From positions 1 to 64,000 of IMG/VR virus record IMGVR_UViG_3300035686_000005: a DNA stretch of 64,000 bases, one strand, 5' to 3'. Positions 1 to 64,000 of the stretch are shown piece by piece. The number at the start of each line of letters is the position of its first letter. Within the stretch, counting starts at the first letter, position 1. Origin of the DNA: a virus. Under the pieces are notes generated by a model that saw nothing but the letters and a program-made list of their open reading frames with translations, ran no database searches and was not told where the DNA came from. Both the position numbers and the translations under genes were made by a program.

Positions 1-17
1 TAGTAGTATTATTATAA

Positions 18-452
18 TTGTTGGCAATCAAAGTAATGGATAAACACATTATTACTTTCAAGTATAAGGGAGAAGTGATGCAGACTAGAGCATGTCTGCA
101 TTCTGACGATTTTATCTGGGTAGAAAATCATCCAGATTATCAGGAAGATTATTTGGCTTGTGACCTAGATGACTTTTACGAAAAATTAACCGACATTGCC
201 CCAAAGAATTACCACACAACGTCTGAGCTGAGAGTTGTTCCTAACGGCTATCTGATTGGTATCGGTCATTACTTATCAGAACAAGCAAAACAAATCCTCG
301 ATATGTCCTCTGATAGTGAGGGTATTGAGTTATGCAATTTTCTTTATCCGGTCATGTCTGCAATAGAAGCGCTCAAACATTACGGATTAACCAATGCAGA
401 GATCAGGGAAGTCATAAAGAAAGTTTACAAAAAAGAGTTAAGTCTTTTTTAA
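18..452 (+). CDS. hypothetical protein
   Basis: 144-aa ORF (TTG at 18, first ATG at 36); followed by motif 458-470 and a hairpin terminator. Confidence 0.6.
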   Translation: MLAIKVMDKHIITFKYKGEVMQTRACLHSDDFIWVENHPDYQEDYLACDLDDFYEKLTDIAPKNYHTTSELRVVPNGYLIGIGHYLSEQAKQILDMSSDSEGIELCNFLYPVMSAIEALKHYGLTNAEIREVIKKVYKKELSLF

Positions 453-457
453 CCCTC

Positions 458-470
458 TAAAGTAACTTTA
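458..470. repeat. TAAAGTWACTTTA copy (W=A)
   Basis: perfect 13-mer, 5 nt after the stop of 18-452 and before hairpin 477-498. Confidence 0.95.
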
Positions 471-476
471 CGGAAT

Positions 477-498
477 ACCCCCAGCAATGGGGGTTTTT
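477..498 (+). terminator. intrinsic terminator
   Basis: ACCCCC-AGCAAT-GGGGGT stem-loop followed by TTTTT. Confidence 0.7.
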
Positions 499-501
499 AA
501 T

Positions 502-519
502 TTGTAGCCATTCTAATAT
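502..519 (+). promoter_or_regulatory. promoter-like box TTGTAG-N6-TAATAT
   Basis: directly follows a terminator T-run; the 19-mer TTGTAGCCATTCTAATATA recurs at 16922-16940; the -10-like hexamer ends 39 nt before ATG 559. Confidence 0.45.
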
Positions 520-534
520 ATTGTGTTATACTTA

Positions 535-547
535 TAAAGTAACTTTA
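535..547. repeat. TAAAGTWACTTTA copy (W=A)
   Basis: perfect; 11 nt upstream of ATG 559. Confidence 0.95.
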
Positions 548-558
548 AACGTTGTTCC

Positions 559-978
559 ATGCCTAAGAAATACAATAACGGTCATGTTTTCACTACTGAA
601 GCTGGGGAGATAATTCTCATGCAACGGCTTGACAACCATTCTCCTGCTAGAGGCATATTCAAATGTTATTGCAAAAAGAAGTTTGAATCGTATATACACA
701 GTGTTTCATCTGGAGACACTAAAAGCTGTGGTTGCTACAAGAAAAAATTGCTGTCTTATGTGGGGAAAATGAACAAATTTCGAGTAAAGTACAAACCGAA
801 TCAGACAATCAAAAATAATTTCGGCACTATTAAATTTCTCAGCAGGAATAAAGATAATAATGATTTGGGTACTTTCAAATGTTTTTGTGGTAAAAAGTTT
901 GAAGGGAATATATCCTCAGTATTTACAATGCGTAAACAATCTTGTGGTTGTATTCGAGGTTCAGGAAGCGTAAAGTAA
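559..978 (+). CDS. tandem zinc-ribbon protein (two CxC...CGC modules)
   Basis: GIFKCYCKKKFE..SCGC and GTFKCFCGKKFE..SCGC repeats; the same module opens ORF 1975-2427; stop TAA is the centre of motif 971-983. Confidence 0.65.
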   Translation: MPKKYNNGHVFTTEAGEIILMQRLDNHSPARGIFKCYCKKKFESYIHSVSSGDTKSCGCYKKKLLSYVGKMNKFRVKYKPNQTIKNNFGTIKFLSRNKDNNDLGTFKCFCGKKFEGNISSVFTMRKQSCGCIRGSGSVK

Positions 979-983
979 CTTTA
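971..983. repeat. TAAAGTWACTTTA copy (W=A)
   Basis: perfect; central TAA is the stop of 559-978. Confidence 0.95.
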
Positions 984-1049
984 GAAATCAGAAAATCCCT
1001 CTACCAAAAATAGAGGGATCGTAAAACATTCAATTCAATACTAACAGAC

Positions 1050-1868
1050 ATGAAGACATCAAACACAACAAAAGCTAAACCTTTCATTAAGTGGGTAGGT
1101 GGCAAGGGGAAAATGCTAGAGCAATATGAACGCTTTTTTCCTAACAAGTATGACCGATACTTTGAGCCGTTTCTAGGTGGAGGTTCTGTTTTCTTCCACA
1201 TCGAACCCGATAGGGCAGTACTTAGCGACATCAATAAAGACTTGATATTTGCATACTTAGCAGTAAGGGATAACCCGGATCTGTTGATGGAGCTACTTGA
1301 CAAACATCTAGCCAATCATGATGCAGATTACTTCAAAAACACAAGAAGGACACATTACAGAACGGACATAGAAAAAGCAGCAAAGTTCGTTTACCTAAAC
1401 AAGACTTGCTTTAATGGTCTTTACCGGGAAAATAAAAAAGGAGAGCTAAACTCCCCATTAAACAAAGATTTCAACGGCAACCTTTACAATCGCCAAAATA
1501 TAGAGTATTGCTCAACAGCTTTGCAAGATGTTGACATAAGGTGTTGTGCCTTTGGGGAAGCTTTACTTAGTGTAAGACGGGGCGATTTTGTCTACCTCGA
1601 TCCTCCATACGATCCGGTATCCAAAACTAGTAATTTTGTGTCCTATAGTGCTGATGGATTTGACAGCATTAATCAGAAGACTCTCAGAGATGCGGTTATA
1701 TGCCTCTCAGACATGGGTGTAAAGGTGATGCTGTCCAATTCTGATACCCCTTTAATCAGGGAGCTGTACAAGCGATTCTCGATACATGAGGTTAAATCTC
1801 CGAGGTCGGTTAACTCAGTCGGAACCAAGAGAGGCAAGATATCAGAGTTACTGATTACCAACTACTAA
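1050..1868 (+). CDS. dam: N6-adenine DNA methyltransferase, Dam/D12 class
   Basis: KWVGGKGKML N-terminus, SAM-binding EPFLGGGSVFF, catalytic DPPY (VYLDPPYDP); stop TAA is the first triplet of motif 1866-1878. Confidence 0.85.
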   Translation: MKTSNTTKAKPFIKWVGGKGKMLEQYERFFPNKYDRYFEPFLGGGSVFFHIEPDRAVLSDINKDLIFAYLAVRDNPDLLMELLDKHLANHDADYFKNTRRTHYRTDIEKAAKFVYLNKTCFNGLYRENKKGELNSPLNKDFNGNLYNRQNIEYCSTALQDVDIRCCAFGEALLSVRRGDFVYLDPPYDPVSKTSNFVSYSADGFDSINQKTLRDAVICLSDMGVKVMLSNSDTPLIRELYKRFSIHEVKSPRSVNSVGTKRGKISELLITNY

Positions 1869-1878
1869 AGTAACTTTA
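1866..1878. repeat. TAAAGTWACTTTA copy (W=A)
   Basis: perfect; first TAA is the stop of dam. Confidence 0.95.
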
Positions 1879-1888
1879 TGGACGGTTC

Positions 1889-1916
1889 GCTCACTCAGCA
1901 ATGGGTGAGCTTTTTT
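1889..1916 (+). terminator. intrinsic terminator
   Basis: GCTCAC...GTGAGC stem followed by TTTTTT. Confidence 0.65.
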
Positions 1917-1974
1917 CCGGATATTGTTTTTAATTCTTGTATATTAAATAGTAGTAATTATAAAAAGTAAGGCA

Positions 1975-2427
1975 ATGGGAATCAAACCAAATCAATACAA
2001 ACCAAATCAAGTTTTTGAAACAAAAGGAGGATTAATCACGCTTATAAAGGCATACGAATATAATGGCATTTCGAGGAATGGACTTTTTATGTGTTACTGC
2101 AAAAAATTATTTGAGGCTAGTATTAACAATGTAAAAATTAAAAAAACAAATTCTTGTGGATGTCTGAAAAAAACTAATCCAGGAAGACCAAAAAAAGAAA
2201 ATTCACTTATCAGACATCCCTTGTACCGTAAATGGTTTGAAATCAAAAACAAACCAGATTCATACCCAATGTGGATCGCTAGCTTTGAAGATTTTATTAG
2301 GGATGTAAAATACGAATTAGGAGATGATTACATTGAAAAAAATGTATCGATAACTCGGATAGATGAACGTATTGGTTATGAACCGGGCAACATAAAACCT
2401 GGTAGGAAAGCTAAACAGCAACAATAA
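1975..2427 (+). CDS. zinc-ribbon plus AP2-like DNA-binding protein
   Basis: GLFMCYCKKLFE..SCGC module followed by HPLYRKWFEIKN...ITRIDERIGYEPGN, a pattern I associate with AP2-type DNA-binding domains of homing-endonuclease-like proteins. Confidence 0.55.
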   Translation: MGIKPNQYKPNQVFETKGGLITLIKAYEYNGISRNGLFMCYCKKLFEASINNVKIKKTNSCGCLKKTNPGRPKKENSLIRHPLYRKWFEIKNKPDSYPMWIASFEDFIRDVKYELGDDYIEKNVSITRIDERIGYEPGNIKPGRKAKQQQ

Positions 2428-2437
2428 AGTAACTTTA
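2425..2437. repeat. TAAAGTWACTTTA copy (W=A)
   Basis: perfect; first TAA is the stop of 1975-2427. Confidence 0.95.
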
Positions 2438-2450
2438 GATCCGGTTTGAG

Positions 2451-2476
2451 GCTTACTCAGAAATGGGTGAGCTTTT
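2451..2476 (+). terminator. intrinsic terminator
   Basis: GCTTAC...GTGAGC stem followed by TTTT; loop resembles that of 1889-1916. Confidence 0.55.
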
Positions 2477-2577
2477 CTGTATTTATCTGTAGCGAAATTG
2501 CCATATAATAGAAAGAAGCGCTCTGAGACAATCCTCTCAAAGCGCCCCGACAAAATAATTATTTTCTGCTGAAAACA

Positions 2578-2889
2578 ATGCCCGAAAGTCAATCCCCGCT
2601 AAAATTTACTAAGCTTGCAACAGGTACAGACTTAGATGCCTGGACTTTTGTGAGCAAGGGTTCTCCTGTAGGTGTCTGGGAGAAGCTTGGATATGTAGCT
2701 AAATTGGATGCCATCCAGTCTCATGGCAATAGAAGAGCAAAGGCAAAAATTAGAAGTAATTCATGCTGGGTTGCTTCTCTTACCGCCAAGTCCACCGAAC
2801 TTTTGCCGGAGGAAGGATACGACTGTGGCGTTGGAAAATATCAAACTCGCAGAGAAGCAGCCGAGCGTCTTCTCGTTGCAAGTCAGTGA
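2578..2889 (+). CDS. hypothetical protein
   Basis: 103-aa ORF in a co-oriented block; motif 2926-2938 and hairpin 2941-2971 lie downstream. Confidence 0.5.
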   Translation: MPESQSPLKFTKLATGTDLDAWTFVSKGSPVGVWEKLGYVAKLDAIQSHGNRRAKAKIRSNSCWVASLTAKSTELLPEEGYDCGVGKYQTRREAAERLLVASQ

Positions 2890-2925
2890 TTGTTCTTGCT
2901 TTACCTGACAGAAAAATCCCAAACA

Positions 2926-2938
2926 TAAAGTAACTTTA
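2926..2938. repeat. TAAAGTWACTTTA copy (W=A)
   Basis: perfect; intergenic, just before hairpin 2941-2971. Confidence 0.95.
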
Positions 2939-2940
2939 TC

Positions 2941-2971
2941 AATCCTGTTCACAAGACAGGATTATTTATTT
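2941..2971 (+). terminator. intrinsic terminator
   Basis: AATCCTGT...ACAGGATT 8-bp stem, T-rich tail. Confidence 0.6.
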
Positions 2972-2974
2972 GTA

Positions 2975-3001
2975 TTGACAATAGTTAAAATCTGGTATAA
3001 T
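2975..3001 (+). promoter_or_regulatory. sigma70-like promoter with extended -10
   Basis: TTGACA-N15-(TGG)TATAAT. Confidence 0.55.
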
Positions 3002-3091
3002 AGAGAAACACCCCTCAACTCTTGACCAAGCAGGGGTGTTTGTTAACCAATCGAAGGTAAAACCTTCATTACTTAAAGGATAGCAACAATC

Positions 3092-3787
3092 ATGACATTT
3101 GACTACAACCAGTATCAACAAGACGCAATTGATAGTAAGGAGAATCCTTTACCTAAAAAGCTTCTGCCAGGGTTTGACCGTGTTGGAATTGACATAGAGG
3201 TGTTCGCGTTACCGGGTCTTGAAACTGACCATAAGCGGTACATCTTGAGCCAAAGAAGTTTAACTTCGGTCGTAAAAAAGAGCCACACTTCAACTGCTAA
3301 CTTTTTTAGTTCTGATGAGTTTAAAAGTGTTTTTGGAAATAGTTTTACACCTTTAGAATTTTATGTAAAAAAATGTAATTCTTCAATACTAGGAATACCT
3401 TTAGAAGTTGCCATTATATATTGGACGAGACAAGCATATAAAGGAAACAAAGCTGCCCAAGATATTATTGATACTTTAATAGGGATTAAATTAGATAAAG
3501 TAAAAACTAAAAGAAAGCCCCCAAAAACTGCAAGTAAAGGTTTTATATACTTTATCTCTAATGGCAGTTCTGTTAAAGTAGGCTTTTCAAAACAGCCAGA
3601 AAGACGTTTATCGGATTTACAAACAGCACACAATAAAAAATTAGAACTTTTGGAAACTATTAAAGCTGAGCATAAAATAGAAAAAATGTTTCATACAAAA
3701 AATAAACACATAGCTTTATCGGGTGAGTGGTATCCCATAGAAAAGTTGGAAGTTATCAGACAGGAAATACAGAGTCTATTGTTATAA
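3092..3787 (+). CDS. T5orf172 (GIY-YIG-superfamily-like) domain protein
   Basis: C-terminal GFIYFISNGSSVKVGFSKQPERRLSDLQT...GEWY fits the T5orf172/MUG113 pattern; extended -10 promoter at 2975-3001. Confidence 0.6.
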   Translation: MTFDYNQYQQDAIDSKENPLPKKLLPGFDRVGIDIEVFALPGLETDHKRYILSQRSLTSVVKKSHTSTANFFSSDEFKSVFGNSFTPLEFYVKKCNSSILGIPLEVAIIYWTRQAYKGNKAAQDIIDTLIGIKLDKVKTKRKPPKTASKGFIYFISNGSSVKVGFSKQPERRLSDLQTAHNKKLELLETIKAEHKIEKMFHTKNKHIALSGEWYPIEKLEVIRQEIQSLLL

Positions 3788-3837
3788 CGATATGGACGCC
3801 GATTCCGGTTGTGTTGATTGGCGGAAAGAGTAAACGC

Positions 3838-3850
3838 TAAAGTAACTTTA
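3838..3850. repeat. TAAAGTWACTTTA copy (W=A)
   Basis: perfect; intergenic, before hairpin 3858-3882. Confidence 0.95.
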
Positions 3851-3857
3851 GAAAATA

Positions 3858-3882
3858 CCCCCTCAAATCGAGGGGGCTTTTT
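3858..3882 (+). terminator. intrinsic terminator
   Basis: CCCCCTC-AAATC-GAGGGGG followed by CTTTTT. Confidence 0.7.
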
Positions 3883-3922
3883 ATTGCAGACATGCATTGC
3901 AGACATCAGCCATTGCAGACAT
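3883..3922 (+). repeat. three direct copies of ATTGCAGACAT
   Basis: copies at 3883-3893, 3896-3906 and 3912-3922; the third encodes the C-terminus of 3906-4742. Confidence 0.85.
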
Positions 3923-4742
3923 ACTTGCCAAGCAACGCTTTAAGCTTTGCAACTTCCGTCTCTAAGTCTGCATTAGATTTTTTCAAGTCTGCATTCTCAG
4001 CTTCTAATTCCCGTATTCTTTGCAGATTCCTTGCACCCGTGTTGTGACAGCCAGGATATCGTATTTCGTCTGGATACCTGTGATGAAGTTCCTCTACTGC
4101 CTTGTACACAAACTTTTGGGTTAAGTCCCTATCGTTTGCAATTTCCAACGATCGCCTCCATGCCATTCTAAGCAAGTCAATCTTGCGTCTTGTTGGTTCT
4201 ACTTCTTGAGGTTTTCGATATTGGTTGCCAGGTATCGTCTGATAGACCTCGATTGCATTCAGGGGGAAGAGGACATACATTCCATAACTACAGATTGGCA
4301 AGCCTAGCAGGTTCTCATATCTGGCACTCATCCGTTCTGAGAAATAAGCGCTCAGGTGATGCTTTGGTAACTCGTGTTTACAGAAGTCTTTAAAAGAATT
4401 GTATTCCAATGCTTGCCAGCCGCCTAGTAATTCAATTTCCCATAGAATGGATCGTCTAGTTTTCCACAGTTTTTCCTTATGTTTTTTATCTTCTTCTTCA
4501 GCTGTTTTTAGTTTTGTTACCAGCTTTTCAACTTTTTTCTTAATGGCAATTCCGATTTTAACAGGTTCTTTTTTACAAAATCCTCCGTTTGCTTCTCTTG
4601 ATGCGCTTTGCAATACTGCTGCTTGATGAGCTGTTACAGTAACGCTTCCAAGAGTTTTTTCTAATTCTGATGTGTCTAGTTTGGTATAAGAACTTAACTG
4701 ATCGACAGGTGCTTTATATACTTTAATACTGCCAGGTTTCAT
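3906..4742 (-). CDS. hypothetical protein with C-terminal coiled coil (possible regulator)
   Basis: 278-aa lone minus-strand gene, divergent from 4803-5045; heptad-like IRELEAENADLKKSNADLETEVAKLKALL. Confidence 0.6.
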   Translation of the reverse strand: MKPGSIKVYKAPVDQLSSYTKLDTSELEKTLGSVTVTAHQAAVLQSASREANGGFCKKEPVKIGIAIKKKVEKLVTKLKTAEEEDKKHKEKLWKTRRSILWEIELLGGWQALEYNSFKDFCKHELPKHHLSAYFSERMSARYENLLGLPICSYGMYVLFPLNAIEVYQTIPGNQYRKPQEVEPTRRKIDLLRMAWRRSLEIANDRDLTQKFVYKAVEELHHRYPDEIRYPGCHNTGARNLQRIRELEAENADLKKSNADLETEVAKLKALLGKYVCNG

Positions 4743-4802
4743 GTTTTCCTTTGGATGCTATTTTAATATATAATATCAAAATATGAATTGTAAGGTGTGG
4801 AT

Positions 4803-5045
4803 ATGTTTCATAGGAAAAATGAACAGGCATACGACAAAATCATAGAAATAATCAAGACAAACGGCAGTGCAAGCCGATACGAGTTTCTAGAAAAAACGGG
4901 ACTCCCCAAGAGTACTCTAGACACAATGCTTCAACGATTGCGATATGAGAATAAGATTACTTATTACAACCATACGGAACTCAGGAATGCAGGTTTTAGA
5001 AGATGTAAAAAAACTGTTAGGCGGTATACCCTAAAAAATCAATAA
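4803..5045 (+). CDS. small winged-helix-like DNA-binding protein
   Basis: ATG 4803 has AAGG 7 nt upstream (ORF track starts at GTG 4797); SRYEFLEKTGLPKSTLDTMLQRLRYENKI; stop TAA is the first triplet of motif 5043-5055. Confidence 0.5.
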   Translation: MFHRKNEQAYDKIIEIIKTNGSASRYEFLEKTGLPKSTLDTMLQRLRYENKITYYNHTELRNAGFRRCKKTVRRYTLKNQ

Positions 5046-5055
5046 AGTAACTTTA
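5043..5055. repeat. TAAAGTWACTTTA copy (W=A)
   Basis: perfect; first TAA is the stop of 4803-5045; 7 nt upstream of the -35 at 5063. Confidence 0.95.
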
Positions 5056-5062
5056 GAGGTGC

Positions 5063-5091
5063 TTGACACAATCAAAAATACGTATTAGCAT
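5063..5091 (+). promoter_or_regulatory. sigma70-like promoter
   Basis: TTGACA-N17-TAGCAT. Confidence 0.55.
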
Positions 5092-5118
5092 TGAATACAT
5101 ACACAACAAACAAAACAA

Positions 5119-5307
5119 ATGGATACACAAAAAAGTAAGAAATCTGATCCTCATCCTACAAGTGTCAGAATTAAAAGACATGTTTATGAGGCGTTAGTGG
5201 AAATTAGTAAATCTGATAATAGAAGTATTAATGTTCTGTTAAATATGGCGGCTGAAGAGTTCATAAAAAACAATAAATATAAAGTACCAAGAGTTATAAT
5301 TGAGTAA
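5119..5307 (+). CDS. ribbon-helix-helix (CopG/Arc-like) protein
   Basis: TSVRIKRHVYEALVEISKSDNRSINVLLNMAAEEF has a beta-strand/helix/helix layout; TTGACA-N17-TAGCAT promoter at 5063-5091. Confidence 0.5.
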   Translation: MDTQKSKKSDPHPTSVRIKRHVYEALVEISKSDNRSINVLLNMAAEEFIKNNKYKVPRVIIE

Positions 5308-5330
5308 TAACTCCATGTATTTAGTACTGA

Positions 5331-5363
5331 GCGCTGATTCACACGATTCGGCGCTTTTATTTT
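5331..5363 (+). terminator. intrinsic terminator between convergent genes
   Basis: GCGCTGA...TTCGGCGC stem followed by TTTTATTTT. Confidence 0.55.
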
Positions 5364-5364
5364 A

Positions 5365-5377
5365 TAAAGTAACTTTA
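5365..5377. repeat. TAAAGTWACTTTA copy (W=A)
   Basis: perfect; last TTA is the minus-strand stop of 5375-6064. Confidence 0.95.
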
Positions 5378-6064
5378 GATAAAACCAAACAGATCAGTAT
5401 AGTCCAATTCGATCGCTCTGTTCGAAGTTCCTAAAGATTTAGCAACGCTGTATTGTTGCCCGATAGGATTAGATGATGGAATATTTGAAGCTGGCAACAC
5501 CTCAACAAAATTACCATTTGATGTTAACTGGCAACCTATACGAACAACTCCAGTATTGAGTGCTTGAATGTATGCTTTAACCCATGTGTTGGCTGTTAGC
5601 GTTCCGATTGCTAAAGAAGTATTAGCACCGTTATTTGAACAGACACCATACAGAATATTATCAGAATTATTTAAAGACAGATAAATACCATTAGTTGGTA
5701 TAGCTGCAATGATACTATTACCAAAACCTAAAATCCATTGTGTTGTTTGAGTGTTATCTCCTATTGTGGGAATTCTAAATTTAAATCTAAGTAGCCAATT
5801 AAAATTAGCTGAATTATTTGCACCTATGAGGAGATTAGAAGGTGAGTGTACGCTAGCATAACCCGTAGATGTTGTCCCACACGTAATCCTTGCAATTCCT
5901 GGTATAGAAAGAATAGGGGCAAGTCTTACGACTGATGCACCCGTACCAGAAATAACATTGAGCAATCCTGTGCTAAATCCTAGTGAGGGATCGCCCAGAA
6001 AATGCTCAGTTATTCGATATCTTCGATCTAATTCATCAAGGACTAATTGCTTTTCTCTAAACAT
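5375..6064 (-). CDS. hypothetical protein (virion-like composition)
   Basis: 229-aa Asn/Ser/Thr/Gly-rich ORF; first of three co-oriented minus-strand genes inside the + block; stop lies in motif 5365-5377. Confidence 0.6.
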   Translation of the reverse strand: MFREKQLVLDELDRRYRITEHFLGDPSLGFSTGLLNVISGTGASVVRLAPILSIPGIARITCGTTSTGYASVHSPSNLLIGANNSANFNWLLRFKFRIPTIGDNTQTTQWILGFGNSIIAAIPTNGIYLSLNNSDNILYGVCSNNGANTSLAIGTLTANTWVKAYIQALNTGVVRIGCQLTSNGNFVEVLPASNIPSSNPIGQQYSVAKSLGTSNRAIELDYTDLFGFI

Positions 6065-6073
6065 TATTCAAAC

Positions 6074-6787
6074 CTACTCAAAGCTTGAATAGGCGGCTAT
6101 CACATTGTCGTCAGTTGTCAAACTATATCCCGCATTCGTCGCATTCCAAGTAATAGTTTTACCTGAAATGCTGAATTTTGCCGATGCACCTCCCAAAGAT
6201 GTAATGATTTGTCCATTCACATACAACCGGACTGTAGCGGGTACGCTGGGCGTTTTAGCTAGTGCTGCTAAAGTGTTTGTTGCGGTAACAGTAAGCAACT
6301 CTAACGAAAATGTCCCTGCGCCCGAAACTTTTGGATCTTGGCTGATTATCTTTGTAGGAATTGCGATCGCATAATCAGCCGGAAGTCTAGCCGCATCGTA
6401 TCGATAGTTAAAATCGATATCAATTGCGTTAGCCGATCCGAAACTGTAAGCGGTTTCAGTTCCGTTTACTGAAGTGAAGAACGTTACCGTGTATACACCC
6501 GCAGCTTCTGTAAGCCTACCGTATACCTCGTTACCGTTAGTATCGGTATACTTCATTTTTGTGGCGTTACTTTGAACTTGGACTAGGTTATTTGTCCCTG
6601 TTGTGATCACACCTACCGAGTCTTCATCAGCCGACACTTGTACAGGAACTGCGACACCTTTACGCCCAGCCGTTGATAATGCTGTGGTCAAAGCTGCCGT
6701 TATATTTTGCGATCCTCCTGTGACATTAGTATTCGCAATCCGGATATTTCCGGATAAAATCCAGTTAAGCTGCTTTGACTTAATCAT
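6074..6787 (-). CDS. hypothetical protein (virion-like composition)
   Basis: 237-aa Thr/Ala/Gly/Asn-rich ORF; overlaps the upstream gene by 4 nt. Confidence 0.6.
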   Translation of the reverse strand: MIKSKQLNWILSGNIRIANTNVTGGSQNITAALTTALSTAGRKGVAVPVQVSADEDSVGVITTGTNNLVQVQSNATKMKYTDTNGNEVYGRLTEAAGVYTVTFFTSVNGTETAYSFGSANAIDIDFNYRYDAARLPADYAIAIPTKIISQDPKVSGAGTFSLELLTVTATNTLAALAKTPSVPATVRLYVNGQIITSLGGASAKFSISGKTITWNATNAGYSLTTDDNVIAAYSSFE

Positions 6788-7362
6788 TGGTATACTACCT
6801 CTACAATATCAGTGTTGTCGAGAAACATCGGTCTTAGCCACGTTAAAGTTACTTTATCAATCCGATAATCGACGGGATAAAGCGCTTTAACTCCATTCAC
6901 AGTAAATAAACTTAAATGTGGTTTTGTTGGTTCTTTAGTCAAAACGAATACAGTCTGTCCTAGTTGAGGCACAAACATCTCCCTATAAGAGGGGGACACA
7001 ACACCCGTGTCAGGTTCATCAGGGTTGTTGTTTATGGGATCGAGAATTACTCCCCTAGCCCTAAGTGTTGCAAGATCTATGTCTGCATTGCTATCAGAGG
7101 GAAGAGTGAACAGGAACCCATCTTTTTTGTCACCTCTGAACACACATTTATACGTGGTGGGTAGTCCAGATTTTGATTCGTTACACCAAAGATTAGTTTC
7201 AAAAGTGCCATTAACGGCAGTCTTGACTATGAAAGTCTGTTGGGGGTAATTGGTTTTATTGTCACGGTCATAGCTGCCAGGATGTAGCCTGAATTCTATT
7301 TCCAGACCCCCCCAAGCTTCCCCATTAATTCGTTCGACCTTACCCTTGACTTTTCTTAGCAC
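6784..7362 (-). CDS. hypothetical protein
   Basis: 192 aa, GTG start; the 16-mer box shared with the capsid-operon leader lies 26 nt upstream; internal motif copy read DKVTLTW. Confidence 0.6.
   Translation of the reverse strand: MLRKVKGKVERINGEAWGGLEIEFRLHPGSYDRDNKTNYPQQTFIVKTAVNGTFETNLWCNESKSGLPTTYKCVFRGDKKDGFLFTLPSDSNADIDLATLRARGVILDPINNNPDEPDTGVVSPSYREMFVPQLGQTVFVLTKEPTKPHLSLFTVNGVKALYPVDYRIDKVTLTWLRPMFLDNTDIVEVVYQ
6844..6856. repeat. TAAAGTWACTTTA copy (W=T)
   Basis: perfect; inside 6784-7362, read K-V-T-L. Confidence 0.95.
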
Positions 7363-7443
7363 TTTTGATAATGGCTATCTACGCTTAAAATAACACTACG
7401 AACAGAGATTACAGATTGAGTATTTATACTTATCAAAAATTTC

Positions 7444-7456
7444 TAAAGTAACTTTA
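7444..7456. repeat. TAAAGTWACTTTA copy (W=A)
   Basis: perfect; in the divergent intergenic region 7363-7530. Confidence 0.95.
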
Positions 7457-7530
7457 GTAAAACACTTGCCATCCGAAACGAGAGTAGCTAATATAAATAC
7501 AGACAGTCAAAAACAAGGTAAGAGAGACAG

Positions 7531-8754
7531 ATGGCTACTAAAACCGAATCCAACAAAAAATCAACCGCTAAGAAAGCAACAAAGACAAAGGACACACCAA
7601 AACAAGACAATCTGTTACTGGCTGGATTAGACAACGTAACAATCAGTGATGTGATGTATATCGGTATTGAAGGGGCGATCGACATGTTCGATTACCTCTG
7701 GAATTATGATAAATCTTGGTATGTTCGCAAAACCACTAAGCTGAATAAGGAACAATTGCAGCAGTATGAAAAATCTTTAACCGTTCCTAAAACTGGCAAT
7801 ACGAGCTATCTTCGCAATCTGAATCCTTTCTTAATATGGAAGAAAGATGGTAAGCATTATCTAATAAACGGTAACTCTCGTTTTCAGATGTATGAATCTG
7901 TCTATGAGCGCAATGACAATACAGAAATTTCCCCAATTGGTTATCAAATAGTTGAGGGTGAGCTAACTAAAGAGATTGTAGAGAGACTGCAATACAGCTT
8001 GAACGACACAACACGCCCCAACTCACCCATCGAGAAGTATAAGCGAATCATTGAGTATTTAAATCAAGGTTACGATCGCTCTTATATATGCCAATACTTT
8101 GATGTGTTGGAACAAGAGATAAGCAACGCCAAAACTCTGTTACAGAATCCGATTCCTGAACTGTTGGCAGACATGATTGACTCAGGTACTGCTACCACTG
8201 AAGGTGCTGTAAAGGTGATGCAGACGGCAAAGGCTTTAGAACTTGATCCGGAGATGATAATTGGTTTATCGCTAACTTTCTCCAAAAAAGGGAAAGTCAC
8301 TCAAGGTAGTGTAACAAAGTGGCGTAAGCATTATGAGGATGAGCAAGCCAGATTAAAGGCTGAAGCTGAAGCAGCTGAGCAAGCCAAACAGCAAGCCGAC
8401 GCTGAAGCGGCTGAGCAAGCTAAAGCAGCAGAGCAACGCCAAAATGTAAATGATGTTGCTGAAGAAACGGAGATATTAGATGAGGTCGTTAGAGAGTTTG
8501 ATGAATCTGAAACAGAAGAAGCGGAAACACCCGCAGTAATCGAAGTTCCTAAAATTGATATGTCTTCTCTCTTGGCTGAAACAAATCCTAGCCAGATAGG
8601 GTTAATGATGCGTATTGCTGCTCAGTACATTTCAAGCGATGCACTATCAGACGAAAAGCGATCCGAGATACATGAATCAATGAAAGCGTTACTCCTGACA
8701 ATCTCAAAGGATTTACCAGAGACAGAGAAAGCCAAGATTCAATCAGTACTGTAG
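7531..8754 (+). CDS. ParB/Srx-like N-terminal domain protein with acidic Ala/Glu/Gln tail (tentative)
   Basis: KHYLINGNSRFQMY resembles the ParB GxxR box; HTH-like middle region (ISNAKTLLQNPIPELLADMIDSG); architecture matches 22487-23902. Confidence 0.5.
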   Translation: MATKTESNKKSTAKKATKTKDTPKQDNLLLAGLDNVTISDVMYIGIEGAIDMFDYLWNYDKSWYVRKTTKLNKEQLQQYEKSLTVPKTGNTSYLRNLNPFLIWKKDGKHYLINGNSRFQMYESVYERNDNTEISPIGYQIVEGELTKEIVERLQYSLNDTTRPNSPIEKYKRIIEYLNQGYDRSYICQYFDVLEQEISNAKTLLQNPIPELLADMIDSGTATTEGAVKVMQTAKALELDPEMIIGLSLTFSKKGKVTQGSVTKWRKHYEDEQARLKAEAEAAEQAKQQADAEAAEQAKAAEQRQNVNDVAEETEILDEVVREFDESETEEAETPAVIEVPKIDMSSLLAETNPSQIGLMMRIAAQYISSDALSDEKRSEIHESMKALLLTISKDLPETEKAKIQSVL

Positions 8755-8759
8755 CGTCG

Positions 8760-8772
8760 TAAAGTAACTTTA
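8760..8772. repeat. TAAAGTWACTTTA copy (W=A)
   Basis: perfect; 5 nt after the stop of 7531-8754, before hairpin. Confidence 0.95.
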
Positions 8773-8778
8773 GCTCAT

Positions 8779-8800
8779 GCCTCCGAAAGGGGGCTTTTTT
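8779..8800 (+). terminator. intrinsic terminator
   Basis: GCCTCC-GAAA-GGGGGC followed by TTTTTT. Confidence 0.7.
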
Positions 8801-8802
8801 AT

Positions 8803-8831
8803 TTGACAATGTAAATACAAAAAGCTACAAT
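8803..8831 (+). promoter_or_regulatory. sigma70-like promoter
   Basis: TTGACA-N17-TACAAT. Confidence 0.65.
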
Positions 8832-8856
8832 TTAAAGACACCTAAATATTTTAGTC

Positions 8857-9294
8857 ATGAAATTTCCGAAATTCAACATGAAAAATTCAATCCATAAAAC
8901 CGCTCTAGCAATAGCTATAGCTTTCGCAATAGGACTAATATCACACTTGTATCATGACCAATACAAGTTCAATCCTATATTTTGGTATGTTACTGCCTTC
9001 TTAGACTGCATGTTTTGGGTAGTGATTTATTACCCTAACTATAGATGGCACAAACTCAAAACAGGACACAAATTTGTCTTGGTTATGGTGTGCATTCGTT
9101 TTTGTTGTTACTTTTTGCCTATTGATGTTCTAAGCTCTCCTCTGATAGTAGCTAGCATGAGGATTATAAGCCTGTTAATTATATTTGTGGTGGTGTTTTT
9201 TTGGGGCGATAATGATGATGATGGTAACGATAAAGAAAAGAAAGAGGTTAAGCCTAAAAAAAGAAAGTATTCTTTTATTCCTCAGAATAATTAA
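8857..9294 (+). CDS. membrane protein
   Basis: about four hydrophobic helices and a Lys-rich tail; canonical TTGACA-N17-TACAAT promoter at 8803-8831. Confidence 0.65.
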   Translation: MKFPKFNMKNSIHKTALAIAIAFAIGLISHLYHDQYKFNPIFWYVTAFLDCMFWVVIYYPNYRWHKLKTGHKFVLVMVCIRFCCYFLPIDVLSSPLIVASMRIISLLIIFVVVFFWGDNDDDGNDKEKKEVKPKKRKYSFIPQNN

Positions 9295-9301
9295 CTGGTT
9301 A

Positions 9302-9314
9302 TAAAGTAACTTTA
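9302..9314. repeat. TAAAGTWACTTTA copy (W=A)
   Basis: perfect; after the stop of 8857-9294, before hairpin 9321-9344. Confidence 0.95.
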
Positions 9315-9320
9315 GAGCAA

Positions 9321-9344
9321 GCCTCCCATAAGGGGGGCTTTTTT
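9321..9344 (+). terminator. intrinsic terminator
   Basis: GCCTCCC-ATAA-GGGGGGC followed by TTTTTT. Confidence 0.7.
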
Positions 9345-9381
9345 CATGGACATATACCCAAAAAGATTTTTTCAGAAACGC

Positions 9382-9411
9382 TTGACAGCTTGGTGCATAA
9401 GTAGCTACTAT
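9382..9411 (+). promoter_or_regulatory. sigma70-like promoter
   Basis: TTGACA-N18-TACTAT, 36 nt upstream of ATG 9448. Confidence 0.55.
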
Positions 9412-9447
9412 AAATACAGTTACAAATCACGGTTCAAGGAAAAACAC

Positions 9448-10347
9448 ATGGCTAACGCAACTTGGAATTATGGGACTGGCGTCAATGTTGAAGGTTTATC
9501 AACTTCTGAAATGCTGACAGCTGCTAATCTGGATTGGAATGTCAAAACATCACCTCTATTTTTTGGTGAGTTTGGGCAGCATGAAGTGCCAGGAATTAAG
9601 GGACTCTACCGAGAAGACACTAACGATTTTATCGATACTTTCAGTAACAGAGAGGTACGCAACAATAAACAAATTGTCAAGTTTTTTGAGAACCTTCTAA
9701 ACTTAGCCGATCTAAAAATAGAGACACTAGGACATATAAACAGCCGTGTAATTTACGCTAGCGCTCGGATGAGTCAGTACGATACAAACCTTAAAAATGT
9801 TGGTGATGTTACGCATCAAAGAATCATTCTCACAGATTCTCATCAGAATAATCAGGGATTTCGAGTTTACACACACGGCACAAGGTTGGTATGCACCAAC
9901 GGTATGGCTCAAAAAGTAAGCCAACAAGTTGGTATTGTGTCCCATACCGGGACGCTTAACAAAGACAAAGCACGGTTGCTTCTTAATGCTGCGGTTAACA
10001 CAGTAAAAAGACAAGCCAACGTTACCGAGTTTCTTGCAGAAAAAGCAATGACTATTCAAGAAGCTCAGTTGCAGCTGATTACTGCTTTTGGAAATCCGGA
10101 AAAATCCATTGATGAGCAACCAGCAATGGTTAAAACTTGTCTAGAGTTGTTTGATGGTAAAGGTCAAGGATCAGAACTGTTAAGCGCATACGGTACAGCA
10201 TACGGACTTCTTCAAAGTGTTACAGAATGGCAATCGCACCATAGCACGGCTAAAAGTCAGATTAACAGGTTTGAATCAATCCTTTCAGGAACATATGCCA
10301 CAAAAGCTATGGCTTTTGAGAAACAGCTAGTGAGAGCTTATCGATAA
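9448..10347 (+). CDS. DUF932-family protein
   Basis: start moved to ATG 9448 (AAGGA 8 nt upstream) because promoter 9382-9411 lies inside the longer ORF 9346-10347; DSHQNNQGFRVYTHGTRLVCTNGM resembles the DUF932 core. Confidence 0.6.
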   Translation: MANATWNYGTGVNVEGLSTSEMLTAANLDWNVKTSPLFFGEFGQHEVPGIKGLYREDTNDFIDTFSNREVRNNKQIVKFFENLLNLADLKIETLGHINSRVIYASARMSQYDTNLKNVGDVTHQRIILTDSHQNNQGFRVYTHGTRLVCTNGMAQKVSQQVGIVSHTGTLNKDKARLLLNAAVNTVKRQANVTEFLAEKAMTIQEAQLQLITAFGNPEKSIDEQPAMVKTCLELFDGKGQGSELLSAYGTAYGLLQSVTEWQSHHSTAKSQINRFESILSGTYATKAMAFEKQLVRAYR

Positions 10348-10365
10348 GCTAGCCTAGCTAATTGA

Positions 10366-10391
10366 GCCTACCCTTAACCGGGTAGGCTTTT
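10366..10391 (+). terminator. intrinsic terminator
   Basis: GCCTACCC-TTAACC-GGGTAGGC followed by TTTT. Confidence 0.7.
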
Positions 10392-10403
10392 CTATTTCTG
10401 GAC

Positions 10404-10416
10404 TAAAGTAACTTTA
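10404..10416. repeat. TAAAGTWACTTTA copy (W=A)
   Basis: perfect; after terminator 10366-10391, 10 nt before ATG 10427. Confidence 0.95.
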
Positions 10417-10426
10417 GGGGGTATCG

Positions 10427-11236
10427 ATGGAAGAAGCGATCGCAATGTGGGAAGGTGGAAAAGTCCTTAATGCAAGAAAAGGAAACTATGAAGACTACCG
10501 TGTTAGAGGTATGTTGTGTATGCACTGTCACCAAAGCGTATTTTGGCGTAAGTCATATAAAAAAGATGATGTCATATACAGCGCTGCTTGGTGCCATTTT
10601 CAAATTACTGAAGATACCAAGCTATGTGAGAAGAGACACCTCACAGACGAAACTAAGCGGCTTGTAGAGAAGCTTCAGCCAAAGGCTAGAGGGCAGCGTT
10701 TAGCTCTATTCAATTCGAGATTTTGGGACATCTTCTCACACGATAAGGACATACCCAAAGATTTTTACTTAGGGGTTAAAGAAAAAGCAATGTATGAACT
10801 GTCAGAACATTGTCGAAAACGATGGGACGTGAAGCAAATATTAAGCGTGTTGCCACAAAGGGTCAAAGACATTACTGATGCTGAGAACATCAGAAAAAAT
10901 GCATTAATACAATTTGCCAACCTAACAGAAAAGGACATCGAAATATTGTCCACACACTTTTTAGATATGAAGTATAACGTTTTACGTTACAAAATTTTGT
11001 GCGAAGTTGTTGAATGGCTAGGCACATCTAGCGCAAAAAATAGCTTTCATAAGGTCACAACCTTGGCATTTTTTAACGCGGTTGAGATAGCACCAAAACC
11101 AGTCAGAACAAATATGGTTGCAAACTTTATCCTAAATAGTCTCATAATGACTAAATGGGATCAAAACTTAGATGAGTTACCACAACCCAATAAGGGTATA
11201 GGTTTTGGACAGCCTAAAGTAACTTTAAAGAAATAG
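10427..11236 (+). CDS. hypothetical protein with CxxC zinc-finger-like N-terminus
   Basis: 269 aa, CMHCHQSVFW...WCHF...LCEKRH; C-terminus encodes motif copy PKVTLKK. Confidence 0.6.
   Translation: MEEAIAMWEGGKVLNARKGNYEDYRVRGMLCMHCHQSVFWRKSYKKDDVIYSAAWCHFQITEDTKLCEKRHLTDETKRLVEKLQPKARGQRLALFNSRFWDIFSHDKDIPKDFYLGVKEKAMYELSEHCRKRWDVKQILSVLPQRVKDITDAENIRKNALIQFANLTEKDIEILSTHFLDMKYNVLRYKILCEVVEWLGTSSAKNSFHKVTTLAFFNAVEIAPKPVRTNMVANFILNSLIMTKWDQNLDELPQPNKGIGFGQPKVTLKK
11215..11227. repeat. TAAAGTWACTTTA copy (W=A)
   Basis: perfect; last codons of 10427-11236 (KVTL); 9 nt upstream of the -35 at 11237. Confidence 0.95.
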
Positions 11237-11265
11237 TTGCACAATGCTGCATTTGTAGTTATAAT
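11237..11265 (+). promoter_or_regulatory. sigma70-like promoter
   Basis: TTGCAC-N17-TATAAT; near-identical layout to 61268-61296 (TTGCACAAT..ATTTGTAGTTATA). Confidence 0.6.
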
Positions 11266-11293
11266 CGATTTAGTGAGAGATTAGGCTAGGCAA

Positions 11294-11743
11294 ATGACAA
11301 GAGTATCGGCTAAATACATTCGGAGACTGGCAACACAATACGGGATTGAGATTACTGAACCGCTCAGATCTCAAGCCATCAAAGCTAAGTATGTTGAATT
11401 GATAGCCGATGCAATTTGCCAGGAACAAGGACGCATTGCTTACCAAGAGAAAGTTTTAGCATTTCAGGCAGAAATTGAAGAAGCCTGTGGATGTTTCTAC
11501 CATATGACAAATTTCAATAGTCTAATGCAGACTTGCGAAATCAGATACACAGCTGAAAAAACAACTGTTGGATATATCTCACAAGGAATGTTAGGTGTGT
11601 CCTATAGGCTCAGCTCAGATTGCAGAAATGTTTCACGCCCAGCTAAGACTGCTTTTGATGCAGCTGATGCGATAATCAACTGGCATATGAACCAACTCAA
11701 GCACTCACTATTTCCAGCTAAAGTAACTTTAGGTCAAAAATAA
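11294..11743 (+). CDS. hypothetical protein
   Basis: 149 aa; TTGCAC-N17-TATAAT promoter at 11237-11265; C-terminus encodes motif copy AKVTLGQK. Confidence 0.6.
11719..11731. repeat. TAAAGTWACTTTA copy (W=A)
   Basis: perfect; last codons of 11294-11743 (KVTL); 17 nt before ATG 11749. Confidence 0.95.
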
Positions 11744-11748
11744 AAATC

Positions 11749-13296
11749 ATGCTTGCAACAACAAACAATCAGTCTCAATCTCTTGTAATTTCCAATAGAC
11801 TTACGACTGAGCAAATAGAACTAATCAAACGCACTATTTGTAAAGGTGGAACAGACGACGAATTAAATTTGTTTATCCAACAATGCAACAGAACCGGATT
11901 AGATCCTTTCTCTAAACAAATCTATGCTGTAAAGCGTTATGACAGCAAGGCTAAAAGAGAGGTAATGAGTGTTCAGGTTTCTATAGATGGCTTGCGTTTA
12001 AACGCTCAACGTACAGGAAAATATCGAGGGCAGTTAGGAGCTTTTTGGTGTGGAATGGATGGGGAGTGGAAAGATGTTTGGTTGTTAGACAATCCCCCAG
12101 TAGCTGCCAAAATTGGCATTTTACGCTCTGATTTTTCAGAACCGCTTTGGCAAGTAGCCAGATATAAGAGTTATGTTCAGACCGTTCAGGGTGGCAGTCC
12201 TAATTCATTTTGGGCAAGAATGCCTGATATCATGTTGGCAAAATGCGCTGAAGCATTAGCGCTTAGAAAAGCGTTTCCTCAAGAGCTTAGCGGATTGTAT
12301 ATCAATGAAGAGATGCCCCCTGAATTTATCGAGGTCGAAAGCAACGTAGTTGTAGAACCGGAAGATGCACCGCAAAAAGAAGAAAGGGCACAACCCAAAA
12401 AAACCATTGTAATACCTACAAAAGAATCTGAGAAGACAACAGAGAAATTTGACCGGGATTACTGGATGCAACAAACCACCGATGAGCTGAAACGTCTTAC
12501 ATGGACTTCAGACAAAGGAAGAGACTATTTGATTGCAAACTTCAACGGTAAGCGTTCACGTCAAATTTTAACTGATGAAGAGTTGAAAGCATTTGCTCTC
12601 ATGCTTAAGGAAGAGAAAGCTCAAGAAAAATTAAACATTTCTGATGTTACTCTTTCTTACTTGAATGATGTTGCAAAGTTTTTTAACATCAGTCCACAAG
12701 TGTATCAAACCGAGATTAAGCGCTATACCGGAGATATGACTCAGATAATTTTTGAGTCTATTATGCGCGTCATGGTTACGGCGTTTACTAAGGATCGTGG
12801 TCTTGATTCTAAAGGAATTTGGGAAAACTTTGTAGAAGATGTTAAGCCACAAAAATACTCCTTTGAGTCAATCCAATCATGGGTTAATAAATTCTCCGAG
12901 ATCCCGTCAGATGATTCCGTACAATCTCCTGAAGAGTTCAAAGACCCTAACTATCTGTATGAAGTTGCAGAGATTCTATATGTAGATTCAGACGATCTTG
13001 ATGCAGAGATTGACAAGTATCAAGACAAATTAAGTCATTCAGACTATTTGGAAATTTTGGTTTGGATGGCTAAATGGTATGCAGATGCTGAAGCTAAGAA
13101 TGTTGAAATGGCTGAAGAAAGTTTCAATAAACATGTTGCTGTCAATGGTTATGCATTAGAAAGCATCGAAACTTGGAAAGATGCTTTTTACACAGCAACC
13201 GACAACGATTACTTACCTGTTGAGGAATATGAACAAACAAAAAGACAAAATCTCAAGCTTCTTGACAAAGATGTTACAGATGCAATAAGCGACTAA
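11749..13296 (+). CDS. Bet/RecT-family single-strand annealing protein with long C-terminal extension
   Basis: [42 protein letters not shown]...[16 protein letters not shown] fits the phage Bet N-terminal pattern; terminator at 13317-13340. Confidence 0.7.
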
Positions 13297-13316
13297 CAAC
13301 AATTCAACTGACAAAA

Positions 13317-13340
13317 AGCGCTCTTAACGGGGCGCTTTTT
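13317..13340 (+). terminator. intrinsic terminator
   Basis: AGCGCTC...GGGGCGCT followed by TTTT; follows the Bet gene. Confidence 0.65.
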
Positions 13341-13346
13341 ACTTTC

Positions 13347-13359
13347 TAAAGTTACTTTA
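13347..13359. repeat. TAAAGTWACTTTA copy (W=T)
   Basis: perfect; last TTA is the stop of the TIR gene (minus strand). Confidence 0.95.
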
Positions 13360-14004
13360 TTCTATTCCATTGATAATCTTAAGTAGTTTTCTGAAGCTTC
13401 CTTCAAAACTATCTGATTCTCTGAAGAATAGCCAATTGATATTTGCAATAGTATCTGGGATGTCTGCAATGATTTCTCGCCTCAAGATAGGAATAATTTT
13501 TTTACCACGTATTCTTGCATACTCTAGTTCATTAATGCAGACATCAGATATTGCATAGTCTTCAGACAGGACACATATGAAAAAGCATGATGAGTCGATG
13601 CCTTCTATAATGACCTCTTTCCAATAGTCGCTTGATTGTATATCTTCATAGTCTACCCAAGCATCATGTCCAGACTTTTTAAGCTGGTAGTGCAACCGTT
13701 CTACAAAGTCTTTATCTTTTCGGCTGTAAGAGATAAACAAATCATTGCAGAGCGCATACTTCTTTATGACTGTTGTAATCAATCCGTTTGCAACTATCCT
13801 ACGCTCTCCGGACATTGACTTAAGATGTGTCGCAACTATACCAAGATGTTCAACAGCACCAACAAAGCTACCTATTTGGATAATGTCACCTTTTTTGTAG
13901 TAGCCTCTAGTCCGGACAATTGCGCCCCTAATTAGATCGTTGATTAAGTCTTTGCAGACATACACGGTTGCAGCTGCCAGAAATACAGACAGATTTTCAT
14001 TCAT
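13357..14004 (-). CDS. TIR-domain protein fused to an MscS-like beta-domain
   Basis: C-terminal LFISYSRKDKDFVERLHYQLKKSGHDAWVDYEDI...VCINELEYA...KIIPIL (TIR_2 pattern, Glu retained); N-terminal GDIIQIGSFVGAVEHLGIVATHLKSMSGERRIVANG (MscS beta-domain pattern). Confidence 0.75.
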   Translation of the reverse strand: MNENLSVFLAAATVYVCKDLINDLIRGAIVRTRGYYKKGDIIQIGSFVGAVEHLGIVATHLKSMSGERRIVANGLITTVIKKYALCNDLFISYSRKDKDFVERLHYQLKKSGHDAWVDYEDIQSSDYWKEVIIEGIDSSCFFICVLSEDYAISDVCINELEYARIRGKKIIPILRREIIADIPDTIANINWLFFRESDSFEGSFRKLLKIINGIE

Positions 14005-14008
14005 TTTC

Positions 14009-14021
14009 TAAAGTAACTTTA
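14009..14021. repeat. TAAAGTWACTTTA copy (W=A)
   Basis: perfect; between divergent starts 14004 (-) and 14045 (+). Confidence 0.95.
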
Positions 14022-14044
14022 GAGCTATACTTAAATAGTAATTG

Positions 14045-14434
14045 ATGGAAGGATATATGGAAACTACGGGATTAGAACTATTGAGAAGCCATGCAAGATC
14101 TTTAGAAGATCTCATCAAAAAGATGACTGATGATGAAGACGTGATACTTATAGATACTGGCTGGTGTTTAGGTCTTGTTGCCCAAAATATTCTTGAATGT
14201 TTTGAGATAATAGCATCAGAATTGCCCGAAACATCAAAACCTTTTTTAGCTAATGATATACATACAGTAGCAGAGCTTTTAGAGAGGGCAGCATTTATTG
14301 CTACCGAATCAGAATCACACATTGATTTGTTGGCTATGTCCTACTTGATAGCTAGAGCTTATGCCAAAACCCAATCAATAGATAGAAAGTATGGTCAGCA
14401 CGTCATACAAGTATTAGAAGCTGAAAGCAATTAA
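14045..14434 (+). CDS. hypothetical protein
   Basis: ATG 14045 (track starts at TTG 14042); divergent from the TIR gene with only motif 14009-14021 between them. Confidence 0.55.
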   Translation: MEGYMETTGLELLRSHARSLEDLIKKMTDDEDVILIDTGWCLGLVAQNILECFEIIASELPETSKPFLANDIHTVAELLERAAFIATESESHIDLLAMSYLIARAYAKTQSIDRKYGQHVIQVLEAESN

Positions 14435-14505
14435 ATTTATTTGGCTACATTGTAATAATTTTAAAGTCCTGCTTAAAATATAAGTGGGACTTTCAATTTG
14501 TAGAC

Positions 14506-14739
14506 ATGACTAACCAATACTTTCAAAACTGTGATTTAACTGGATGTCAGTTTTACCGATTTGGTAAAGAATATATTTTTCATGTGCCACCTAAACACCC
14601 AGATCGTTTTATTATCAGGCGAGATCTTCTAGACATGGGATTAATAGAAGAGAAGGATATGTTGCAGATTCATTTTGTCATCAAGCCAACAGCTGAGCAA
14701 TTTGATATTTTGAATTCAGCTTTTGGAATAGAATTCTAA
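14506..14739 (+). CDS. hypothetical protein
   Basis: 77 aa; ATG is fused to TTGTAGAC (14498-14505); motif begins right after the stop. Confidence 0.55.
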   Translation: MTNQYFQNCDLTGCQFYRFGKEYIFHVPPKHPDRFIIRRDLLDMGLIEEKDMLQIHFVIKPTAEQFDILNSAFGIEF

Positions 14740-14752
14740 TAAAGTAACTTTA
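14740..14752. repeat. TAAAGTWACTTTA copy (W=A)
   Basis: perfect; begins right after stop 14737-14739; 4 nt upstream of the -35 at 14757. Confidence 0.95.
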
Positions 14753-14756
14753 TGGC

Positions 14757-14785
14757 TTGCATATTGCAAACATAATTGTTAGTAT
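14757..14785 (+). promoter_or_regulatory. sigma70-like promoter
   Basis: TTGCAT-N17-TAGTAT. Confidence 0.55.
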
Positions 14786-14811
14786 TTACTTGTAGTCACT
14801 CAATACTTCTC

Positions 14812-15687
14812 ATGCAAGATTTAACCCAACAAGCAAGAATGAATCAGAACACAAATCTAGAAGGCTTTAAGCTAATCAACAAGGCATTAGAAGGCACCGA
14901 CTTAAAGTGCAGGATATTTTATGACAGTTTCAACGATTCCTATTACTGGGAACACAATCAGATCAGATGCGATCCGTTTGATAATGTATACGATGCAATT
15001 GCTGGATTGATTTGGCATATTCAGGCTTTAGCCAATTCAAAAACTGAAGATGATCTAACAAGATCCATGTATACGCCTCAAGAGTTTATTGAGACAAGAA
15101 AAAAAGAGCATTTTGCTGTCTTCAATAAAATCTCACGAGCATTAGACAGCACGGCTGTTGATTCTGCAATAAATTATGATTCGTCCACCGATCAGTTTCA
15201 TTGGAGACATAAAAGAATAACCAGTGATGGGTACTTCAACATTTATGAAACCATAGCGGGTTTAGTTTTTCATCTAGAATCTTATGAAGTTTCCACAAAA
15301 GAGTTAACCTTTTTTGATTCGGAGTTTATCAAAGCTTTGGTTGATGCGCTTAGAACAACCGGGTTTAGCCTTGAATATGATTCAACACACAACACCTATA
15401 GCTGGACTCATTTAGACCAAGATACCCGCTTAGGAACTTTTATCGACCTGATACCGGGAATAAGAGAGGTCTTGAAGTATTGCAACTCTGAAATTAAGAA
15501 GACTCAGAACACTCAAAAAACTTTTGAGAAGTTGGCAGATACAGAGCGGAAATTAACCAGCCAAGAAGCTTATATACGAAAGCTGGAATTGCAAAACGCT
15601 GATTTGAGCGCAAGAAACGAAGAGTTGAGAAGAATAAACGATGTGATAATAAAATCACTGTCCAACAAGGCTTTAGATACTTTTTAA
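14812..15687 (+). CDS. hypothetical protein with three internal repeats and a C-terminal coiled coil
   Basis: start moved to ATG 14812, downstream of promoter 14757-14785; repeats YDSFNDSYYWEHNQIR.., YDSSTDQFHWRHKRIT.., YDSTHNTYSWTHLDQD.. Confidence 0.6.
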   Translation: MQDLTQQARMNQNTNLEGFKLINKALEGTDLKCRIFYDSFNDSYYWEHNQIRCDPFDNVYDAIAGLIWHIQALANSKTEDDLTRSMYTPQEFIETRKKEHFAVFNKISRALDSTAVDSAINYDSSTDQFHWRHKRITSDGYFNIYETIAGLVFHLESYEVSTKELTFFDSEFIKALVDALRTTGFSLEYDSTHNTYSWTHLDQDTRLGTFIDLIPGIREVLKYCNSEIKKTQNTQKTFEKLADTERKLTSQEAYIRKLELQNADLSARNEELRRINDVIIKSLSNKALDTF

Positions 15688-15726
15688 TATAGACTAGAAG
15701 CGTCTGGAAAATTTACGAGTTAACCC

Positions 15727-15750
15727 GCCTCCCTAGCTGGAGGCTTTTTT
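15727..15750 (+). terminator. intrinsic terminator
   Basis: GCCTCC-CTAGCT-GGAGGC followed by TTTTTT. Confidence 0.7.
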
Positions 15751-16104
15751 GTGCCTGGATTTAGAAGGTAGTAAATGATACGCCTATAAGGGGTTATACG
15801 TAGAAGACACACAAATATATCTCCACATTAGTAGAACCTGTTGAGCGCTTTAGTAGATGCCAGTAGGGAGATATTTAGAAAAGATATCCATTCGACCACC
15901 ACACCAAAGGACATACCCACATACGTTAAATCATGTTGAAACCCTCACCATCAATCCTTAGATGCCAAAAATGCCCCCCAAAACGGGCACAAAAATGAAA
16001 AAACGGGTGCTTCATAATTTGAAATGCTTAAAAATTGCCGTGATCACGTGGATGCGTTAGATGCTTAGACAATATCCAAAAAATCTATTAAGCCTGCGCA
16101 TTCA

Positions 16105-16153
16105 AGTAGGGTACTGTAAATTAGTTGCTTCAAGTTTCAGTAGGGTACTGTAA
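16105..16153 (+). repeat. two direct copies of AGTAGGGTACTGTAA (period 34)
   Basis: 16105-16119 and 16139-16153, each containing the small palindrome AGTA-GGG-TACT; just upstream of ORF 16166. Confidence 0.85.
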
Positions 16154-16165
16154 GTCTAAGCGTCG

Positions 16166-16870
16166 GTGTTATATACTGAAATAAGTTCAGAAATTATTAG
16201 GAAGTACCCAGACATGATCGCCAACAATTTTTTTGACGGAATCGAACAAGAAATTTTGGATAGCATAACCATTCGGTCGGCATCGGCTTACGACATCATC
16301 AACGAAAATCTTAAGCTACCGATAAGTAAGCGTACTTACTTGACCAATGTAAAAAAGGTTACTAAGTATGTAGAGAGTGGTAGAGTACCGACTGAGTTTT
16401 TAAACATCAAAGCGCCCCCAAAAAATGCAAGGGTTATGTCCTTCCCCTACTTCTGTTTACTTTTCAATTACATTGTTTACATCGATTCGTTAAGGGTAGC
16501 TGACGCCATACCTATGGAACGATGTTTACCAGAAATTAAGAAAGAGGCAAAGTACTGGTTTAGCGTCGAAAAGATAACCAGGATTCTTAACGATCACACA
16601 GTCAAGCAATACGACGATCAAGGGAAGCCGTTATATGAGGGTAAGATGTTTGATTTTTACTTTAAGGTTGAAGGTATCAAATGCCATATAAACAGTTTTC
16701 GCGTTTGGAGTGAGAAGCATCCAGAGTTACCATATTTTTCCCGTAGAAAATTATATACATCTGAAGAGTTCGATCAGTGGCGTAAATTCCTGAAATCAAA
16801 ACCCGGTCGAATCCCTCCCCAAAAGCAACACGATCAGCCAACTAAAAAAGTAGCAATAGAAATTTGCTAA
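16166..16870 (+). CDS. hypothetical protein
   Basis: 234-aa ORF from GTG 16166 (first ATG 16214); two 15-bp direct repeats lie just upstream; stop TAA is the first triplet of motif 16868-16880. Confidence 0.55.
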   Translation: MLYTEISSEIIRKYPDMIANNFFDGIEQEILDSITIRSASAYDIINENLKLPISKRTYLTNVKKVTKYVESGRVPTEFLNIKAPPKNARVMSFPYFCLLFNYIVYIDSLRVADAIPMERCLPEIKKEAKYWFSVEKITRILNDHTVKQYDDQGKPLYEGKMFDFYFKVEGIKCHINSFRVWSEKHPELPYFSRRKLYTSEEFDQWRKFLKSKPGRIPPQKQHDQPTKKVAIEIC

Positions 16871-16880
16871 AGTTACTTTA
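16868..16880. repeat. TAAAGTWACTTTA copy (W=T)
   Basis: perfect; first TAA is the stop of 16166-16870. Confidence 0.95.
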
Positions 16881-16896
16881 GAGAATTTATAAACCG

Positions 16897-16921
16897 TCCT
16901 CTCACAAGAGAGGATTTTTTA
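16897..16921 (+). terminator. intrinsic terminator
   Basis: TCCTCTC-ACAA-GAGAGGA followed by TTTTTT. Confidence 0.7.
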
Positions 16922-16939
16922 TTGTAGCCATTCTAATAT
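16922..16939 (+). promoter_or_regulatory. promoter-like box TTGTAG-N6-TAATAT
   Basis: identical to 502-519; follows a terminator T-run; 38 nt before ATG 16978. Confidence 0.45.
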
Positions 16940-16977
16940 AAAGTGATATAATAATCGAGTACCCTAAAATTTTGAGT

Positions 16978-17199
16978 ATGAAAACTACAGCCAGAAAATT
17001 CCAAGCTGCTGAATCAAACAAGTTTGGAATGAAAGGATTATTTACAAGGATTGTGCATAAGGGTGAATTTTTAACAGTGTTCACACCTTCTTGCAGTCCA
17101 GAAGAATTTAGAGCGTTTGTCGTTATCTGCCAACATGAGAATTTAGATCAAGCTAAGTGGATGGCTGAAGAGTTCAACAAATTTTCTTCTGTGATGTAA
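16978..17199 (+). CDS. hypothetical protein
   Basis: ATG 16978 lies 39 nt after promoter-like box 16922-16939; bidirectional hairpin 17226-17250 downstream. Confidence 0.5.
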   Translation: MKTTARKFQAAESNKFGMKGLFTRIVHKGEFLTVFTPSCSPEEFRAFVVICQHENLDQAKWMAEEFNKFSSVM

Positions 17200-17225
17200 G
17201 CTCTGAAGAAACTGAATAAAAAGAA

Positions 17226-17250
17226 GCCCCCCTACAATCAGGGGGCTTTT
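17226..17250. terminator. bidirectional hairpin terminator between convergent genes
   Basis: GCCCCC...GGGGGC stem flanked by an A-run upstream and a T-run downstream. Confidence 0.6.
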
Positions 17251-17264
17251 ACTTTGTTTGGTGC

Positions 17265-17277
17265 TAAAGTTACTTTA
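17265..17277. repeat. TAAAGTWACTTTA copy (W=T)
   Basis: perfect; last TTA is the stop of 17275-17577 (minus strand). Confidence 0.95.
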
Positions 17278-17577
17278 TGAATTTTTCCTGCCGTATTGTT
17301 TAAAAACTGTAGGTTTACTATTCTTAGCACTTTCAATCGATTGGGAACACACTAAGGAATATTGAGCATACAGATTAAAGCATTGCTCCCATGTTAAACC
17401 TAGCCGCCTAGCTTCGACCTCAATCATGTCTCGATACAAATCTCTGTTTTGATCGAGATTTCTTTGTACGCTTTCAGCTATATAACTCCTCATGGATTTT
17501 TCCTGGATCTTTACTACCACGGCTAGATACAATGCCTCTGGATCGGGTAAGTCGAATGAACCGTTACTGATGCGCAT
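17275..17577 (-). CDS. hypothetical small protein (possible regulator)
   Basis: 100-aa lone minus-strand gene divergent from 17680-18180; stop lies in motif 17265-17277. Confidence 0.55.
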   Translation of the reverse strand: MRISNGSFDLPDPEALYLAVVVKIQEKSMRSYIAESVQRNLDQNRDLYRDMIEVEARRLGLTWEQCFNLYAQYSLVCSQSIESAKNSKPTVFKQYGRKNS

Positions 17578-17619
17578 AATTTGATTTAGCTACAAATGAA
17601 AAAAAGTTTTACACGTGTG

Positions 17620-17648
17620 TTGCACACACCCCAATTATCAGTTAATAT
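17620..17648 (+). promoter_or_regulatory. sigma70-like promoter
   Basis: TTGCAC-N17-TAATAT. Confidence 0.55.
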
Positions 17649-17679
17649 GAATACAGAAATCAAGCAAAAGGAATTTTTC

Positions 17680-18180
17680 ATGTTGACAGTTAAAATCATC
17701 AAAGACGAACTTCAGAAACAAAACATTTCTGCAACCTTAAAGGTTATCGGTGAATTTTTGACGGCAAACGATATCGAAGTGTCAAATTTGGAAGATAATC
17801 AACTCGGTGAAGTGGTAAATCTTTTCATTACAGAGATGCAAAAAAAGGAAGGAAGTCAACTTGCTGTTTCTTCTCCGGCTGCACCGGGTAAACCTTCTAA
17901 AGTTACTTTATCTCTCAGACAAGAGCTTTACACAAAACCTCAAGAGCTTCAAACACAGGACAGAAGCAAAGAACGTCAACAAAATCACACTAATCAACTT
18001 TCTGACAAGATGCTTGATACTGCTCATGCTATTGCAGATAGAAATGTGGAGATGGTTGAAAATTTACCTATCTTGACAGAAGCTTTAACAATCCAAAAGT
18101 TGCAAGAAAAAGCACCCGATATTCAAAGATCTTGGAATAACGTCATAGATAGATTATCTGATGTAATGTTTGGTGTGTAA
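17680..18180 (+). CDS. hypothetical protein
   Basis: start moved to ATG 17680 (AAGGA 9 nt upstream) because TTGCAC-N17-TAATAT promoter 17620-17648 lies inside the longer ORF; internal motif copy. Confidence 0.55.
   Translation: MLTVKIIKDELQKQNISATLKVIGEFLTANDIEVSNLEDNQLGEVVNLFITEMQKKEGSQLAVSSPAAPGKPSKVTLSLRQELYTKPQELQTQDRSKERQQNHTNQLSDKMLDTAHAIADRNVEMVENLPILTEALTIQKLQEKAPDIQRSWNNVIDRLSDVMFGV
17898..17910. repeat. TAAAGTWACTTTA copy (W=T)
   Basis: perfect; inside 17680-18180 (SKVTLSL). Confidence 0.95.
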
Positions 18181-18905
18181 TGGATTTTTTAGACGCTTTC
18201 ATTGAACGGCTAGCCAGAGAGGGAAAGATAGAGATATCACAATCTGATCTGCTAGCCATTATTTCAGGATTTGATATCGAACCCGAAAATGTGACTGAAG
18301 AGGTTTTAGATCAGCTTTTTGATTTGATAATGCTGTCAAATGCTTTAAACAAAAAGCTAAGTGACTCTAAAGTTACTTTATCAATAGCTGACTGTGTTTA
18401 TGTCCTTTGTAGATTTGGGGTTAAAACGGCTGAAGAGATAGACGACGATTTCATAAAAATTGTTTTGTCTATCACCGCCAAACCAGAGGAATCAAAAGAA
18501 CCTGAATTAGTAACAACTGCTGAGAGTAACCCGATACCAAAGGTTAAACAACACACAGATAAACTGGCTGAAATTATCAGACTGAAAGCAGAATCTGAAG
18601 CAAGCAAACTATCCGAGGCAATAGCCAATGTTCCTTTAATTGTTAGGCAAAAACTACTAAAGGACATACAAGAGCGAGAAGCCAATGAAGATAAGCAAGA
18701 AACGCTTTTAGGACTGAAGAGAATTGTTGATTTTTCAGTGGTGTATACAACAGATCAAATTGAGTCTAGGCGGCTTCTGACTTGCGTCTTAGGCGGCTTA
18801 ATGTTAGTCTTTGCGATTACGATATTTAGCGGGATGTATGATCAACAAAACGAACCAAAAACCAATCAACCAACGATTGAAGTTAAAGAAAAATCTCAAT
18901 ATTGA
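18180..18905 (+). CDS. membrane-anchored protein (C-terminal TM)
   Basis: 241 aa, start overlaps the upstream stop (TAATG); LLTCVLGGLMLVFAITIFSG helix; internal motif copy. Confidence 0.6.
   Translation: MDFLDAFIERLAREGKIEISQSDLLAIISGFDIEPENVTEEVLDQLFDLIMLSNALNKKLSDSKVTLSIADCVYVLCRFGVKTAEEIDDDFIKIVLSITAKPEESKEPELVTTAESNPIPKVKQHTDKLAEIIRLKAESEASKLSEAIANVPLIVRQKLLKDIQEREANEDKQETLLGLKRIVDFSVVYTTDQIESRRLLTCVLGGLMLVFAITIFSGMYDQQNEPKTNQPTIEVKEKSQY
18368..18380. repeat. TAAAGTWACTTTA copy (W=T)
   Basis: perfect; inside 18180-18905 (SKVTLSI). Confidence 0.95.
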
Positions 18906-18933
18906 GGTTTGTGTTACTAAAGATGCTGTAAGG

Positions 18934-19161
18934 ATGAGGATTCCTCTTTCGAAAAATCTTAGTCCCGAAAACAGTATTTTGATAGAGGAAACAGTTAAAG
19001 AGGCTAAACATTGGCAAAAAAACCTAAGTAAGTCAAACCTGTTTAGCACTCAAGCTTTAATCGTTTACTCAATAGTAATTTGTCTAGGAATTCCTACAGG
19101 ACTAGCGACATTTTCAGTGTTTAGCAATCAACAACAACAAAAAATTGAGAGGGTTCGATAA
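18934..19161 (+). CDS. small membrane protein
   Basis: in-frame ATG 18934 after AAGG within ORF 18811-19161; ALIVYSIVICLGIPTGLATFSVF helix. Confidence 0.4.
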   Translation: MRIPLSKNLSPENSILIEETVKEAKHWQKNLSKSNLFSTQALIVYSIVICLGIPTGLATFSVFSNQQQQKIERVR

Positions 19162-19661
19162 TGGCTGGCAATTTTTTTGAATATGTAATCGGTGAAGTTC
19201 AAGGCATAACTGGCAACAGTAAAGCAACAAAACAAAATAAAGCTGGGGGTTTTGATTCAGTAGAGACGGGAGCTGATGTCAATAGAATTAAAGGTCTTGA
19301 TACAGCGTTAAAAACTTTCAATAAAGCAGCTGTTTTGCCAACGTCTACCAAAAAAGAAACGATTAAAGCGGCTGGTATATTAGCTAATCAGATTGCAGCT
19401 GGTAACGGCAAGTTGGCTGAATTGGCTCAACACAGAATGAAGATTGCTCAAGGGATTGATAGAAGATTGCAAATACAGACTACTTATCAATCAGGTATGC
19501 AAAACTTGAACATAAATATTGAAAGGAATCTTGCTCAGTACGGTCAAACAACCGAAGCAAACAACCTAAAGCAAGAGGTGATAGAGACTGGTTACACCGC
19601 ATGGATGACCGAGTGGAATGGAGAGACAGACGCCATAGCAGCTGCGTTGGATAGTTTCTGA
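19161..19661 (+). CDS. hypothetical protein
   Basis: 166 aa, TAATG stop-start overlap with the upstream gene; terminator 19685-19710. Confidence 0.6.
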   Translation: MAGNFFEYVIGEVQGITGNSKATKQNKAGGFDSVETGADVNRIKGLDTALKTFNKAAVLPTSTKKETIKAAGILANQIAAGNGKLAELAQHRMKIAQGIDRRLQIQTTYQSGMQNLNINIERNLAQYGQTTEANNLKQEVIETGYTAWMTEWNGETDAIAAALDSF

Positions 19662-19684
19662 GTTATGGGGAAAAATAGAACTGT

Positions 19685-19710
19685 GAGGGGGTCACACCCC
19701 TCTTTTTTTT
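19685..19710 (+). terminator. intrinsic terminator
   Basis: GAGGGG...CCCCTC followed by T8. Confidence 0.7.
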
Positions 19711-19740
19711 GTAAACTTTGATTTTGCTCTAGATAATTAT

Positions 19741-19758
19741 TTGTAGTCATGTTAAAAT
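19741..19758 (+). promoter_or_regulatory. promoter-like box TTGTAG-N6-TAAAAT
   Basis: same geometry as 502 and 16922; 38 nt before ATG 19797. Confidence 0.4.
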
Positions 19759-19770
19759 TCAGAAAAGTCG

Positions 19771-19783
19771 TAAAGTTACTTTA
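19771..19783. repeat. TAAAGTWACTTTA copy (W=T)
   Basis: perfect; 13 nt upstream of ATG 19797. Confidence 0.95.
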
Positions 19784-19796
19784 GAGGAAAGTCAAA

Positions 19797-20087
19797 ATGA
19801 TTAGATGGTTTCGTGACTCAGGATTTGTTCAAGCATATACAGCTTTGGGATTGTTTACAGGTTTTATGGCGACTGCCTTTGGAGAATGGATTTTTGCATT
19901 TTTCATTTTAGGTTTAGCTCTTTTTTTAATGGTGATAATGACCATAAAAAATGCAATGAAACTATCCGCCAAGCTGCCAGATAAACCCATACAACAGTTG
20001 TTTTTGACTGTTGGAATTTTCTATTGTGTCATCTATGGTTATTTGCTATTTGCTTTTTTGTTTGGATTAATTCAAGGAGCTAGGTAA
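19797..20087 (+). CDS. membrane protein (3 TM)
   Basis: 96 aa, strongly hydrophobic; promoter-like box 19741-19758 and motif 19771-19783 upstream. Confidence 0.65.
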   Translation: MIRWFRDSGFVQAYTALGLFTGFMATAFGEWIFAFFILGLALFLMVIMTIKNAMKLSAKLPDKPIQQLFLTVGIFYCVIYGYLLFAFLFGLIQGAR

Positions 20088-20088
20088 C

Positions 20089-21624
20089 GTGGATATTCGG
20101 AAAAAGATAGAACACGTCAACAAGATTCATTACGATAATCTGTTGTTGTGTGGATGCATTCAAGCGATCAGTTTGACTTTGATTTTATCTCCGTTGCTTG
20201 TTGGATTTACTGGGCAAAAAATGTCAGACGGTTTAAAAGCTAGATATTTTATGCTTGGTTTTATGTCCTCTCTTGCTCAATCAGCCGTTGCACAATTCTC
20301 TGGTAAAAATTCAGCTCTCAAGCGTGTTTACGATGATTACATTAAGAAAGGAACTGCCAGAGAAATTGTTAATACTGCAAAGTTGGATGAGGTAATTGAT
20401 ACTATCGGAGGTCAGGAAAGCTTGGTTCAGATAGTTGAAACAATGCCTGATTTTAAAAAGCCAAGGTACATCGCCCAGTTCAAGCTACAAGGCTTGCTTA
20501 AGCCTCCCCAACAGCCGCAAAACACAGAACAAGGACACAATAACCACAACGGAGAAGTAACGGTTAAGAAAGCTTTACCAGTCATCAACAGAGAAATCGA
20601 ACAGATTCTTGATATTTCGTGGATGAATCATGCTTTTTTCTTCCGGTCAGCTGTGATATTAGGTGCTGAAGGAGACGGCAAAACATCATTGCTTGCATAC
20701 ATGGCGATAAACATTTTTGATATTTGTCCAGATGTTGATCTAAAAATTCACAATATTCACTACGATCCAGATGATGAGGATGATCGGTGGTTTCCTGGAA
20801 TGCCTAAAGATGTTGAGGCTAGCCTATTCATTACTGATCCGGCAGAGTGCATTGCAGACATGAGGGCAGTCTATGCAGAGATGCAGCGAAGAGTAAATGA
20901 AGAAGGCAAGTTCAAGGGAGTTCCAGTAATCCGAATCGTTGATGAATTCCAAGGTTTAAAGGATTTGGTCAGCGAAGATGAGTGGGAAGATTACTTGAAT
21001 TGTATGAAGCAATTGAAAAATCAGGGGCGCAAATATGCTAAAAAGGTTAACGGTCAAGATACAGGCTTCAGAGTTATTGCCGGTATGCATTCCTTAAAAA
21101 AGGGTGAAACAGGTTTAGATTCTGGCTTTTTTGCGGGTGCTAACATCGTGTGTATGGGAAATACAATCACGGATCAAAATACGCCGTTTCCTTCAGATTT
21201 CAATACAAAACAGTTAGTAAAGGAAATAGGCATGGCTAACGCCCAACTAGTATCAATGGGTCTTTATAACCCTGCTACACCCCACACAGACAGAGCTAGA
21301 GCAGCAGTTACCCGGTTGGGTAAAGAGTCTCCATGTATCCGAATTTTCCCTAGGTTTGATTTGAGCAATTTGTCCTATCGGGTAGTAGAAACTACTAACA
21401 CCGTTACTGAGGATAGTCAATACCAAGAGTCAAATCAGAAAAAAGAATCTACAGCCGATCAATATGCTGGAGATGACTACATGGCAAAACTGAAGACTTG
21501 GTACACAGCTAAGAAAGGTGATGTTACTGACGACGATCTAAAACAACAAATGTTTATTTTGTCAGGCAAAGTTATCCCGGACGATTTACTACAACAGCTG
21601 AGGAGAATCTTGGATGAGTCGTAA
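20089..21624 (+). CDS. FtsK/SpoIIIE-like P-loop ATPase with N-terminal TM helices
   Basis: GTG start; Walker A GAEGDGKTS, Walker B IRIVDEFQGL, GRKY..GFRVIAGMHS; hydrophobic N-terminus. Confidence 0.6.
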   Translation: MDIRKKIEHVNKIHYDNLLLCGCIQAISLTLILSPLLVGFTGQKMSDGLKARYFMLGFMSSLAQSAVAQFSGKNSALKRVYDDYIKKGTAREIVNTAKLDEVIDTIGGQESLVQIVETMPDFKKPRYIAQFKLQGLLKPPQQPQNTEQGHNNHNGEVTVKKALPVINREIEQILDISWMNHAFFFRSAVILGAEGDGKTSLLAYMAINIFDICPDVDLKIHNIHYDPDDEDDRWFPGMPKDVEASLFITDPAECIADMRAVYAEMQRRVNEEGKFKGVPVIRIVDEFQGLKDLVSEDEWEDYLNCMKQLKNQGRKYAKKVNGQDTGFRVIAGMHSLKKGETGLDSGFFAGANIVCMGNTITDQNTPFPSDFNTKQLVKEIGMANAQLVSMGLYNPATPHTDRARAAVTRLGKESPCIRIFPRFDLSNLSYRVVETTNTVTEDSQYQESNQKKESTADQYAGDDYMAKLKTWYTAKKGDVTDDDLKQQMFILSGKVIPDDLLQQLRRILDES

Positions 21625-22015
21625 AAAAGGATCAACAGGTAAAAACTCTAAAGTTACTTTAGAGGGTGAGAAGAAAAAATCAACAGCTCTTGATTTTAGA
21701 TACCCGCCTAACTGGGCTTCTATATCAGAAGATATCAGGAAGAAATGCATTTTTTGTTGTTGGTGTTTAGTGAAGCCTAGCAAACTTACACATCATGTGG
21801 AGTATGTAAGGTTTCTATCAGAAAATGAATTCGAACTGTTGTTAGACAGAGTTATTGCAGGGGAAAATGTATTTCCTGTTTGTGATGGATGTCATAGGGT
21901 TATTCATAGCAAGAAATATTACGAAACTTCCCCTAAAGGAAGACAATTTGATCGGAACAACAAAGCCGCTATTGAACGGTTAAAGATTGGTTATCAAATT
22001 ATTGTGAGGAACTAA
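21614..22015 (+). CDS. HNH endonuclease
   Basis: CCWCLVKPSKLTHHVEY ... CDGCHRVIH; motif copy at codons 13-16. Confidence 0.65.
   Translation: MSRKKGSTGKNSKVTLEGEKKKSTALDFRYPPNWASISEDIRKKCIFCCWCLVKPSKLTHHVEYVRFLSENEFELLLDRVIAGENVFPVCDGCHRVIHSKKYYETSPKGRQFDRNNKAAIERLKIGYQIIVRN
21649..21661. repeat. TAAAGTWACTTTA copy (W=T)
   Basis: perfect; codons 13-16 of the HNH gene. Confidence 0.95.
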
Positions 22016-22362
22016 TGCTAGACAATCTCTACAACCATTACATTAAGAGGATGACCTCATCAAACAACCAACAAAGACAAATCGAACAATCAGCTGAAAT
22101 ACGAGAGCAAAGTAGCACAAACTCTGAAGTTAACAGGGCGCTAGACAATCTGGCTAGACTGAAACAGGAATCGCTAGAGGACATATCAGATCCTGAACTT
22201 AGACAACAAATGCAAGACTTTTTTGATGAAGTAGAAGAAGCTGGGAAATCTGCATTTGTCAAAGAACTCACAGCAACAGATAAACGCTATAAACCGGAAG
22301 AGTTTAGCATGTCTGATTTGTTTGGCGGGGGCGATGAAGACGATAGTTTTTTGACTCTGTAA
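22015..22362 (+). CDS. acidic hypothetical protein
   Basis: 115 aa, TAATG overlap with HNH gene; terminator 22387-22416. Confidence 0.55.
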   Translation: MLDNLYNHYIKRMTSSNNQQRQIEQSAEIREQSSTNSEVNRALDNLARLKQESLEDISDPELRQQMQDFFDEVEEAGKSAFVKELTATDKRYKPEEFSMSDLFGGGDEDDSFLTL

Positions 22363-22373
22363 CAGTTTAGGTC

Positions 22374-22386
22374 TAAAGTAACTTTA
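22374..22386. repeat. TAAAGTWACTTTA copy (W=A)
   Basis: perfect; 11 nt after the stop of 22015-22362, before hairpin. Confidence 0.95.
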
Positions 22387-22416
22387 TGAGACGGGATCGC
22401 CTGTCTCATTTTTTTT
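22387..22416 (+). terminator. intrinsic terminator
   Basis: TGAGACGG...CTGTCTCA followed by T8. Confidence 0.7.
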
Positions 22417-22425
22417 GAAAATCTA

Positions 22426-22453
22426 TTGCAACACTGAAAAAAATTGATATACT
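22426..22453 (+). promoter_or_regulatory. sigma70-like promoter
   Basis: TTGCAA-N16-TATACT. Confidence 0.55.
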
Positions 22454-22486
22454 AAGGAAACAACAAAAAACACAAAGGTTAAACAA

Positions 22487-23902
22487 ATGACTCAGGCGAT
22501 TGAAAAAAATCAGGAATTGGTAAACGGTGTTCAATACGGCACTACTACTTATGTATCGGCTGAAGAGTTAATAAACAAGCTTCAACCTTGCCCTAAAAGC
22601 TTATACATTCGTGGTGATGTTCTACCTGTACGTATTGGGGAAATGCAGGAAGAGTTGCTAGTAGAGGGTAGTAAGCCCAAAACATATCAGGTTCTATATC
22701 CGATCAACTACTTCATTTTAAGTCCTGAAACGGTTGCAAAATGGCAGTGTGATGAAGATGTTAGCCCCAATGTCCCATATACATTGAATGGCAATACTAG
22801 GCGTCAAACTATAGAAGGTCTATTGGAAAAAGAAAAAGAAAAGGAAGAGGGGATTATCATTAATCCTGTTCCTATTCAAGAGATTTATCTTAATGACTTT
22901 GCTGACGATACTATTGTCTACAGTTTACAAATCAAGTCGAACGATAGCACACAAGCACACTCAACAGTTGCCAAAATGCGCTCGATTGCAATGCGCTTAG
23001 AACGGCTGTTCAGTATGGGTGTAGATCAGACGGTAGCACGAAAGCAATGCACGAAAATTGCCCGTTGCACTCCTACCTTAGTTTCTCAAGCTGAGAAATT
23101 CCTAGATAAGGATGATATGTCCCCTGAACTCTTGGAGGAACGCCGTAAGCTATTCGAGAAGCTAGACAGCGGACTATTGAGCGTTGATAGCGTCATAACG
23201 ATTATGCAAATTGGGGACAATCCAGCCTACGAGAAGTCTTACAGCGACATTATTAAAGGCTTGTCTGAAATGTACGGCGTTATCATTTCACCCAGCAAAT
23301 CTCTGTTTAGCAAAACACAGATTGTCAATTATAAGAAAACTCTCGACGCAGCTTTAAAAGCCAAGAGTGAGAGTAGTGACGACGAGGATGAAGATAAGGA
23401 TAATGACAAAAAACAAATCACAGAGGATGATTTAGTAGCGGCTAGAGACAACATCAAAGTTGTTCTCAAAGAACTTACAACAGAAAAAGATCCTTTACCC
23501 GTCGAAAGTGTCCCTGTCTATAAAGAAGCGGCTGATAAGCTTGCCAAGGTTGCTCGTATTATCACCAAAACCTTGAAGCCTGAACAGTACCAAGAGTTCT
23601 ACTCTAAGCTAAATGGCTTAGTTGTTGAGTATATGGGCGACGGTACCGACTTGCAGGGTCTTGAAGAAAAGGACATAGTAACAGTAGGCAACAGTCTGAT
23701 GCAGGTATACCAAAAACTAACAAAGGCAGAAACCAAACCTGAAACTAAGACTGAAACCAAAGCAGAGGGCAAAGGCAAGGGTAAAGGCAAAGGTAAAAAT
23801 GCAGCTGACAAATTAGAAGGAACCCAGCAAGAAATATTCCCAACAGATCCAACACATCCCGACTACGATCCAACTAAAGATCCTGACAAAATGGATTTCT
23901 AG
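22487..23902 (+). CDS. ParB/Srx-like N-terminal domain protein with Lys/Gly/Glu-rich tail (tentative)
   Basis: YTLNGNTRRQTIEGL (GxxRR box), HTH-like LVSQAEKFLDKDDMSPELL..LDSGLLSVDS, KGKGKGKGK tract; promoter 22426-22453. Confidence 0.5.
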   Translation: MTQAIEKNQELVNGVQYGTTTYVSAEELINKLQPCPKSLYIRGDVLPVRIGEMQEELLVEGSKPKTYQVLYPINYFILSPETVAKWQCDEDVSPNVPYTLNGNTRRQTIEGLLEKEKEKEEGIIINPVPIQEIYLNDFADDTIVYSLQIKSNDSTQAHSTVAKMRSIAMRLERLFSMGVDQTVARKQCTKIARCTPTLVSQAEKFLDKDDMSPELLEERRKLFEKLDSGLLSVDSVITIMQIGDNPAYEKSYSDIIKGLSEMYGVIISPSKSLFSKTQIVNYKKTLDAALKAKSESSDDEDEDKDNDKKQITEDDLVAARDNIKVVLKELTTEKDPLPVESVPVYKEAADKLAKVARIITKTLKPEQYQEFYSKLNGLVVEYMGDGTDLQGLEEKDIVTVGNSLMQVYQKLTKAETKPETKTETKAEGKGKGKGKGKNAADKLEGTQQEIFPTDPTHPDYDPTKDPDKMDF

Positions 23903-23909
23903 TTTGGAC

Positions 23910-23922
23910 TAAAGTAACTTTA
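23910..23922. repeat. TAAAGTWACTTTA copy (W=A)
   Basis: perfect; 7 nt after the stop of 22487-23902, before hairpin. Confidence 0.95.
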
Positions 23923-23930
23923 GAAAAAAG

Positions 23931-23958
23931 AAGCGTCCCATAATCGGGGCGCTTCTGC
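23931..23958 (+). terminator. hairpin, weak T-tail
   Basis: AAGCGTCCC-ATAATC-GGGGCGCTT. Confidence 0.45.
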
Positions 23959-23977
23959 TTAGGAGGTAAACTCAAAA

Positions 23978-24280
23978 ATGCAGTACCAACCTAATTATAG
24001 ATCAAACAGAGACAGCAATCACGCCGAAATAGTAAAGGCTATCAAGAAGTTAGGATGTAGTGTTAAAGACACTTCAGCTGTTGGTGGAGGATTCCCAGAT
24101 ATTATCGTGGGAATCAAAGGACAAACTAAAAACACTAACGTCCTGATTGAAATTAAAAGTGCTAAGGGTCGTCTAAGACCTGATCAAGAGAAGTTTATAG
24201 CTAAGTGGCAAGGCAACGTGGCAGTTGTCAGGACAGTTGCAGAAGCCGAATATATATGCAACCATTACCTTAAGCTTTAG
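23978..24280 (+). CDS. VRR-NUC domain nuclease
   Basis: GGFPDIIVG...VLIEIKSAKGRLRPDQEKFIAKW pattern. Confidence 0.65.
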   Translation: MQYQPNYRSNRDSNHAEIVKAIKKLGCSVKDTSAVGGGFPDIIVGIKGQTKNTNVLIEIKSAKGRLRPDQEKFIAKWQGNVAVVRTVAEAEYICNHYLKL

Positions 24281-24681
24281 AGCCGCTTAACTTTTTCCAA
24301 AACATCATAAAATTTATAGTCCAGAGATTTCGACTCAAGAAATTTCTGGATTTTCCATATCCAATCCTTAAAGAATGTTTCAAAAACTCGATCGTCATCT
24401 TCTGCTAACATGTCCATCTCAGGCAATATGAACCGTTCTAGAAACAACAAATTAGTCGAGTTAGGGCTAAGTAAAGCAGACTCATGTAGATAATATCCAC
24501 CATTACCGTTCTTGTCTTTTACCCAAATATTTTGAATTACCAGAGTTGAATTGGGATTTCCTAAAGCGGCAATGTTTAAAGTAACTTTACGATTTGATAA
24601 TGGCTGGATTGTTTCACCATACTCATTTTCGTAAGGTTCATTTTTTGAAATAACTTCGCAAGTTCCATCAAACAAAATCAT
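24277..24681 (-). CDS. hypothetical protein, paralog of 24678-25109
   Basis: MILFDGTCEVISKNEPYENEYGETI aligns with MTILFISGTVEIIKSNEPWTNLDGETF in the neighbour. Confidence 0.6.
   Translation of the reverse strand: MILFDGTCEVISKNEPYENEYGETIQPLSNRKVTLNIAALGNPNSTLVIQNIWVKDKNGNGGYYLHESALLSPNSTNLLFLERFILPEMDMLAEDDDRVFETFFKDWIWKIQKFLESKSLDYKFYDVLEKVKRL
24577..24589. repeat. TAAAGTWACTTTA copy (W=A)
   Basis: perfect; inside 24277-24681 (RKVTLNI). Confidence 0.95.
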
Positions 24682-25109
24682 TGTACACCTCTGATCAAAT
24701 TGTTATATGAATTTACAACGTCAACCAAGTTCATAATTTCAGTGGTTTTGCTTGCAACCAAATTTATTTTGGCTATCCATTCATTAAATGATTGTATGTA
24801 TTTTGAATCGTTTGTAACATCGTCGCAAATTAAAGGTACTAATTTTATGTACCTTTCCATAAAAAATATATTCTCAAATGAGTAATCTTCAACATACTTT
24901 TTATAAATAATTTCTCCTCCTAGATGTTCTATTTCATTGGGTGTCCAAGTATTTAATGAAATAAACAGAGAAGGATTTTGGTTAAATGTAGCAACAGATA
25001 AAACTTCTTTACGATCACTAATCACATTGAATGTTTCTCCGTCCAAATTAGTCCAAGGTTCATTAGATTTAATTATTTCTACAGTCCCTGAAATAAATAA
25101 AATAGTCAT
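24678..25109 (-). CDS. hypothetical protein, paralog of 24277-24681
   Basis: 143 aa, 4-nt overlap with the downstream paralog. Confidence 0.6.
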   Translation of the reverse strand: MTILFISGTVEIIKSNEPWTNLDGETFNVISDRKEVLSVATFNQNPSLFISLNTWTPNEIEHLGGEIIYKKYVEDYSFENIFFMERYIKLVPLICDDVTNDSKYIQSFNEWIAKINLVASKTTEIMNLVDVVNSYNNLIRGVQ

Positions 25110-25118
25110 GATGATTCC

Positions 25119-26339
25119 TTATCTATCAATTAATCCGTGTCCGGGTGTTCCTAAATCTGATACTAGCGCTGCTATTATTCTAAGCAATTCTGTAGTTGTT
25201 GGTGTTGTAGTTGTTGGTGCTGTACGTTGCAATGTAAGACCTAAAGATCCAGTAACATTATTCCATCCCGAAGAAGTCCAACCAGTACGTCTGGTACCAA
25301 TAACCTGATTGCCTGAGTGGCGATAGAATGAACCGTCAGCAACTTCTATACTTCCTGTGTTGTAGATTTGGAATCCAGTAACGCCTGAATCTCTCACGAT
25401 TCTTATGGCATTTGCACCCGATGCAAATGTGTTGATTGTTAATCCGATGTCTGCTGCATTTCCTATCTGAATCGTTGCACGGGTAAACCTACCACTAGAA
25501 GCCGTGGTGGCACCAATTGAAGTCGAATTAATTACAGAATTATTTAATGAAGCAAAAGTTATTGTAGGTAAGTCTATTGTTCCACCAGTAATAACTTGAT
25601 CTACATTATTGATTGTGCAATTAGACAAAGCAACAGAGGACATATTACCCCCTGATATTGTTTGTCCATTATTGTTTATGCTACTACCACTTATCGAACC
25701 GGAGAAGCTGACGCCAGATATTGACCCCCCAGTGATACTAACGCTATTGGAGTTTTGATTTGCCATAGTCCCAAGATTTAAGACTACGGTTGAATATGTC
25801 CCTGTTGATGATCTGAAGACAAGACCCGATCCGGCTATGTTTGCAATATTGGTAAGCTCTGTCGATCCGGCTTGCTTATTGTTAAACACAAGCCAATTAG
25901 ATGCGCTTAGAACCCCTGATTGACTGGCGTTAGCTGTCTGTATTCCTAAAGTTTTTGTCGTGGCGTCATAGGTCAAAGGAGAGGTGATCGCTTCAATGTA
26001 GCTCTCTCCAGACGGGATCGGATCGGTTGCAATATTTTCCCTAAACGTAAATTCTAGTACCCGTCTAACATCCTCCATATCAACGGATCGACCGTCTTGG
26101 TATTTTACGAAAACTCTATCCTTTTCGATAAATATTTTAGTAGCGTTCAATGTTCCATACGCTACCTCAAGATTATCCCGATTGAGTCTAATCTCAGAGT
26201 TGCCAACATAAAATATTAGCGTCTTCTCTTCAACACCTCGACTGTCATCAACTCTCACAAAAGAGTCGATGAAATTTAAGGTTTCAAGTATTCGTTTTTT
26301 AGATTTGACCCAATCAGCCAGATCTTCTATAACACTCAT
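25119..26339 (-). CDS. tail fiber-like protein
   Basis: 406 aa with Ser/Thr/Gly/Asn-rich repetitive segments (SGSISGSSINNNGQTISGGN); ATG overlaps the last base of motif 26339-26351. Confidence 0.55.
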   Translation of the reverse strand: MSVIEDLADWVKSKKRILETLNFIDSFVRVDDSRGVEEKTLIFYVGNSEIRLNRDNLEVAYGTLNATKIFIEKDRVFVKYQDGRSVDMEDVRRVLEFTFRENIATDPIPSGESYIEAITSPLTYDATTKTLGIQTANASQSGVLSASNWLVFNNKQAGSTELTNIANIAGSGLVFRSSTGTYSTVVLNLGTMANQNSNSVSITGGSISGVSFSGSISGSSINNNGQTISGGNMSSVALSNCTINNVDQVITGGTIDLPTITFASLNNSVINSTSIGATTASSGRFTRATIQIGNAADIGLTINTFASGANAIRIVRDSGVTGFQIYNTGSIEVADGSFYRHSGNQVIGTRRTGWTSSGWNNVTGSLGLTLQRTAPTTTTPTTTELLRIIAALVSDLGTPGHGLIDR

Positions 26340-26351
26340 AAAGTTACTTTA
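26339..26351. repeat. TAAAGTWACTTTA copy (W=T)
   Basis: perfect; central TAA (minus) is the stop of 26344-26559; terminal base starts the ATG of 25119-26339. Confidence 0.95.
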
Positions 26352-26559
26352 GAATTTTAGCTTCTCTAAGAATAAATATACAGATGACCTGACTTTCAAA
26401 AAACTCTATATCAAAAAGATCGTAACCCATATCATAAAACGTATTTAACCAGTTAGTCAAATTGACCGTTTCTTGTTTTGTTCCTTGTGAAAAGCTACAA
26501 GATGAGACGAAATATTTTCTAAGATTCTGAGAGTCTGATTCCATGAGTAAAACCTCCAA
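26344..26559 (-). CDS. hypothetical small protein
   Basis: 71 aa; stop is the central TAA of motif 26339-26351; overlaps the hub gene 3' end. Confidence 0.45.
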   Translation of the reverse strand: MEVLLMESDSQNLRKYFVSSCSFSQGTKQETVNLTNWLNTFYDMGYDLFDIEFFESQVICIFILREAKILK

Positions 26560-28807
26560 ACTGAATTATGTTTACTTGTCTAACTGGTTTAGCCGAAGTC
26601 GATCTATGTATCATGTCTGATGATGGACTTGCAGCAATACCTACATGGGTAATGGTGCCAGGGGGAAAGTTACCATAAGTATTTTTAAAAAATACAATAT
26701 CTCCTGGCATCAGCTGAGCAATATTAGTTATCTTTTGACCGCAATCATTACCGCTCAAAGATGAAGCCATTAGAATTCCTGTGGACATACCATCAGATGC
26801 GGCTGAAGTTATGAAATCAGCTTTTGGGTGATTGGCGGCTCTCAAGATTGTCCGAACAAAATCCATACATCTTTCGGTCTGTCCTGGTTTAAAATCTCTG
26901 TCAGGATTTACCCACTTTTGAGCTTCTTTTAAAATGTCTGCATTCTTACCCGTTGCATTGGTTTTAGGATTCCCTTGTGTAATCTGATCTCCAGGGGGCT
27001 TCTCTTCTTCAGGGGGTTCAATCTTAACAGGTAGGTATAGATCTAAAGTTACTTTAATAAATCCGTTCCAAATAATGTTAACGGCTTTTAGTCTAAAAGT
27101 TCTGAAGTATGCAGAGTTGAAAGGAAGATTTTTTATCGTATCCTTTTCAATGCTTACCAGTGTTCCTGGTTGCAAAGAAAGCACCTCAAACGTAGGATAA
27201 TTGACCTCTAGAGATGTTGAAAAGCCTTCACCTATTGCTTCATCATCTGGTAGTGATTCAATAGGCGGTAGCGCTTCTAAGACTCGCTCTTGACTTGCAG
27301 TTTCAGACGATGTAAATATACATCCCCATTCAGCTTTAGTTTTAATCTTTGGTGCATCTTTCAATGCAACTATCTTGATAGATTCCTTTTCAGCTTGAAT
27401 TGTATATCCTGAACTGTTTGCAACTCTGAGTAAAAATTGATAATCAGTTTCTGAATTTTGCTGAAGTTTCTTAGACTTATCGAGAGAAGAAAACGGTGGA
27501 ATTATTGTGTCAATTCCATAATCTAAACCGATCCTTTCTGCCAGTTGTCTAAGCGATATAGTATCGAATGATGTCCTTTTCAATCGGCTGATTAAGAATC
27601 TGATACCACGTCCACCAATTGTAGTAATAGAAGGTACGTTGTTAGAAGTTTGGCGAGAAACGAACCAATAAGAGGACACATAACGATCCTCGGAATCAGA
27701 CCATCCTATTTCTATCTGAATTTGTACGACCCAATCAGGTAACGCTGATACTTTAGCGGCTGTTGGTGCTTGAACTGGTAAAGGTGCTGTCAGTTGAGGT
27801 GTGGCGGGTGTTTGTGGGGTAAACGTGTTAGGAGTGGTAACAGCTTTTGGTGAAACGTTGCCAACTAAAGACGGGATACGTGCTAACCATTTTCTAGATT
27901 CAGATGCTACCAGCTGGGCTTTATCGGTGCCGTTGACTGTACGACGCGCATTGACAAAATCAAAATTTGCTCCGCTTCCATAGTCTGATAATTTCTTACC
28001 CGTGAATGTTGGGCATCCGTTTATACCAGTCATGCCACCGACCGCGATCGGAATCGCCCAACGCAACTGCTTAACTAGATTGACGTTATTAACAAAATCT
28101 TGCTTGAAATACGCGCCAAATCTGCTGTAATTATCTCTCCAAGTAATCTGAATTAGTCCTCTTCCGTAGTAAGGCGCATAGCGGGTATTTGCACCGCCTA
28201 TCTCTTCCGTATAGACACCCATCACAGTTTCAATTGTGATGTTGCCTAAAATGCTTGCAATATGAGAGTTATCCTTTAATCCTATTGAGTAACAATATCG
28301 AATGATTGACGCTGCCAACTCATCTCCCTTAGTCCCATCAGGGGGAAATGTGTAATTTCCTAGCTTTATCGGTGCGTTAGTGTTAGGCGCATTAGTATCT
28401 CCAGGGGGTCTGTCATCAGCTTGATTTGGTGACTTTAAGAGATTATCAGGGACTTGTATTCCTCCAGTTTTCAAAGCCCTATCCAAAAGTAGCAAATCGT
28501 ATTCATGATCCGGATCGTGAAAGGTTAACTGAACAGAATTGCTTCTGTCGGCTTCTCCATTGGATAGTTGCAATGAAATTAAATTATCAATGACTTTTTC
28601 AATTTCTTCATCAGCAAACTTATAAGTAATGGTCGGTTCTACTGTAGTTGTAACTGGTTTGGCTACAGTTGCAGTATTAGAAGTTCCTGTACCTGTGTTA
28701 GCTGGGGGTGTTTGTGTGACAGGTTTAGGCGTTTGATTTATAATCGTTTCTTTAATCGGTTTATAAATCAATCTTGCTCTTACTATCGGAACTCTTAATA
28801 CAGCCAT
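26519..28807 (-). CDS. baseplate hub / late-control-D-like protein with GH19 and NlpC/P60 peptidoglycan hydrolase domains
   Basis: YYGRGLIQITWRDNY (GH19 signature), gpD-like middle (ISLRQLAERIGLDYGID..QNSETDYQFLLRVANSSGY), C-terminal CMDFVRTIL..PGDIVFF..THVGIA (NlpC/P60). Confidence 0.7.
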   Translation of the reverse strand: MAVLRVPIVRARLIYKPIKETIINQTPKPVTQTPPANTGTGTSNTATVAKPVTTTVEPTITYKFADEEIEKVIDNLISLQLSNGEADRSNSVQLTFHDPDHEYDLLLLDRALKTGGIQVPDNLLKSPNQADDRPPGDTNAPNTNAPIKLGNYTFPPDGTKGDELAASIIRYCYSIGLKDNSHIASILGNITIETVMGVYTEEIGGANTRYAPYYGRGLIQITWRDNYSRFGAYFKQDFVNNVNLVKQLRWAIPIAVGGMTGINGCPTFTGKKLSDYGSGANFDFVNARRTVNGTDKAQLVASESRKWLARIPSLVGNVSPKAVTTPNTFTPQTPATPQLTAPLPVQAPTAAKVSALPDWVVQIQIEIGWSDSEDRYVSSYWFVSRQTSNNVPSITTIGGRGIRFLISRLKRTSFDTISLRQLAERIGLDYGIDTIIPPFSSLDKSKKLQQNSETDYQFLLRVANSSGYTIQAEKESIKIVALKDAPKIKTKAEWGCIFTSSETASQERVLEALPPIESLPDDEAIGEGFSTSLEVNYPTFEVLSLQPGTLVSIEKDTIKNLPFNSAYFRTFRLKAVNIIWNGFIKVTLDLYLPVKIEPPEEEKPPGDQITQGNPKTNATGKNADILKEAQKWVNPDRDFKPGQTERCMDFVRTILRAANHPKADFITSAASDGMSTGILMASSLSGNDCGQKITNIAQLMPGDIVFFKNTYGNFPPGTITHVGIAASPSSDMIHRSTSAKPVRQVNIIQFGGFTHGIRLSES
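27044..27056. repeat. TAAAGTWACTTTA copy (W=T)
   Basis: perfect; inside the hub gene (IKVTLDL). Confidence 0.95.
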
Positions 28808-28811
28808 ACTC

Positions 28812-28824
28812 TAAAGTAACTTTA
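28812..28824. repeat. TAAAGTWACTTTA copy (W=A)
   Basis: perfect; stop of 28822-29403; 4 nt before ATG 28807. Confidence 0.95.
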
Positions 28825-29403
28825 AGAAATCTCTCTATAAATTTTTATTACTGTGTTTTGATCGCCAAATATGGAAGCGGTTGCAGCTCCCCACACTTGA
28901 ATCATTAAGAAAACAACAGCATTTTTTGTTAATGCTAAGGTGGCGTTAGCGTCATGATCGCGTCTGTAATTTTGCACGATCGTTGATGACTGTTGGAAGA
29001 CAGTATCCTCTGATAATCCTACTTCTTGACCGTTTGCAGATATCCATAATTTGGATCTGGGTGCATTTGCATTAGTTCCACTTACTAAGGTTTTGGCAAT
29101 TATTGTATATGTCCCTGTTTCTGGCACAATGAACACACCCGATGCTGCATTAAAAGCAATAGCTTTGTTTAAGGTAGTCATCCAACCGTCGATTGGGTTT
29201 GCTACTCCGTTACCTGTAAACGTCTTTGTTGTTGCTTTATTGGCAATAACCAATATTTCAGATTTACTTATCTGATTTAATAAAGCTGTAATAGAATTGT
29301 TTGCAGAGATGAGACTATTGATGGTTGTTACCATTGCATTAAGCGATGATGCTGGCACTGTTTGTCCATCAATAAAAGTTAAATCTAACGGTTGAATAGT
29401 CAT
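28822..29403 (-). CDS. tail fiber-associated protein
   Basis: 193 aa, position next to the fiber gene; bracketed by motifs 28812 and 29408. Confidence 0.45.
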   Translation of the reverse strand: MTIQPLDLTFIDGQTVPASSLNAMVTTINSLISANNSITALLNQISKSEILVIANKATTKTFTGNGVANPIDGWMTTLNKAIAFNAASGVFIVPETGTYTIIAKTLVSGTNANAPRSKLWISANGQEVGLSEDTVFQQSSTIVQNYRRDHDANATLALTKNAVVFLMIQVWGAATASIFGDQNTVIKIYREIS

Positions 29404-29407
29404 GTTC

Positions 29408-29420
29408 TAAAGTTACTTTA
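29408..29420. repeat. TAAAGTWACTTTA copy (W=T)
   Basis: perfect; stop of 29418-30782; 4 nt before ATG 29403. Confidence 0.95.
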
Positions 29421-30782
29421 CGCCAATCTAAAAAACATTATTCTTGAATATATCTCTTGAAATCCTGACCTATTTGCAGATACGCCACCACCACTAGAAC
29501 TAGCCGTCTCTACAACATGCCTAAGTGTCAACAATGCAGTAGATGAGAAAGTTAAAATATCAATAAGTTTCATCTCTGCATTAACGTTAACAGAAGAAGA
29601 AACAAAACCAGAGTTAGACAAAGCTGAATAATTAGTTGCTGCGACTTCATCATAAAGATATATTCTACTTCCGTTGATTCTATTAGCTGTTGATGTTGCC
29701 AAGATCAGGTATGTCCCTGCTTTGACTCTTACCGCAGCTGCAACAATATCAACGATGTCTGCATTGGCATTTTGTCTTGCAATAGTATTAATTTGCCGAA
29801 TATTGACGCCAGAATTAAGGGACACACTAACACCAGATGCATAGCGTTCATCAACAATGCTGATTCTGTTTGCAAGGTTCGCTGATATATTTGAACCTGC
29901 AATAATTGCGCGAACCGTTCTAGAGTTTATTGCATTGAAGCTATTGTCTGAACCTGGTAGATCAGGGACTAAAGGGTTAACTCCAAAAGTTTGCTGATCC
30001 TCAAAAGTGTTAGGCTCATCTAACCTTGCATAATTAGTTAAGTCTGGAGTAAGAGCTAACCTAAGCAATGCATCCAATTCGCTTAAGTTTTTCCGGCTTG
30101 CAGGTTCAGTTAAAAGATTGGCAAATGTTGCAGCATTATACGCTATGTTTGTTGTTGTTGTTCCACTGCCTACTAGAGAACCGCTTACGACTAGCCAAGA
30201 TGCATTGACGTTGTTTGTACCATCCAGCAAATTACCAGGGTCGTGATAGTTGCCAGCTGCCAAAGGATCGACATTAACACCCGATGTTACTTTCATCCAT
30301 TGGTAGAGTCTTGAACCTCTAAAGGTTATTTCGTTCTTAGCAAACGATTGTGTTGTTGTCCAGTTTTTATAAACAAAACCAGGAATTCTAGCAGCTAACC
30401 GATCAAGGAATGGAACCTTAGTTAAGAGGTCAGTGATTGAGTAAAGACTCGTATCAAGCGTATCTTGGCTGAAAAATCCAGCGATTAAAGTATTACCATT
30501 TATGGGCGTTAAGTTGTCTAATATTGCAAAAAATTCATCAACCTTAGTAAATGTTGGGTTTGTGCCAGATTCAATGACAAATTTGTAAGCTATACCATAA
30601 TCTTTAGTAGTTGGCAATACAATGCTAGCCAATCCACTAGCAATATTAACTGAAGGGAAGGGTATTCCTCCAATTACTAATTTTCCAGTTCCGTCTAAAA
30701 ATGTTTCTGTTGGTGTTGCTGTGATGCGTCCTGTTGTCAGATTCGTATATGAAAAATTTACAGTTGCTTGAATGCTTGGCAT
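29418..30782 (-). CDS. tail fiber protein
   Basis: 454 aa immediately downstream of baseplate J/I-like genes; bracketed by motifs. Confidence 0.5.
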   Translation of the reverse strand: MPSIQATVNFSYTNLTTGRITATPTETFLDGTGKLVIGGIPFPSVNIASGLASIVLPTTKDYGIAYKFVIESGTNPTFTKVDEFFAILDNLTPINGNTLIAGFFSQDTLDTSLYSITDLLTKVPFLDRLAARIPGFVYKNWTTTQSFAKNEITFRGSRLYQWMKVTSGVNVDPLAAGNYHDPGNLLDGTNNVNASWLVVSGSLVGSGTTTTNIAYNAATFANLLTEPASRKNLSELDALLRLALTPDLTNYARLDEPNTFEDQQTFGVNPLVPDLPGSDNSFNAINSRTVRAIIAGSNISANLANRISIVDERYASGVSVSLNSGVNIRQINTIARQNANADIVDIVAAAVRVKAGTYLILATSTANRINGSRIYLYDEVAATNYSALSNSGFVSSSVNVNAEMKLIDILTFSSTALLTLRHVVETASSSGGGVSANRSGFQEIYSRIMFFRLA

Positions 30783-30794
30783 AAAGTTACTTTA
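30782..30794. repeat. TAAAGTWACTTTA copy (W=T)
   Basis: perfect; supplies the stop of 30792-31349 and the A of ATG 30782. Confidence 0.95.
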
Positions 30795-31349
30795 GTCTTC
30801 GAATACTATATTTATATTTCCTGGAGTTCCAAAATTCCTTGCAATAAACTTGACAATTTGATATTCAGGACTACCTAAAAAATATATTGATGGGATTACA
30901 ATCTCATAGTTGTACAAAGGAGTTCCGATAGTAGCAGGGAGTATAGAAGCTGGGGGATTAGAAGTGCCTAGTATAAAGCCGCTAGTCGCTCTTAATTTGG
31001 CTCTTAAATTAAAATCTTCGAACAATACTATCAAGGTATCGGGAAATAAACGCCGACTAAAAATTTTATATGTATCTCGTAACAACTTACGTTTTGCCTC
31101 AACATCCCAATTCTTATCCCAAAACAAACGCCATGGCGAAGCGCAATCAACAGCCATAAAATCAAGAAAGGACACATCAACAGTCATCGGATCAACCTGA
31201 TTATATAGGTCTAACCAGTATGCATAATATAAAGCAAAAAACTTTTTATATGTTTCGATTATTGACAAAATTACAGAGTTATTTCCTAGCTTTAAAGCCA
31301 TGGGAAGGTAAAACTCAACAGACAATTTTTCATAAGGTAATACTTCCAT
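30792..31349 (-). CDS. baseplate protein (P2 gpI-like)
   Basis: position after the J-like gene; DPMTVDVSFLDFMAVDCASPW...EAKRKLLRDTYKIFSRR resembles the gpI pattern. Confidence 0.5.
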   Translation of the reverse strand: MEVLPYEKLSVEFYLPMALKLGNNSVILSIIETYKKFFALYYAYWLDLYNQVDPMTVDVSFLDFMAVDCASPWRLFWDKNWDVEAKRKLLRDTYKIFSRRLFPDTLIVLFEDFNLRAKLRATSGFILGTSNPPASILPATIGTPLYNYEIVIPSIYFLGSPEYQIVKFIARNFGTPGNINIVFED

Positions 31350-32539
31350 TATGTGTATGTCCTTATAAAATTGTTTGGTTCAATTATTACCCGCAATGTA
31401 TTAATTTTTACGGGTGCTTTCTTATCACTAGCCGTTACTATTTTTACTAATGGCAAATCTCTTGCTTGTAAAATATCTCCCACATAACCCCATCTAGCAA
31501 CGGGTGTCAATGCCCCCAACAACTTAACCTGAAATATCAATTCATATAATTCTAAGGATTCCATTTCCTTAGTTTTAGCAATTGTAAAAGTTTCTCTAAC
31601 TTTGTTGTTTATGCTATCCGAAAGCTGGATCGAATCATCAGTTGAAGCAACTTTGATTGATATATCAATATCGACTAAAGGAAGAGTTAAAGAGTTGAAA
31701 TATAGCCGACCTCCTACTAAGGGGGCACGTGTACCAATATCAGCCGATAGACTTCTAATTTGTGCTGAGTTCAAAGCTGATCCGTCTGGATTTATTGCAA
31801 ACACATTCATACTTGCAACTTGGACTAATGATCCATCAAAGCTCACGTCAGGAATTGCAACAGCGATCGAACCGTTTCCCAGTGTTCCCTCTACAGCTAA
31901 TTCGAACTCTGAAGGCTGTATCAGGCTAAACTGTGTTTCCAAAAGCTTGGCAAGTAGTATCGACACACGATCGAAAAATTGATCGGGTGTCTCTTCATCG
32001 TTCCCCCCTCTAGACGGCTCATCAAGCCATATAGAATCTAGTTCAGGGTATACTTGCACAATAATCGCTTTTTGAGCCGCTTGATTGGCTTTAGAGCCTA
32101 TCTCCACGGCAATTGCATCTACGGAACAATACTGATATTGCAATGGATCGGATGTGTCCGTGTTAGCTGGAATAACTAGATCGTTCTGAGTTGCGAAAAC
32201 AACACCATTGCCGATTTGAAATCTAGTCCCACGTAAAATAATATATTCTCTATCAAAAATATTAGAAAGCAAAAATCGAACTGTGCATATAGCAAACGTT
32301 CCTTTGCTTCTCATAAACCCCAAATTCTCAATAACATTTGCGGCAATATAGGGAATAAGCTGTGCTTGAATATCAACCAATCTAGCAATACTGCTAGCTT
32401 GTGCCTCTCCCAATATAGTTAAAACAGAAGATGGAGAAAAGTCAAACAAACGCCCATTAGAAGCGGTTGTCACGTCATCTTTAAACCGCTCAAAGTATTC
32501 TTCTTTTGTAAGTTTAAGGTTACTCGGTAAATCTACCAT
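31349..32539 (-). CDS. baseplate J-like protein
   Basis: 396 aa, N-terminal DFSPSSVLTILGEAQASSIARLVD...GFMRSKGTFAICTVRF typical of J-like proteins. Confidence 0.65.
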   Translation of the reverse strand: MVDLPSNLKLTKEEYFERFKDDVTTASNGRLFDFSPSSVLTILGEAQASSIARLVDIQAQLIPYIAANVIENLGFMRSKGTFAICTVRFLLSNIFDREYIILRGTRFQIGNGVVFATQNDLVIPANTDTSDPLQYQYCSVDAIAVEIGSKANQAAQKAIIVQVYPELDSIWLDEPSRGGNDEETPDQFFDRVSILLAKLLETQFSLIQPSEFELAVEGTLGNGSIAVAIPDVSFDGSLVQVASMNVFAINPDGSALNSAQIRSLSADIGTRAPLVGGRLYFNSLTLPLVDIDISIKVASTDDSIQLSDSINNKVRETFTIAKTKEMESLELYELIFQVKLLGALTPVARWGYVGDILQARDLPLVKIVTASDKKAPVKINTLRVIIEPNNFIRTYT

Positions 32540-32545
32540 AAATCA

Positions 32546-32558
32546 TAAAGTTACTTTA
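32546..32558. repeat. TAAAGTWACTTTA copy (W=T)
   Basis: perfect; stop of 32556-32903; coordinates set from the ORF track (the printed line reads 1 lower). Confidence 0.9.
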
Positions 32559-32903
32559 GAGCGTGATATTGATTAAGAATCTTACTGATGGATCTTGGAA
32601 TCTATCAAATGTTTGGTTGCTAAGATCCTGAAGTTCATAAATATAAAATTTATCTCTAACTACTGCCCATCTGTTTAATCCGGCTGATAAGATATCCATC
32701 TGAAACTCTGTATTCTCGTTCATGATATTAGTAGCTGCAAGAAACAGATTTGTGGTATTTCCGTAATCAGGAAAAAATTCTCTCTCCCCAATTCGGACAT
32801 CCAAAAAGATCCAACCCCTAGTAATCGCCAAATCTTCAAGTTCTGACACTAAGGACAAATCGCCAGAAACAGTCTCTATTGGGTATTTAATTGCTTCTGT
32901 CAT
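32556..32903 (-). CDS. baseplate wedge protein (gp25/gpW-like)
   Basis: 115 aa, RIGEREFFPDYGN matches the GER..P.fG core. Confidence 0.6.
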   Translation of the reverse strand: MTEAIKYPIETVSGDLSLVSELEDLAITRGWIFLDVRIGEREFFPDYGNTTNLFLAATNIMNENTEFQMDILSAGLNRWAVVRDKFYIYELQDLSNQTFDRFQDPSVRFLINITL

Positions 32904-33310
32904 ACTTCTAAATACTGAATAACTACTCTAGCTCTTGTAAGTATTCCCTGTTGCGATCGTGGCTTTTCGGCTAACAAATTAAAGGTTGCTGAAACATTGG
33001 TAAAAACTACGTTGACAGTAGGAAGATTAGCTATCTTAAATTGGAGTATGGAGGGGGTAGATTTAGTACTTTCGGGAACACAAAAACTTTTTAACAATAT
33101 CACATCATCAACCGCTCGTTGACCGTCAATATGAATTGTTAAAGACCTAGGATTAGGTTGACTATTTAACCAAAATTGCTGAGAATTTACGGCAAAGGGA
33201 ACGCTAGGAGATTGATAATTGGCTGTATATCCTCCACCGTCTATCTCAGCTTCAAGATATTGAATCTTGTATATTTTTCCTGTTTCTGTGTTCCTTATGT
33301 AGGCTTCCAT
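32900..33310 (-). CDS. hypothetical baseplate/tail protein
   Basis: 136 aa, 4-nt overlap with the gp25-like gene. Confidence 0.5.
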   Translation of the reverse strand: MEAYIRNTETGKIYKIQYLEAEIDGGGYTANYQSPSVPFAVNSQQFWLNSQPNPRSLTIHIDGQRAVDDVILLKSFCVPESTKSTPSILQFKIANLPTVNVVFTNVSATFNLLAEKPRSQQGILTRARVVIQYLEV

Positions 33311-33623
33311 CTTCTAAATTTTGCATGGAATAGTATTTTCTGAATTCTTGATAACCCGGATCTTTTTTCCATTGTTGTGACCATCTCCATCGATGATATT
33401 TGTATATTAAATATTTAGGATGTTTCAAGATATATAATAATCTGCTACCAGGTAAGAACATCCATAAAAATATCTTTCCAATTGCCATTTTCCATATTTT
33501 TTTAACTTCTAGATCTTTGGTATATTCTGAATAGTTTTTACCAGGATTTTGAAGCTTCCATACATCACCTTTTTGTTTTTCGGTTGGTGCAACCATCCAA
33601 GCTAAAAGATTTAAAAAATCCAT
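33252..33623 (-). CDS. hypothetical protein
   Basis: 123 aa; ATG overlaps the last base of motif 33623-33635. Confidence 0.45.
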   Translation of the reverse strand: MDFLNLLAWMVAPTEKQKGDVWKLQNPGKNYSEYTKDLEVKKIWKMAIGKIFLWMFLPGSRLLYILKHPKYLIYKYHRWRWSQQWKKDPGYQEFRKYYSMQNLEDGSLHKEHRNRKNIQDSIS

Positions 33624-33635
33624 AAAGTTACTTTA
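33623..33635. repeat. TAAAGTWACTTTA copy (W=T)
   Basis: perfect; supplies the tape measure stop and the A of ATG 33623. Confidence 0.95.
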
Positions 33636-36600
33636 GACCGATAACGAAACTTTAAAATCAAGCATTCTATCTAACTGCTCAACAACTTGTTGAGCTACTT
33701 CTAAGGGGGATGTGCTAGCCGAATTGACAACGATTGCACCCTGGTTAATATTGATTTGGCGTCGTGAAGAATCATTGCTTTGAGTGTTTGTGTATTGGTT
33801 GGTTGCTGCATACTCTTGGAGCATTTCAAAGGCGGGAAATATAGCATTATTCCCATTATCACTATTTTGAATATTATTAATACTCTGTTTGTTATCTGTT
33901 AAAGAAGTATTGACAAATCTATAAGAGTTGAGTATGTCCTCTGTGTTTGTGTGGTTTAAGAGTGTATCTGAGTTAGTCGGCAGATTGCCCCTAAACGCAC
34001 TTCCAAAGCTTATAGTTTTTAGATTGACAACTGAATCATATAAGGTGGAAAACTCTTTATTTTTCTGGATTATGTTATCTCCTAAAACTGTCTTAGTAGA
34101 AGTATGAACATTATCATTTTTAAAATTATTAATAACACTCTCATTGCTTATCACACTCTTAAAAATATTTTCTATAGCGTAATTTCTTAGAGACTCATAA
34201 TCAGGAAAAATGTACTCAGCATCATTTGCTATTAGCAGGTTAGCTCTAGGCGGCTTATTTGCCAACTCTTGCTTGATAGCATCAACAAAGGACACATTGC
34301 TTGCTAAAGTAACTTTAGAACTATCTGGTAGGTTTCCTGAGTATGAATTTCCACCAAATAAACTATTGAGAGTGTTTCCTATTCCCCCTGCTATAGTCCC
34401 TAATCCTTGGAAAAAGCTAAACGGCGAACCTATTGCCGTTCCTATACCCGTCCCAATAACATCAGTTGCTCCTTGTGTAGCTCTGCCAACATTAACACCC
34501 GGTAATACCGGAATACTAGCAACAGCTTTTCTGAGTCGATTAAATCCATTCAAAAGAGTGTTAACATTTTCTAAAAAGACGTTAACACCTCTGATGGCAT
34601 CTCGTAACGACTTCATGATATCAAAATTTATACCTCCAAAAATATCGCTGAATTCCGCCAAAAATCCTTGTTTGCCAAATACTAGGTTAACCGTTCTAGA
34701 CACCTCAGTAAAAACTGATTGACTACCTTCTATATCAATATCTAAATCTCTCTGTATACCAAATATCCCAGTTCTCTGAGCAAACAGAGTGTCTTGAAAA
34801 GAACTTAGCTGGGCGTCTATAGAATCAGTCTGAAGTCTGCCTATAAGCTCTTGAGGCACACGTTTTTGTAATGAAGCTTGCAACACATCGATTTGTTGAG
34901 ATTGGGTAGCCTTCTTAAGGTTTACACCCAACTCTTCAGCCGTTTGTTTGATTACATCACCAAACCCAGAATTTTTAAAGAACTCTTGACGGTCTATAGC
35001 TTTCCCAAGATTGCCAGTTACAGCGCTGGTGTATGCATTCTGAACCTGAAAATTTGTCACACCAGGGGTGCTTTGTGCCAGTATTGCAAAACGTGTATTT
35101 GTATCTACTATTTGCTTGGAAATATCTTCAAGCGACCTACCAGAATTTCTATAAGCTCCTAAAAATGCAGAAGTCCCACGAGTGTTTAAATTTGTAATAT
35201 CTTCAGCAGATACACTCGTGTCTCTTCCTGCGATCTCAGTACCTGTCTGCAAACGTTCATAAAACGCATCAGCAGTTTTACGATCTACACCAGTTAATCG
35301 CTGGGTTTCTGAAGAAATACCAACCATTGCAAGTTGATCTTTTCTTGCTTTATCGACTTGTCTATTAAATTCTGCCATGGCAAAGTTGGCAGCTGTTAGA
35401 GCTAAAACAATAGAACCGCTAATAGCAGCACCAACACCTAAAGCAGCAATACGTGATAAGCCTAATCCTTCCGAAATTGTACGTGTGCCTTCTATCGCTT
35501 CTTGAATTCCTTGGGGGGCACGTCTAGAAACAGCGTCTGTCAGAAATCCGCCGATTGCATTTCTTTGAGGTGGAACATCAGCAGACCTTCTTAGATTGCT
35601 ACGACCAAAACCAACACCCGAAGATGTCAGAGGATCTTGTGTTGTGTCCTCTCTGTATTGCAATCCAGCCTTACGAGCGCTTCTTATTTGGTCTTGGCGT
35701 CTCTTCTCATTATCAGCTGCTTGCTTGGCTTCTTGCTGCCTTTGACGCAATAATTCTTGCTCTTGGCGTTTTGCTTCAGCTTCAGCACGTTTTCGATTTT
35801 CAACCTGTTGTTTGAGTCTTTGGTTGAATACTTCTGAAATGTTTTGCTGTGCCTCTTCTCGGTTCTGTCGATTTTGCGGTTCATTGCCAACAACAGTACT
35901 AAAAGCTTGGCTAGCTCGTTGATTTCGTTCTTCTAACCTTGCTTTTTTTTCTTCCTGTTGTTTGATAAAAGCCTCAGTGGCGAACCGTCTAGTGTTAGAA
36001 GTTTCTCTATTAACTAAAACTTCATCAGTCTTAAAGAATGCATTTTCTTGATTCTTTTGTGTTACTTGACTGATTATTGTTTCAGCTTTACTCTGTCTCC
36101 TAGTTCTAGATGTTTGAGTTTTTTCTACCTCTCTTTCTTTTTCTTTGGCAAGATTAGCACGAATTTCACGGTTTTCTCGCTCTATCTTGCGTCTTAATTG
36201 ATTGCTAATTTCTCCAGTATCTTCTTGTGTCGTTTGTCGTTTTTCCTTAGTTGAAGCTCCCTGTTTTTGTTGTTCCTTGGAATCTAAAGTAACTTTAAGC
36301 CTTGTCTCAATTGGCTTGCTTAATTCTGCAACAGTTTTCTTAGATTGATCGGTGAGGTTTCTTACCCGGTTGATAGACTCATTGATTGCATCATTAAATT
36401 TTCTCTGTTGAGTCTCCCAACTGGAAATGTTACGACTCAGCTGATTGAGTTGATTCAGCTGATTCAGCTTGTTTTGGGATTGGGTTAATGATGCAAGGAA
36501 TGCTTGAGACTGTGAGGTTATGTTGCCAAAACTTTTATTAATATCCGTGCTTGCAAATCTGCTTGTTGCCGATTGCAATCTACTTACCTCATCCGTTAAA

Positions 36601-36668
36601 GTTCTAACACCCGTAACAGCGCTACGAGTGTTTGCTTCAAAAATGAGAGTAAGTTTTTTGGCTGGCAT
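33633..36668 (-). CDS. tail tape measure protein
   Basis: 1011 aa, charged coiled-coil N-terminal half, Gly-rich hydrophobic segments, position between chaperone-position and baseplate genes. Confidence 0.85.
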   Translation of the reverse strand: MPAKKLTLIFEANTRSAVTGVRTLTDEVSRLQSATSRFASTDINKSFGNITSQSQAFLASLTQSQNKLNQLNQLNQLSRNISSWETQQRKFNDAINESINRVRNLTDQSKKTVAELSKPIETRLKVTLDSKEQQKQGASTKEKRQTTQEDTGEISNQLRRKIERENREIRANLAKEKEREVEKTQTSRTRRQSKAETIISQVTQKNQENAFFKTDEVLVNRETSNTRRFATEAFIKQQEEKKARLEERNQRASQAFSTVVGNEPQNRQNREEAQQNISEVFNQRLKQQVENRKRAEAEAKRQEQELLRQRQQEAKQAADNEKRRQDQIRSARKAGLQYREDTTQDPLTSSGVGFGRSNLRRSADVPPQRNAIGGFLTDAVSRRAPQGIQEAIEGTRTISEGLGLSRIAALGVGAAISGSIVLALTAANFAMAEFNRQVDKARKDQLAMVGISSETQRLTGVDRKTADAFYERLQTGTEIAGRDTSVSAEDITNLNTRGTSAFLGAYRNSGRSLEDISKQIVDTNTRFAILAQSTPGVTNFQVQNAYTSAVTGNLGKAIDRQEFFKNSGFGDVIKQTAEELGVNLKKATQSQQIDVLQASLQKRVPQELIGRLQTDSIDAQLSSFQDTLFAQRTGIFGIQRDLDIDIEGSQSVFTEVSRTVNLVFGKQGFLAEFSDIFGGINFDIMKSLRDAIRGVNVFLENVNTLLNGFNRLRKAVASIPVLPGVNVGRATQGATDVIGTGIGTAIGSPFSFFQGLGTIAGGIGNTLNSLFGGNSYSGNLPDSSKVTLASNVSFVDAIKQELANKPPRANLLIANDAEYIFPDYESLRNYAIENIFKSVISNESVINNFKNDNVHTSTKTVLGDNIIQKNKEFSTLYDSVVNLKTISFGSAFRGNLPTNSDTLLNHTNTEDILNSYRFVNTSLTDNKQSINNIQNSDNGNNAIFPAFEMLQEYAATNQYTNTQSNDSSRRQININQGAIVVNSASTSPLEVAQQVVEQLDRMLDFKVSLSV
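34305..34317. repeat. TAAAGTWACTTTA copy (W=A)
   Basis: perfect; inside the tape measure gene (SKVTLAS). Confidence 0.95.
36285..36297. repeat. TAAAGTWACTTTA copy (W=A)
   Basis: perfect; inside the tape measure gene (LKVTLDS). Confidence 0.95.
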
Positions 36669-36680
36669 AAAGTAACTTTA
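36668..36680. repeat. TAAAGTWACTTTA copy (W=A)
   Basis: perfect; supplies the stop of 36678-37088 and the A of the tape measure ATG. Confidence 0.95.
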
Positions 36681-37088
36681 TAGAATTGAGTCTAAATAGT
36701 CTTCAGCAAGTTTTGTCAATACTCTATCAGTCGGATCTGTCCAGTCTTCAGGCAGCAAAGGTAACTCAAGATAGCCTTGTAAATATTCTGCTTTGCCCCC
36801 TATTTCTTCTCTTATTGCAATGCGGCTAGCAACAATTCTATGAGATTCTACAGTTTCACTTGTTAGTTCTCTTTTTTTTCTGCCAGGATATACAGCTCTT
36901 TTAAAAGCTAAATATCTGGCTGATAGGCTTCTTAGTCTACCATCTTCAGGATTTAATTCATTCTCAAATTGGTTAGTAAATATGTCCTCTCTTGCTTCCT
37001 TCCAATCACGCATAAGAGAGGACATATCGCTCAACTTTAAAGCTATACCGTTTAGATTTAGTTGATCAGCTAAAGTAACTTTAATCAT
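36678..37088 (-). CDS. tail assembly chaperone-position protein
   Basis: 136 aa between tube and tape measure; starts MIKVTL (motif at codons 2-6). Confidence 0.5.
   Translation of the reverse strand: MIKVTLADQLNLNGIALKLSDMSSLMRDWKEAREDIFTNQFENELNPEDGRLRSLSARYLAFKRAVYPGRKKRELTSETVESHRIVASRIAIREEIGGKAEYLQGYLELPLLPEDWTDPTDRVLTKLAEDYLDSIL
37071..37083. repeat. TAAAGTWACTTTA copy (W=A)
   Basis: perfect; codons 2-6 of 36678-37088 (MIKVTL). Confidence 0.95.
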
Positions 37089-37121
37089 CTAATATTCTGG
37101 TATGCTTGCTTTTCCAGTTTT

Positions 37122-37808
37122 TTAGCGTCTTGGAATCCTCTCCACATTGAATGAAAATCCTTTATTAACATTGTTTGTGGGTTCCACGCTAGGGGGTTCA
37201 GGGTCATGCCCCCCATTATTGTTACTGTCATCCAGTATTCTGAAATCTTCTGAAAGGGTAAACGCATCCCCACGAAAAAAGTCAGACAAAGCTGAATCTA
37301 TTGCAACTACATACGGATGATGTTTTTTATCATCGTATAGTTGAGACGCTTTAAGTTTTCCCAATCCATTCCAATCAATCAAAACTGATTCAATTGCAAG
37401 GCATTTGAAAAAACTTCTCTCTTCATCCTTATTGAGCTTTCGGACTTGCCCGATCAAGTCCATAAATTCCAATACTGTGAAGTTGCGAATAGTTGCATAA
37501 AAGTCTTTACTTTTACAATAAAGACAGTCTCCTTCATCAGAAATTGTAATTTTTGGCAACGGAGGTCTTACCCGGTCGATCGCTCGTGAAACCATATAAA
37601 TATATTTATGGTTTTTGCGATCGGACATGAGCCATAACGGATCGACAGTTCCATGACCGTTCCAATCTGTCACACAAGAAGCGACCTCTGATGCATAAAC
37701 ATATGCCTCTGAATCATCTTCTGAAATGTCGATGTCCAGTTGTTCTAATGCAGTGTTAGGCTCAAACACTGCATAAAAACTTTTATCAGCCGATTCAACT
37801 CTTACCAT
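37122..37808 (-). CDS. tail assembly chaperone-position protein
   Basis: 228 aa directly downstream of the tube gene. Confidence 0.5.
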   Translation of the reverse strand: MVRVESADKSFYAVFEPNTALEQLDIDISEDDSEAYVYASEVASCVTDWNGHGTVDPLWLMSDRKNHKYIYMVSRAIDRVRPPLPKITISDEGDCLYCKSKDFYATIRNFTVLEFMDLIGQVRKLNKDEERSFFKCLAIESVLIDWNGLGKLKASQLYDDKKHHPYVVAIDSALSDFFRGDAFTLSEDFRILDDSNNNGGHDPEPPSVEPTNNVNKGFSFNVERIPRR

Positions 37809-37816
37809 GTCAAAAA

Positions 37817-38281
37817 TTATGCGGGTGCTTGATCGGATCTAACTTCAATCTTCGAGTAGTTGCTAACCTCAATAACCAAGGTTAAGAATGAAGCCGTTGT
37901 AGCATTTGCGTTAGCATCAATATTTGGCGATACTGGCTGACGTGAAATACTACAATTAGTGTATGTGTAGTAAACTCCAGCTGAAATCAAAGTAACAGCT
38001 ACGTTATATGGAGAAGCCGATTGACTCTTTAGCCAGGTTTCTAGCTTCCTTACAGCTGATTTTGTACGAGGCGAAGTAAGAGTCAAACTGTCGTAGCTTG
38101 GTTTACCTGGTAAACGTGTTGGTTGATCCGTTACAGGATCTACAATGTCATCACCAAAAGCATAGGTTTTGTTGACTTCTGTTGCAGATGTCCAGTTAAT
38201 GTCTAGATCTTTGACTCTAGCTCTCCCCTCTGTGATGGGGATTAACTGGTTATCGCTGAAAGTCCTAGAAGCATTACTCAT
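37817..38281 (-). CDS. tail tube protein
   Basis: 154 aa immediately after the sheath gene. Confidence 0.6.
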   Translation of the reverse strand: MSNASRTFSDNQLIPITEGRARVKDLDINWTSATEVNKTYAFGDDIVDPVTDQPTRLPGKPSYDSLTLTSPRTKSAVRKLETWLKSQSASPYNVAVTLISAGVYYTYTNCSISRQPVSPNIDANANATTASFLTLVIEVSNYSKIEVRSDQAPA

Positions 38282-38315
38282 GTAATTCGATTCCTTAGAC
38301 GATTTTCTTGAGTTC

Positions 38316-38328
38316 TAAAGTAACTTTA
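38316..38328. repeat. TAAAGTWACTTTA copy (W=A)
   Basis: perfect; between the sheath stop and the tube start. Confidence 0.95.
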
Positions 38329-38338
38329 GGGCTAAATT

Positions 38339-39529
38339 TTAGCCACGCTTAACAAAAGATCTTGAAATCCTTTCCCGTGTTTGTACTAGATAAAGTTCGA
38401 TAGTAATCGCCAAGTTTCCATCAGCAAGCCTAGATGGGATGATGGTATAACTGTCTGGCTGTGTTCCGTCTTCTTGGAGAGGTGCAACACTAAATGCACC
38501 TTCAGCCGCAATTTGATCGAGCAAAACTTTTAAGGACAAAATAACATCTGCATTAACTGCATTATCTTGCGCCCCAACTGCAACAGTTACGTTATTTTCT
38601 CCCTGAATAACATCAGTAGGCAGGAATAAGAATGGCTTCAATACTTCCGCAGTTCTAGCGAAAATATCATTAGCAGCGTACCTCGTGTTCATATAACGCC
38701 ATGAGGTATCTTTGCTGAGAGTTCTAGCACCACAAAGCGTATAAACTTTACGGGATAACCCATCCCCATCAAGAAAGATAGTATTGATTCCCTTATCGTT
38801 AAGCTCTGTGTATTCGTCTGTTCCTATGTACCATTTTGGTAGGAACACTTCATCAACACTAGAGAAAGGAATCGGATCTTGAAAAGCTGCGGGTGAATAA
38901 TAGCCGATTCGATTACGATTAATAAACGTAGTTCTGGCAGCTGCTACGACCGACAACGGAATATTATTGTTATCAGAATCTTTACCAAATCCCCAAAAAC
39001 AAGAACTGTGTCCCTGTGGTGAATTTAATACAGCAGCTTCAGCCAATGCTTTTGTCTTATCATTGGCAGCTGTAGACAAATTGTGATAATATTCCCAATT
39101 CATCAGATTATCAGAAACCAAATTTTGGGCAGCTGCAAAAACAGTCTCTTGACCTGTTGCAAGAGTAGCCGCTTCGGGCGAGATTATGATACCGGGAGCA
39201 AGTCGGATATTTTTTGCGAGTACTAAGAAGCCAGCTACCAAATGATCTACTAGAGTTGGTGTGGTGGCAGTTGACAAGCCATTAACGAAGTAGACAGGCA
39301 CTGAGTTATCAATCAGCCTAAGAAATCTATAAGCAGGCTTGGAAGCGCTATTAGCACCAACTATCGCGTCAAATTCTACCAATGTCGGAACTAATTTTAG
39401 CTCGTTAGCCGCAATTGTACCTCCAGTTCCTTTGGTTCCAACTAAATATATGGCGTTGATTTTGTTGGTCAGAATGTTCCCAATCTGTTGAGTGAGAACT
39501 GTTGTAGTAATAAAAGGATGGCTACTCAC
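38339..39529 (-). CDS. contractile tail sheath protein
   Basis: 396 aa, size and position; N-terminal pattern ..IYLVGTKGTGG...EFDAIVG. Confidence 0.65.
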   Translation of the reverse strand: MSSHPFITTTVLTQQIGNILTNKINAIYLVGTKGTGGTIAANELKLVPTLVEFDAIVGANSASKPAYRFLRLIDNSVPVYFVNGLSTATTPTLVDHLVAGFLVLAKNIRLAPGIIISPEAATLATGQETVFAAAQNLVSDNLMNWEYYHNLSTAANDKTKALAEAAVLNSPQGHSSCFWGFGKDSDNNNIPLSVVAAARTTFINRNRIGYYSPAAFQDPIPFSSVDEVFLPKWYIGTDEYTELNDKGINTIFLDGDGLSRKVYTLCGARTLSKDTSWRYMNTRYAANDIFARTAEVLKPFLFLPTDVIQGENNVTVAVGAQDNAVNADVILSLKVLLDQIAAEGAFSVAPLQEDGTQPDSYTIIPSRLADGNLAITIELYLVQTRERISRSFVKRG

Positions 39530-40064
39530 TTACTTTGTATCCTCCAATAACGTCATTATTTTCTGAAACTGCTATCAGTCCAACTTGAATTATTCTCCCC
39601 TCTGGTGGTATGTCGGTTGAGGTTAAGGACTCAACATCAGACATGATGCTTGTAATTCCCTCACCTGAATATACCCAACTACCAGTTGCTTTATTTCTCA
39701 TGGCTTGCCCACTAGATAAAGCCATGAAAGGGGTGAATTCGTAATATGGTTGATAGCCCAACAAGATATCGTCAAGAGCAAACTCTATAAGCTCTAATGC
39801 TTCTTGATGATTTCTCAGTGTGAAAAGCTCAACACGCAATTCTAAAGTATAAGTCTTCTCTAGAATTGGTTTTTTGAATTCGCCGTATCTAACAAAAGTT
39901 CTATCAGTTCGTTGATGTCCAAAAAATATATTATTTCTAGTTTTAGCTGAACTATCGGTAGTGAATGCATCTGCCCATAACTTTACCTTAGATGTCTGTA
40001 ATTTAGACTCAAGATAGTTTGCGCAAGTTTTCTCGTATTCCGTTATAAACCGGGATGTATTCAC
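39522..40064 (-). CDS. neck/tail-completion-position protein
   Basis: 180 aa, GTG start 3 nt after motif 40068-40080. Confidence 0.45.
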   Translation of the reverse strand: MNTSRFITEYEKTCANYLESKLQTSKVKLWADAFTTDSSAKTRNNIFFGHQRTDRTFVRYGEFKKPILEKTYTLELRVELFTLRNHQEALELIEFALDDILLGYQPYYEFTPFMALSSGQAMRNKATGSWVYSGEGITSIMSDVESLTSTDIPPEGRIIQVGLIAVSENNDVIGGYKVSE

Positions 40065-40067
40065 CTA

Positions 40068-40080
40068 TAAAGTTACTTTA
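40068..40080. repeat. TAAAGTWACTTTA copy (W=T)
   Basis: perfect; central TAA is the stop of 40073-40543; 3 nt before GTG 40064. Confidence 0.95.
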
Positions 40081-40543
40081 GATAACGCCTATAGACATTA
40101 CCGCTAAAATTTGGAATTGGGGCTTTTGACTGCCCATAATACATTTTTCCTTGATATCTATTAACCGATTGATTTTCTGTTATCGGTTTTATGATATTGC
40201 CGCTTGTATCTACCAGTGCAGACTTGCCTTCAGCAATATAACGCAATCTTTCTATTACATCTTCATAATCTAACCTCGGCTTTTCCCTCTCTTCATAGGA
40301 GGATAAATTTTTACGAGCTATTACGACATTTGCCCAAACAAGAAAAGGGACTTTGTAATTAGTTGGCAACGGTAGCGGGTATTTAATGCCGATTATCTGA
40401 TCGACCTCAGATGAAGCTAAAGACAAAGCATTGTAAATCCTTGACTCTATTTCAATCTCAGAATCATTATCAATATTCCCAAGTTCTCTAAACTCTTCCA
40501 ATTGATAATGTTTTAAAAAATCCGATACCGTTGCATATACCAT
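40073..40543 (-). CDS. head-tail adaptor, DUF1320-like
   Basis: MVYATVSDFLKHYQLEEFRELG...ALSLASSEVDQIIGIKYPLPL resembles the DUF1320 (Mu gp36-like) N-terminus. Confidence 0.55.
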   Translation of the reverse strand: MVYATVSDFLKHYQLEEFRELGNIDNDSEIEIESRIYNALSLASSEVDQIIGIKYPLPLPTNYKVPFLVWANVVIARKNLSSYEEREKPRLDYEDVIERLRYIAEGKSALVDTSGNIIKPITENQSVNRYQGKMYYGQSKAPIPNFSGNVYRRYLK

Positions 40544-40561
40544 CTAAATTACCGCCAAGAT

Positions 40562-40840
40562 TTACTTTTTCTTTTCTGCCGTCGCAGTGGCTGTATTAGT
40601 TTCAGCTGATGATGCTTTTGGTTGTGTGTCCTGTTGTGTTTGTGTTTCCTCTTCAGGAACGGCTGTGATCGTTAAGCTTTTGTTAAATGTAGAAGTTTGA
40701 CCACTACTCAGCTTATCAAAATCAACAGGTGATACTATCTCAGGACTGATTAATTTCAACCACGCTCTAACATCTTCTTGGGAAACACCATTTAGAGTCT
40801 GTGTCTCACCGTTTTGTTTCAATTCAACATTATACATCAT
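40562..40840 (-). CDS. hypothetical protein
   Basis: 92-aa ORF in the head module. Confidence 0.5.
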   Translation of the reverse strand: MMYNVELKQNGETQTLNGVSQEDVRAWLKLISPEIVSPVDFDKLSSGQTSTFNKSLTITAVPEEETQTQQDTQPKASSAETNTATATAEKKK

Positions 40841-41123
40841 GCTTTTTCTTGGTAGTTGTTTTTTCCGGTTCTGTCAAGGTTTCTTCTAGATTTTCCAATC
40901 CAGAATCAGGAAGTTCTATAAGCTCTAGAACTTCCTTCTCTTCAGTTATTAAAACTGAATAAGTGTCTTGGATCAACTTTTTTGATCCTGGCTTTAGCGT
41001 GTCTATTTCGGGTGATGGTATCTGAAGCCGCAATAGACTCAAAATCTCTTCTAGTGACTTGCTAGAAACCTCATAGACAACATTTTTAGGCTGTCCCTTT
41101 AAAGTAACTTTAGCGCTAAACAT
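40830..41123 (-). CDS. hypothetical protein
   Basis: start placed at ATG 41123, which overlaps the capsid gene stop (TGATG); track ORF starts at 41141; begins MFSAKVTL (motif). Confidence 0.45.
   Translation of the reverse strand: MFSAKVTLKGQPKNVVYEVSSKSLEEILSLLRLQIPSPEIDTLKPGSKKLIQDTYSVLITEEKEVLELIELPDSGLENLEETLTEPEKTTTKKKHDV
41100..41112. repeat. TAAAGTWACTTTA copy (W=A)
   Basis: perfect; codons 5-8 of 40830-41123, just after the capsid gene stop. Confidence 0.95.
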
Positions 41124-42274
41124 CAGATTACTTTTCTCCATCCTAAATAACGAGGATCAGAACAGGCAGCTAAAAAGCGGCTGTCAACAGAAATCTTTTC
41201 ACGCTTAGGGGCACGTGATATCAGCTCTGTCACTACTGCGAAAGTTGAAGCGTAATTGTTGGTTGCAGTAGGAACATATGCACCCTCAATAATTCCTTGA
41301 GTCATAAAGATGTAGGAATCATTGGTTAAATACGGTTTGGTTATTGTTTCTCCCGTTGTAATATCTTCCGTGTAAAAGAATGCATCGGTAACGATAAATT
41401 CAGGCATTCTAAGTCCTGATTGAGCGGCTGAAGTCATCTCATTTTGTAACCAAGTCCTACAATCCTCTACCGTTGGACGTGGCAAACTTGCTAAAACTTC
41501 AGGAGCGATTGTGTCGTATAACCCCTTCATACGAGCAATCTTAACTCGTGTGTCTGTTGCGTTTAGCATGTAATCAGCAATAATTGCTGGCATTGCTAAA
41601 GAATCAGGCAACCGAAAAACATTTGCATAATATGCATTGAAGTGATCACGTAAGTTTTCCAGAGGTTTAGCCGTTGTGACTGCACTCCAAAGATTTGCAC
41701 CCGCTAAAGGTAATGGGCGATTAGTTGCAGGTACTTGATTGAGATATGAAATTTCAAAACCTAACCGAGTTTCCGGATCGATGTACAGCGATGTTGCTGT
41801 TGCGTACAGCTGCATTATCAAAACCGTACAAAGTCTTACAATCGTAGCGGTTAAATATGCGGGTATTTGGACATATTCGCGCACAAAGGCATCATATACA
41901 GCCGTTTCATTGGCTCTAAGATGCAATTCCGCATCCCGAAGAATATCAAAATCTTCTTCAGTCAGTAACCTTGCTCTAGCGATTTTAGTCGATCCAATTA
42001 ATTCTAAAGAGAATTGTACACTCTCTCTTCTTATTGGATACTCACCATCAACCCCCACAATGAAGGCTAATGTGGGTCTTACACCTTCGATTTTCCTAAA
42101 AGCTAATCTAGGGCTAATGTATCGCCTTAACACAACATAGGGATTGAGAATCGGATCAGGATCTCCCGGTTTATATGTCTGACCGTTTTGACTTATCTTG
42201 TCAAAAGTCAAATCAATTGTTTTGTTGATTACTTCCGGATACTGATCAATTATTTCAATAATACTTTCGGGCAT
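41123..42274 (-). CDS. major capsid protein (lambda gpE-like position)
   Basis: 383 aa, last large gene of the terminase-portal-protease-decoration-capsid series. Confidence 0.55.
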   Translation of the reverse strand: MPESIIEIIDQYPEVINKTIDLTFDKISQNGQTYKPGDPDPILNPYVVLRRYISPRLAFRKIEGVRPTLAFIVGVDGEYPIRRESVQFSLELIGSTKIARARLLTEEDFDILRDAELHLRANETAVYDAFVREYVQIPAYLTATIVRLCTVLIMQLYATATSLYIDPETRLGFEISYLNQVPATNRPLPLAGANLWSAVTTAKPLENLRDHFNAYYANVFRLPDSLAMPAIIADYMLNATDTRVKIARMKGLYDTIAPEVLASLPRPTVEDCRTWLQNEMTSAAQSGLRMPEFIVTDAFFYTEDITTGETITKPYLTNDSYIFMTQGIIEGAYVPTATNNYASTFAVVTELISRAPKREKISVDSRFLAACSDPRYLGWRKVI

Positions 42275-42288
42275 AATTCATCAATTTC

Positions 42289-42301
42289 TAAAGTTACTTT
42301 A
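42289..42301. repeat. TAAAGTWACTTTA copy (W=T)
   Basis: perfect; between stop 42309 and capsid start 42274. Confidence 0.95.
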
Positions 42302-42308
42302 TTAAGGC

Positions 42309-42899
42309 TTAAGAGAAGTCTATTTGAGGATATAAACGCTCTAACTCTGCATCAATATGAGGAATCAACCTTCTTTTCACAACGCCCCCATTGAAGCATC
42401 CAAAATGAGAATTGGGGCGTCTAACAAAGGACACAACCTGATTAGGACAAATCATACCTAATCGATTACCATCGACCGTAACAGGTCTTGAGGTGGCGAC
42501 TCCAATAACTGTATTAACTGCGGGTGCTGTTGGTGGTGCTGTAAAGGTAATTGTGTTGTTATCAAAATCCGTATCAGCAACAGTACCAACCGCAGCACCC
42601 GCAGCACCCGTGTTAAGGTCAATTACGGTTATTACATCCCCAGCAACAAACACACCCGAAGTCCAACGAGAAACGGTCATAACAGATCCTGCTAGCGACT
42701 TGAATCGAGTTCTAGGCAAGAATCGATACTTCAACGGATCGGGTGTTGTTCCGGCAAATAAGCCAGGGGGAAAAATTTTGTATTTATAGATTGTATAGTC
42801 TAATTCGATGTGATTTGGGGCACGTAATCCCTCTGTCCTAGCAAGAATTGACTGAGGGAAAGTTTCCCCATGAGATTCACTTGTTTGAAGTATCGGCAT
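42309..42899 (-). CDS. head decoration-position protein
   Basis: 196 aa between the protease/scaffold and capsid genes. Confidence 0.4.
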   Translation of the reverse strand: MPILQTSESHGETFPQSILARTEGLRAPNHIELDYTIYKYKIFPPGLFAGTTPDPLKYRFLPRTRFKSLAGSVMTVSRWTSGVFVAGDVITVIDLNTGAAGAAVGTVADTDFDNNTITFTAPPTAPAVNTVIGVATSRPVTVDGNRLGMICPNQVVSFVRRPNSHFGCFNGGVVKRRLIPHIDAELERLYPQIDFS

Positions 42900-42903
42900 T
42901 GAA

Positions 42904-43989
42904 TTAAATATCCTGAACTATACTTTCTGCAAATTGATCAACCGATTGATTACCAGGAATACGGCTCTTGTGTCCTGTTGTTCCATTCCTGGTATCGTTA
43001 GCATCGATTTTGCCATTAGATAATAAAGCCTGATCAGTAGCAGACAACCGATCGATCGGCTTCTTTTTGCTAGCTCTTTCTAAAGTTCTAGCGATTGTTC
43101 TAAATTCGATCATTGCGTCCTCTGCTGTCATTTCAGAGAAACGATTGAGATCTGTTTGATGATCGTCACTAAAATCAAGATTAAACTCTTCTTTAGTCAA
43201 GCAGTTTTTAACTGCCCATAACTCTAACGCTTGATTGCGAAGTTTCCAATAGTTAGACTCTAAAGTAACTTTATTGAGTTTAGTCTTTAGGTCTTGATTT
43301 TCAGTAGCCAACTGATTACTGTTATCGGCTTTTGGTTCAGTTGATTCTGATGATTTATCACGATCAGCCATATCTTCTAATCCTATAATTTCAATTGGAT
43401 ACTTTTCAATCAGTTCAAAATTTTGTTTTTCATCTTTGGTATACTTGCCAGCATTGGGATTAGCCGGAATGTCCACGGCTGAAACTTCGTGAAGTTCCCA
43501 ATCAATAGCCTTCATAACCGCTGGCTTGACAAGTTCTTTATCTCCGAATTTATCCTCTTTATATTCGGCTTTTGAAATTACTTCCAATGTGTTTACTACA
43601 AAACCAATCGAATTACCCGGTTCTACATCGTCCTCAACATCTTTGAGATATTGATCCGCTTTTTCCGATCGATTCAATTTGACGGTTAATATTAATTGTT
43701 TGTCAATTATTTCCGCTTGTTTAACTTTGCCAATACGAGAGCTGTTAGAGAAAAAGCTGCCAGGATGACCATCGAAAAACAGACACACGCCACTATTAAC
43801 GCGATCAAGCTTGACATGTTCAGGTTTATGGCTAACTATTAGCGTGTAAGGTTCCCATCTTTCCCATGAAAAGCGCTCTACTGGTGTTTCGTCGCTTGCG
43901 ATAATCTTAACCGTCCTATTCTCAACATCAACATCGGACGGCTTAACAGCTCTGCATTGAATAAATTGTTTTGGTTCAAATTTTGTCAT
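42904..43989 (-). CDS. prohead protease / scaffold fusion
   Basis: N-terminal half resembles HK97-type prohead protease; C-terminal coiled coil (NQDLKTKLNKVTLESNYWKLRNQALEL). Confidence 0.55.
   Translation of the reverse strand: MTKFEPKQFIQCRAVKPSDVDVENRTVKIIASDETPVERFSWERWEPYTLIVSHKPEHVKLDRVNSGVCLFFDGHPGSFFSNSSRIGKVKQAEIIDKQLILTVKLNRSEKADQYLKDVEDDVEPGNSIGFVVNTLEVISKAEYKEDKFGDKELVKPAVMKAIDWELHEVSAVDIPANPNAGKYTKDEKQNFELIEKYPIEIIGLEDMADRDKSSESTEPKADNSNQLATENQDLKTKLNKVTLESNYWKLRNQALELWAVKNCLTKEEFNLDFSDDHQTDLNRFSEMTAEDAMIEFRTIARTLERASKKKPIDRLSATDQALLSNGKIDANDTRNGTTGHKSRIPGNQSVDQFAESIVQDI
43261..43273. repeat. TAAAGTWACTTTA copy (W=A)
   Basis: perfect; inside the protease/scaffold gene (NKVTLES). 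Confidence 0.95.
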
Positions 43990-44123
43990 GGCTCAACAAG
44001 CGTCATGACAGAACAATAACACTACGAACATTAATGCAACAAAAAAATAGCTCGATTAACTCCTGAATTCAAATTCAAAAGCAACCAAGCAAAATATATT
44101 TAGATTGAATAAACTATACCACA

Positions 44124-45380
44124 CTACCGTAATTCTTCAGGAATAAAGTCAGGTACTCCCAATATTTTCCGAATTCTGTTTAACATTTCAATGTCTTCTA
44201 ATTCTACTCTCCCTTTACCTATTGCAGATATGGCTATCTCTGCAATCTTCAAACTCATAGGATTTTTCTCATCTATTGCAAAGCTACCATAGTCGGATTG
44301 TTCCCCAAAGTTATAAATAATAATCGGTCGAAACAATTTCTCAACCAACTCTTGACCAAGAAATTGAGCCATAGCCATTACTGACATTTGGAATAGTTCT
44401 AGATGTACGTTGGAAAGTCCGGAGTCCCCTACTCCGCTATTAGTAATCGATACAAGGGTAGGAGGCACTAAGAAAGCAATCATTCTATACTGTTCACACA
44501 GCTTAATAATTCCGGTTAGAAAATCAGCATTTACATTTAATTCGATTGAAAACAAATCATCATCCGGATCAATAACCGTAATACCAGCCGCCCCCAATTC
44601 TTCCAACTGCTTTACGCTATCCCAACCTTTTTTTACCAGGACTTCTTCCCCAGTAGCAGGATTGATCACGGGCAATCCCGTCTCTTGATCAACAAGTATT
44701 ACATCGGCTGATGTCTCTGTTTTCTTAACTAATATTGGAGTGGCTTGACGCTGTCCAGCTAAGGCTAGAACTGGCATGATTAACTTGTGTAGCTCCCAAT
44801 AGGGTAAAGCGGCTTCTACACGCCCCGTACCCAGCTCATAATCAAAACTTAAATCAACACCAGTTACAAGATGTATCCCGGTATCCGCTCTTATTTCCAA
44901 AGGTTGCATACCAGTTTCGTAATATATAATCTTTTCAATTTCTCCCTTTTTCAGATGAAAATCATAATTTATTGGATCATATGTGTAAATTTCGCTTAAA
45001 ATCTTCCGGTTGAATGGTGTATCCTCAACCGCTACTTGACTCCATGAATACCCATACCAATAACAGCTGGCAATTCTTCTAAGAACCTCAAACCAGTTAC
45101 CCTTGCAATTAGATATCGAGTTTCGTATGTCCTTTGTTATGCGTGGCGAAGTATGCGAGTATTCTTTAAAAATTGAAAACAAATATAAAAATATAATCTC
45201 AGTGCAATACTTCGATATCGGATCGACAACTAATAATTCTCTACAGGCTAAAAGATAAAGCCTTTCTTTTCTCTTCCGGTATTCTAGAGAAAAAACACTT
45301 ACAAAGCTAACTAAATCCTCTAAAGTAACTTTATTGATTTTCTTAGCAAATACTTTACCGTTTCCTTTGCTGATAACCAT
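44124..45380 (-). CDS. portal protein (by position)
   Basis: 418 aa immediately downstream of the terminase large subunit, overlapping its 3' end. Confidence 0.5.
   Translation of the reverse strand: MVISKGNGKVFAKKINKVTLEDLVSFVSVFSLEYRKRKERLYLLACRELLVVDPISKYCTEIIFLYLFSIFKEYSHTSPRITKDIRNSISNCKGNWFEVLRRIASCYWYGYSWSQVAVEDTPFNRKILSEIYTYDPINYDFHLKKGEIEKIIYYETGMQPLEIRADTGIHLVTGVDLSFDYELGTGRVEAALPYWELHKLIMPVLALAGQRQATPILVKKTETSADVILVDQETGLPVINPATGEEVLVKKGWDSVKQLEELGAAGITVIDPDDDLFSIELNVNADFLTGIIKLCEQYRMIAFLVPPTLVSITNSGVGDSGLSNVHLELFQMSVMAMAQFLGQELVEKLFRPIIIYNFGEQSDYGSFAIDEKNPMSLKIAEIAISAIGKGRVELEDIEMLNRIRKILGVPDFIPEELR
45321..45333. repeat. TAAAGTWACTTTA copy (W=A)
   Basis: perfect; codons 17-20 of the portal ORF, 22 nt after the terminase stop. 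Confidence 0.95.
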
Positions 45381-47142
45381 ATTGATATTTTGTTAAAGGT
45401 TTACCTAGGCTTCTAGAAGACCCTGGCTTTTTGTGATGTTTCTGATAGATAACAATTGCAGACTCTGCAAACACCAAAGCAAAATAAAAATCGTCGTCAT
45501 GATCATTTGGTCTTATGAATTGACCTGTTTTGATATCTCTCTTGATCGACGTTACATGCTTCTTAAACTTTCTGTGAGGTATGCAATCTAATCGATAGTT
45601 GCAATCAATAAAAGATAAAAATATCTCTTCCTGAAAAAGTGTATTGCTGATTGCAAAGCAGTCAACTTCTAAACCACCATATTCTACCTTAATTTTTGCA
45701 ACATCAGTCATTATGTTGCGTTGATCAGCCATTACAAGTACACCTTGAGAAGCTTTTTCTAATTCGTTTGCAGACTTGCGCCCTGGTTCATTGTCAATTA
45801 CTGCGAAGTCAATTTGATTTGATTGCAGATATGAGATAATATTGCTCTCTTCAATTTCAATTACTGCCCTAATATTTTTTCGTTTGAAGTCCTTAGCATC
45901 TACTTCTAAATCTACCAGGTAATGTGTCCCTGTTCCTTGATCGATGCCCACGATCCGGATAGGGTTGTCTATCTCATATGGCTTGAGATTGACAACCGCT
46001 TCATAGTCTGATGGAGTAATACCAGTTACAGTAAACTTCGATTCTAATCCTAATTTGTTTTGGTGATAAATCAATACAGATTCAGGATCTAATCCGTCTT
46101 TAATCAAATCTCTGAGTCTATACTCATCATCTGGCACCTTAAGCAAGGGACTGAGATAAATACTGATTGAAGGGTAGTATATTGTGTCTTCCGGTATACT
46201 ATCCAGAAATTCGTCGGCTGATAGCAGAGATTGTCTTGAATAAAGCTGACAGTCTTTAATGTTGGTTGTGATGTCTGCATTGCAATTGCTACACGCTACG
46301 AATGGATTGTCCTCAGTTCCATGAAAATCTAAGATTTCGCCTCTATTATTAAAATACTCAAAATTACCCTCTAAAGTTACTTTAGGCTTAAGTAAGTTTC
46401 CTAACGGATGTAACCAGGAAAGTTCCTTACACACAGGACACATTACACCCGGTTCAAAATTGTGCTTGGCGTCTCTGATACCTTGCTCAATACCAGTACC
46501 GCTTCCTGGAGTTCCTAGCTCCCGTATAGGTTTTGATTTTAAACGGGATGCGCCAAGTCTAGGAGAAAGATCAACGTTAGTTTTCCAACTTGATTTTTCT
46601 TCATAATATAATTTACTAGCTTGGAAAGCATTTTGCTCTTTACCTTCTGCCGATCCTCCGCTCTTATCTTCGCTGGATGAATTAGCATGAGTGAAATTCG
46701 CTATTGCCATCCCCATTTTGAAGCGTCTTACACTGTCTCTTTCAACCTTGTAAGGTGTTTGTTGCTTCCAATGCTTGACCATAGCTTGGAACTGGCTAGG
46801 CTGTTGGTTTAGCATACTTTGACCAGATGCATATACCCAACCTATGTTAATCTGTCCATTAATTAAATCATCGATTGCGACCAAATAATTAGCCAAAGAC
46901 TTACTTATCTGGCTTGCTCCCGTTGTCAATACATGCCTAAGTCTGTTATCGGCTGTCAGTCGTAACTGTTGCTTAAACCATAAAGTTACTTTAATCTTTT
47001 CGCCATTCTCATTGCAACCATAGTCGATAATTCTCTGAGTTGCATTGATTGCACCTATCCGTTTAAGTGCATTCTGCAAATAAGTATTTTTGCGACGGTT
47101 TTTATACTGCCGTGCTATGTCTGCAATGGTTTGACCTGGCAT
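45355..47142 (-). CDS. terminase large subunit (GpA-like)
   Basis: 595 aa; P-loop-like TTGASQISKS, Cys pairs CPVCKE...CSNCNAD, nuclease-like IVGIDQGTGTHYLV. Confidence 0.75.
   Translation of the reverse strand: MPGQTIADIARQYKNRRKNTYLQNALKRIGAINATQRIIDYGCNENGEKIKVTLWFKQQLRLTADNRLRHVLTTGASQISKSLANYLVAIDDLINGQINIGWVYASGQSMLNQQPSQFQAMVKHWKQQTPYKVERDSVRRFKMGMAIANFTHANSSSEDKSGGSAEGKEQNAFQASKLYYEEKSSWKTNVDLSPRLGASRLKSKPIRELGTPGSGTGIEQGIRDAKHNFEPGVMCPVCKELSWLHPLGNLLKPKVTLEGNFEYFNNRGEILDFHGTEDNPFVACSNCNADITTNIKDCQLYSRQSLLSADEFLDSIPEDTIYYPSISIYLSPLLKVPDDEYRLRDLIKDGLDPESVLIYHQNKLGLESKFTVTGITPSDYEAVVNLKPYEIDNPIRIVGIDQGTGTHYLVDLEVDAKDFKRKNIRAVIEIEESNIISYLQSNQIDFAVIDNEPGRKSANELEKASQGVLVMADQRNIMTDVAKIKVEYGGLEVDCFAISNTLFQEEIFLSFIDCNYRLDCIPHRKFKKHVTSIKRDIKTGQFIRPNDHDDDFYFALVFAESAIVIYQKHHKKPGSSRSLGKPLTKYQYGYQQRKR
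46372..46384. repeat. TAAAGTWACTTTA copy (W=T)
   Basis: perfect; inside the terminase large subunit (PKVTLEG). Confidence 0.95.
46981..46993. repeat. TAAAGTWACTTTA copy (W=T)
   Basis: perfect; inside the terminase large subunit (IKVTLWF). Confidence 0.95.
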
Positions 47143-47717
47143 TAATTGTACTGAGTTGCATATTCAGTAGCAAAGTCAGAAACTGCTACTCTATTTTGGA
47201 TCTGTTCTGCCACTTCATACAACTGATCGAGTACATATTCTGGTATGTATTCGGAGTTGTTTAAAAATTCAAAGAATATACCCAATTCTTCCCTGACCCT
47301 GCTCTCTGCTATCTGCTGAATTTTGACCTCTACGGGTGCATAAAGACCCAATATCTTAGATCGTTCTTTTGATATCTTTAAAGCCGTCTGAACTGCATCT
47401 AAATCACCGTTTTCAATCTGATCGTAAATCTTATCAAGATAATCATCATAGCGTTTAAGTTCAAGTCCTCTGAGAGCATGTACTGATTGGGTGTTTTCGA
47501 TGCAGATTTGATTCAATGCCCGGTTGCAATCATCAAGAGCTAACCTGTAGGAATATCGAGGTAAATCGAATTCTCTCCTGATCATCTCTTGAATTTCTCG
47601 GTATGTTTTTCCTTGTGCCCTAAGTTCTAAAGCACGGTTAGACCTAATGGCAATTCTTGTGTCCCTTGGTTGCGGTCTTACTAAACCTCGTCTCGTACTT
47701 GCTCGTAATTCTGACAT
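47142..47717 (-). CDS. terminase small subunit (by position)
   Basis: 191 aa, HTH-like ALELRAQGKTYREIQEMI; 1-nt overlap with the large subunit. Confidence 0.5.
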   Translation of the reverse strand: MSELRASTRRGLVRPQPRDTRIAIRSNRALELRAQGKTYREIQEMIRREFDLPRYSYRLALDDCNRALNQICIENTQSVHALRGLELKRYDDYLDKIYDQIENGDLDAVQTALKISKERSKILGLYAPVEVKIQQIAESRVREELGIFFEFLNNSEYIPEYVLDQLYEVAEQIQNRVAVSDFATEYATQYN

Positions 47718-47878
47718 ATTTAGTTTAAATAAAAAGTCTATAAAAACTATAAGAACCTCCCCACATATCAGCTTATGCTCTTAGTAGCGGCTGATCAGGA
47801 CAGGTCATATAGTGAGGCACTTAAAACCAGTAACAGGATCTAAGAACCAATTATTTAATTTTTTGTACCTCACCTACT

Positions 47879-47907
47879 AGTTTAAAGTAACTTTATTGAT
47901 TTGTCAA
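47879..47907 (-). promoter_or_regulatory. promoter-like element upstream of the terminase genes
   Basis: minus strand TTGACA-N17-TAAACT with motif copy 47883-47895 filling the spacer. Confidence 0.4.
47883..47895. repeat. TAAAGTWACTTTA copy (W=A)
   Basis: perfect; lies in the 17-nt spacer of the minus-strand TTGACA/TAAACT promoter-like element upstream of the terminase genes. Confidence 0.95.
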
Positions 47908-47920
47908 TAAAGTAAATTTT
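47908..47920. repeat. degenerate motif copy TAAAGTAAATTTT
   Basis: 2 mismatches; part of palindrome 47890-47913. Confidence 0.6.
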
Positions 47921-47945
47921 TTGGGTTAATATTTCTAATTCCTTA

Positions 47946-48167
47946 TCACTCATCAACAAACCAACCTATCCCCGGAATGTATCTAACCGTTTTACCTTGC
48001 TCTAATTCTTCTGTTGTCAGATCATAATCCCCATACCATTCCGGAATAGGTAAGTCTTTTCGGAGAATACTTTTATCCAAAAATGAAAACCCATCATCAC
48101 CCGGTGTAGTTAACAATCTTTCCATCTCTATTTCCAACTGTTGCTGACGCTCCTCATCATTTACCAT
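47946..48167 (-). CDS. hypothetical protein
   Basis: 73-aa acidic ORF downstream of the polymerase. Confidence 0.5.
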   Translation of the reverse strand: MVNDEERQQQLEIEMERLLTTPGDDGFSFLDKSILRKDLPIPEWYGDYDLTTEELEQGKTVRYIPGIGWFVDE

Positions 48168-48182
48168 AATATCCCTCTCTTT

Positions 48183-50411
48183 TCAAACAAATAAACTCAA
48201 CTGCTCAACTTCCTCTTTCAGGGGTTCAGGTTTAAATTCATCCAGAAAGCAAGCCATCTCTTCATACATTTCTCGAAGTATGTCTGCATAATGAGTAACG
48301 TCATAATCTCCCGTTGTAGTTGGCTGTCCATCAATTCCAATGTAGTAGCTTACCGTGTCTCGTTCCTGTCCAAAACCAAGATTAATCAGTTTTACTTCTC
48401 CTACTCTAATTTTACGAGTTACTGTTAGCTGATCCTTTGGGTATTCTCCAGAAACTAGTAAAGCCAGTGTCTCTTGGTAGTAATCGATTGCAGACTTAGG
48501 CGACTCAGCATACAGTTCTAAAAACCTCACTTGGAATTTCTTCTCAAGAGGTAACTTATCTCGTTTCTTGTATCTTCCTTTGGCGGTCAAACCAAACTTT
48601 TGTTTTTTAGGATTCCACTCAACCTTGATGTAGTTTTTCTTGATATTGCCTAGGTCTAGATCAATCCCGAATTTCATACAAGCTTGCATTATTCGATTGT
48701 AGGAAACCTTTTCGGCTCCGAAATTATCCACTATCCATTGATAAAGTTTTGGGTCTTTTGAAACTGATTTTTCAATGAACTTTTTACCGTTTGTTGTCTT
48801 AAATTTGTAGCTTTTCTCAAAATTTCTCGGTACATCCTCAGGCGGGATAAACAAAATTTTATTGACAGCTTCTAAATCAAGTTTCGATCCAGATGGTATA
48901 TTTTCTTTGATTTGTTCAACTATTGCAACGGCTGAAAGTAGCTTATCACTGGGATTAGGAGGAAGCTTTTTAAGTGTTTCCTGAGATATTGGATAATACT
49001 TGTGTATGTCTGTTTTGTCTGTCTTGACGTATACAGAATCAGTATCTGTCAGAACAACTTGACCACCCATAGCCTCAACAAATCCCATAGCCCACTTAAG
49101 TCTTGCACGAGCAAACAAAGTAACCATTGCAGCTGCAAAGCTATCACCATAAGGAATCTGGGCTTTTAAAGAACCGTATGCACTATTTAGAACTGGCTTA
49201 ATTGCAGTTGTCAAATCAATCTCAGCTTGAGTGATATTTTCCTTATACTTGATTGCCATCCTATACTCAACCCCTTGTTGCATGATTGCCAACATAAGCA
49301 TGTCAGGATCGTGTTGAGAATGAATTCCATATTGCATCATGCATGAAGGATATTGACCTGAAAAGTCACACCCTGCAACATCCGTGTGAATTCCACTCAC
49401 TGTATGAGTAATCGCCCCCTGAATACCATAGGGGACATTAGGCGGCAAGCTTTTTGTATTGGCTTCCCCATAGTAATCGTCTAAATTTGAATTCCACTTT
49501 GAAGCATTACCCGATGTTGCCAACTTTTGCAAGTTGTATTTAGGAAAGTAAACCAACTGATAATAGAGAGACGGCATTAAAAAATCGGCTAGCAATTGAG
49601 TATCTTCCAAGTCATAAAAAAGGTACTCTTTAACTGATTCCCAATTGCCCGTTCTATATGCCTCCTCAAGACCTTCTAAACCTAAATCGAGTCTAGGTGT
49701 GTCCCTTAGTCCAAGCTGTATTGGAAGTTCCTTTAAGCTGTACTTGGTAAACTTTCTGAGTACTGAGTCATAGGCAATCGCTAGTTGGTAAATATCAACG
49801 TGATCGCATCGCTTACCATTGAATTTGCAATACACGGGATAGAACCCGATGTCTTGATAACGTCCAGCCAACTCCGCAGCCGCAAACCTGTATTGATAAT
49901 CGTAACTAATAAAGAATGGACTTCTTATTCCTAACTGCTGTGACTTGTGAAATAGATAGGACAAATCGAAGTTTGTTCCATTGAATGTAAAAAGAATATC
50001 CGGTTGCTTCTTATTGAGAAATCGAAACAGAATCTCTAACATTTGAAGTTCTGATTCTTCTCTAATAAAAACTTTTTGACCCTTCTCATTCATTATCCCG
50101 ATAGCTTTTAGCTGAGAAGATTTAGCCCTCAATTCAGGGTCATCAGTTAATATCTTGGTTGTTTCAATATCAAGGTAGACTTTGGTTAAATTCTCATAAG
50201 GCTCTAAAGTTACTTTAGATTGCCACGTAGGAACGGTCTTTGATGTCACACTAAATATGTCAATACAGCGTTCAGGAGGTGTGATAATATTACCTTTATA
50301 GACAAAAATCCATTCCCTGACTTCATCACAATGCAATTGTCTATCAGCTAACTCGTTATAACGACTTTTAATTAATTGGTACTCGGCTTCAGTCAATTCT
50401 CTATCGTCCAT
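48183..50411 (-). CDS. polB: family B DNA polymerase
   Basis: Exo I DIETT, Exo II FNGTNFDLSYL, Exo III YLFYDLEDT, motif A DFSGQYPS, motif B KPVLNSAYG, motif C LTDTDS. Confidence 0.9.
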   Translation of the reverse strand: MDDRELTEAEYQLIKSRYNELADRQLHCDEVREWIFVYKGNIITPPERCIDIFSVTSKTVPTWQSKVTLEPYENLTKVYLDIETTKILTDDPELRAKSSQLKAIGIMNEKGQKVFIREESELQMLEILFRFLNKKQPDILFTFNGTNFDLSYLFHKSQQLGIRSPFFISYDYQYRFAAAELAGRYQDIGFYPVYCKFNGKRCDHVDIYQLAIAYDSVLRKFTKYSLKELPIQLGLRDTPRLDLGLEGLEEAYRTGNWESVKEYLFYDLEDTQLLADFLMPSLYYQLVYFPKYNLQKLATSGNASKWNSNLDDYYGEANTKSLPPNVPYGIQGAITHTVSGIHTDVAGCDFSGQYPSCMMQYGIHSQHDPDMLMLAIMQQGVEYRMAIKYKENITQAEIDLTTAIKPVLNSAYGSLKAQIPYGDSFAAAMVTLFARARLKWAMGFVEAMGGQVVLTDTDSVYVKTDKTDIHKYYPISQETLKKLPPNPSDKLLSAVAIVEQIKENIPSGSKLDLEAVNKILFIPPEDVPRNFEKSYKFKTTNGKKFIEKSVSKDPKLYQWIVDNFGAEKVSYNRIMQACMKFGIDLDLGNIKKNYIKVEWNPKKQKFGLTAKGRYKKRDKLPLEKKFQVRFLELYAESPKSAIDYYQETLALLVSGEYPKDQLTVTRKIRVGEVKLINLGFGQERDTVSYYIGIDGQPTTTGDYDVTHYADILREMYEEMACFLDEFKPEPLKEEVEQLSLFV
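50205..50217. repeat. TAAAGTWACTTTA copy (W=T)
   Basis: perfect; inside polB (SKVTLEP). Confidence 0.95.
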
Positions 50412-50467
50412 TAGCTTATTCTCCTTTAGGGGATATTAAATCCCCGTGCTTGCACTTTGAATAAATC

Positions 50468-50496
50468 TCTCTTGTAGCTATAATAACTACAAGAGA
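50468..50496. promoter_or_regulatory. 10-bp inverted repeat enclosing a TATAAT in the polB/primase divergent region
   Basis: TCTCTTGTAG-CTATAATAA-CTACAAGAGA. Confidence 0.6.
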
Positions 50497-50515
50497 TTAA
50501 TTTGGCTACACACCT

Positions 50516-53266
50516 ATGCAAACAACACTTTCTCGTTCTGACCTTAACGGTCATCAAACTGCATCTGAAACACAATATGGATATGCCGTCAATCGTAAAG
50601 TAATAGCAAAACCTTTAGATAGAAGCCCTAATTTTTGGACAATCCTAGACGAATGGACAATCGAAACTGAATCTGAAGCGATTAAAGCACAATTGGACGG
50701 GTTTGACGTTATATGGAGTCTTATAGACCGTCAAGAGTTCGCACAAGCGATAAAAGAATTCAAAACTGGTGAGTTTAAAAACGTCAAAGGTAAGCCAACA
50801 GATAGTAAAGGGAGGCGAACGATCGATAATAGTCTAATTAAGTACTGTGACACTGTACTTATCGATTTCGACCTTTGCCCCCTTAGCAGCGTTCCCAAAT
50901 CAATTATAGACCAAAGTTGGTTAATGTGTCCCTCTGCATCTCAGACGACTCCTAGTGCAACGGGGGATGTTAGCAAGATGCATTTTATACATAAGATGCC
51001 CAACCGCATACCCGCTAAGTATGCAGCTGCCTACAGGAAAGCATATTTAGACCGTGTGGCAAACGGACTTGCATACGATGAGAAGTGCATCGACCCTAGA
51101 AGAGAGTTCTATGGTAAAAATCCAGAGTTCACAGATCAAAGATTCTATAAAGTAACTTTAGAGAATCGGATTCCTCTGGAGTTACACACAGAAATTCTAA
51201 CCGAGGTAATGAACCTTGACAGAAAAAATCCGTATGGTAATGTACCTGAGAGTGTTGGTGAATTTCTAGAACTCAACAAAGAACCTAAAACCAAAAAGAG
51301 GGGACGCCCTAAAAAGAATGCAGACATATCTGCATTGGTCGATCAACATCTGTTAAGCTTCTGTGATTTGGAAGAGATCGTAAATGGGTTATTTCCTGAT
51401 AGCACTTGGAATAAAAAGGGATCATCGCCCAATGTTTTCGATCAATACGAGACAGTTAACCCATTAAGACCAGATGCAAAAAATGCTACAGCGTTTGCGA
51501 TCGAACATAGCAGCGAAAGCAATCGGATACTCTGTCATTACAAGGCTAGTGACTTCAACTGTTCGTTGTATGAATTCTATGCACGATACAAATTGTTTCA
51601 GCGTGGTGACTCGGATGCAGAAACCAAAAACATTAAATCATTCGTAAGCGGTAAAGGTTTTGTTGATTTGGTTGGGGATATCTGCAATCAGTTAGGTATC
51701 GATGAGTACGAGTTTCCAGAAGAGAAAAAGAAGAAAAAACCAAAACCCCCAACAGACGTACTCTTGAAAATTGCTGAGAACTTCGATCGGAGTGTTATGA
51801 AGTTCTGCAACCTTAACACTAAAGTCTTCTATTTCATCTATAACCGTAACTCTGGAGTATGGGATTACAACTCATCTTTAACCTGGTATGGTGCTGAATT
51901 AAGACGGCTTCTAGAAGACTTTAACTCACTACTCCTAGAAGAAAATCCGGAGTATCAAGAATTGGAAGAAGGAGAAGTTAGCAAGATGGTTTCGTTCATA
52001 AAAGAACATCATGCTAACAACAATTGGATCTTGTCTCAAATCCCATCATTCAGAAACGAATGGATCGGGTTAAGTGATTGCGATTACAACACTAAAACTA
52101 ACGAGTTTGCAGAGAAAAGCCCAAATCACAATCTGTATTTTCGTTTCTCCTTTTCGCGTAAGGATTTTAATGCAACCATCAACATAAAGCAGCGCTACCT
52201 AGAGGCTTTTGAGTTTGCAACTCAAAACAAAACAACAGCCGAGATTCTTTGGCTCTATAAATGTGCAGAAGTCTTGAAGCTAGGTAAAAAAGCTTGGAGA
52301 GCTTTAGTAGTGTCTGGAGCAAGCCGTACCGGAAAATCATCATTTTGTCGATCGCTCATGTATCTAGAGGCATCGGGTGAGAAAGCTCTAAACGTAATCG
52401 CGGAAGTAAACCAAGATGCTTTAAACACGGATTTTGCATTCAGCCGTGTTAACGCATATACAACGGCGTTGCACTTCCCAGAGTTAAGGTTATACACCAA
52501 ACAGGATGTGAACTGGTTACTTCAAATTGTAGACAGTTCTGGTGGAATAAACATCAATGAAAAGTTCAAGCCGATAGTGAATATTGACAGAGATTTTCCT
52601 GTGTATATGTCCATCCAAGATGACTTTAAGATTCCGGCTGGCAACGTTGGTGTTGAATCTCGTTTGCTTTTTACCGAGATAAAACTGCCAGCCAAAGCAG
52701 GTTTACCAATTGCTGATGGAGGCATATGGTACAAAGAACAAGAAAATATATCTTGGTGTAAGGAACTTAACGACCTATATCACGATCCAGAAATGCAAAA
52801 ACAATTGTTTCTTTGGATTCTTCATAACGAAAACACACAGGACATAGAACGCCGACTTGATGAGTTAGTTGGCTCTAAAGAAATGAAAGATCAACAAAAA
52901 TCAGTTCTAGTCCAAAACTCACCATTAACAGAAATGTTTGAAGAGTATGAGATCGAAGTTACTGGGGATGAAAATGATTTTGTTGTATCTAAGGACTTCA
53001 GAGCGTTAGCCAAGAAACATTTAGAGTCTGAAGAGGGTATGAGTCGTGTGTCCTCTGGTTACGTGTCTGGAGTCATACAAAACCATATTCAGAAAAAGTT
53101 TCCCAATGAGTGGGAAAGCATTAAGAAATATGTAACCAAAGGAGAAAAAATAGATTCATTTATCTGGAAAGATGGTAAATCAATCAGGGTGATTAAAGGA
53201 ATCAGATTTACGCCCAAAAAGATGAATGGAGTCAGGACACAGGAAACGGAGTTAGCTACTTTCTAG
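50516..53266 (+). CDS. primase-polymerase / SF3 (D5-like) helicase
   Basis: 916 aa; Walker A VVSGASRTGKSS in the C-terminal half, DxD-like VLIDFDL in the N-terminal half; divergent from polB. Confidence 0.65.
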   Translation: MQTTLSRSDLNGHQTASETQYGYAVNRKVIAKPLDRSPNFWTILDEWTIETESEAIKAQLDGFDVIWSLIDRQEFAQAIKEFKTGEFKNVKGKPTDSKGRRTIDNSLIKYCDTVLIDFDLCPLSSVPKSIIDQSWLMCPSASQTTPSATGDVSKMHFIHKMPNRIPAKYAAAYRKAYLDRVANGLAYDEKCIDPRREFYGKNPEFTDQRFYKVTLENRIPLELHTEILTEVMNLDRKNPYGNVPESVGEFLELNKEPKTKKRGRPKKNADISALVDQHLLSFCDLEEIVNGLFPDSTWNKKGSSPNVFDQYETVNPLRPDAKNATAFAIEHSSESNRILCHYKASDFNCSLYEFYARYKLFQRGDSDAETKNIKSFVSGKGFVDLVGDICNQLGIDEYEFPEEKKKKKPKPPTDVLLKIAENFDRSVMKFCNLNTKVFYFIYNRNSGVWDYNSSLTWYGAELRRLLEDFNSLLLEENPEYQELEEGEVSKMVSFIKEHHANNNWILSQIPSFRNEWIGLSDCDYNTKTNEFAEKSPNHNLYFRFSFSRKDFNATINIKQRYLEAFEFATQNKTTAEILWLYKCAEVLKLGKKAWRALVVSGASRTGKSSFCRSLMYLEASGEKALNVIAEVNQDALNTDFAFSRVNAYTTALHFPELRLYTKQDVNWLLQIVDSSGGININEKFKPIVNIDRDFPVYMSIQDDFKIPAGNVGVESRLLFTEIKLPAKAGLPIADGGIWYKEQENISWCKELNDLYHDPEMQKQLFLWILHNENTQDIERRLDELVGSKEMKDQQKSVLVQNSPLTEMFEEYEIEVTGDENDFVVSKDFRALAKKHLESEEGMSRVSSGYVSGVIQNHIQKKFPNEWESIKKYVTKGEKIDSFIWKDGKSIRVIKGIRFTPKKMNGVRTQETELATF
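51148..51160. repeat. TAAAGTWACTTTA copy (W=A)
   Basis: perfect; inside the primase/helicase gene (YKVTLEN). Confidence 0.95.
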
Positions 53267-53272
53267 CTGCTT

Positions 53273-53285
53273 TAAAGTAACTTTA
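53273..53285. repeat. TAAAGTWACTTTA copy (W=A)
   Basis: perfect; 6 nt after stop 53266, before hairpin 53295-53322. Confidence 0.95.
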
Positions 53286-53294
53286 GAAAATAAA

Positions 53295-53322
53295 AGATCC
53301 GGATTGCATATGATCCGGATCT
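53295..53322. terminator. bidirectional hairpin between convergent genes
   Basis: AGATCCGGA...TCCGGATCT 9-bp stem, A/T-rich flanks on both sides. Confidence 0.55.
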
Positions 53323-53381
53323 ATTTCAGTATGCATCCTTAGTAAGGTTCTATCATATCACAAACGTTGATTAAAGTCGTT

Positions 53382-53801
53382 TTAACGTTCAGTAACCAAC
53401 TTATAAGCTTCAATCAAACATCTGATCATAGGACTTTCTACACCAACACCTTCCCACCATTTAAACGATTTAGTTTTGGCGTAAGTCTTGTGTTCGCAAG
53501 TTGCTAGCCATTCAACACCACCTCTTTTTGTTATTTCTTCTACCAATTCTGGATATTGTTCAAATTTAGCAACCGCTATTTTTACATACAATTTAAGCTT
53601 GTTTTCTTCTCCATTCACTTTACTTTTGAAAGTCTTATAAGCGGCTTCTGCATCTGGATAAACTTTCCCGTTTTTGTCTCTTATTGGAAATTGTTTATCA
53701 ATCCGTCTCTTTCTATAGCTTAAAGTGGTAGGGAACGTCAATGAAGCACCGAGTTTATCATTACTCCCAGAATATATGTTAATAGGTTGAAATTTGTCCA
53801 T
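53382..53801 (-). CDS. NADAR/YbiA-like protein (tentative)
   Basis: INIYSGSNDKLGASLTFP.., ..YPDAEAAYKTFK.., ..KFEQYPELVEEITKRG.., WWEGVG loosely follow the NADAR motif order; single gene bracketed by motifs 53273 and 53851. Confidence 0.35.
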   Translation of the reverse strand: MDKFQPINIYSGSNDKLGASLTFPTTLSYRKRRIDKQFPIRDKNGKVYPDAEAAYKTFKSKVNGEENKLKLYVKIAVAKFEQYPELVEEITKRGGVEWLATCEHKTYAKTKSFKWWEGVGVESPMIRCLIEAYKLVTER

Positions 53802-53850
53802 CTTTAAAAATAAATTACGATATAAATCATTATAGCTACAAATTTAACCA

Positions 53851-53863
53851 TAAAGTTACTTTA
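53851..53863. repeat. TAAAGTWACTTTA copy (W=T)
   Basis: perfect; between terminator 53864-53895 and start 53801 (minus strand). Confidence 0.95.
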
Positions 53864-53895
53864 ATAAAGAAAAACACCCCAACCAATAGGGGTGT
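53864..53895 (-). terminator. intrinsic terminator
   Basis: minus strand ACACCCC...GGGGTGT followed by TTTTTCTTTAT. Confidence 0.65.
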
Positions 53896-53935
53896 CAGTA
53901 AGAGATATTTTTTGGCTACAAATCTTTGGTTGTTC

Positions 53936-54406
53936 CTATGATAGTACAATCTCCGAGTTTGTGCAATTGGTTTTAGACACAATTACTAAAACCGCCAAAA
54001 GCCTATCTTGCAGATTACGACCAAATAACCATTCGGATTCTTCATAATCTTCATTCTGGAGATCCCAACAAATTTGAAACTTGCCCTCAAATTCTCGGAT
54101 CTGAATTTCTGACCCTTTGTAACTAAATTGACAATATGTGATGTTTTTGCCGTCTGTGTAGTATTGGAACTGATGCTTGGCTGTCAACTCTTCGATAATT
54201 CTCATGTCCAAGTAGGATACCAAGAGTTGTCTGAACCTGGTAAGAAGTGTTTTCATCCTTTCACTCTCTATTATCGCTTCATCTGCCACACCCCTTTCAA
54301 AACCCGCTTGGAGGCTTCTGTATTTTTGATCGATCAATTCATCAAGAAAACTTTTTCCGTCCTGTACAGATTCATTCATATGGCTTAAATTGAATACATC
54401 ACTCAA
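53936..54406 (-). CDS. hypothetical protein
   Basis: 156-aa ORF; terminator 53864-53895 downstream. Confidence 0.55.
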   Translation of the reverse strand: MSDVFNLSHMNESVQDGKSFLDELIDQKYRSLQAGFERGVADEAIIESERMKTLLTRFRQLLVSYLDMRIIEELTAKHQFQYYTDGKNITYCQFSYKGSEIQIREFEGKFQICWDLQNEDYEESEWLFGRNLQDRLLAVLVIVSKTNCTNSEIVLS

Positions 54407-54426
54407 TTATATACCACAGTTAGACC

Positions 54427-54454
54427 AAAAATAAACCCCCTCGATTTGAGGGGG
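54427..54454 (-). terminator. intrinsic terminator
   Basis: minus strand CCCCCTC-AAATC-GAGGGGG followed by TTTATTTTT; same stem-loop as 3858-3876. Confidence 0.7.
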
Positions 54455-54461
54455 TAAACTC

Positions 54462-54474
54462 TAAAGTTACTTTA
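54462..54474. repeat. TAAAGTWACTTTA copy (W=T)
   Basis: perfect; 10 nt after stop 54485 (minus strand), before terminator. Confidence 0.95.
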
Positions 54475-54484
54475 GAGACGGTTT

Positions 54485-55231
54485 CTATAGAGGGCTAACT
54501 CCATACAATACCGGACTTTCATCTCCGAAGTCATAACTTGTGTATGGTTCTAATGATTTCACATCTTTGAAGTTGTTCTGAAACCAAACTAGAATGGCTT
54601 GCATGGCTTCAGAATTCGTAAGTGGTAAATTGTTTCTAACACAATAAAAATCGATTGATTGTTTAATTTTAGAGATAGGCGTATACACAGTCACATCGCC
54701 CAACTGAAGATGATACATGTTGTTAAGATACTCCGCAACATAGTCTATACCTTGATTAGGCGTTTGTATTTTTTTGGCTGGAGACTGCAAACCGCTAATT
54801 TTGGAAGCGTTAGTGTAAACTACACCTTCTAAGACGTTTTCTTCCAATTCTTGATTGTATTGTACAATTGTGTCCCAATCGATAGCGGGATTGTGTTGTT
54901 TTGCCCAAAGCTCAATTGCATCGTCAATCTCTTTAAAAGAGAAGAATTCATCTAAATTATTAAGATGCTCGGCTATCTTATTGCGAGTAAACTTTAAACC
55001 AGTACTAAACGACATATTCGGCATGTATTTAAAGTTGCAATCAAGGTAAGTAATTGCCAATTTTACACAGTTTGACAATTGCGGTTGTGTTTTCTCTGGC
55101 ACGTCTACCTCAGTGTCAATCGCGCTATCATCGCCTATACCCAGCATCTTACATAGATACTCTGCAACATCGTTACTGCCCTCTCTACGAGCTTCTAGGA
55201 TTAATCTGCAAATATCAATTACTTCTTGCAT
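54485..55231 (-). CDS. hypothetical protein
   Basis: 248-aa ORF followed by motif 54462 and terminator 54427-54454. Confidence 0.55.
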   Translation of the reverse strand: MQEVIDICRLILEARREGSNDVAEYLCKMLGIGDDSAIDTEVDVPEKTQPQLSNCVKLAITYLDCNFKYMPNMSFSTGLKFTRNKIAEHLNNLDEFFSFKEIDDAIELWAKQHNPAIDWDTIVQYNQELEENVLEGVVYTNASKISGLQSPAKKIQTPNQGIDYVAEYLNNMYHLQLGDVTVYTPISKIKQSIDFYCVRNNLPLTNSEAMQAILVWFQNNFKDVKSLEPYTSYDFGDESPVLYGVSPL

Positions 55232-55300
55232 TGCTGTCTATTACCAAATCAGTGAATGTATTTAGTATAAATATATTTTTAAGTTATTGCAAGTATTCAG

Positions 55301-55313
55301 TAAAGTTACTTTA
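55301..55313. repeat. TAAAGTWACTTTA copy (W=T)
   Basis: perfect; directly after terminator 55313-55347 (minus strand), upstream of start 55231. Confidence 0.95.
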
Positions 55314-55347
55314 AAAACAGAAGAGATCCGCTATTAAACGGATCTCT
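55313..55347 (-). terminator. intrinsic terminator
   Basis: AGAGATCCG...CGGATCTCT 9-bp stem, TCTGTTTTT on the minus strand. Confidence 0.65.
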
Positions 55348-55409
55348 GACAGTCCCTATCTTTGGCTACTTGAAACCTAACGGAATTGAGACATCACATA
55401 TTTACCTCA

Positions 55410-55453
55410 ATAACATTATAACCTAATTCTGGATAACATTATAACCTAATTCT
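55410..55453. repeat. 21-bp tandem duplication ATAACATTATAACCTAATTCT (period 23)
   Basis: 55410-55430 and 55433-55453; the second copy covers the stop of 55446-55850. Confidence 0.85.
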
Positions 55454-55850
55454 CGTTATCCAGTTTAAAAATTCTTTTCAGTTCCTCTCTTTTGATTGCA
55501 TATTGGCGCTTCTCTCTTGCAACCATCCAGCATTCTAAAAAGGCTTTAATTCTATCCCGCGTATTCTCACCCTCAACAATTACGCCGACATTGAAAGATG
55601 ACGCTAACATATCCATTGCGTTGCTAATAATAAATGCTGCCATGATACGCTTCATTAATCTGGCAGATGCATATAACTCTAAACTCTTAACACCCACCTC
55701 AGCAGTTGGCATCATACCGTTTAAAGTCTTATAAGCCAGTTCTAAATGATTTTGATCAGATGGTATCAGCTCCTCTATGACTTCTGATAAGAAGTCGGCT
55801 ATTTCCTGATCCTTTACTCTCGGCTGATATTCTTCAGATTCGGGATGCAT
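55446..55850 (-). CDS. hypothetical protein
   Basis: 134-aa ORF; its 3' end lies in a 21-bp tandem duplication. Confidence 0.55.
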   Translation of the reverse strand: MHPESEEYQPRVKDQEIADFLSEVIEELIPSDQNHLELAYKTLNGMMPTAEVGVKSLELYASARLMKRIMAAFIISNAMDMLASSFNVGVIVEGENTRDRIKAFLECWMVAREKRQYAIKREELKRIFKLDNEN

Positions 55851-55865
55851 ACTTGTACTCTACTC

Positions 55866-55878
55866 TAAAGTAACTTTA
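55866..55878. repeat. TAAAGTWACTTTA copy (W=A)
   Basis: perfect; 15 nt upstream of ATG 55850 (minus strand). Confidence 0.95.
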
Positions 55879-55907
55879 ATAAAAATCCTACATACGGGAT
55901 GTAGGAT
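55878..55907 (-). terminator. intrinsic terminator
   Basis: ATCCTACAT...ATGTAGGAT 9-bp stem, TTTTATT on the minus strand. Confidence 0.6.
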
Positions 55908-55965
55908 CTGAAAATAATGATTCATCTAATTCATACTACCAGTATACGTTATATTTATCAAGTTG

Positions 55966-55974
55966 TGTTATAAT
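55966..55974 (+). promoter_or_regulatory. extended -10 element TGTTATAAT
   Basis: 25 nt upstream of ATG 56000. Confidence 0.45.
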
Positions 55975-55999
55975 CCCTTCAACTACAAACGGAGCATAT

Positions 56000-56215
56000 A
56001 TGATCGGAGAAGCTAGCAGCACATTGATTAAGTTCGGAGAATTTACCTTTGTGATATATCGAGAAAATAGGGGAATATTAGAATTTTTAAAGAATTTTGA
56101 AAGAGATGAATGGACACACGATATAAGTAAAGCCGCCAGATTTGCAGCATATGAAACGGCATATGATAAAGCACATGAGAAAAACGGATATCCCGGAGTA
56201 GTAACGATGAGCTGA
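56000..56215 (+). CDS. hypothetical small protein
   Basis: 71 aa with GGAG 5 nt upstream, extended -10 TGTTATAAT (55966-55974) and its own terminator 56262-56295; preferred over the antisense hydrophobic ORF 55936-56241. Confidence 0.5.
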   Translation: MIGEASSTLIKFGEFTFVIYRENRGILEFLKNFERDEWTHDISKAARFAAYETAYDKAHEKNGYPGVVTMS

Positions 56216-56261
56216 GCTATAATGGAACACAGGAACACCAATTTCTCCTTTTCGACAGTTT

Positions 56262-56295
56262 ACCCGCTAGCGCTCTGTTAGCGGGTTTATTTTTA
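56262..56295 (+). terminator. intrinsic terminator of the lone + gene 56000-56215
   Basis: ACCCGCTA...TAGCGGGT followed by TTATTTTTA. Confidence 0.65.
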
Positions 56296-56331
56296 TCCAC
56301 AAATAGAGCCGTTTCCAATAGGTATCGGCTC

Positions 56332-56344
56332 TAAAGTTACTTTA
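56332..56344. repeat. TAAAGTWACTTTA copy (W=T)
   Basis: perfect; 7 nt after stop 56352 (minus strand). Confidence 0.95.
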
Positions 56345-56351
56345 TAAAATC

Positions 56352-57323
56352 TTAATCGTGACACAAACAAGATATATCAGTGTCTTCACCATCTTCTGTA
56401 TTTTCGTTAAGATATTCGGTGTAATTTTTGCCAGAAATAAAAGTTCTCCCGGTAGCTTTTTCTTTATCTACCCACCAATTAATTTTTTTAGGGTATTGTT
56501 CATATTGAATCCTTTGTTCGTATGGTGTATGCCAAAAGCAAAAATCACAATTGCCTACTTCTGGAAATTCCCATTGTCTAGTTAAATCCCAATAATCGTG
56601 AACATCTTTAGTTGTTACTCCGTATTCCCATAATGGAAATTGCCTAAACCGCCACTCTAATTTATTAACAATCCTATGTTTGTTCCTATATTTGCCTTTA
56701 ATATCGCACTTAATTGATATATCTAAAGGTTCACATCCACCAGCGTTAGACCAATCCCATTTTTTATTTATCTTATCCCAATCAGCTAAGCTTCTATAGA
56801 CTCTTCTAGATTCATCTGCTCTAAATCCTATATTCATTTGAATTGGTGTGACAGTTAAATTACCTTGGCTATCTGTCACAGGATTTAAAACATTGTTGTA
56901 ACACCAAAAAAAGACGGGTTTTATTTTCATTTCCACAGTACAAAACCTAGTTGTTTTGTTGGGTAATGCCTTTTTCCTGTCAATCAAGGAATCAAAATCC
57001 TCACCCCATACCCAATTTATCTCCTTTCCTAAGTACTGCTCTAATCTGAGTATGTTTATCAATGTTTGATCCAATTCTCGGCTTCCCTCAAAATGTGGGC
57101 ATTTATTTATAATGTCTCTTAATAATCCTTTATCTTGAATTCGACAATTCTTATCTTTAGTTAAAACAATTGCAAATACATAATAGTCTGTCGGATAATG
57201 AATAGCCATATATGAACTAGAACGACCTCCGCTCAAACTGGTAACACTAACTTCAGCTAGATCTTTGGTATTCTTTAAAATACTCATTGCGCTTTGTTTG
57301 TCGGCGTCTTGTTGTTTAACCAT
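56352..57323 (-). CDS. PP-loop ATPase, PAPS-reductase-like
   Basis: VTSLSGGRSSSYMA matches the SGGxDS PP-loop; C-terminal Cys cluster CDFCFWH. Confidence 0.65.
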   Translation of the reverse strand: MVKQQDADKQSAMSILKNTKDLAEVSVTSLSGGRSSSYMAIHYPTDYYVFAIVLTKDKNCRIQDKGLLRDIINKCPHFEGSRELDQTLINILRLEQYLGKEINWVWGEDFDSLIDRKKALPNKTTRFCTVEMKIKPVFFWCYNNVLNPVTDSQGNLTVTPIQMNIGFRADESRRVYRSLADWDKINKKWDWSNAGGCEPLDISIKCDIKGKYRNKHRIVNKLEWRFRQFPLWEYGVTTKDVHDYWDLTRQWEFPEVGNCDFCFWHTPYEQRIQYEQYPKKINWWVDKEKATGRTFISGKNYTEYLNENTEDGEDTDISCLCHD

Positions 57324-57387
57324 AATATCTCTCAGTGAATATTGTATTCATTATAATTTAAAACAAATTGATGTACAACAAAGACAA

Positions 57388-57400
57388 TAAAGTAACTTTA
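57388..57400. repeat. TAAAGTWACTTTA copy (W=A)
   Basis: perfect; directly after terminator 57401-57428 (minus strand), upstream of start 57323. Confidence 0.95.
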
Positions 57401-57428
57401 GAAAAAAAAGCTCCCATTGTTGGGAGCT
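57401..57428 (-). terminator. intrinsic terminator
   Basis: AGCTCCCA-ACAA-TGGGAGCT followed by T8 on the minus strand. Confidence 0.7.
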
Positions 57429-57495
57429 GTAGTCTTTAAGGGTGCGTAGTTGCATCTTCTGAGACATCATCTACTCTTACCATTATAATATAAAG

Positions 57496-57579
57496 ATTGG
57501 GAAGAGTATAAATACTGATGTTATACTAAAGTCAAGATTCTGAATAGCCGACCGTAGGAACGTCAAGCCTACGGTTTTT
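57496..57579 (+). ncRNA. candidate small RNA (about 80 nt)
   Basis: GAGACA-N17-TATAAT (57461-57489) upstream, internal AGTATA/TATACT hairpin, terminator 57552-57579, no ORF; antisense to the surrounding gene orientation. Confidence 0.3.
57552..57579 (+). terminator. intrinsic terminator on the + strand within a minus-strand block
   Basis: CCGTAGG...CCTACGG followed by TTTTT. Confidence 0.55.
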
Positions 57580-57584
57580 GTTGC

Positions 57585-57609
57585 AAAAAATGCCCCCATT
57601 GCTGGGGGC
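57585..57609 (-). terminator. intrinsic terminator
   Basis: GCCCCC-AGCAAT-GGGGGC followed by TTTTTT on the minus strand; loop identical to that of 477-498. Confidence 0.65.
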
Positions 57610-57634
57610 TTCTACGCTTTATCAGAGTATCATT

Positions 57635-58081
57635 CTATTCTATCTCTATCCCGTTCATATAGAGAAACTCGGTGAATCTGTCCTTGTCTTCATAGCCCTC
57701 AAATGCTCCTGTTAGCGGCTTATCCTTCTTAGATGAACCCATACTAAAGCCATCAACACCTAAGTACAAAACAGCTTGGTTGAGATTCTTCTCGGTAACT
57801 TTCCAGCTTTCTAGATATTTATTGGACTTGAACGGGATAATTTCCCAGTCAAAAGCATTACAGATATCTATAAACTGAGAAAGATATAAATCCCAATCGC
57901 CCCCCTTACGAGTCTTTAGATGAGGATTGACCATAGGAAGGCGTTCTGTGTCCTTTGTTGTCTTCTTAGTGCCTTCATGGCTCTCTGAGTAGGCAACCAT
58001 AGCTTGATTAAGCTTCCATCCATTCTCAGGAGTGGGGTTAGCTTTAAATTCTACAAACAGTTGATCGATGTTCATAACCAA
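57635..58081 (-). CDS. hypothetical protein
   Basis: 148-aa ORF; terminator 57585-57609. Confidence 0.55.
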   Translation of the reverse strand: MVMNIDQLFVEFKANPTPENGWKLNQAMVAYSESHEGTKKTTKDTERLPMVNPHLKTRKGGDWDLYLSQFIDICNAFDWEIIPFKSNKYLESWKVTEKNLNQAVLYLGVDGFSMGSSKKDKPLTGAFEGYEDKDRFTEFLYMNGIEIE

Positions 58082-58136
58082 AAAATCTCTAGTACTCTTC
58101 GAGTGTATTCGGTGTGAATACAGTTGTCAAGACCTC

Positions 58137-58149
58137 TAAAGTAACTTTA
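58137..58149. repeat. TAAAGTWACTTTA copy (W=A)
   Basis: perfect; forms a 13-bp perfect inverted pair with 58178-58190 around hairpin 58158-58175. Confidence 0.95.
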
Positions 58150-58150
58150 T

Positions 58151-58175
58151 AAAAAATGCCCCCCTTATGGGAGGC
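58151..58175 (-). terminator. intrinsic terminator
   Basis: GCCTCCC-ATAA-GGGGGGC followed by T-run on the minus strand; flanked by two motif copies. Confidence 0.6.
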
Positions 58176-58177
58176 TC

Positions 58178-58190
58178 TAAAGTTACTTTA
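58178..58190. repeat. TAAAGTWACTTTA copy (W=T)
   Basis: perfect; 12 nt after stop 58203 (minus strand). Confidence 0.95.
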
Positions 58191-58202
58191 TAAAGTCAGG
58201 AA

Positions 58203-58898
58203 CTAGAAACCTAATCCCCCATACTCAGCCGAAAACGTATTTATTACCTCGTCTCCTTCCTCAAAACATTCGTAATGCTTAGGCATTGTATGCATCGCCC
58301 CAATGTTACCAGTAAAATCATTCCCGTCAAAATAGATCACAGGAATACGGGTAAATTTGGCGAATTCTATTTCAGCTTTCGTAGACGATCCAATATATCC
58401 AGCAGAATTGGATATCACACAAATTGCATCACTCAAGTGTATTTTTTGGAAGTGCAACCGCTTCACCAAAGAATAGTCGGTGTTGGTGTTCTCTGCATAC
58501 TTGTGAAAAGAATGTCCCCAGCTTCCACACTGCAACACAATCCAACCAAAAAAGGTTAACCGTCTGTTAGCTTCCATTGCCTCGAAGAAAAACTGAGTTG
58601 AGCCACATAAAGTAATAACTCCCGAATGTTCCTGAATGTGTGTGTTAGCGTCCATTAATTTTGTTTGTGTATCTTTTGTTGTCTGCATTGCTTTCCCTAG
58701 CCAATTGGTTATGTATTCTTCAGCCGTGGATGCTCCCGATTCTTCAAGCTGTTCCTGAGTTACACACTCTACAAAATGCTCCCAAATCTGGGATTTCATA
58801 GAATCATTATCTGGTAAGTTGAAATAGATGTGTGCAAGCTGATCATCCGTCATAGATGAAATTGTGTGAGTCTTGCCGTTGTTTTGGTAAATTCTCAT
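58203..58898 (-). CDS. protein with nucleoside 2-deoxyribosyltransferase-like C-terminal domain
   Basis: ITLCGSTQFF..FGWIVLQCG...SDAICVISNSAGYIGSSTKAEIEFAKFTRIPVIYF resembles the Rossmann-like NDT/DUF4406 pattern; TTGACA-N17-TACAAT promoter 58922-58950. Confidence 0.45.
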   Translation of the reverse strand: MRIYQNNGKTHTISSMTDDQLAHIYFNLPDNDSMKSQIWEHFVECVTQEQLEESGASTAEEYITNWLGKAMQTTKDTQTKLMDANTHIQEHSGVITLCGSTQFFFEAMEANRRLTFFGWIVLQCGSWGHSFHKYAENTNTDYSLVKRLHFQKIHLSDAICVISNSAGYIGSSTKAEIEFAKFTRIPVIYFDGNDFTGNIGAMHTMPKHYECFEEGDEVINTFSAEYGGLGF

Positions 58899-58921
58899 GT
58901 CTGCAATGATTGGTTTTCTTG

Positions 58922-58950
58922 ATTGTATTCTATTGTAGCTATAATGTCAA
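58922..58950 (-). promoter_or_regulatory. sigma70-like promoter
   Basis: minus strand TTGACA-N17-TACAAT, 23 nt upstream of ATG 58898. Confidence 0.6.
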
Positions 58951-58978
58951 ACTAAAGAGCCGTCCTTAGTGACGGCTC

Positions 58979-58991
58979 TAAAGTTACTTTA
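58979..58991. repeat. TAAAGTWACTTTA copy (W=T)
   Basis: perfect; 11 nt after stop 59003 (minus strand), abuts hairpin 58956-58979. Confidence 0.95.
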
Positions 58992-59002
58992 GTGGACGGA
59001 AT

Positions 59003-59839
59003 TTAGAAAACCGATAATCCCCTGATCACAATGTTGTTCATTACCGCCAAGTTGGTCTGCTGCGAACCTTGCAACAGCTTGTCATAATCAGACGGCTTAT
59101 GCTTTTTGAGATAAGCTTTGAACAACAACAATGCAGAGTCAAGCGTTCTGAATCGTTTCTTTGCATACTTGTTAATGTGCTTTAGTAACTCTGGAGTGAA
59201 GATGTCTGCATTGATTTCATCTGTAATATCACCTGTGAAAATGTAACCGTTCATGTCTAAGAACTGATCAATTGCATCATCTACACTCATGGTTGCATTA
59301 GGCGGTTCTGACAACTCGATACCAAGCATCGACTCTAAAGCGTTTACCATTTTCCAATCATTACGTTCTTTGGCGTTGAGTATCAGACGATAGGTTCGCA
59401 ACACTTCGCTATTGGTAAGATTGTGTCCTTGTTGTGTGTTGTTTGGAACTGTACGCTCTGATTCTTTACGGAATCCACAAACATCTTGGATTGTTGCCCG
59501 AATGCCTACACGGGCAAATGCTCTGTATGCTGCTTTAGCAATATCGGTGCAATATCGCCCAGCTTCAAAAGCGTAGTATTCAAGAATTACTGATAAAGCT
59601 GTGTCGGGTATTCCGTGTATAGCAAAGGATTCTAGCTTACCACCCCAAAAGCCTTCATCACTAAGCATTTCAGCCAATTTAGAGGCTAATAGCTTACCAT
59701 CATTTTGAAACCCTTGAACTAATCCAGTGTGAGCAACACCCGCCAATCTGGCAGCACCTCGAATACTGCAATATCCAACACCATCAGCATCTACACGTAG
59801 CTCTTTCTGAATCTGCTCGAAAACGGTTATACTTGACAT
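59003..59839 (-). CDS. hypothetical protein (possible DNA-binding)
   Basis: start moved to ATG 59839 (MSSITVFEQ); the track's 27-aa extension runs into a hairpin. Confidence 0.55.
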   Translation of the reverse strand: MSSITVFEQIQKELRVDADGVGYCSIRGAARLAGVAHTGLVQGFQNDGKLLASKLAEMLSDEGFWGGKLESFAIHGIPDTALSVILEYYAFEAGRYCTDIAKAAYRAFARVGIRATIQDVCGFRKESERTVPNNTQQGHNLTNSEVLRTYRLILNAKERNDWKMVNALESMLGIELSEPPNATMSVDDAIDQFLDMNGYIFTGDITDEINADIFTPELLKHINKYAKKRFRTLDSALLLFKAYLKKHKPSDYDKLLQGSQQTNLAVMNNIVIRGLSVF

Positions 59840-59865
59840 AGGAAATCTTCGATTTAGATTTACAC

Positions 59866-59894
59866 GCCCTCGTGATTGCGGGGGCTTCTTTATT
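59866..59894 (+). terminator. hairpin plus TTCTTTATT (unit A of the 59.9-60.2 kb array)
   Basis: GCCCTCG-TGATTG-CGGGGGC. Confidence 0.5.
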
Positions 59895-59970
59895 GTAGCC
59901 AATATAAATACGACACACAATGCAGATTAGTGGTATACTCAGGTAGTCTGATCTCTCAAGTGGTAATCAC

Positions 59971-59995
59971 GCCCCCTTGCTGGGGCTTCTTTATT
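59971..59995 (+). terminator. hairpin plus TTCTTTATT (unit B)
   Basis: GCCCC-CTTGCT-GGGGC. Confidence 0.5.
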
Positions 59996-60011
59996 GCAGA
60001 CATGCTACAAT
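59994..60011 (+). promoter_or_regulatory. promoter-like box TTGCAG-N6-TACAAT
   Basis: follows hairpin B; no ORF downstream. Confidence 0.4.
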
Positions 60012-60040
60012 ATAAGCTCTTGCATTTCAATTGGTGATAT

Positions 60041-60068
60041 GCCCTCACTAGCTGGAGGCTTCTTTATT
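60041..60068 (+). terminator. hairpin plus TTCTTTATT (unit C)
   Basis: GCCCTC-ACTAGCT-GGAGGC (one bulge); resembles 15727-15744. Confidence 0.45.
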
Positions 60069-60084
60069 GCAGACATAGTATAAT
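60067..60084 (+). promoter_or_regulatory. promoter-like box TTGCAG-N6-TATAAT
   Basis: follows hairpin C; no ORF downstream. Confidence 0.4.
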
Positions 60085-60113
60085 ATAATCATTACATTAC
60101 ATCCTGTTATCTC

Positions 60114-60148
60114 AGCTGCAAGTTCTAGACGCTTGCAGCTTTTTGTTT
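60114..60148 (+). terminator. intrinsic terminator (unit D)
   Basis: AGCTGCAAG...CTTGCAGCT 9-bp stem followed by TTTTGTTT. Confidence 0.6.
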
Positions 60149-60178
60149 GATATTATAATAGTCTTCTTATTTCTTATC

Positions 60179-60208
60179 GCCGTTAGCCACTCCGCTAGCG
60201 GCTTTTTT
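60179..60208 (+). terminator. intrinsic terminator (unit E)
   Basis: GCCGTTAGC...GCTAGCGGC followed by TTTTTT. Confidence 0.6.
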
Positions 60209-60214
60209 ATTGAA

Positions 60215-60227
60215 TAAAGTTACTTTA
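60215..60227. repeat. TAAAGTWACTTTA copy (W=T)
   Basis: perfect; after terminator 60179-60208. Confidence 0.95.
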
Positions 60228-60287
60228 GCAACCGTGTATAGTTGCGTTGTGAAGTTTCTAATTTTTCGAAATTTATAAGTGAAGCCG

Positions 60288-60330
60288 TGCAGACATGACT
60301 GATTGTGTCCTTTGTTGTCTCATGTCTGCA
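60288..60330. repeat. 11-bp inverted repeat TGCAGACATGA / TCATGTCTGCA
   Basis: arms 60288-60298 and 60320-60330, 21-nt spacer. Confidence 0.85.
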
Positions 60331-60331
60331 A

Positions 60332-60344
60332 TAAAGTCACTTTA
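60332..60344. repeat. degenerate motif copy TAAAGTCACTTTA
   Basis: central C instead of W. Confidence 0.7.
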
Positions 60345-60601
60345 AAGGGATAGTATTATATCATACTTCTCTCAGGAAAGGAAGAGGGGGTAAATTAAGA
60401 TTGTGTAAAGATTTCCACACGAAACACACAATTTAAGGAAGTGCCAGTTATCAAGGGTTTCAGCTCTTGGCACTCACACGAAACGGCGAGAGTCTCACAA
60501 AATAAAAAAATCTACGTGAGGCATACACAGCAAAGGTTCTAGCCGTTTTCTCTCGACTCTCGCACACTCCAGGTTAGACAGACTTGGAAAAAATAAATAA
60601 A

Positions 60602-60619
60602 TTACCCCCCCCTATTCCA
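60602..60619 (+). repeat. C8-tract element TTACCCCCCCCTATTCCA
   Basis: first of five C8/G9 elements in 60.6-61.04 kb. Confidence 0.9.
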
Positions 60620-60711
60620 TTAATTGAACATGTCTGAATTTATCCTTATGTCCTTTTGTCGCCTTCTTTTTTGGCGCTTTATTTCCTAAATATATTTGTT
60701 ACTTCAGTTAC

Positions 60712-60729
60712 CAGTAGAATATTCTACTG
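60712..60729. repeat. perfect 18-bp palindrome CAGTAGAATATTCTACTG
   Basis: read directly from the sequence. Confidence 0.9.
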
Positions 60730-60734
60730 CCAGC

Positions 60735-60749
60735 TAGGGGGGGGGTAAA
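60735..60749 (-). repeat. inverted C-tract element (TAGGGGGGGGGTAAA on +)
   Basis: G9 run 60737-60745. Confidence 0.9.
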
Positions 60750-60913
60750 CATTTATTTTTTGGCGAATCATACTCTCTTAAAGTATCGAGAGGTTGTGAG
60801 AAATGGCTGAAACCCTTGATATATATGCCTCACGTAAATTTTTTTCATCCGAGAGAACACACAAATTTTGTGTGAATCGCTGAAACCTATACACAGCAAG
60901 CCACACAGAGATT

Positions 60914-60928
60914 TAGGGGGGGGGTAAA
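60914..60928 (-). repeat. inverted C-tract element (TAGGGGGGGGGTAAA on +)
   Basis: G9 run 60916-60924. Confidence 0.9.
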
Positions 60929-60977
60929 AATATTGTAATATATGCCTCACGTTGGTAAAATACGTCAAAAAAATATA

Positions 60978-61036
60978 TTACCCCCCCCTATTCCACAAGT
61001 TGCATATTTACCCCCCCCTATTCCACAAGTTGCATA
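60978..61036 (+). repeat. tandem 30-bp direct repeat, two copies of TTACCCCCCCCTATTCCACAAGTTGCATA
   Basis: 60978-61006 and 61008-61036. Confidence 0.9.
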
Positions 61037-61246
61037 AATTTCCCCTAACAACATCGACAGACAACAGAGGACGCACTAACGCCTTACCACTGCCGTTTGC
61101 CTGCGCTTTAGAGACACGCTAAGAAGAATCGGGTGTGATTGCACATATATAGATGTCGGTTGTCTGAACCGAATCTAGACTTATGCACTTTTTTGCATAA
61201 TATACGGATACAAATAAACCGAGTATTTATACTCAAGGGAATGCTC

Positions 61247-61259
61247 TAAAGTTACTTTA
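61247..61259. repeat. TAAAGTWACTTTA copy (W=T)
   Basis: perfect; 8 nt upstream of the -35 at 61268. Confidence 0.95.
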
Positions 61260-61267
61260 GAAAAAGC

Positions 61268-61296
61268 TTGCACAATTTTAGAATTGTAGTTATAGT
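61268..61296 (+). promoter_or_regulatory. sigma70-like promoter
   Basis: TTGCAC-N17-TATAGT. Confidence 0.6.
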
Positions 61297-61322
61297 AAAT
61301 ACAGTTACTCAGAGAGAATCAG

Positions 61323-61769
61323 ATGAAGCTGACTTACAACGATCGCAATTATGCCTCAATTCCTCCATCAGAATGGATGTTCATAGCTAACAAATCTGTT
61401 GAGCTGATTAGCGATTCTGTTGTTACCGCAATTGAGGAATATGAACCTCATTTAAGACCAACAGACGCGGCTATCTACTACCTAGAAGACAAGCACGGTT
61501 ATCGAATAGCCAACTGTTATAAATCAATGTTTTGGTCAGATTGGGAAATACTATTATTTCCTAATCCCCACATAGATGAAACCTTGCGTATCAATAAGCT
61601 AGACATGCAAGTGACGAAACAGTTTCATCAAGGCATGGATTATTTTAACAAAGGTTATTCTATGCCAGTAGAGGACAGTCCCTTAAAAGATGGCTGGATG
61701 GCAGCTAGGGAGATGGATCAAATCAAGAAACGTTACCTGCAACAGTGCAAAGAAACTTTTGTTTTCTAA
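61323..61769 (+). CDS. hypothetical protein
   Basis: 148 aa; TTGCAC-N17-TATAGT promoter 61268-61296; stop TAA is the first triplet of motif 61767. Confidence 0.6.
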   Translation: MKLTYNDRNYASIPPSEWMFIANKSVELISDSVVTAIEEYEPHLRPTDAAIYYLEDKHGYRIANCYKSMFWSDWEILLFPNPHIDETLRINKLDMQVTKQFHQGMDYFNKGYSMPVEDSPLKDGWMAAREMDQIKKRYLQQCKETFVF

Positions 61770-61779
61770 AGTAACTTTA
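61767..61779. repeat. TAAAGTWACTTTA copy (W=A)
   Basis: perfect; first TAA is the stop of 61323-61769. Confidence 0.95.
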
Positions 61780-61820
61780 GTGGGTGCATTGCCAAAACCA
61801 CACACACCAAAGGACACACC

Positions 61821-62060
61821 ATGATCGTTATCAGATCGCATTCAGAACTGATTAGAGATATCAAACTCCAAATCGAAAGAGAATCTAAAAAGCTCGAATA
61901 TTACGAAAGATGTAAAAAGGGTTTAGATGTCTGGAATCTGTCTAAAAAAAATCTACAAGAAGCCATTGATAGAACTCAAGGACAGTTATTGGCTTACAAG
62001 CATTGTCTAGAAATGGCTAAATCATTCCAAAAATTTGACGAGTCAAAAACAGAGGTTTGA
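61821..62060 (+). CDS. hypothetical protein
   Basis: 79 aa; conserved initiation region AAAGGACACACCATGAT. Confidence 0.55.
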   Translation: MIVIRSHSELIRDIKLQIERESKKLEYYERCKKGLDVWNLSKKNLQEAIDRTQGQLLAYKHCLEMAKSFQKFDESKTEV

Positions 62061-62062
62061 TA

Positions 62063-62293
62063 ATGGACAAGCTAGTCAGTATCAGGGTTTACAGATGGGA
62101 TGGTTTTTCAGACGGGATCGAGAAGCCGGAAGTTGATTTAGGAAAGCTAACTGCATCTATTGAAACAGACAAATTGATCATAAAATCTATTAACGGCATT
62201 CCTGTTAATGTGATTATGTCTGATGCAACATTGTATGAGTTCTATCCTGATTTTACCGGATACGAAATCGAAGATCCTTTAAAGTTACTTTAG
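62063..62293 (+). CDS. hypothetical protein
   Basis: ATG 62063 (track starts at TTG 62057); C-terminus PLKLL-stop is encoded by motif 62280-62292. Confidence 0.5.
   Translation: MDKLVSIRVYRWDGFSDGIEKPEVDLGKLTASIETDKLIIKSINGIPVNVIMSDATLYEFYPDFTGYEIEDPLKLL
62280..62292. repeat. TAAAGTWACTTTA copy (W=T)
   Basis: perfect; the only copy read in the K-L-L frame; its final TA plus G gives stop TAG 62291-62293. Confidence 0.95.
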
Positions 62294-62329
62294 AACTCAG
62301 CTTAATTACCACAAGAGAAAGGACACACC

Positions 62330-62647
62330 ATGATACTCGAAAGCGAAGAATTCCAAGTATTGGCTGAAACTTGCACATATCAAGACAACGAAAGTGCTGA
62401 TTATCTGGCATACTGTGACGATGGTATGAAGCGTAGATACACTATCTATGCATATTGCATGACGCCAATTAATGTTTATGAAGAGGAATTGATGTGGACA
62501 ACATCAAACGGAGAAAAAATTAAAGCCTCAGAGATAAAGCCCAGTCACAGGAAAAACATCATTAATCTATTGCAGAGACGGTTAAGGGATTGTGATGATG
62601 ATTTTCAGAAAGGTGTTATCTTATGTCAAATTATAGCTTTCAGCTAG
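62330..62647 (+). CDS. hypothetical protein
   Basis: 105 aa; same 17-nt initiation region as 61821; terminator 62685-62716. Confidence 0.55.
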   Translation: MILESEEFQVLAETCTYQDNESADYLAYCDDGMKRRYTIYAYCMTPINVYEEELMWTTSNGEKIKASEIKPSHRKNIINLLQRRLRDCDDDFQKGVILCQIIAFS

Positions 62648-62684
62648 ACGTGTTATAATACACCTAATCGTATCAATTTGCTTG

Positions 62685-62716
62685 CCATCTGTAATCTCCT
62701 ACAGGTGGTTTTTCTT
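62685..62716 (+). terminator. intrinsic terminator
   Basis: CCATCTGT...ACAGGTGG followed by TTTTT. Confidence 0.6.
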
Positions 62717-62722
62717 TTGGGC

Positions 62723-62735
62723 TAAAGTTACTTTA
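62723..62735. repeat. TAAAGTWACTTTA copy (W=T)
   Basis: perfect; after terminator 62685-62716, upstream of 62786. Confidence 0.95.
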
Positions 62736-62785
62736 TAACTTTTCGATAAATGTAGCCATATTAAATATTTAAGGTTAGAATCGAT

Positions 62786-62995
62786 ATGTCCTTAAAAAAT
62801 TTCCACATGAACGACACACCCAGAAGTATTGAATTGCAGAATGAAAGGGATTACATCAGCTGGTTGAAACGTCAAGGTATCTCACGAGCTGAGCATAGTA
62901 GAAGAGTGAGTGCATTGATAAAGAGTCATCCAATACCCTTGCAATTGGAACTGAAAGCTTTAAAGGAACGTCTGAAAAGGAAACACAACCGATAG
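62786..62995 (+). CDS. hypothetical protein
   Basis: 69-aa basic ORF. Confidence 0.5.
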   Translation: MSLKNFHMNDTPRSIELQNERDYISWLKRQGISRAEHSRRVSALIKSHPIPLQLELKALKERLKRKHNR

Positions 62996-63028
62996 ATATG
63001 GCGAAATACATTTTCAAGTTTGATCCAG

Positions 63029-63364
63029 ATGAAGACGATACGAGGGGAAGCGGACGTGATTAAGACCTACACAAGAAAATCGACATACACAGAGGACACA
63101 GCCCTAGGTGTTTATGTCAGGAATGATAAAGCCAGCATTGATGAGATACCCAAAACTATCAGCCTACCCAATGCAGAGATCAAAATTCAGGACGATTCTG
63201 GATTTGTATTTCTCCTGGCTGCTGCTAACAATCCTGGCAAGGAATGGATTAAAGAGGGGGAATGGTACCGACATGTGCAATCTGGTCTTAAGGCAAAATT
63301 ACACGCCCCCAAGAGCCGTACATATCAAGAAGCGGTAATGGAATTGCAGGTAATGTTTCCTTAG
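63029..63364 (+). CDS. hypothetical protein
   Basis: ATG 63029 within track ORF 63020-63364. Confidence 0.5.
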   Translation: MKTIRGEADVIKTYTRKSTYTEDTALGVYVRNDKASIDEIPKTISLPNAEIKIQDDSGFVFLLAAANNPGKEWIKEGEWYRHVQSGLKAKLHAPKSRTYQEAVMELQVMFP

Positions 63365-63378
63365 CGTTAGCAACAGAA

Positions 63379-63391
63379 TAAAGTTACTTTA
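63379..63391. repeat. TAAAGTWACTTTA copy (W=T)
   Basis: perfect; central TAA (minus) is the stop of 63384-63899. Confidence 0.95.
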
Positions 63392-63899
63392 GATTTTCAT
63401 CAGCTCCAGATTGATTTCTGGAGCTGTTGACATTTAATAGAGTTTTTAATAAAACAACATCATTGTTTAGATTGAGGAGTAAAGTCAGAACTAACATTAC
63501 TTGACCGTTACTTTCTTGCTTTGCAGAGATAACAGCCATATTTTCTTTGACTGCCACAATCGCCTCTTTCAGCTTCCCTATTTCTTCTTGCAATTCGTGT
63601 ATTGCATTGAGCCGAGAGATTATAGAATCCAGTCCATTTTCTAACTCTCGTATCAGTTCCCGATTCGCGTCATATCGATCGATATTGCTGCTTTGCCTCT
63701 CCTTCTCCCGGTCGATTATATAGGCGACAACTCCAGACACTATAGTTGCGCCAAGTCCTACCCAACCTTCCGGGGATATCGATCGAGCAAGCTTAAGCAG
63801 GAATGGCAAATCGAACAGCTTGGAAAAAATATACATCACCACTATCCAAAAAATGGCAATGTACAGTAATTTTTTCCACTTCTTTTTAAAGTAATACAA
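63384..63899 (-). CDS. membrane-anchored coiled-coil protein
   Basis: 171 aa, TTG start, two N-terminal hydrophobic helices; stop is the central TAA of motif 63379-63391. Confidence 0.55.
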   Translation of the reverse strand: MYYFKKKWKKLLYIAIFWIVVMYIFSKLFDLPFLLKLARSISPEGWVGLGATIVSGVVAYIIDREKERQSSNIDRYDANRELIRELENGLDSIISRLNAIHELQEEIGKLKEAIVAVKENMAVISAKQESNGQVMLVLTLLLNLNNDVVLLKTLLNVNSSRNQSGADENLK

Positions 63900-64000
63900 G
63901 CTGACTTACTTTATGGTTATGGGCAAGCGTATCATTCATGTTATCACTGATGATAGTTTTGGGAGTGTTATCACAATAAACAATTCTCAACGTTGGTGTC

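Follow-up and report, generated by a model that had tools for sequence, protein, structure and literature searches.

The window, a 64,000-nt stretch of a cyanophage-like virus, carries 66 exact copies of TAAAGTWACTTTA (0.02 expected from shuffles), and about 68 copies of the palindrome were counted for the whole virus. The motif is a 13-base palindrome of perfect dyad symmetry that occurs in both orientations; its centre base is about evenly divided (36 A vs 30 T among the 66 exact copies), and weaker flank preferences for C at -1 and G at +1 extend the dyad. Near-misses in the window are limited to one copy with a single mismatch (TAAAGTCACTTTA, at 60332) and three with two mismatches, and no stretch of greater length recurs between copies. 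Of the motif's six reading frames, four are interrupted by stops, and hence the sites are confined to non-coding DNA, overlap with a stop codon, or the open K-V-T-L frame. Open reading frames are greedy calls made for this analysis and cross-checked against the public gene calls of an identical contig. The copies, with one adjacent gene, are as follows (strand of genes in brackets).

458..470, 5 nt 3' of stop of 36..452 (+); then terminator 477-494
535..547, ATG 559 lies 11 nt downstream
971..983, stop of 559..978 (+) is central TAA
1866..1878, stop of Dam-like MTase 1050..1868 (+) is first TAA; terminator 1889-1910
2425..2437, stop of 1975..2427 (+) is first TAA; terminator 2448-2475
2926..2938, intergenic; then hairpin 2941-2963
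3838..3850, intergenic; then terminator 3858-3876
5043..5055, stop of 4803..5045 (+) is first TAA; 7 nt upstream of TTGACA (5063), promoter-like site of the ribbon-helix-helix gene
5119..5307 (+), 62-aa ribbon-helix-helix (Arc-like) protein, weak candidate reader (Pfam RHH_4, E 1.3e-3)
5365..5377, stop of 5375..6064 (-) is first TAA on - strand
6844..6856, within 6784..7362 (-); DKVTLT
7444..7456, flanked by divergent genes
8760..8772, 5 nt 3' of stop of 7531..8754 (+); terminator 8779-8794, promoter-like site 8803-8831
9302..9314, 7 nt 3' of stop of 8857..9294 (+); terminator 9319-9340
10404..10416, 14 nt past terminator 10364-10389; ATG 10427 10 nt on
11215..11227, within 3' end of 10427..11236 (+); PKVTLK
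11719..11731, within 3' end of 11294..11743 (+); AKVTLG; RecT ATG 17 nt on
13347..13359, stop of TIR protein 13357..14004 (-) is first TAA
14009..14021, ATG of 13357..14004 (-) 4 nt on
14740..14752, directly adjoins stop of 14506..14739 (+)
16868..16880, stop of 16214..16870 (+) is first TAA; terminator 16896-16915
17265..17277, stop of 17275..17577 (-) is first TAA; terminator 17248-17224
17898..17910, within 17596..18180 (+); SKVTLS
18368..18380, within 18180..18905 (+); SKVTLS
19771..19783, ATG 19797 13 nt on
21649..21661, within 21614..22015 (+); SKVTLE
22374..22386, 11 nt 3' of stop of 22015..22362 (+); then hairpin
23910..23922, 7 nt 3' of stop of 22487..23902 (+); then hairpin
24577..24589, within 24277..24681 (-); RKVTLN
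26339..26351, ATG of 25119..26339 (-) begins at last A; central TAA is a stop only for a doubtful 66-aa ORF
27044..27056, within tail lysozyme-like gene 26519..28807 (-); IKVTLD
28812..28824, stop of 28822..29403 (-) is first TAA; ATG 28807 4 nt on
29408..29420, stop of 29418..30782 (-) is first TAA; ATG 29403 4 nt on
30782..30794, 15-nt junction: stop of 30792..31349 (-) and ATG of 29418..30782 (-)
32546..32558, stop of 32556..32903 (-) is first TAA; ATG of baseplate J gene 31349..32539 (-) 6 nt on
33623..33635, 15-nt junction: stop of 1011-aa gene 33633..36668 (-) and ATG of 33252..33623 (-)
34305..34317, within 33633..36668 (-); SKVTLA
36285..36297, within 33633..36668 (-); LKVTLD
36668..36680, 15-nt junction: stop of 36678..37088 (-) and ATG of 33633..36668 (-)
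37071..37083, codons 2-6 of 36678..37088 (-); MIKVTLA
38316..38328, 10 nt 3' of stop of 38339..39529 (-)
40068..40080, stop of 40073..40543 (-) is central TAA; GTG 40064 3 nt on
41100..41112, within 40830..41141 (-); 10 nt 3' of stop of 41123..42274 (-)
42289..42301, 7 nt 3' of stop of 42309..42899 (-); ATG of capsid-like gene 41123..42274 (-) 14 nt on
43261..43273, within 42904..43989 (-); NKVTLE
45321..45333, within 5' end of portal gene 44124..45380 (-); NKVTLE
46372..46384, within 45355..47142 (-); PKVTLE
46981..46993, within 45355..47142 (-); IKVTLW
47883..47895, intergenic
50205..50217, within PolB gene 48183..50411 (-); SKVTLE
51148..51160, within 916-aa gene 50516..53266 (+); YKVTLE
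53273..53285, 6 nt 3' of stop of 50516..53266 (+); then hairpin
53851..53863, intergenic; adjoins terminator-like hairpin
54462..54474, 10 nt 3' of stop of 54485..55231 (-); terminator nearly identical to 3858-3876
55301..55313, intergenic; hairpin adjoining
55866..55878, past a - strand terminator; ATG of 55446..55850 (-) 15 nt on
56332..56344, 7 nt 3' of stop of 56352..57323 (-); then hairpin
57388..57400, intergenic; then hairpin
58137..58149, pairs with 58178 copy, terminator hairpin between
58178..58190, pairs with 58137 copy; 12 nt 3' of stop of 58203..58898 (-)
58979..58991, 11 nt 3' of stop of 59003..59839 (-); then hairpin
60215..60227, region poor in genes
60332..60344, one-mismatch copy TAAAGTCACTTTA, identical to the variant of relative L121; adjoins TTGCAGACA box
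61247..61259, intergenic
61767..61779, stop of 61323..61769 (+) is first TAA
62280..62292, stop of 62063..62293 (+) is TAG from positions 12-13 and next base
62723..62735, intergenic
63379..63391, stop of 63384..63836 (-) is central TAA

Placement at stops and starts

An earlier note on this DNA had described the motif as a fixed stop/restart junction, TAA-AGT-WAC-TTT-ATG. All 14 gene stops that it had assigned to the first TAA were reproduced (five + genes and nine - genes; 0.08 by random placement), as was the TAG stop at 62280. Central-TAA stops were recovered at 971, 26339, 40068 and 63379, but the one at 26339 is doubtful because the 66-aa ORF that it ends (26344-26544) overlaps the upstream gene and is missing from the public calls. 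At 26339, 30782, 33623 and 36668 an ATG indeed begins with the final motif A, and the 15-nt in-frame string at the latter three is real, the stop-to-start distance of 12 nt placing both codons in frame; N-terminal conservation in L121 backs two of these starts, 36668 and 30782 (MPAKKLTLIFEA vs MSTKKLTLIFEA; MPSIQATVNFS vs MASISVTVNFS). Starts 4, 4, 6 and 3 nt beyond the motif were confirmed at 28807, 29403, 32539 and 40064.

The broader claim that the motif is integrated into gene architecture also stands: 46 of the 66 copies fall within the ~10% of sequence that is junction or non-coding, and 18 of 29 intergenic copies lie at most 15 nt from ORF ends (10.6 expected, z = 3.3). Thirty-one copies sit on a stop codon or at most 15 nt 3' of one and 14 on a start codon or at most 15 nt 5' of one; only eight occupy tight junctions with both nearby, 23 have a stop nearby and no start within 15 nt, and approximately 20 are intragenic. 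An intrinsic terminator lies 2-16 nt past the motif in about a dozen copies of the first 20 kb, and for many 3' copies a terminator comes next and then an ATG 55-100 nt off with its own promoter-like site. Boundary copies are all at transcribed positions, either 5' of a terminator or in the terminator-to-ATG interval. The sense-strand centre base at gene 3' ends is A in 19 of 23 copies and T in four (p = 0.003), and A in 11 of the 13 3'-end copies whose stop is apart from the motif, with no such bias among intragenic copies; a symmetric dimer on duplex DNA could not sense this bias.

Termination-reinitiation, with which the earlier note had found the junctions consistent, finds no support as the purpose of the motif, given that just eight copies have a stop and a start both close by, that the dyad is perfect and used in both orientations, and that the motif is neither folded as RNA nor a Shine-Dalgarno (SD) sequence. 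The 13-mer folds at 0 kcal/mol and a real junction at -1.1 (z = 0.1), and no pairwise covariation beyond the marginals was seen between flanking positions, indicating that there is no hairpin. We likewise consider it unlikely that UAAAGUWACUUUA is a more general RNA-level cistron-boundary signal for reinitiation, SD-independent initiation, or a host-read processing or stability site. Such a signal would fit the 31 copies at or after stops, the 14 at or before starts, the transcribed position of all boundary copies, the centre-base bias confined to gene ends, and the lack of an obvious SD sequence in many genes of this phage; moreover, GUAACUUUA is identical at eight of nine bases to UUAACUUUA, the 'epsilon' enhancer of T7 gene 10. 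However, it needs no perfect dyad and its RNA is unfolded, copies occur in both orientations relative to transcription, approximately 20 lie in ORFs and would do harm there by causing initiation or cleavage, and for many 3' copies a terminator and a separate promoter-like site come before the next ATG.

The same placements make a promoter core very unlikely. TAAAGT (positions 1-6) would be a TAnnnT -10 hexamer with transcription starting at the last A (position 13), 7 nt downstream, so that TAAAGTWACTTTATG would give leaderless mRNAs and the remaining junctions very short leaders. This geometry fits, as do copies past terminators and 4-15 nt before ATGs (10404 and 55866; also in phages A1 and Elbi, described below), but the dyad would fire both ways at each junction, and the 23 copies without a start within 15 nt, the dozen or so preceding terminators, the intragenic copies, and the separate canonical sigma-70-like promoters downstream of terminators (e.g., 8803-8831) all count against it.

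Even spacing and intragenic copies

Copies are spaced at roughly one per 1 kb, with a coefficient of variation of 0.56 (0.99 for random placement) and a largest gap of 2,322 nt (about 4,550 at random); neither value was matched in any of 20,000 simulations. Long genes contain internal copies. Every intragenic copy is read in the K-V-T-L frame and occupies residues that align with homologues, having originated by substitution and not by insertion; at the position of the 27044 copy, for example, L121 has TAAAGCCACTTTA (LKATLD).

This origin, the absence of shared sequence beyond the motif, and the lack of any gene in common with an unrelated phage that carries it (phage A, below) leave the cassette-wise assembly that the earlier note had also entertained without support. 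Framed as recombination linkers, this idea has short homologies at module boundaries by which RecT-type recombination would swap or invert cassettes between linker-sharing phages, a reading to which we assign little probability. In its favor are the RecT gene, the boundary location, a palindrome usable in either orientation, the same linker in several unrelated phages, small-ORF insertions and deletions between relatives that adjoin motif copies, and the 58137/58178 pair, which encloses a terminator only. Yet even spacing and conserved intragenic copies would be unexpected, second-order selection would be unable to keep 68 copies perfect, and the absence of a common gene leaves no sign of exchange. 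Stretches of 13-17 bp are also very short for homology-driven exchange.

Palindromes in relatives, unrelated phages and bacteria

Syntenic relatives carry their own palindromes of other sequences (TAAAGTSACTTTA, TAAAGTATACTTTA, TAAAGYATACTTTA, TAAACCGGTTTA) at largely the same junctions and also at the same intragenic position as the window phage. Thus, where gene order is kept in relatives without the motif, this particular sequence is missing, and it is an analogous palindrome that marks the junctions. L121 has TAAagtcgctttATG and TAAagtgactttaggATG as counterparts of the 33623 and 36668 junctions, and in its homologous genes the stop lies upstream of the motif and the ATG 2-8 nt downstream; its asymmetric variants occur in both orientations relative to transcription. 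Stop and ATG are not in frame in the relative with TAAACCGGTTTA or at the L123 junction (TAAaccggtttATG), and across relatives palindrome length ranges over 12-14 nt and stop/start phase is not conserved. These differences in sequence, length and phase argue against both reinitiation and the wider RNA signal, and in L123 the variant, TAAACC, does not end in the T of the supposed -10 hexamer. The differing half-site spacing of 12-, 13- and 14-mers sits uneasily with a single conserved dimer geometry.

Two cultured cyanophages of Nostoc/Anabaena, A1 and Elbi, have TAGAGTSACTCTA arranged in the same way as the window motif. Chenard et al. (2016) reported this A-1 motif as a 'promoter or stoperator' (PMC4916379); they first listed it as a putative promoter, which favors a promoter core, themselves doubted that function on account of its inconsistent orientation, which does not, and suggested stoperators. 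The A1-type palindrome is absent altogether from Nostoc phage N1 and Anabaena phage A-4L, whose hosts are the same as or closely related to those of A1 and Elbi, indicating that there is no host-imposed requirement there. A1 and N1, which share a host, differ by one base in all of their ~60 copies of CCCCGGANTCA; A1 encodes an N6-adenine methyltransferase and has the palindrome, and N1 has neither.

Phage A, a complete and unrelated PolA podovirus genome, contains 67 exact copies under the same ~2 kb spacing ceiling as the window phage, and one-off variants are almost absent from both. No protein common to these two complete genomes was detectable (phmmer, E<1), and their replication and packaging differ (PolB and a Mu-like portal in the window phage; PolA and a P22-like portal in phage A), implying either a host-encoded reader or two unrelated proteins that read the same 13 bp. 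A host reader such as the ribosome or an RNase would explain the motif in unrelated phages and would fit an RNA signal, as would the frequent arrangement in phage A of motif, then directly GGAG, 5-7 nt and ATG. The exact 13-mer also occurs as pairs in promoter regions adjoining MarR-family genes of a Nocardioidaceae MAG and a Pedobacter genome, an arrangement that is the classic repressor-operator geometry; this use of the same DNA word argues against reinitiation and the RNA signal. The MarR ATG of the Nocardioidaceae locus overlaps the motif as in the window junctions, which a promoter core would also accommodate.

A genome-wide density tag read by DNA-acting machinery of the host, comparable to Chi, uptake sequences or HIP1, seems improbable to us; the phage would need to display the word at short intervals, for example to halt a host exonuclease or defense translocase, or the word would be accumulated by a host repair bias, with gene ends merely tolerating its stops. 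Consistent with such a tag are the even spacing and ~2 kb ceiling in two unrelated phages, substitution wherever the protein tolerates K-V-T-L, the near absence of one-off variants, and one word shared despite no common gene and different replication and packaging modules. Further, contig C (50% identity) carries the motif and L121 (61%) does not, such that the variant does not follow phage phylogeny, and some relatives are rich in HIP1, showing that such phages adopt host-type words. However, a 17-mer scan gave no motif-rich bacterial genome among the matches listed, which were essentially isolated hits except for a phage-like contig in a Chroococcidiopsis MAG and a Melioribacter locus that is a tandem gene repeat; N1 and A-4L lack the A1-type palindrome, and CCCCGGANTCA differs between A1 and N1, despite shared or close hosts. 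The Chi and uptake words known to us are shorter and asymmetric.

Least probable of all are sites for a nickase, nuclease or modification enzyme, for instance T5-like nicking, or methylation by the Dam-like enzyme that the phage encodes. The restriction to exact copies suits enzyme recognition, the variable cores (GTWAC, GTSAC, GTATAC, CCGG) resemble type II sites, the window phage encodes a D12 adenine methyltransferase, a T5orf172/GIY-YIG-like protein and a VRR-NUC protein, and A1 and N1 differ in methyltransferase and palindrome alike. Against this, no enzyme is common to the window phage and phage A, and the conserved outer TAAA/TTTA and terminator-adjoining placement would be left unexplained. 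A specificity of 13-17 bp is unusual for methyltransferases, and we know of no phage nick sites that are not asymmetric and on one strand only.

A putative DNA-binding reader

The palindrome is most likely read by a DNA-binding factor, and the most likely reader is a sequence-specific protein that acts on double-stranded DNA as a symmetric dimer and belongs to the winged-helix (MarR/PadR-like) or ribbon-helix-helix class. The genome of phage A has genes for three small PadR-like winged-helix proteins. In the window phage, which encodes a KilA-N protein and the ribbon-helix-helix candidate listed above, neither a MarR-like nor a PadR-like protein was detected. An Arc-like PHROG match (E 6.7e-6), obtained in a batch of 35 small proteins and unmapped to a gene, most likely belongs to that candidate, for which no homologues were found, relatives included.

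We tentatively favor, as the best available explanation, a genome-wide array of double-stranded sites for such a dimer, resembling either stoperators or the repeats of Cluster O mycobacteriophages. The closest analogue is the 17-bp dyad repeat of Cluster O, with 34 invariant copies, one-third of them in genes, in non-temperate phages; its authors predict dimeric DNA-binding proteins as binders, and the repeats are seldom at rearrangement points, a further argument against recombination linkers (PMC4351075). Mycobacteriophage stoperators offer a model for a bound protein that acts along a whole genome, and the replacement of palindromes among relatives corresponds to the coordinated change of sites that has been described for stoperators together with their repressors (PMC6550527). 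Lysogeny-type silencing, as with true stoperators, is unlikely because no integrase or immunity repressor was seen in the window phage.

We propose that the array of ~68 identical sites would be the real feature and TAA-AGT-WAC-TTT-ATG a by-product, the shortest junction that can hold the 13-bp dyad between packed genes, with sites driven to ORF ends by selection that keeps the array dense and even within a compact genome. By analogy, the bound protein may act genome-wide, insulating or blocking transcription between genes or otherwise organizing the DNA; in the late operon it would act alone, and in the early regions jointly with intrinsic terminators.

Distribution and gene context of the palindrome

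The 13-mer TAAAGTWACTTTA is a perfect dyad of 6+1+6 bases that occurs in 66 exact copies within the window, against 0.02 expected from shuffled sequences, and near-misses are scarce (one copy with one mismatch and three with two). Beyond its ends the dyad continues weakly: 36 of the 66 copies have C at -1, 36 have G at +1, and T and A are preferred at -2 and +2. The 17-mer version of the site is TCTAAAGTAACTTTAGA. The window comprises 64,000 of the about 65,250 nt of the genome of its virus (herein referred to as the window phage); the 1,249 nt beyond it (L274 8679-9927; features within 8564-9868) hold an FHA-domain gene, a gene with a KilA-N DNA-binding domain and two further copies, bringing the whole genome to 68, and one copy, within the KilA-N gene, reads DKVTLD. 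Such a word could be the site of an enzyme, a reading to which we attach the least weight.

The earlier note described the motif as a fixed stop/restart junction integrated into gene architecture, and called this consistent with termination-reinitiation coupling or with cassette-wise assembly of the genome. Integration is borne out: all 19 stop codons said to be supplied by the motif were reproduced with our own ORF calls and with the public calls for the identical contig, as were the four motif/ATG overlaps and the four starts lying 3-6 nt past the motif, and in 14 copies the first TAA serves as a gene stop, where random placement would give 0.08. The ATGs that overlap the motif at 36668 and 30782 are backed by N-terminal conservation in the relative L121. 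At 26339 the central TAA codon is present, but it would end only a doubtful "gene", a 66-aa ORF overlapping the adjacent one and missing from the public calls.

Position of the exact motif copies in the window relative to genes
On a stop codon or at most 15 nt after it, without a close start: 23 copies
Close to both a stop and a start: 8 copies
Close to a start only: 6 copies
Intragenic: 17 copies (17-20, varying with doubtful ORFs)
Remaining spacer copies: 12 copies

The purely intergenic copies cling to ORF ends (18 of 29 within 15 nt vs. 10.6 expected; z = 3.3). A recurring order in the early regions runs from stop to motif and, after 2-16 nt, to an intrinsic terminator; of the about 12 strong terminators that can be told apart within the first 20 kb, 11 adjoin a motif copy. 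Some of these terminator hairpins are near-identical to others far away (3837-3886 and 54426-54475, 88% over 50 nt; 9320-9347 and 58149-58176, 93% over 28 nt), each with a motif copy beside it, and motif-plus-terminator modules seem to have been duplicated within the genome.

The coupling explanation fares less well. The motif resembles coupling junctions (ATGA, TAATG) in that a stop and a start may lie a few nucleotides apart, as at the eight window junctions with both within 15 nt of it; such junctions, however, need no 13-nt palindrome, and elsewhere in the window phage genes overlap by ATGA or TAATG in the usual way with no motif present. A coupling signal would be expected specifically at close stop/start pairs, but only 8 of the 66 copies are near both, and would be expected to behave as a strand-specific, phase-conserved RNA element, but sequence, length and phase all differ in the relatives L121, L123, L246 and L247. 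The 15-nt stop/restart string, TAAAGTWACTTTATG in its wild-type form, is the tightest fit of a 13-bp dyad between two packed genes and does not testify to a signal dedicated to coupling. The start-associated sequences of Cluster K mycobacteriophages are asymmetric 13-bp motifs that contain a Shine-Dalgarno sequence and lie 3-8 bp upstream of start codons; the window motif, by contrast, is a dyad without a Shine-Dalgarno sequence, and only 14 of its 66 copies fall within 15 nt of a start.

A signal that marks gene boundaries at the RNA level, coupling included, is rather improbable. It would accommodate a bias in the centre base, which at gene 3' ends is A on the sense strand by 19:4, and by 11:2 (11 of 13) among the copies preceded by a separate stop, and which is unbiased within genes (8 A : 9 T).

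Gene-end copies in the centre-base count (examples)
458, 8760, 9302, 22374, 23910, 53273, 54462, 56332, 58178, 58979

Against it, the predicted folding energy of the 13-mer is 0 kcal/mol and the real junctions do not fold either, their flanks do not covary and no Rfam family matches, so a hairpin is unlikely; we rejected identification as an intrinsic terminator or structured RNA on the same grounds (no stable stem-loop, Rfam match or covariation).

Within genes, all copies are read as K-V-T-L, which is essentially the sole stop-free frame, and the tetrapeptides align opposite ordinary residues of homologues, indicating substitutions and not insertions. One intragenic position is common to a relative, with IKVTLD in the window phage and LKATLD (encoded by TAAAGCCACTTTA) in L121. 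We rejected a mobile element (REP/MITE-like) or transposon footprint, given that nothing beyond the core is common to the copies and that the intragenic copies are substitutions. The spacing of the motif is far more even than chance (CV 0.56 vs. 0.99; largest gap 2,322 nt vs. about 4,550), neither value being reached in any of 20,000 simulations, and long genes of the window phage contain internal copies. That the motif is a linker for recombination, as cassette-wise assembly would have it, we consider very improbable; its place between genes would suit a linker, and its in-frame copies within genes would not. Whatever its function, the motif offers independent support for start and stop assignment when annotating these orphan-rich genomes.

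The window holds other repeats as well. A second word, TTGCAGACA(T), is present 13 times, at 3884-3921, 59994, 60067, 60323 and nine further places. Three tandem copies immediately follow a terminator, two immediately precede TACAAT/TATAAT-like hexamers, and one is adjacent to the sole one-mismatch copy of the 13-mer; the word may serve a different regulator, as an operator or as an early-promoter element. The gene-poor stretch 59900-61300, which carries TTGCAGACA boxes and three copies of a roughly 41-nt repeat, AAATAAATAAATTACCCCCCCCTATTCCA... (60591, 60967 and 60997), could house a replication origin or a control region.

Relatives, unrelated phages and the Nostoc/Anabaena motif family

The window phage encodes a Mu-like portal, a family B polymerase (PolB), RecT, baseplate J and a Mu gp36-like protein, and is a novel, myovirus-like virus. 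Nucleotide and protein searches with its tail region returned no match among 50,697 phage records, a scan of IMG/VR with the baseplate protein and with a 237-aa protein returned no close relative, and a capsid-profile scan of 185,579 bacterial genomes returned no prophage relative; integrase, parAB and a CI-like repressor were not found in Pfam and PHROG scans of most ORFs. Its PolB is nearest to those of the Nostoc/Anabaena myoviruses N1, A1, Elbi, A-1(L) and YongM (30-36% identity), A1 and Elbi being distant relatives of the window phage, and one further relative was located in a Chroococcidiopsis MAG. Together with HIP1-rich relatives (below), these affinities suggest that the host is probably a cyanobacterium. 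Among the other genes, one at 13357-14004 (minus strand) fuses a TIR domain to a mechanosensitive-channel beta-domain (Pfam E 1.5e-26), an unusual cargo that may be linked to defence or counter-defence.

Syntenic relatives are recognised by the baseplate protein at 47-61% identity. When the same junctions are compared in these genomes, a palindrome is found at largely the same positions, and each genome has its own sequence.

Palindromes of the syntenic relatives
L121: TAAAGTSACTTTA, plus TAAAGCGACTTTA
L247: TAAAGTATACTTTA
L246: TAAAGYATACTTTA
L123: TAAACCGGTTTA

Between these genomes, then, the sites stay in place, and what changes, in concert, is their sequence and even their length. L123 has three junctions of the form TAAaccggttt..., two of which are TAAaccggtttATG, with the start out of frame with the stop, and the asymmetric variants of L121 run both with and against transcription. 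Which variant a genome carries is not simply a matter of phylogeny: contig C (50% identity) has the motif of the window phage and L121 (61%) has an S-centre form. The HIP1 octamer GCGATCGC is present in more than 20 copies in 13-15 kb of L246 and of L247, in 2 copies in the 64-kb window and in none in L121 and L123, which suggests different host groups within one phage family.

The identical 13-mer also fills an unrelated genome. The complete genome IMGVR_UViG_3300050498_000031 (phage A; 47,830 bp, with a terminal repeat of 184 nt) encodes a family A polymerase, a T7-like primase-helicase and a P22-like portal. Its exact copies number 67 and its one-off copies 3 (spacing CV 0.59; largest gap 1,883 nt), in placement classes that match those of the window phage, K-V-T-L copies included. 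Many of its copies are followed directly by GGAG and, 5-7 nt on, by ATG. No protein is common to the two complete genomes (phmmer, E<1), a comparison that took in the 1,249 nt outside the window and a 2.4-kb chunk of phage A. The motif occurs in a third lineage, IMGVR_UViG_3300029913_000052. The 13-mer would be recognised by a cellular factor, or else by non-homologous phage proteins.

A related repeat, TAGAGTSACTCTA, is found in the Nostoc phage A-1 (A1, L273; 23 copies in 50 kb) and the Anabaena phage Elbi (15 copies in 30 kb; the A-1(L)/Elbi form of the site is TAGAGTCACTCTA) and differs from TAAAGTWACTTTA by two symmetric base changes, so that both belong to one motif family. Placement in A1 and Elbi is that of the window phage, with copies that either directly follow a stop and precede a terminator or lie 4-14 nt upstream of an ATG, but all 23 copies in A1 are seemingly intergenic, judged by their flanks only, whereas about 20 are intragenic in the window phage. 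The window motif shares the traits of the A-1 type, with the form TA[A/G]AGT-N-ACT[T/C]TA, a place between ORFs and an orientation independent of the flanking genes. We note that TAGAGTSACTCTA may resemble the P22 arc operator (TAGA-N5-TCTA).

The A-1-type repeat is present in tens of copies per 65-69 kb myovirus genome, and Chenard et al. (2016, mBio; PMC4916379) regarded the A-1/N-1 motifs as possible promoters or else as stoperators. That account calls the motifs asymmetric, does not mention a dyad, and is likewise without mention of stop/start overlaps, even spacing, a series of variants or occurrence in unrelated phages (PMC4916379); literature searches with the motif strings found no relevant report. 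A promoter core would fit the copies that precede starts, but is scarcely probable in the window phage, in which canonical promoter-like sites lie downstream of the terminators and separate from the motif.

A second word, CCCCGGAGTCA, builds terminators in A1 and Elbi, Elbi having the A1 form. A1 has about 60 copies of CCCCGGAGTCA and the Nostoc phage N1 (L125) has 63 of CCCCGGAATCA, with no cross-copies and with the same host strain listed for both; a single base is switched in concert across all copies, and inverted pairs of the word form terminators. The A1 palindrome is absent from the myovirus N1 and the podovirus A-4L, whose Nostoc/Anabaena hosts are identical or closely related to those of A1 and Elbi, and hence it is not a general host requirement in Anabaena/Nostoc. 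A-4L (L275) has neither A1 motif and no HIP1, and carries its own repeated word, TCACTAACACACA, in 8-14 copies.

Bacterial loci and candidate readers

Ten bacterial loci contain paired copies of the exact 13-mer, separated by 15-45 nt. At two of these, in two phyla (L277, a Nocardioidaceae MAG, 2155-2230; L284, Pedobacter sp. AJM, 6060-6125), the two copies lie 16-27 nt apart in a divergent promoter region next to a MarR-family gene, which is classic operator geometry; an APH gene neighbours the former and an MFS transporter gene the latter, and the L277 MarR ATG overlaps the motif as TAAAGTTACTTTATG, an arrangement also seen in the window phage. Some of the remaining paired loci are coding K-V-T-L repeats or phage-like regions. 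Sites of winged-helix dimers typically have AT-rich arms and a GT..AC core, and the pairs at MarR promoters make the 13-mer a plausible winged-helix dimer site. A MarR regulon nevertheless has two such sites and the window phage 68, and no MarR homologue was detected in the window phage.

Several candidate readers were considered. Phage A encodes three small PadR-like winged-helix paralogues, but neither these nor the bacterial MarR proteins have a counterpart in the window phage, and they were rejected as a shared reader, as was the match between contig C and window 6074-6787, which is a structural-looking domain in what is itself a relative. The DNA-binding candidates of the window phage are a ribbon-helix-helix (RHH) protein, KilA-N and T5orf172 proteins, none of them common to phage A; an Arc-like PHROG match in a batch of 35 proteins most likely stems from the RHH protein, which has no homologue among 5.8 billion proteins and no PDB match.

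A proposed genome-wide array of recognition sites

We tentatively favour, at somewhat less than even confidence, the reading of the motif as a genome-wide array of duplex-DNA sites for a putative symmetric dimer, akin to stoperators and especially to the Cluster O repeats. In Cluster O mycobacteriophages a 17-bp dyad, TGTTCGGNNNCCGAACA, is present genome-wide in more than 30 invariant copies, about one third in coding regions, many at gene ends and mostly not at promoters; the copies are denser toward one end of the genome, no occurrence in unrelated phages has been reported, the phages are not obviously temperate, and a dimeric protein is predicted to bind the repeats (Cresawn et al. 2015, PMC4351075). 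The window motif is likewise an invariant inverted repeat with more than 30 copies throughout, 17-20 of 66 intragenic, and with separate promoter-like sites; the resemblance is one of kind only, however, as sequence, host phylum and phage type differ and the spacing is even. The stoperators of Cluster A phages, bound by an L5 gp71-type repressor, are 13-bp sites in tens of copies per genome at or near gene boundaries that block transcription elongation, with a variant per genome that changes together with its reader; they are asymmetric and for the most part point one way relative to transcription, a monomer binds them, and their phages are temperate (integrase or parABS), with an identified immunity repressor (PMC6550527, PMC9283540). 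The window motif shares with them its many 13-bp sites, its gene boundaries and a genome-specific consensus, but is a perfect dyad with both centre orientations, and neither a repressor/integrase pair nor a reader was found. Three points weigh against a symmetric dimer: the A bias of the centre base on the sense strand at 3' ends, which such a dimer cannot sense; the half-site spacing, which differs between relatives; and the failure to find a reader.

The motif also resembles Chi and uptake words in its strong over-representation, its even spread and its presence inside genes. A tag read by the host through its density would share these properties and is, in our estimate, unlikely. None of the bacterial genomes among the matches listed is enriched in the word. 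Less probable than the dimer array, though deserving some credence, is the proposal that a cellular factor and not a phage protein reads the palindrome, and that unrelated cyanophages independently load the 13-bp word at intervals of at most 2.3 kb as a required "pass" or handle. The factor might then be a host nuclease or a defence translocase that the word halts in a Chi-like manner, or a winged-helix (MarR-type) regulator of the host that the phages have hijacked to coat and time the whole genome.

Dense arrays of short, invariant words are known in several phage groups (stoperators, Cluster O repeats, A-1/N-1 motifs), and only stoperators are understood. Four observations constrain any explanation: spacing far more even than chance, with in-frame copies in long genes; concerted change of the whole set between syntenic relatives, with positions retained; an identical 13-mer filling another complete phage genome, one with no gene in common with the first; and the same word as a paired promoter-region site beside bacterial MarR genes. 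Together they make the question testable, and a cultured pair is available for experiments in A-1 or Elbi, with the palindrome, and N-1, without it, on the same or closely related Nostoc/Anabaena hosts. If the reader is cellular, the variants in close relatives would report host-strain specificity, and the motif would be a tag on phage genomes, of a new kind, that is specified by the host and could link uncultured phages to their hosts.

Follow-up and report, generated by a model that had tools for sequence, protein, structure and literature searches.

Comparative evidence for a conserved cis-acting element and candidate replication origin in a gene-free locus of a cyanobacterial myovirus

The Anabaena/Nostoc phages A-1(L), N-1 and Elbi carry inverted repeats that flank an invertible segment of ~30 kb (bioRxiv 10.64898/2026.02.14.705889; Elbi announcement PMC8297451), and phage stocks contain the two isomers side by side (bioRxiv 10.64898/2026.02.14.705889). 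The genomes of A-1 and N-1 are circularly permuted, terminally redundant and packaged by headful (PMC4916379). An origin has yet to be defined in the N-1/A-1-like cyanomyoviruses and in their relatives known from metagenomes. In SaPIs, rep is directly followed by the iterons, which fall into two halves facing opposite directions around a centre and are recognised by a self-loading SF3 helicase (PMC9371898; Ubeda et al. 2007, 2012 cited there). In the iteron origin oriV of plasmid RSF1010, ssiA and ssiB are 40-nt inverted hairpin sites on opposite strands, at which the plasmid-specific primase RepB' starts divergent leading-strand synthesis (PMC8567376). Primase-polymerases of the AEP type respond to short template motifs, GTG for pRN1 ORF904 and TTTGGTTA for NrS-1 (PMC8718748).

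The phage considered here (W) is a novel circular cyanobacterial myovirus of 65.2 kb, of which a stretch of 64,000 nucleotides, the window, was analysed. By PolB, its closest cultured relatives are the A-1(L), N-1 and Elbi-type phages, which are distant kin (30-36% polB identity to N-1 and A-1). The DNA of W has no match among 50,697 phage records in either near or distant similarity modes, tblastn with its 916-aa and 595-aa proteins gives no match, and scans of IMG/VR, JGI metagenome and GTDB genomes with the primase-like protein or its profile return no relatives; among 5.8 billion proteins, the primase-like protein matches only three lineages. The locus is compared below with the metagenomic lineages L012, L013 and L019, with L024, and with phages A-1 and N-1. 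The replication proteins of these relatives are merely 23-57% identical, and the primase-like proteins of those with C/G-tract boxes are 28-41% identical to that of W.

The locus occupies a gene-free gap of ~1.4 kb between a leftward 278-aa gene (start 59839) and a rightward 148-aa gene (start 61323), exactly where two transcription blocks diverge (Table 1). An initial annotation had described 60240-61260 as a repeat-dense region with no credible ORF; the feature extends further left, to about 59866. No gene is called in it, and tblastx against the loci of three relatives finds no conserved ORF. Recurring 10-mers cover 395 of 1021 nt, the highest value in the window (1-kb windows, median 46 and 95th percentile 116; shuffles, mean 24.5 and maximum 114). 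All repeats listed earlier exist, with one start moved from 60513 to 60514, and they are not independent, in that together they make up one imperfect palindrome. The proposed exact 30-bp tandem repeat is present (TRF 60973-61045, 2.4 copies, 90% matches), its exact part being a 29-mer (60978 and 61008). The C/G tracts of 8-9 nt are as unusual as had been stated: there is no other C/G run of ≥8 anywhere in the window. The locus was also said to hold the genome-wide motif TAAAGTTACTTTA, of which the window has 67 copies versus 0.5 expected, only once and in degenerate form; this needs correction, as a perfect copy lies at 61247-61259 besides the degenerate one at 60332, and a further perfect copy at 60215 falls just beyond the range first described.

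Table 1. Features of the gene-free locus of W, in window coordinates
Feature	Position	Strand	Details
Left flank	59866-60202	+	four terminator-like hairpins alternating with promoter-like elements
Terminator-like hairpins	59866-59885, 59971-59986, 60114-60140, 60179-60202	+	
Promoter-like P1	59910-59939		aligns with a perfect TTGACA-17-TATAAT promoter, L013 18505-18535
CTTTATTGCAGACAT boxes	59989-60003, 60062-60076		each then TACAAT or TATAAT
Genome-wide palindromic motif TAAAGTTACTTTA, left boundary copy	60215-60227		
TGCAGACATGA inverted pair	60288-60298, 60320-60330		
CTTTATTGCAGACAT box, inverted	60322-60336		
Degenerate genome-wide motif TAAAGTCACTTTA	60332-60344		
Weak box GGGGGTAAATTA	60386-60397	-	G5 at 60386-60390
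CACACGAAAC direct repeats	60416-60425, 60475-60484		flank inverted M1
Module M1, inverted copy	60441-60473	-	AGCTGAAACCCTTGATA (60449-60465) in loop of hairpin GTGCCA/TGGCAC
15-bp inverted pair	60450, 60806		
Large palindrome, left arm	60504-60612		includes ACGTGAGGCATA (60514-60525) and CGAGAG/CTCTCG repeats
ATACACAGCAA	60523, 60889		
M1-like AAAACGGCTAGAACC	60535-60549	-	15-mer identical to one in the A-1 inverted repeat
C-box 1, AAAAAATAAATAAATTA-C8-TA	60588-60614	+	C8 at 60605-60612
Spacer between face-to-face boxes	60615-60734		120 bp; holds GTCGCC/GGCGC hairpin
Perfect 18-bp palindrome CAGTAGAATATTCTACTG	60712-60729		within spacer
C-box 2	60735-60761	-	G9 at 60737-60745 on +; promoter-like TTTACC-17-TAGAAT on - strand
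Large palindrome, right arm	60738-60856		M1 GGCTGAAACCCTTGATAT (60805-60822) inside GTGAG/CTCAC hairpin
TATGCCTCACGT	60824-60835, 60941; inverted at 60514		
M1-like copy TGAATCGCTGAAACCTATACACAGCAAGCC	60873-60909	+	
C-box 3	60914-60934	-	G9 at 60916-60924; GGGGGGTAAAAATAT identical to 15-mer of the N-1 inverted repeat
C-boxes 4 and 5	60967-61045	+	C8 at 60981-60988 and 61011-61018; inside 30-bp tandem repeat
TATTCCACA	after C-boxes 4 and 5		8/9 match to cyanobacterial DnaA-box form TTTTCCACA
Palindrome GAGTATTTATACTC	61221-61234		15-mer common to the A-1 inverted repeat; 11-mer common to L013 19306
Genome-wide motif, right boundary copy	61247-61259		
Sigma-70-type promoter TTGCAC-17-TATAGT	61268-61296	+	for rightward early genes (148-aa gene start 61323)

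The poly-C/G boxes (C-boxes) are the most conspicuous of these elements. At ≤2 mismatches, TTACCCCCCCCTA occurs within the 64 kb at just the five C-box sites. The gene-free regions of four lineages have in common a box composed of an A-rich stretch, T(T)A, C(n) and T(A/C), with n ranging from 5 to 12: C8/G9 five times in W, C12 and G12 in L012, C7 three times plus C6 and G5 in L013, and G11, C10 and C6-7 in L019. Every box of W is flanked by A/T tracts, and each of the four genomes has one face-to-face pair; in W, three further boxes cluster to the right of the pair (60914-61020). When homopolymers are masked, L013, L019, L024 and the A-1 inverted repeat still share more k-mers with the W locus than all or nearly all control segments do. 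Phase-variable contingency tracts lie in an ORF or a promoter spacer; here there is no ORF, and a promoter-like frame is found in box 2 only. Searched with Rfam 15, the whole window gives nothing at gathering score, with only chance-level matches (E>1) in 59700-61400, and a literature search on the locus motifs found nothing relevant. Since boxes and short modules are conserved in the relatives' gene-free regions at such low protein identity, and no ORF or known RNA is, the comparison supports the general claim of a cis-acting hub, that is, a conserved cis-acting DNA element.

The N-1/A-1 equivalent of the W locus is the ~720-bp non-coding inverted repeat at the borders of the 30-kb invertible segment (724 bp in N-1, at 19656-20378 and 49276-49999, 98.3% identical; 717 bp in A-1). 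Like the repeats of A-1, N-1 and Elbi (400-724 bp), the W locus is non-coding and iteron-rich, and one copy of the repeat lies beside the primase gene at a strand switch (in N-1, 444 nt from the primase start, where genes switch from the - to the + strand). The W locus has 15-mers in common with the repeats of N-1 (GGGGGGTAAAAATAT, in a box) and A-1 (AAAACGGCTAGAACC and TGAGTATAAATACTC), and two inverted copies are common to both designs. However, the copies are 29-32 kb apart in A-1 and N-1, whereas those of W and L012 abut, 82-120 bp apart, within one palindrome, and the overall sequences cannot be aligned. The locus might be read as the counterpart of the 400-700-bp inverted repeats in a further sense, namely as a recombination element whose copies have collapsed into a cruciform or hairpin palindrome, and which serves as a site of recombination or inversion that turns the 120-bp spacer around, or as a recombination-dependent replication hotspot. 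The shared 15-mers, the coexisting isomers, the very stable hairpins described below and a RecT-like annealing protein encoded by W are in keeping with this. Yet W is without a distant inverted copy (beyond the local palindrome, its self-comparison has no inverted matches >50 bp), a non-exhaustive scan of W ORFs found no gene for an integrase, an invertase or an HUH protein, the L013 palindrome is weak, and independent assemblies (W and L011; L012, L015 and L016) are identical in both tract lengths and orientation. In addition, inversion in A-1 and N-1 may be a by-product of the duplication of a functional element, and so does not define what the element does. We consider the recombination reading quite unlikely.

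In the palindrome, the aligned arms (60504-60612 and 60738-60845) are 74% identical over 111 nt, and 95 of 139 positions match. M1 or M1-like modules, TATGCCTCACGT and CGAGAG repeats recur in both arms, the order in one arm mirroring that in the other, an arrangement also seen in L012, and the inner end of each arm consists of an A-tract plus a poly-C box. The W and L012 sequences fold into long, very stable hairpins (z -7 to -9.5), the L013 sequence into a weak one (z about -2). Both strands of the W locus fold far better than shuffles, the - strand more stably than the + strand (-156.6 versus -135.8 kcal/mol) and with more G-U-compatible arm mismatches (14 versus 5). Such folding would suit one or more structured non-coding RNAs, made as long hairpin transcripts from inward promoters and as small RNAs from the left-flank cassettes, and related to a cyanobacterial chromosomal element of ~250 nt. 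This intergenic element, conserved in at least 12 genomes, includes M1 and has long-range helices with compensatory changes (alignment A2), and L024 matches its profile (E=5.6e-7); promoter-like sites, moreover, face inward, as P1 does in W, and in L013 they do so on both flanks. Against an RNA, a single clean helix is rejected because 20 of the 39 arm mismatches pair on neither strand, the z-scores of L012 are equal on its two strands, the hairpin context of M1 varies among copies, there is no Rfam match, W fits the chromosomal element only across the 17-23-nt module, and P1 is separated from the palindrome by four + strand terminators. A structured RNA is very unlikely to account for the locus.

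The outer parts of the locus have the appearance of a transcriptional control region. Promoter-like sites (12 versus 6.5 expected) and terminator-like sites (6 versus 1.6 expected) are in excess, the promoter at the right border is strong, P1 is conserved with L013, and the ATTGCAGACAT box, which overlaps promoter spacers, is conserved in L012 (at 13302 and 16302) and L013. The locus has genes for DNA-binding domains beside it in W (PHROG BstA-like N-terminus), L012 (Bro-N), L019 (HTH, Bro-N) and L024 (KilA-N). The order of A-tract, GC stem and T-tract resembles the ordinary bidirectional terminators of this genome, and box 2 of W and the N-1 box fit TTTACC-17-TAnnnn. The whole locus could accordingly serve early transcription control only, its modules being operators for KilA-N, Bro-N or HTH regulators encoded alongside, its hairpins terminators or insulators, and its box pair a bidirectional terminator-like barrier. 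However, a suitably spaced -10 element is lacking for most C-boxes, including the other four boxes of W and those of L012 and L013; as W box 2 and N-1 alone offer a usable one, the C-boxes are rejected as sigma-70 promoters in general. Furthermore, the modules are conserved although the neighbouring regulators share no homology across lineages, the loops of the supposed terminators are 30-120 nt long, and this reading leaves unexplained why M1 elsewhere accompanies primase-helicase genes. Control of transcription as the sole function is rather unlikely. At the left flank (59866-60340) and at the 61268-61296 promoter, the multi-operator control region suggested earlier does fit; such a role probably coexists with an origin.

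The best-conserved module of the locus is M1, GGCTGAAACCCTTGATAT. The 18-mer in the right arm is identical in L024 (1188-1205) and matches the 'context A' profile of the cyanobacterial element (nhmmer E=0.002); the stem-plus-loop layout of the inverted copy recurs in L024 at 1175-1228; and the TGAATCGCTGAAACCTATACACAGCAAGCC copy is similar to L012 17500-17539 (75% over 40 nt) and to L013 19198-19217 (90% over 20 nt). In IMG/VR viral contigs, the 16-mer of M1 is found at 60 distinct sites, 36 of them outside long ORFs. Short repeats flank 29 of these 36, versus 46 of 85 random non-ORF positions, and are often opposed arrays (L153, L182, L193, L167, L173 and L178). What is conserved in these contigs is the 16-25-nt core alone, set between lineage-specific repeats. 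Among 11 loci examined, six have a D5_N/DUF5906, VapE/DUF5906 or Toprim-type gene (the last in L148, with AAA_25) that ends 18-140 nt upstream of M1, and in two of the six this gene is preceded by a PriCT_1 primase gene. In L024, the gene-free M1 region (634-1727) directly adjoins the 3' end (1728) of the primase-helicase-like gene. M1 also adjoins an integrase or serine recombinase gene in three loci, lies 5-10 nt from tRNA 3' ends elsewhere, and is found, as part of the chromosomal element, between cyanobacterial housekeeping genes. M1 is not diagnostic of origins.

Several other identities of M1 were tried and rejected. The copies are inconsistent as regards a common hairpin-loop structure, the ATG of a small-ORF start (ATGGCTGAAACC...) is not conserved among them, nothing beyond GAAA(C/T) matches the CRISPR-like repeats of L019 (which end in GGGATTGAAAT), and an attP core would go with an integrase, of which none was found among the W ORFs scanned. 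M1 contains CCCTTGATAT, placed in a hairpin loop in W and L024, and also TTGAT and CTTGATA, which are known HUH cleavage motifs. The gap might be a landing pad for non-autonomous mobile elements (MITE-like, or IS200/IS605-derived and HUH-nicked) whose remnants do nothing for the phage. Copies of the M1 18-mer are present in 106 genome stretches, versus about 17 by chance, and about one third of these stretches are cyanobacterial; some MAG bins hold several copies each, in elements with terminal inverted complementarity; and a tnpB gene adjoins the inverted repeat in A-1. Nevertheless, position, box and module set are conserved in lineages otherwise saturated with substitutions, the C-boxes are absent from the cyanobacterial element, viral contigs conserve just the core amid their own repeats, and 1.4 kb of useless DNA is rarely kept by phage genomes. 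Mobile-element debris is a highly improbable explanation. A rolling-circle origin of the pC194 or phiX174 kind would likewise have a CTTGATA-type nick motif in or near a hairpin, as W does; no cognate Rep/HUH family member is present in the W ORFs and precomputed Pfam lists scanned, a scan that was not exhaustive.

The initial annotation had also proposed a packaging or termini region. The contig of L016 stops 22 nt past its C12 tract, that of L019 begins 11 nt before its G11 tract, and that of L013 (42,974-42,976 bp; four contigs carry the protein) ends inside the locus; in L172, L173 and L178, moreover, terminase genes follow M1 at a distance of ~1 kb. However, breaks at long homopolymers and palindromes are common assembly artefacts, and W and L012 are assembled straight through the locus, into contigs of 65.4 and 64.3 kb. 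The portal and putative terminase genes of W are 13-15 kb away, at 44.1-47.7 kb, and the headful packaging of the cultured relatives speaks against cos or pac ends here. Only the contig breaks near the tracts favour this claim, to which we give hardly any credence.

A replication origin, the remaining suggestion, has indirect comparative support in the placement of M1 beside primase-helicase genes and in a SaPI-like layout. The 916-aa protein of W is homologous to an 866-aa protein of L019 (E=7e-87), which has a weak DUF5906 match, and to a 929-aa protein of L024, with invariant DxD, H and GxSxTGKS motifs, including a Walker A. It has no match in Pfam or among PDB sequences, and its AlphaFold model was not used for a fold search because of the low pLDDT of 48. 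On these motifs and homologies it is a putative, distant member of the D5_N/DUF5906-type primase-helicase class. Several other sequence features of W lend an origin no direct support. No exceptional duplex-instability region lies at the locus by nearest-neighbour stability: the genome's least stable windows of 30-120 bp are all elsewhere, and of the 590 50-bp windows that exceed the 2.5 sd instability threshold, only 2 are in the locus. GC skew tracks the coding strand only, and at four-fold sites has no replication component (difference -0.03, p=0.66). DnaA-box-like sites are weakly enriched, none perfect; a DnaA-box cluster is rejected, as the matches reach only 8/9 and without the tandem duplicate there would be no enrichment.

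Weighing these observations, we regard as plausible, if somewhat short of probable, that the locus is an iteron-type bidirectional replication origin embedded in a divergent early-promoter control region. The arms are two inverted half-sites, each with a conserved core, M1 or a variant, flanked by short lineage-specific repeats. The 916-aa protein or another initiator would bind the opposed repeats and open the DNA between them, after which two helicase rings could load, head-to-head or back-to-back. The G/C tracts might act as fixed boundaries, or conceivably as start or recognition signals for priming, because a poly-C template gives an oligo-G primer. Replication would run outward both ways, co-oriented with the two divergent gene blocks, and the tandem promoter-terminator cassettes on the left, together with the promoter on the right, may regulate or insulate the origin.

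Such an origin would be like the pri-rep-ori region of SaPI/PICI elements in having two opposed sets of short lineage-specific repeats around a centre and in belonging to a replicon that encodes a primase plus a D5/DUF5906-class helicase (putative in W); the M1 core is placed in exactly such a setting in unrelated viral contigs. In contrast to those elements, the W locus is not immediately downstream of the helicase-like gene but 7 kb from it (53266 versus 60240), is about five times larger, has a centre that is not notably AT-rich, and belongs to a 65-kb myovirus with its own PolB and a cyanobacterial host. Poly-C/G boxes and a conserved 18-mer core likewise set W apart from the SaPI/PICI origin as described (PMC9371898). 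The two inverted, hairpin-forming sites recall RSF1010 oriV, and by analogy may have a priming role in W; there is no sequence relation, and RepB' is a separate small primase. Herpes simplex virus has one origin, oriL, that is a palindrome and another, oriS, present as copies within the distant inverted repeats that isomerise its genome, and at archaeal ORB origins inverted initiator boxes, each with a G-run ('G-string'), flank the unwound region. Both are analogies only, as proteins, hosts and sequences are unrelated to those of W. Finally, AEP primases of mobile genetic elements can need a specific short template, a property that could explain a conserved M1 or C-box; the motifs of W differ from those of pRN1 and NrS-1, and such an activity of the W protein is hypothetical.

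A wider proposal, which we put forward as a possibility and regard as doubtful, is that the core GCTGAAACCCTTGATA(T) is an unrecognised cross-phylum cis-signal at which the DNA synthesis of primase-helicase replicons starts, through priming, nicking or loading, and which has been reused in the ~250-nt cyanobacterial element. The poly-C/G boxes would then be a part of the origin peculiar to cyanophages, for instance as anchors for a G-rich primer or an R-loop, or as bubble clamps, and duplication of the element 30 kb away would have given rise to the genome isomers of A-1 and N-1.

For this group of cyanomyoviruses, the locus is a concrete, testable origin candidate that also bears on the function of the A-1/N-1 inverted repeats, a question raised in 2026, and it supplies a set of conserved sequence elements to mutate. 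Conserved, symmetric C/G tracts of 8-12 nt would be unusual as an origin component, and they would have practical consequences because assemblies of such phages break there. If the 18-mer proves to be a general signal of D5/DUF5906/VapE replicons, it would help to locate origins in many phages and satellites.

Between the start of a leftward 278-aa gene (59839) and that of a rightward 148-aa gene (61323), the window contains no called or conserved ORF, in agreement with the initial annotation, and this interval yielded no tRNA and no Rfam family. Repeats are denser here than in any other kilobase of the window, recurring 10-mers covering 395 nt (median 46 nt per 1-kb window; shuffle maximum 114). 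The repeats first listed are all present, at most one base from their assigned positions, and are interdependent, together forming one imperfect palindrome. The five TTTAC(8-9)TA elements (boxes) are the sole such matches within 64 kb and contain every C/G run of at least 8 nt in the window, which bears out the claimed rarity of long G/C homopolymers in this genome.

Features of the locus, its relatives and the cyanobacterial element
Feature	Position or genome	Description
Imperfect palindrome arms	60504-60612 and 60738-60845	
Face-to-face boxes	inner ends of palindrome arms, 120 bp between	A-tract/C8 box versus G9/T-tract box
Second box group	60914-61020	three boxes, after palindrome
Genome-wide motif TAAAGTTACTTTA, perfect copies	60215 and 61247	on either side of unit
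Terminator-like hairpins (four), left flank	59866-60202	+ strand
Sigma-70 promoter (good), right side	61268-61296	for early genes
M1 18-mer GGCTGAAACCCTTGATAT	60805-60822; inverted copy 60449-60465	identical in L024
Boxes	L012	C12 facing G12 across 82 nt
Boxes	L013	C7 (three), C6, G5
Boxes	L019	G11, C10, C6-7
Lineage repeats	L013, L024, N-1	TGTAC-type; GGTTCAAG also in L013
Lineage repeats	A-1	GTTACA
Lineage repeats	L012	ATACGCA and GGTAACTGAG
~250-nt element, alignment A2	L029, L041, L046, L048, L063, L080, L084, L091, L100, L126, L130, L060	
~250-nt element helices		GGAACAG/CTGTTCC; TGTACCA/TGGTACA; ACGCTAAG/CTTAGCGT (compensatory changes); GGGCTGAAA/TTTCAGCCT

Among the kinds of cis-acting hub named in the initial annotation, a replication origin is the best supported. 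We read the locus as a two-fold symmetric iteron-type origin for a primase-helicase-like protein, within a divergent early control region, on the basis of its conserved boxes and modules, its symmetry, its lack of coding, its position where two gene blocks diverge, and the occurrence of its core module, M1, elsewhere in origin-like settings beside primase-helicase genes. Four direct proxies gave it no support and M1 is not confined to origins; we therefore hold this reading at slightly less than an even chance. On the left flank, the hairpins alternate with promoter-like elements bearing the conserved ATTGCAGACAT box, and a promoter stands on the right; that the locus is purely a transcription-control hub is unlikely, if the least so of the alternatives. 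Viral origins often coincide with divergent promoters, and the origin reading and its rivals are not all mutually exclusive. The four left-flank hairpins stand in tandem despite the absence of a + strand gene upstream, and three of them are followed by CTTTATTG(C/T)AG(A/C)CA and a -10-like hexamer; these units resemble miniature promoter-terminator cassettes that would yield RNAs of ~45-55 nt, or attenuators directed into the locus.

Comparison across relatives, as initially proposed, showed that the box is kept in the gene-free region of three other metagenomic lineages (L012, L013 and L019). Its shared form is an A-rich stretch followed in order by T(T)A, C(n) and T(A/C). The length of the C/G tract is alike inside one genome and different from genome to genome, each genome has one face-to-face pair, and the 22.8 kb of L012 hold no C/G run of 6 nt or more besides C12 and G12. 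A palindrome of ~440 nt surrounds the L012 pair; that of L013 is weak. The lineages also have in common the short modules GCTGAAACC(C/T)T..ACACAG, GTGAGGCATAC(A/G)CAG, ATTGCAGACAT, TGAATCGCT and AGTATTTATAC, and with homopolymers masked, L013, L019, L024 (a further relative) and the inverted repeat of the cultured phage A-1 share more k-mers with the locus than all or nearly all control segments. The dense short repeats are also lineage-specific, each lineage having its own set. Such a pairing of conserved cores with repeats peculiar to each lineage typifies sites of protein assembly that co-evolve with the proteins binding them.

We note several further features of these relatives. L012 has a second gene-free region of 1.8 kb at a strand switch (13100-14890), a single gene away from the C12/G12 region, with repeats of ATACGCA (~25 copies) and GGTAACTGAGTAAC (~12) and TTGCATCCATGCAATG palindromes. 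L019 carries three CRISPR-like repeats (...AATCCCTATCAGGGATTGAAAT) at 984-1155, 64-76 nt apart and ~600 nt from its C-box cluster, which recall the array of CRISPR repeats reported for cyanophage N-1. In independent assemblies, contigs break at the boxes or close to them (L016 ends 22 nt past C12, L019 starts 11 nt ahead of G11), and the L013 contig (42,974-42,976 bp), whose primase-like protein is present on four contigs, ends ~240 nt past its last box; a drop in coverage, genuine ends or inverted-repeat isomers could account for these breaks.

The cultured Nostoc/Anabaena phages N-1 and A-1 carry inverted repeats of 724 bp (N-1; 98.3% identical copies, 19656-20378 and 49276-49999) and 717 bp (A-1), which bound a ~30-kb segment found in both orientations in phage stocks (2026; bioRxiv 10.64898/2026.02.14.705889). 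One copy occupies the gene-free gap beside the primase gene, where - strand genes switch to + strand, the same position as our locus. The N-1 repeat box GGGGGGTAAAAATAT is a 15-mer identical in the window, as are the 15-mers AAAACGGCTAGAACC and TGAGTATAAATACTC of the A-1 repeat. The two inverted copies abut in the window and in L012, whereas in A-1 and N-1 they flank the ~30-kb segment; no distant inverted copy of the locus was found in the window. We regard an A-1/N-1-type recombination or inversion element as a distinctly unlikely reading. In other systems, duplicated origins within inverted repeats isomerise genomes. N-1 (L025/L026) and A-1 (L027) also have dispersed genome-wide motifs with a C6 run (CCCCCCGGAATCA, at least 11 copies, and CCCCCCGGAGTCA, respectively), unlike both the N-1 inverted-repeat box and the genome-wide motif of the window.

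In the GTDB genome set, 106 stretches contain the M1 18-mer (~17 expected by chance), roughly one-third of them cyanobacterial. At least 12 cyanobacterial genomes carry it inside an intergenic element of ~250 nt that is flanked by unrelated housekeeping genes and has long-range helices and compensatory changes. This element, with no Rfam match and no description in the literature searched, could be a structured RNA or MITE-like. Its profile matches L024 (E=5.6e-7), and the match of the window is confined to M1 itself; that the locus comprises one or more structured RNA genes is improbable, a shade more so than an inversion element. In IMG/VR, 36 of the 60 distinct sites of the M1 16-mer fall outside long ORFs, and 29 of these 36 are flanked by short repeats, often conspicuous opposed arrays that differ in each contig. 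At six of 11 M1 loci inspected, a D5_N/DUF5906, VapE/DUF5906 or Toprim-type gene (the last in L148, with AAA_25) ends 18-140 nt upstream, preceded in two of the six by a PriCT_1 primase gene. The same layout has been published for SaPI origins, where a self-loading SF3 helicase recognises iterons that sit directly downstream of rep and are split evenly about a central region, the two halves in opposite orientations (PMC9371898). M1 has other neighbours too. The M1 loci of L182 and L172 have an integrase next to them or close by, and outside the 11 loci a serine recombinase follows M1 in L161. As a reading of the locus, mobile-element debris is less probable again than structured RNA genes. Terminase genes lie ~1 kb away at three of the 11, and a packaging site, also among the initial proposals, is the least favoured reading and very improbable.

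Under the origin reading, the primase-helicase-like protein served by the locus would be the phage's 916-aa protein. A word-indexed search of 5.8 billion proteins found just two further homologues; pairwise comparison relates it to an 866-aa protein of L019 (E=7e-87), itself with a weak DUF5906 match, and to a 929-aa protein of L024. Its DxD, H and Walker A motifs are invariant, and Pfam and PDB sequence searches with it gave no match. The protein, designated a primase in the initial annotation, is a putative primase-helicase. The DNA would melt between the boxes, and the C/G tracts may serve as bubble boundaries, as a poly-C template for priming or as R-loop anchors. As for the four proxies, no low-stability window stands out in the locus, DnaA-box-like sites are only weak, four-fold-site skew gave no replication-associated signal, and bulk GC skew just tracks the coding strand.

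The genome is a 65,249-bp circle, of which the window covers 64,000 bp; the ends of the window are spanned by a 100% identical Logan contig (SRR11830169), and the 1,249 bp that the window lacks carry an FHA-domain and a KilA-N gene. The 141-bp excess of the public 65,390-bp copy is consistent with k-mer overlap from circular assembly. The phage is myovirus-like, encoding Mu-type portal, tail sheath, baseplate, PolB, RecT-like and ParB-like proteins and a Dam-like methylase. Neither DNA similarity nor tblastn with two of its proteins found a match among known phages; the PolB proteins of Nostoc/Anabaena phages N-1, A-1(L), Elbi and YongM share 30-36% identity with its own. Since one relative was found in a Waterburya MAG and relatives have HIP1 sites, the host is very probably a cyanobacterium. 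The palindromic 13-mer TAAAGT[A/T]ACTTTA has 67 sites in the window (0.5 expected; e.g. 458, 535, 26339, 58137, 58178, 60215, 61247, 61767), some within ORFs and most at gene boundaries, often over a stop codon, before a terminator hairpin or 4-10 nt upstream of a -35 element, its central base independent of gene strand; the L012 version is TAAAGT[C/G]ACTTTA. It is analogous to the intergenic motifs of A-1 (43 copies) and N-1 (21 copies), considered possible 'stoperators' (PMC4916379). GATC is wholly missing from L012 (22.8 kb) and L013 (20 kb). The window has 244 copies, a frequency in line with expectation, and encodes a D12-class (Dam-like) methyltransferase (1050-1868); this suggests that the relatives avoid a GATC-specific restriction system that the phage counters by methylation. 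A 215-aa protein (13357-14004, - strand) joins a TIR domain (TIR_2, E=1.5e-26) with a segment resembling a mechanosensitive-channel beta-domain; such cargo is unusual in the early region of a phage and may be linked to defence or anti-defence.

In sum, the element is of a known kind, the iteron origin of a primase-helicase replicon, and its members here are new. New features are the poly-C/G boxes (5-12 nt), symmetric and kept from lineage to lineage, the cross-phylum core of 16-18 nt, and the apparent equivalence of a local palindrome, in this phage and L012, to the distant inverted repeats of A-1 and N-1.
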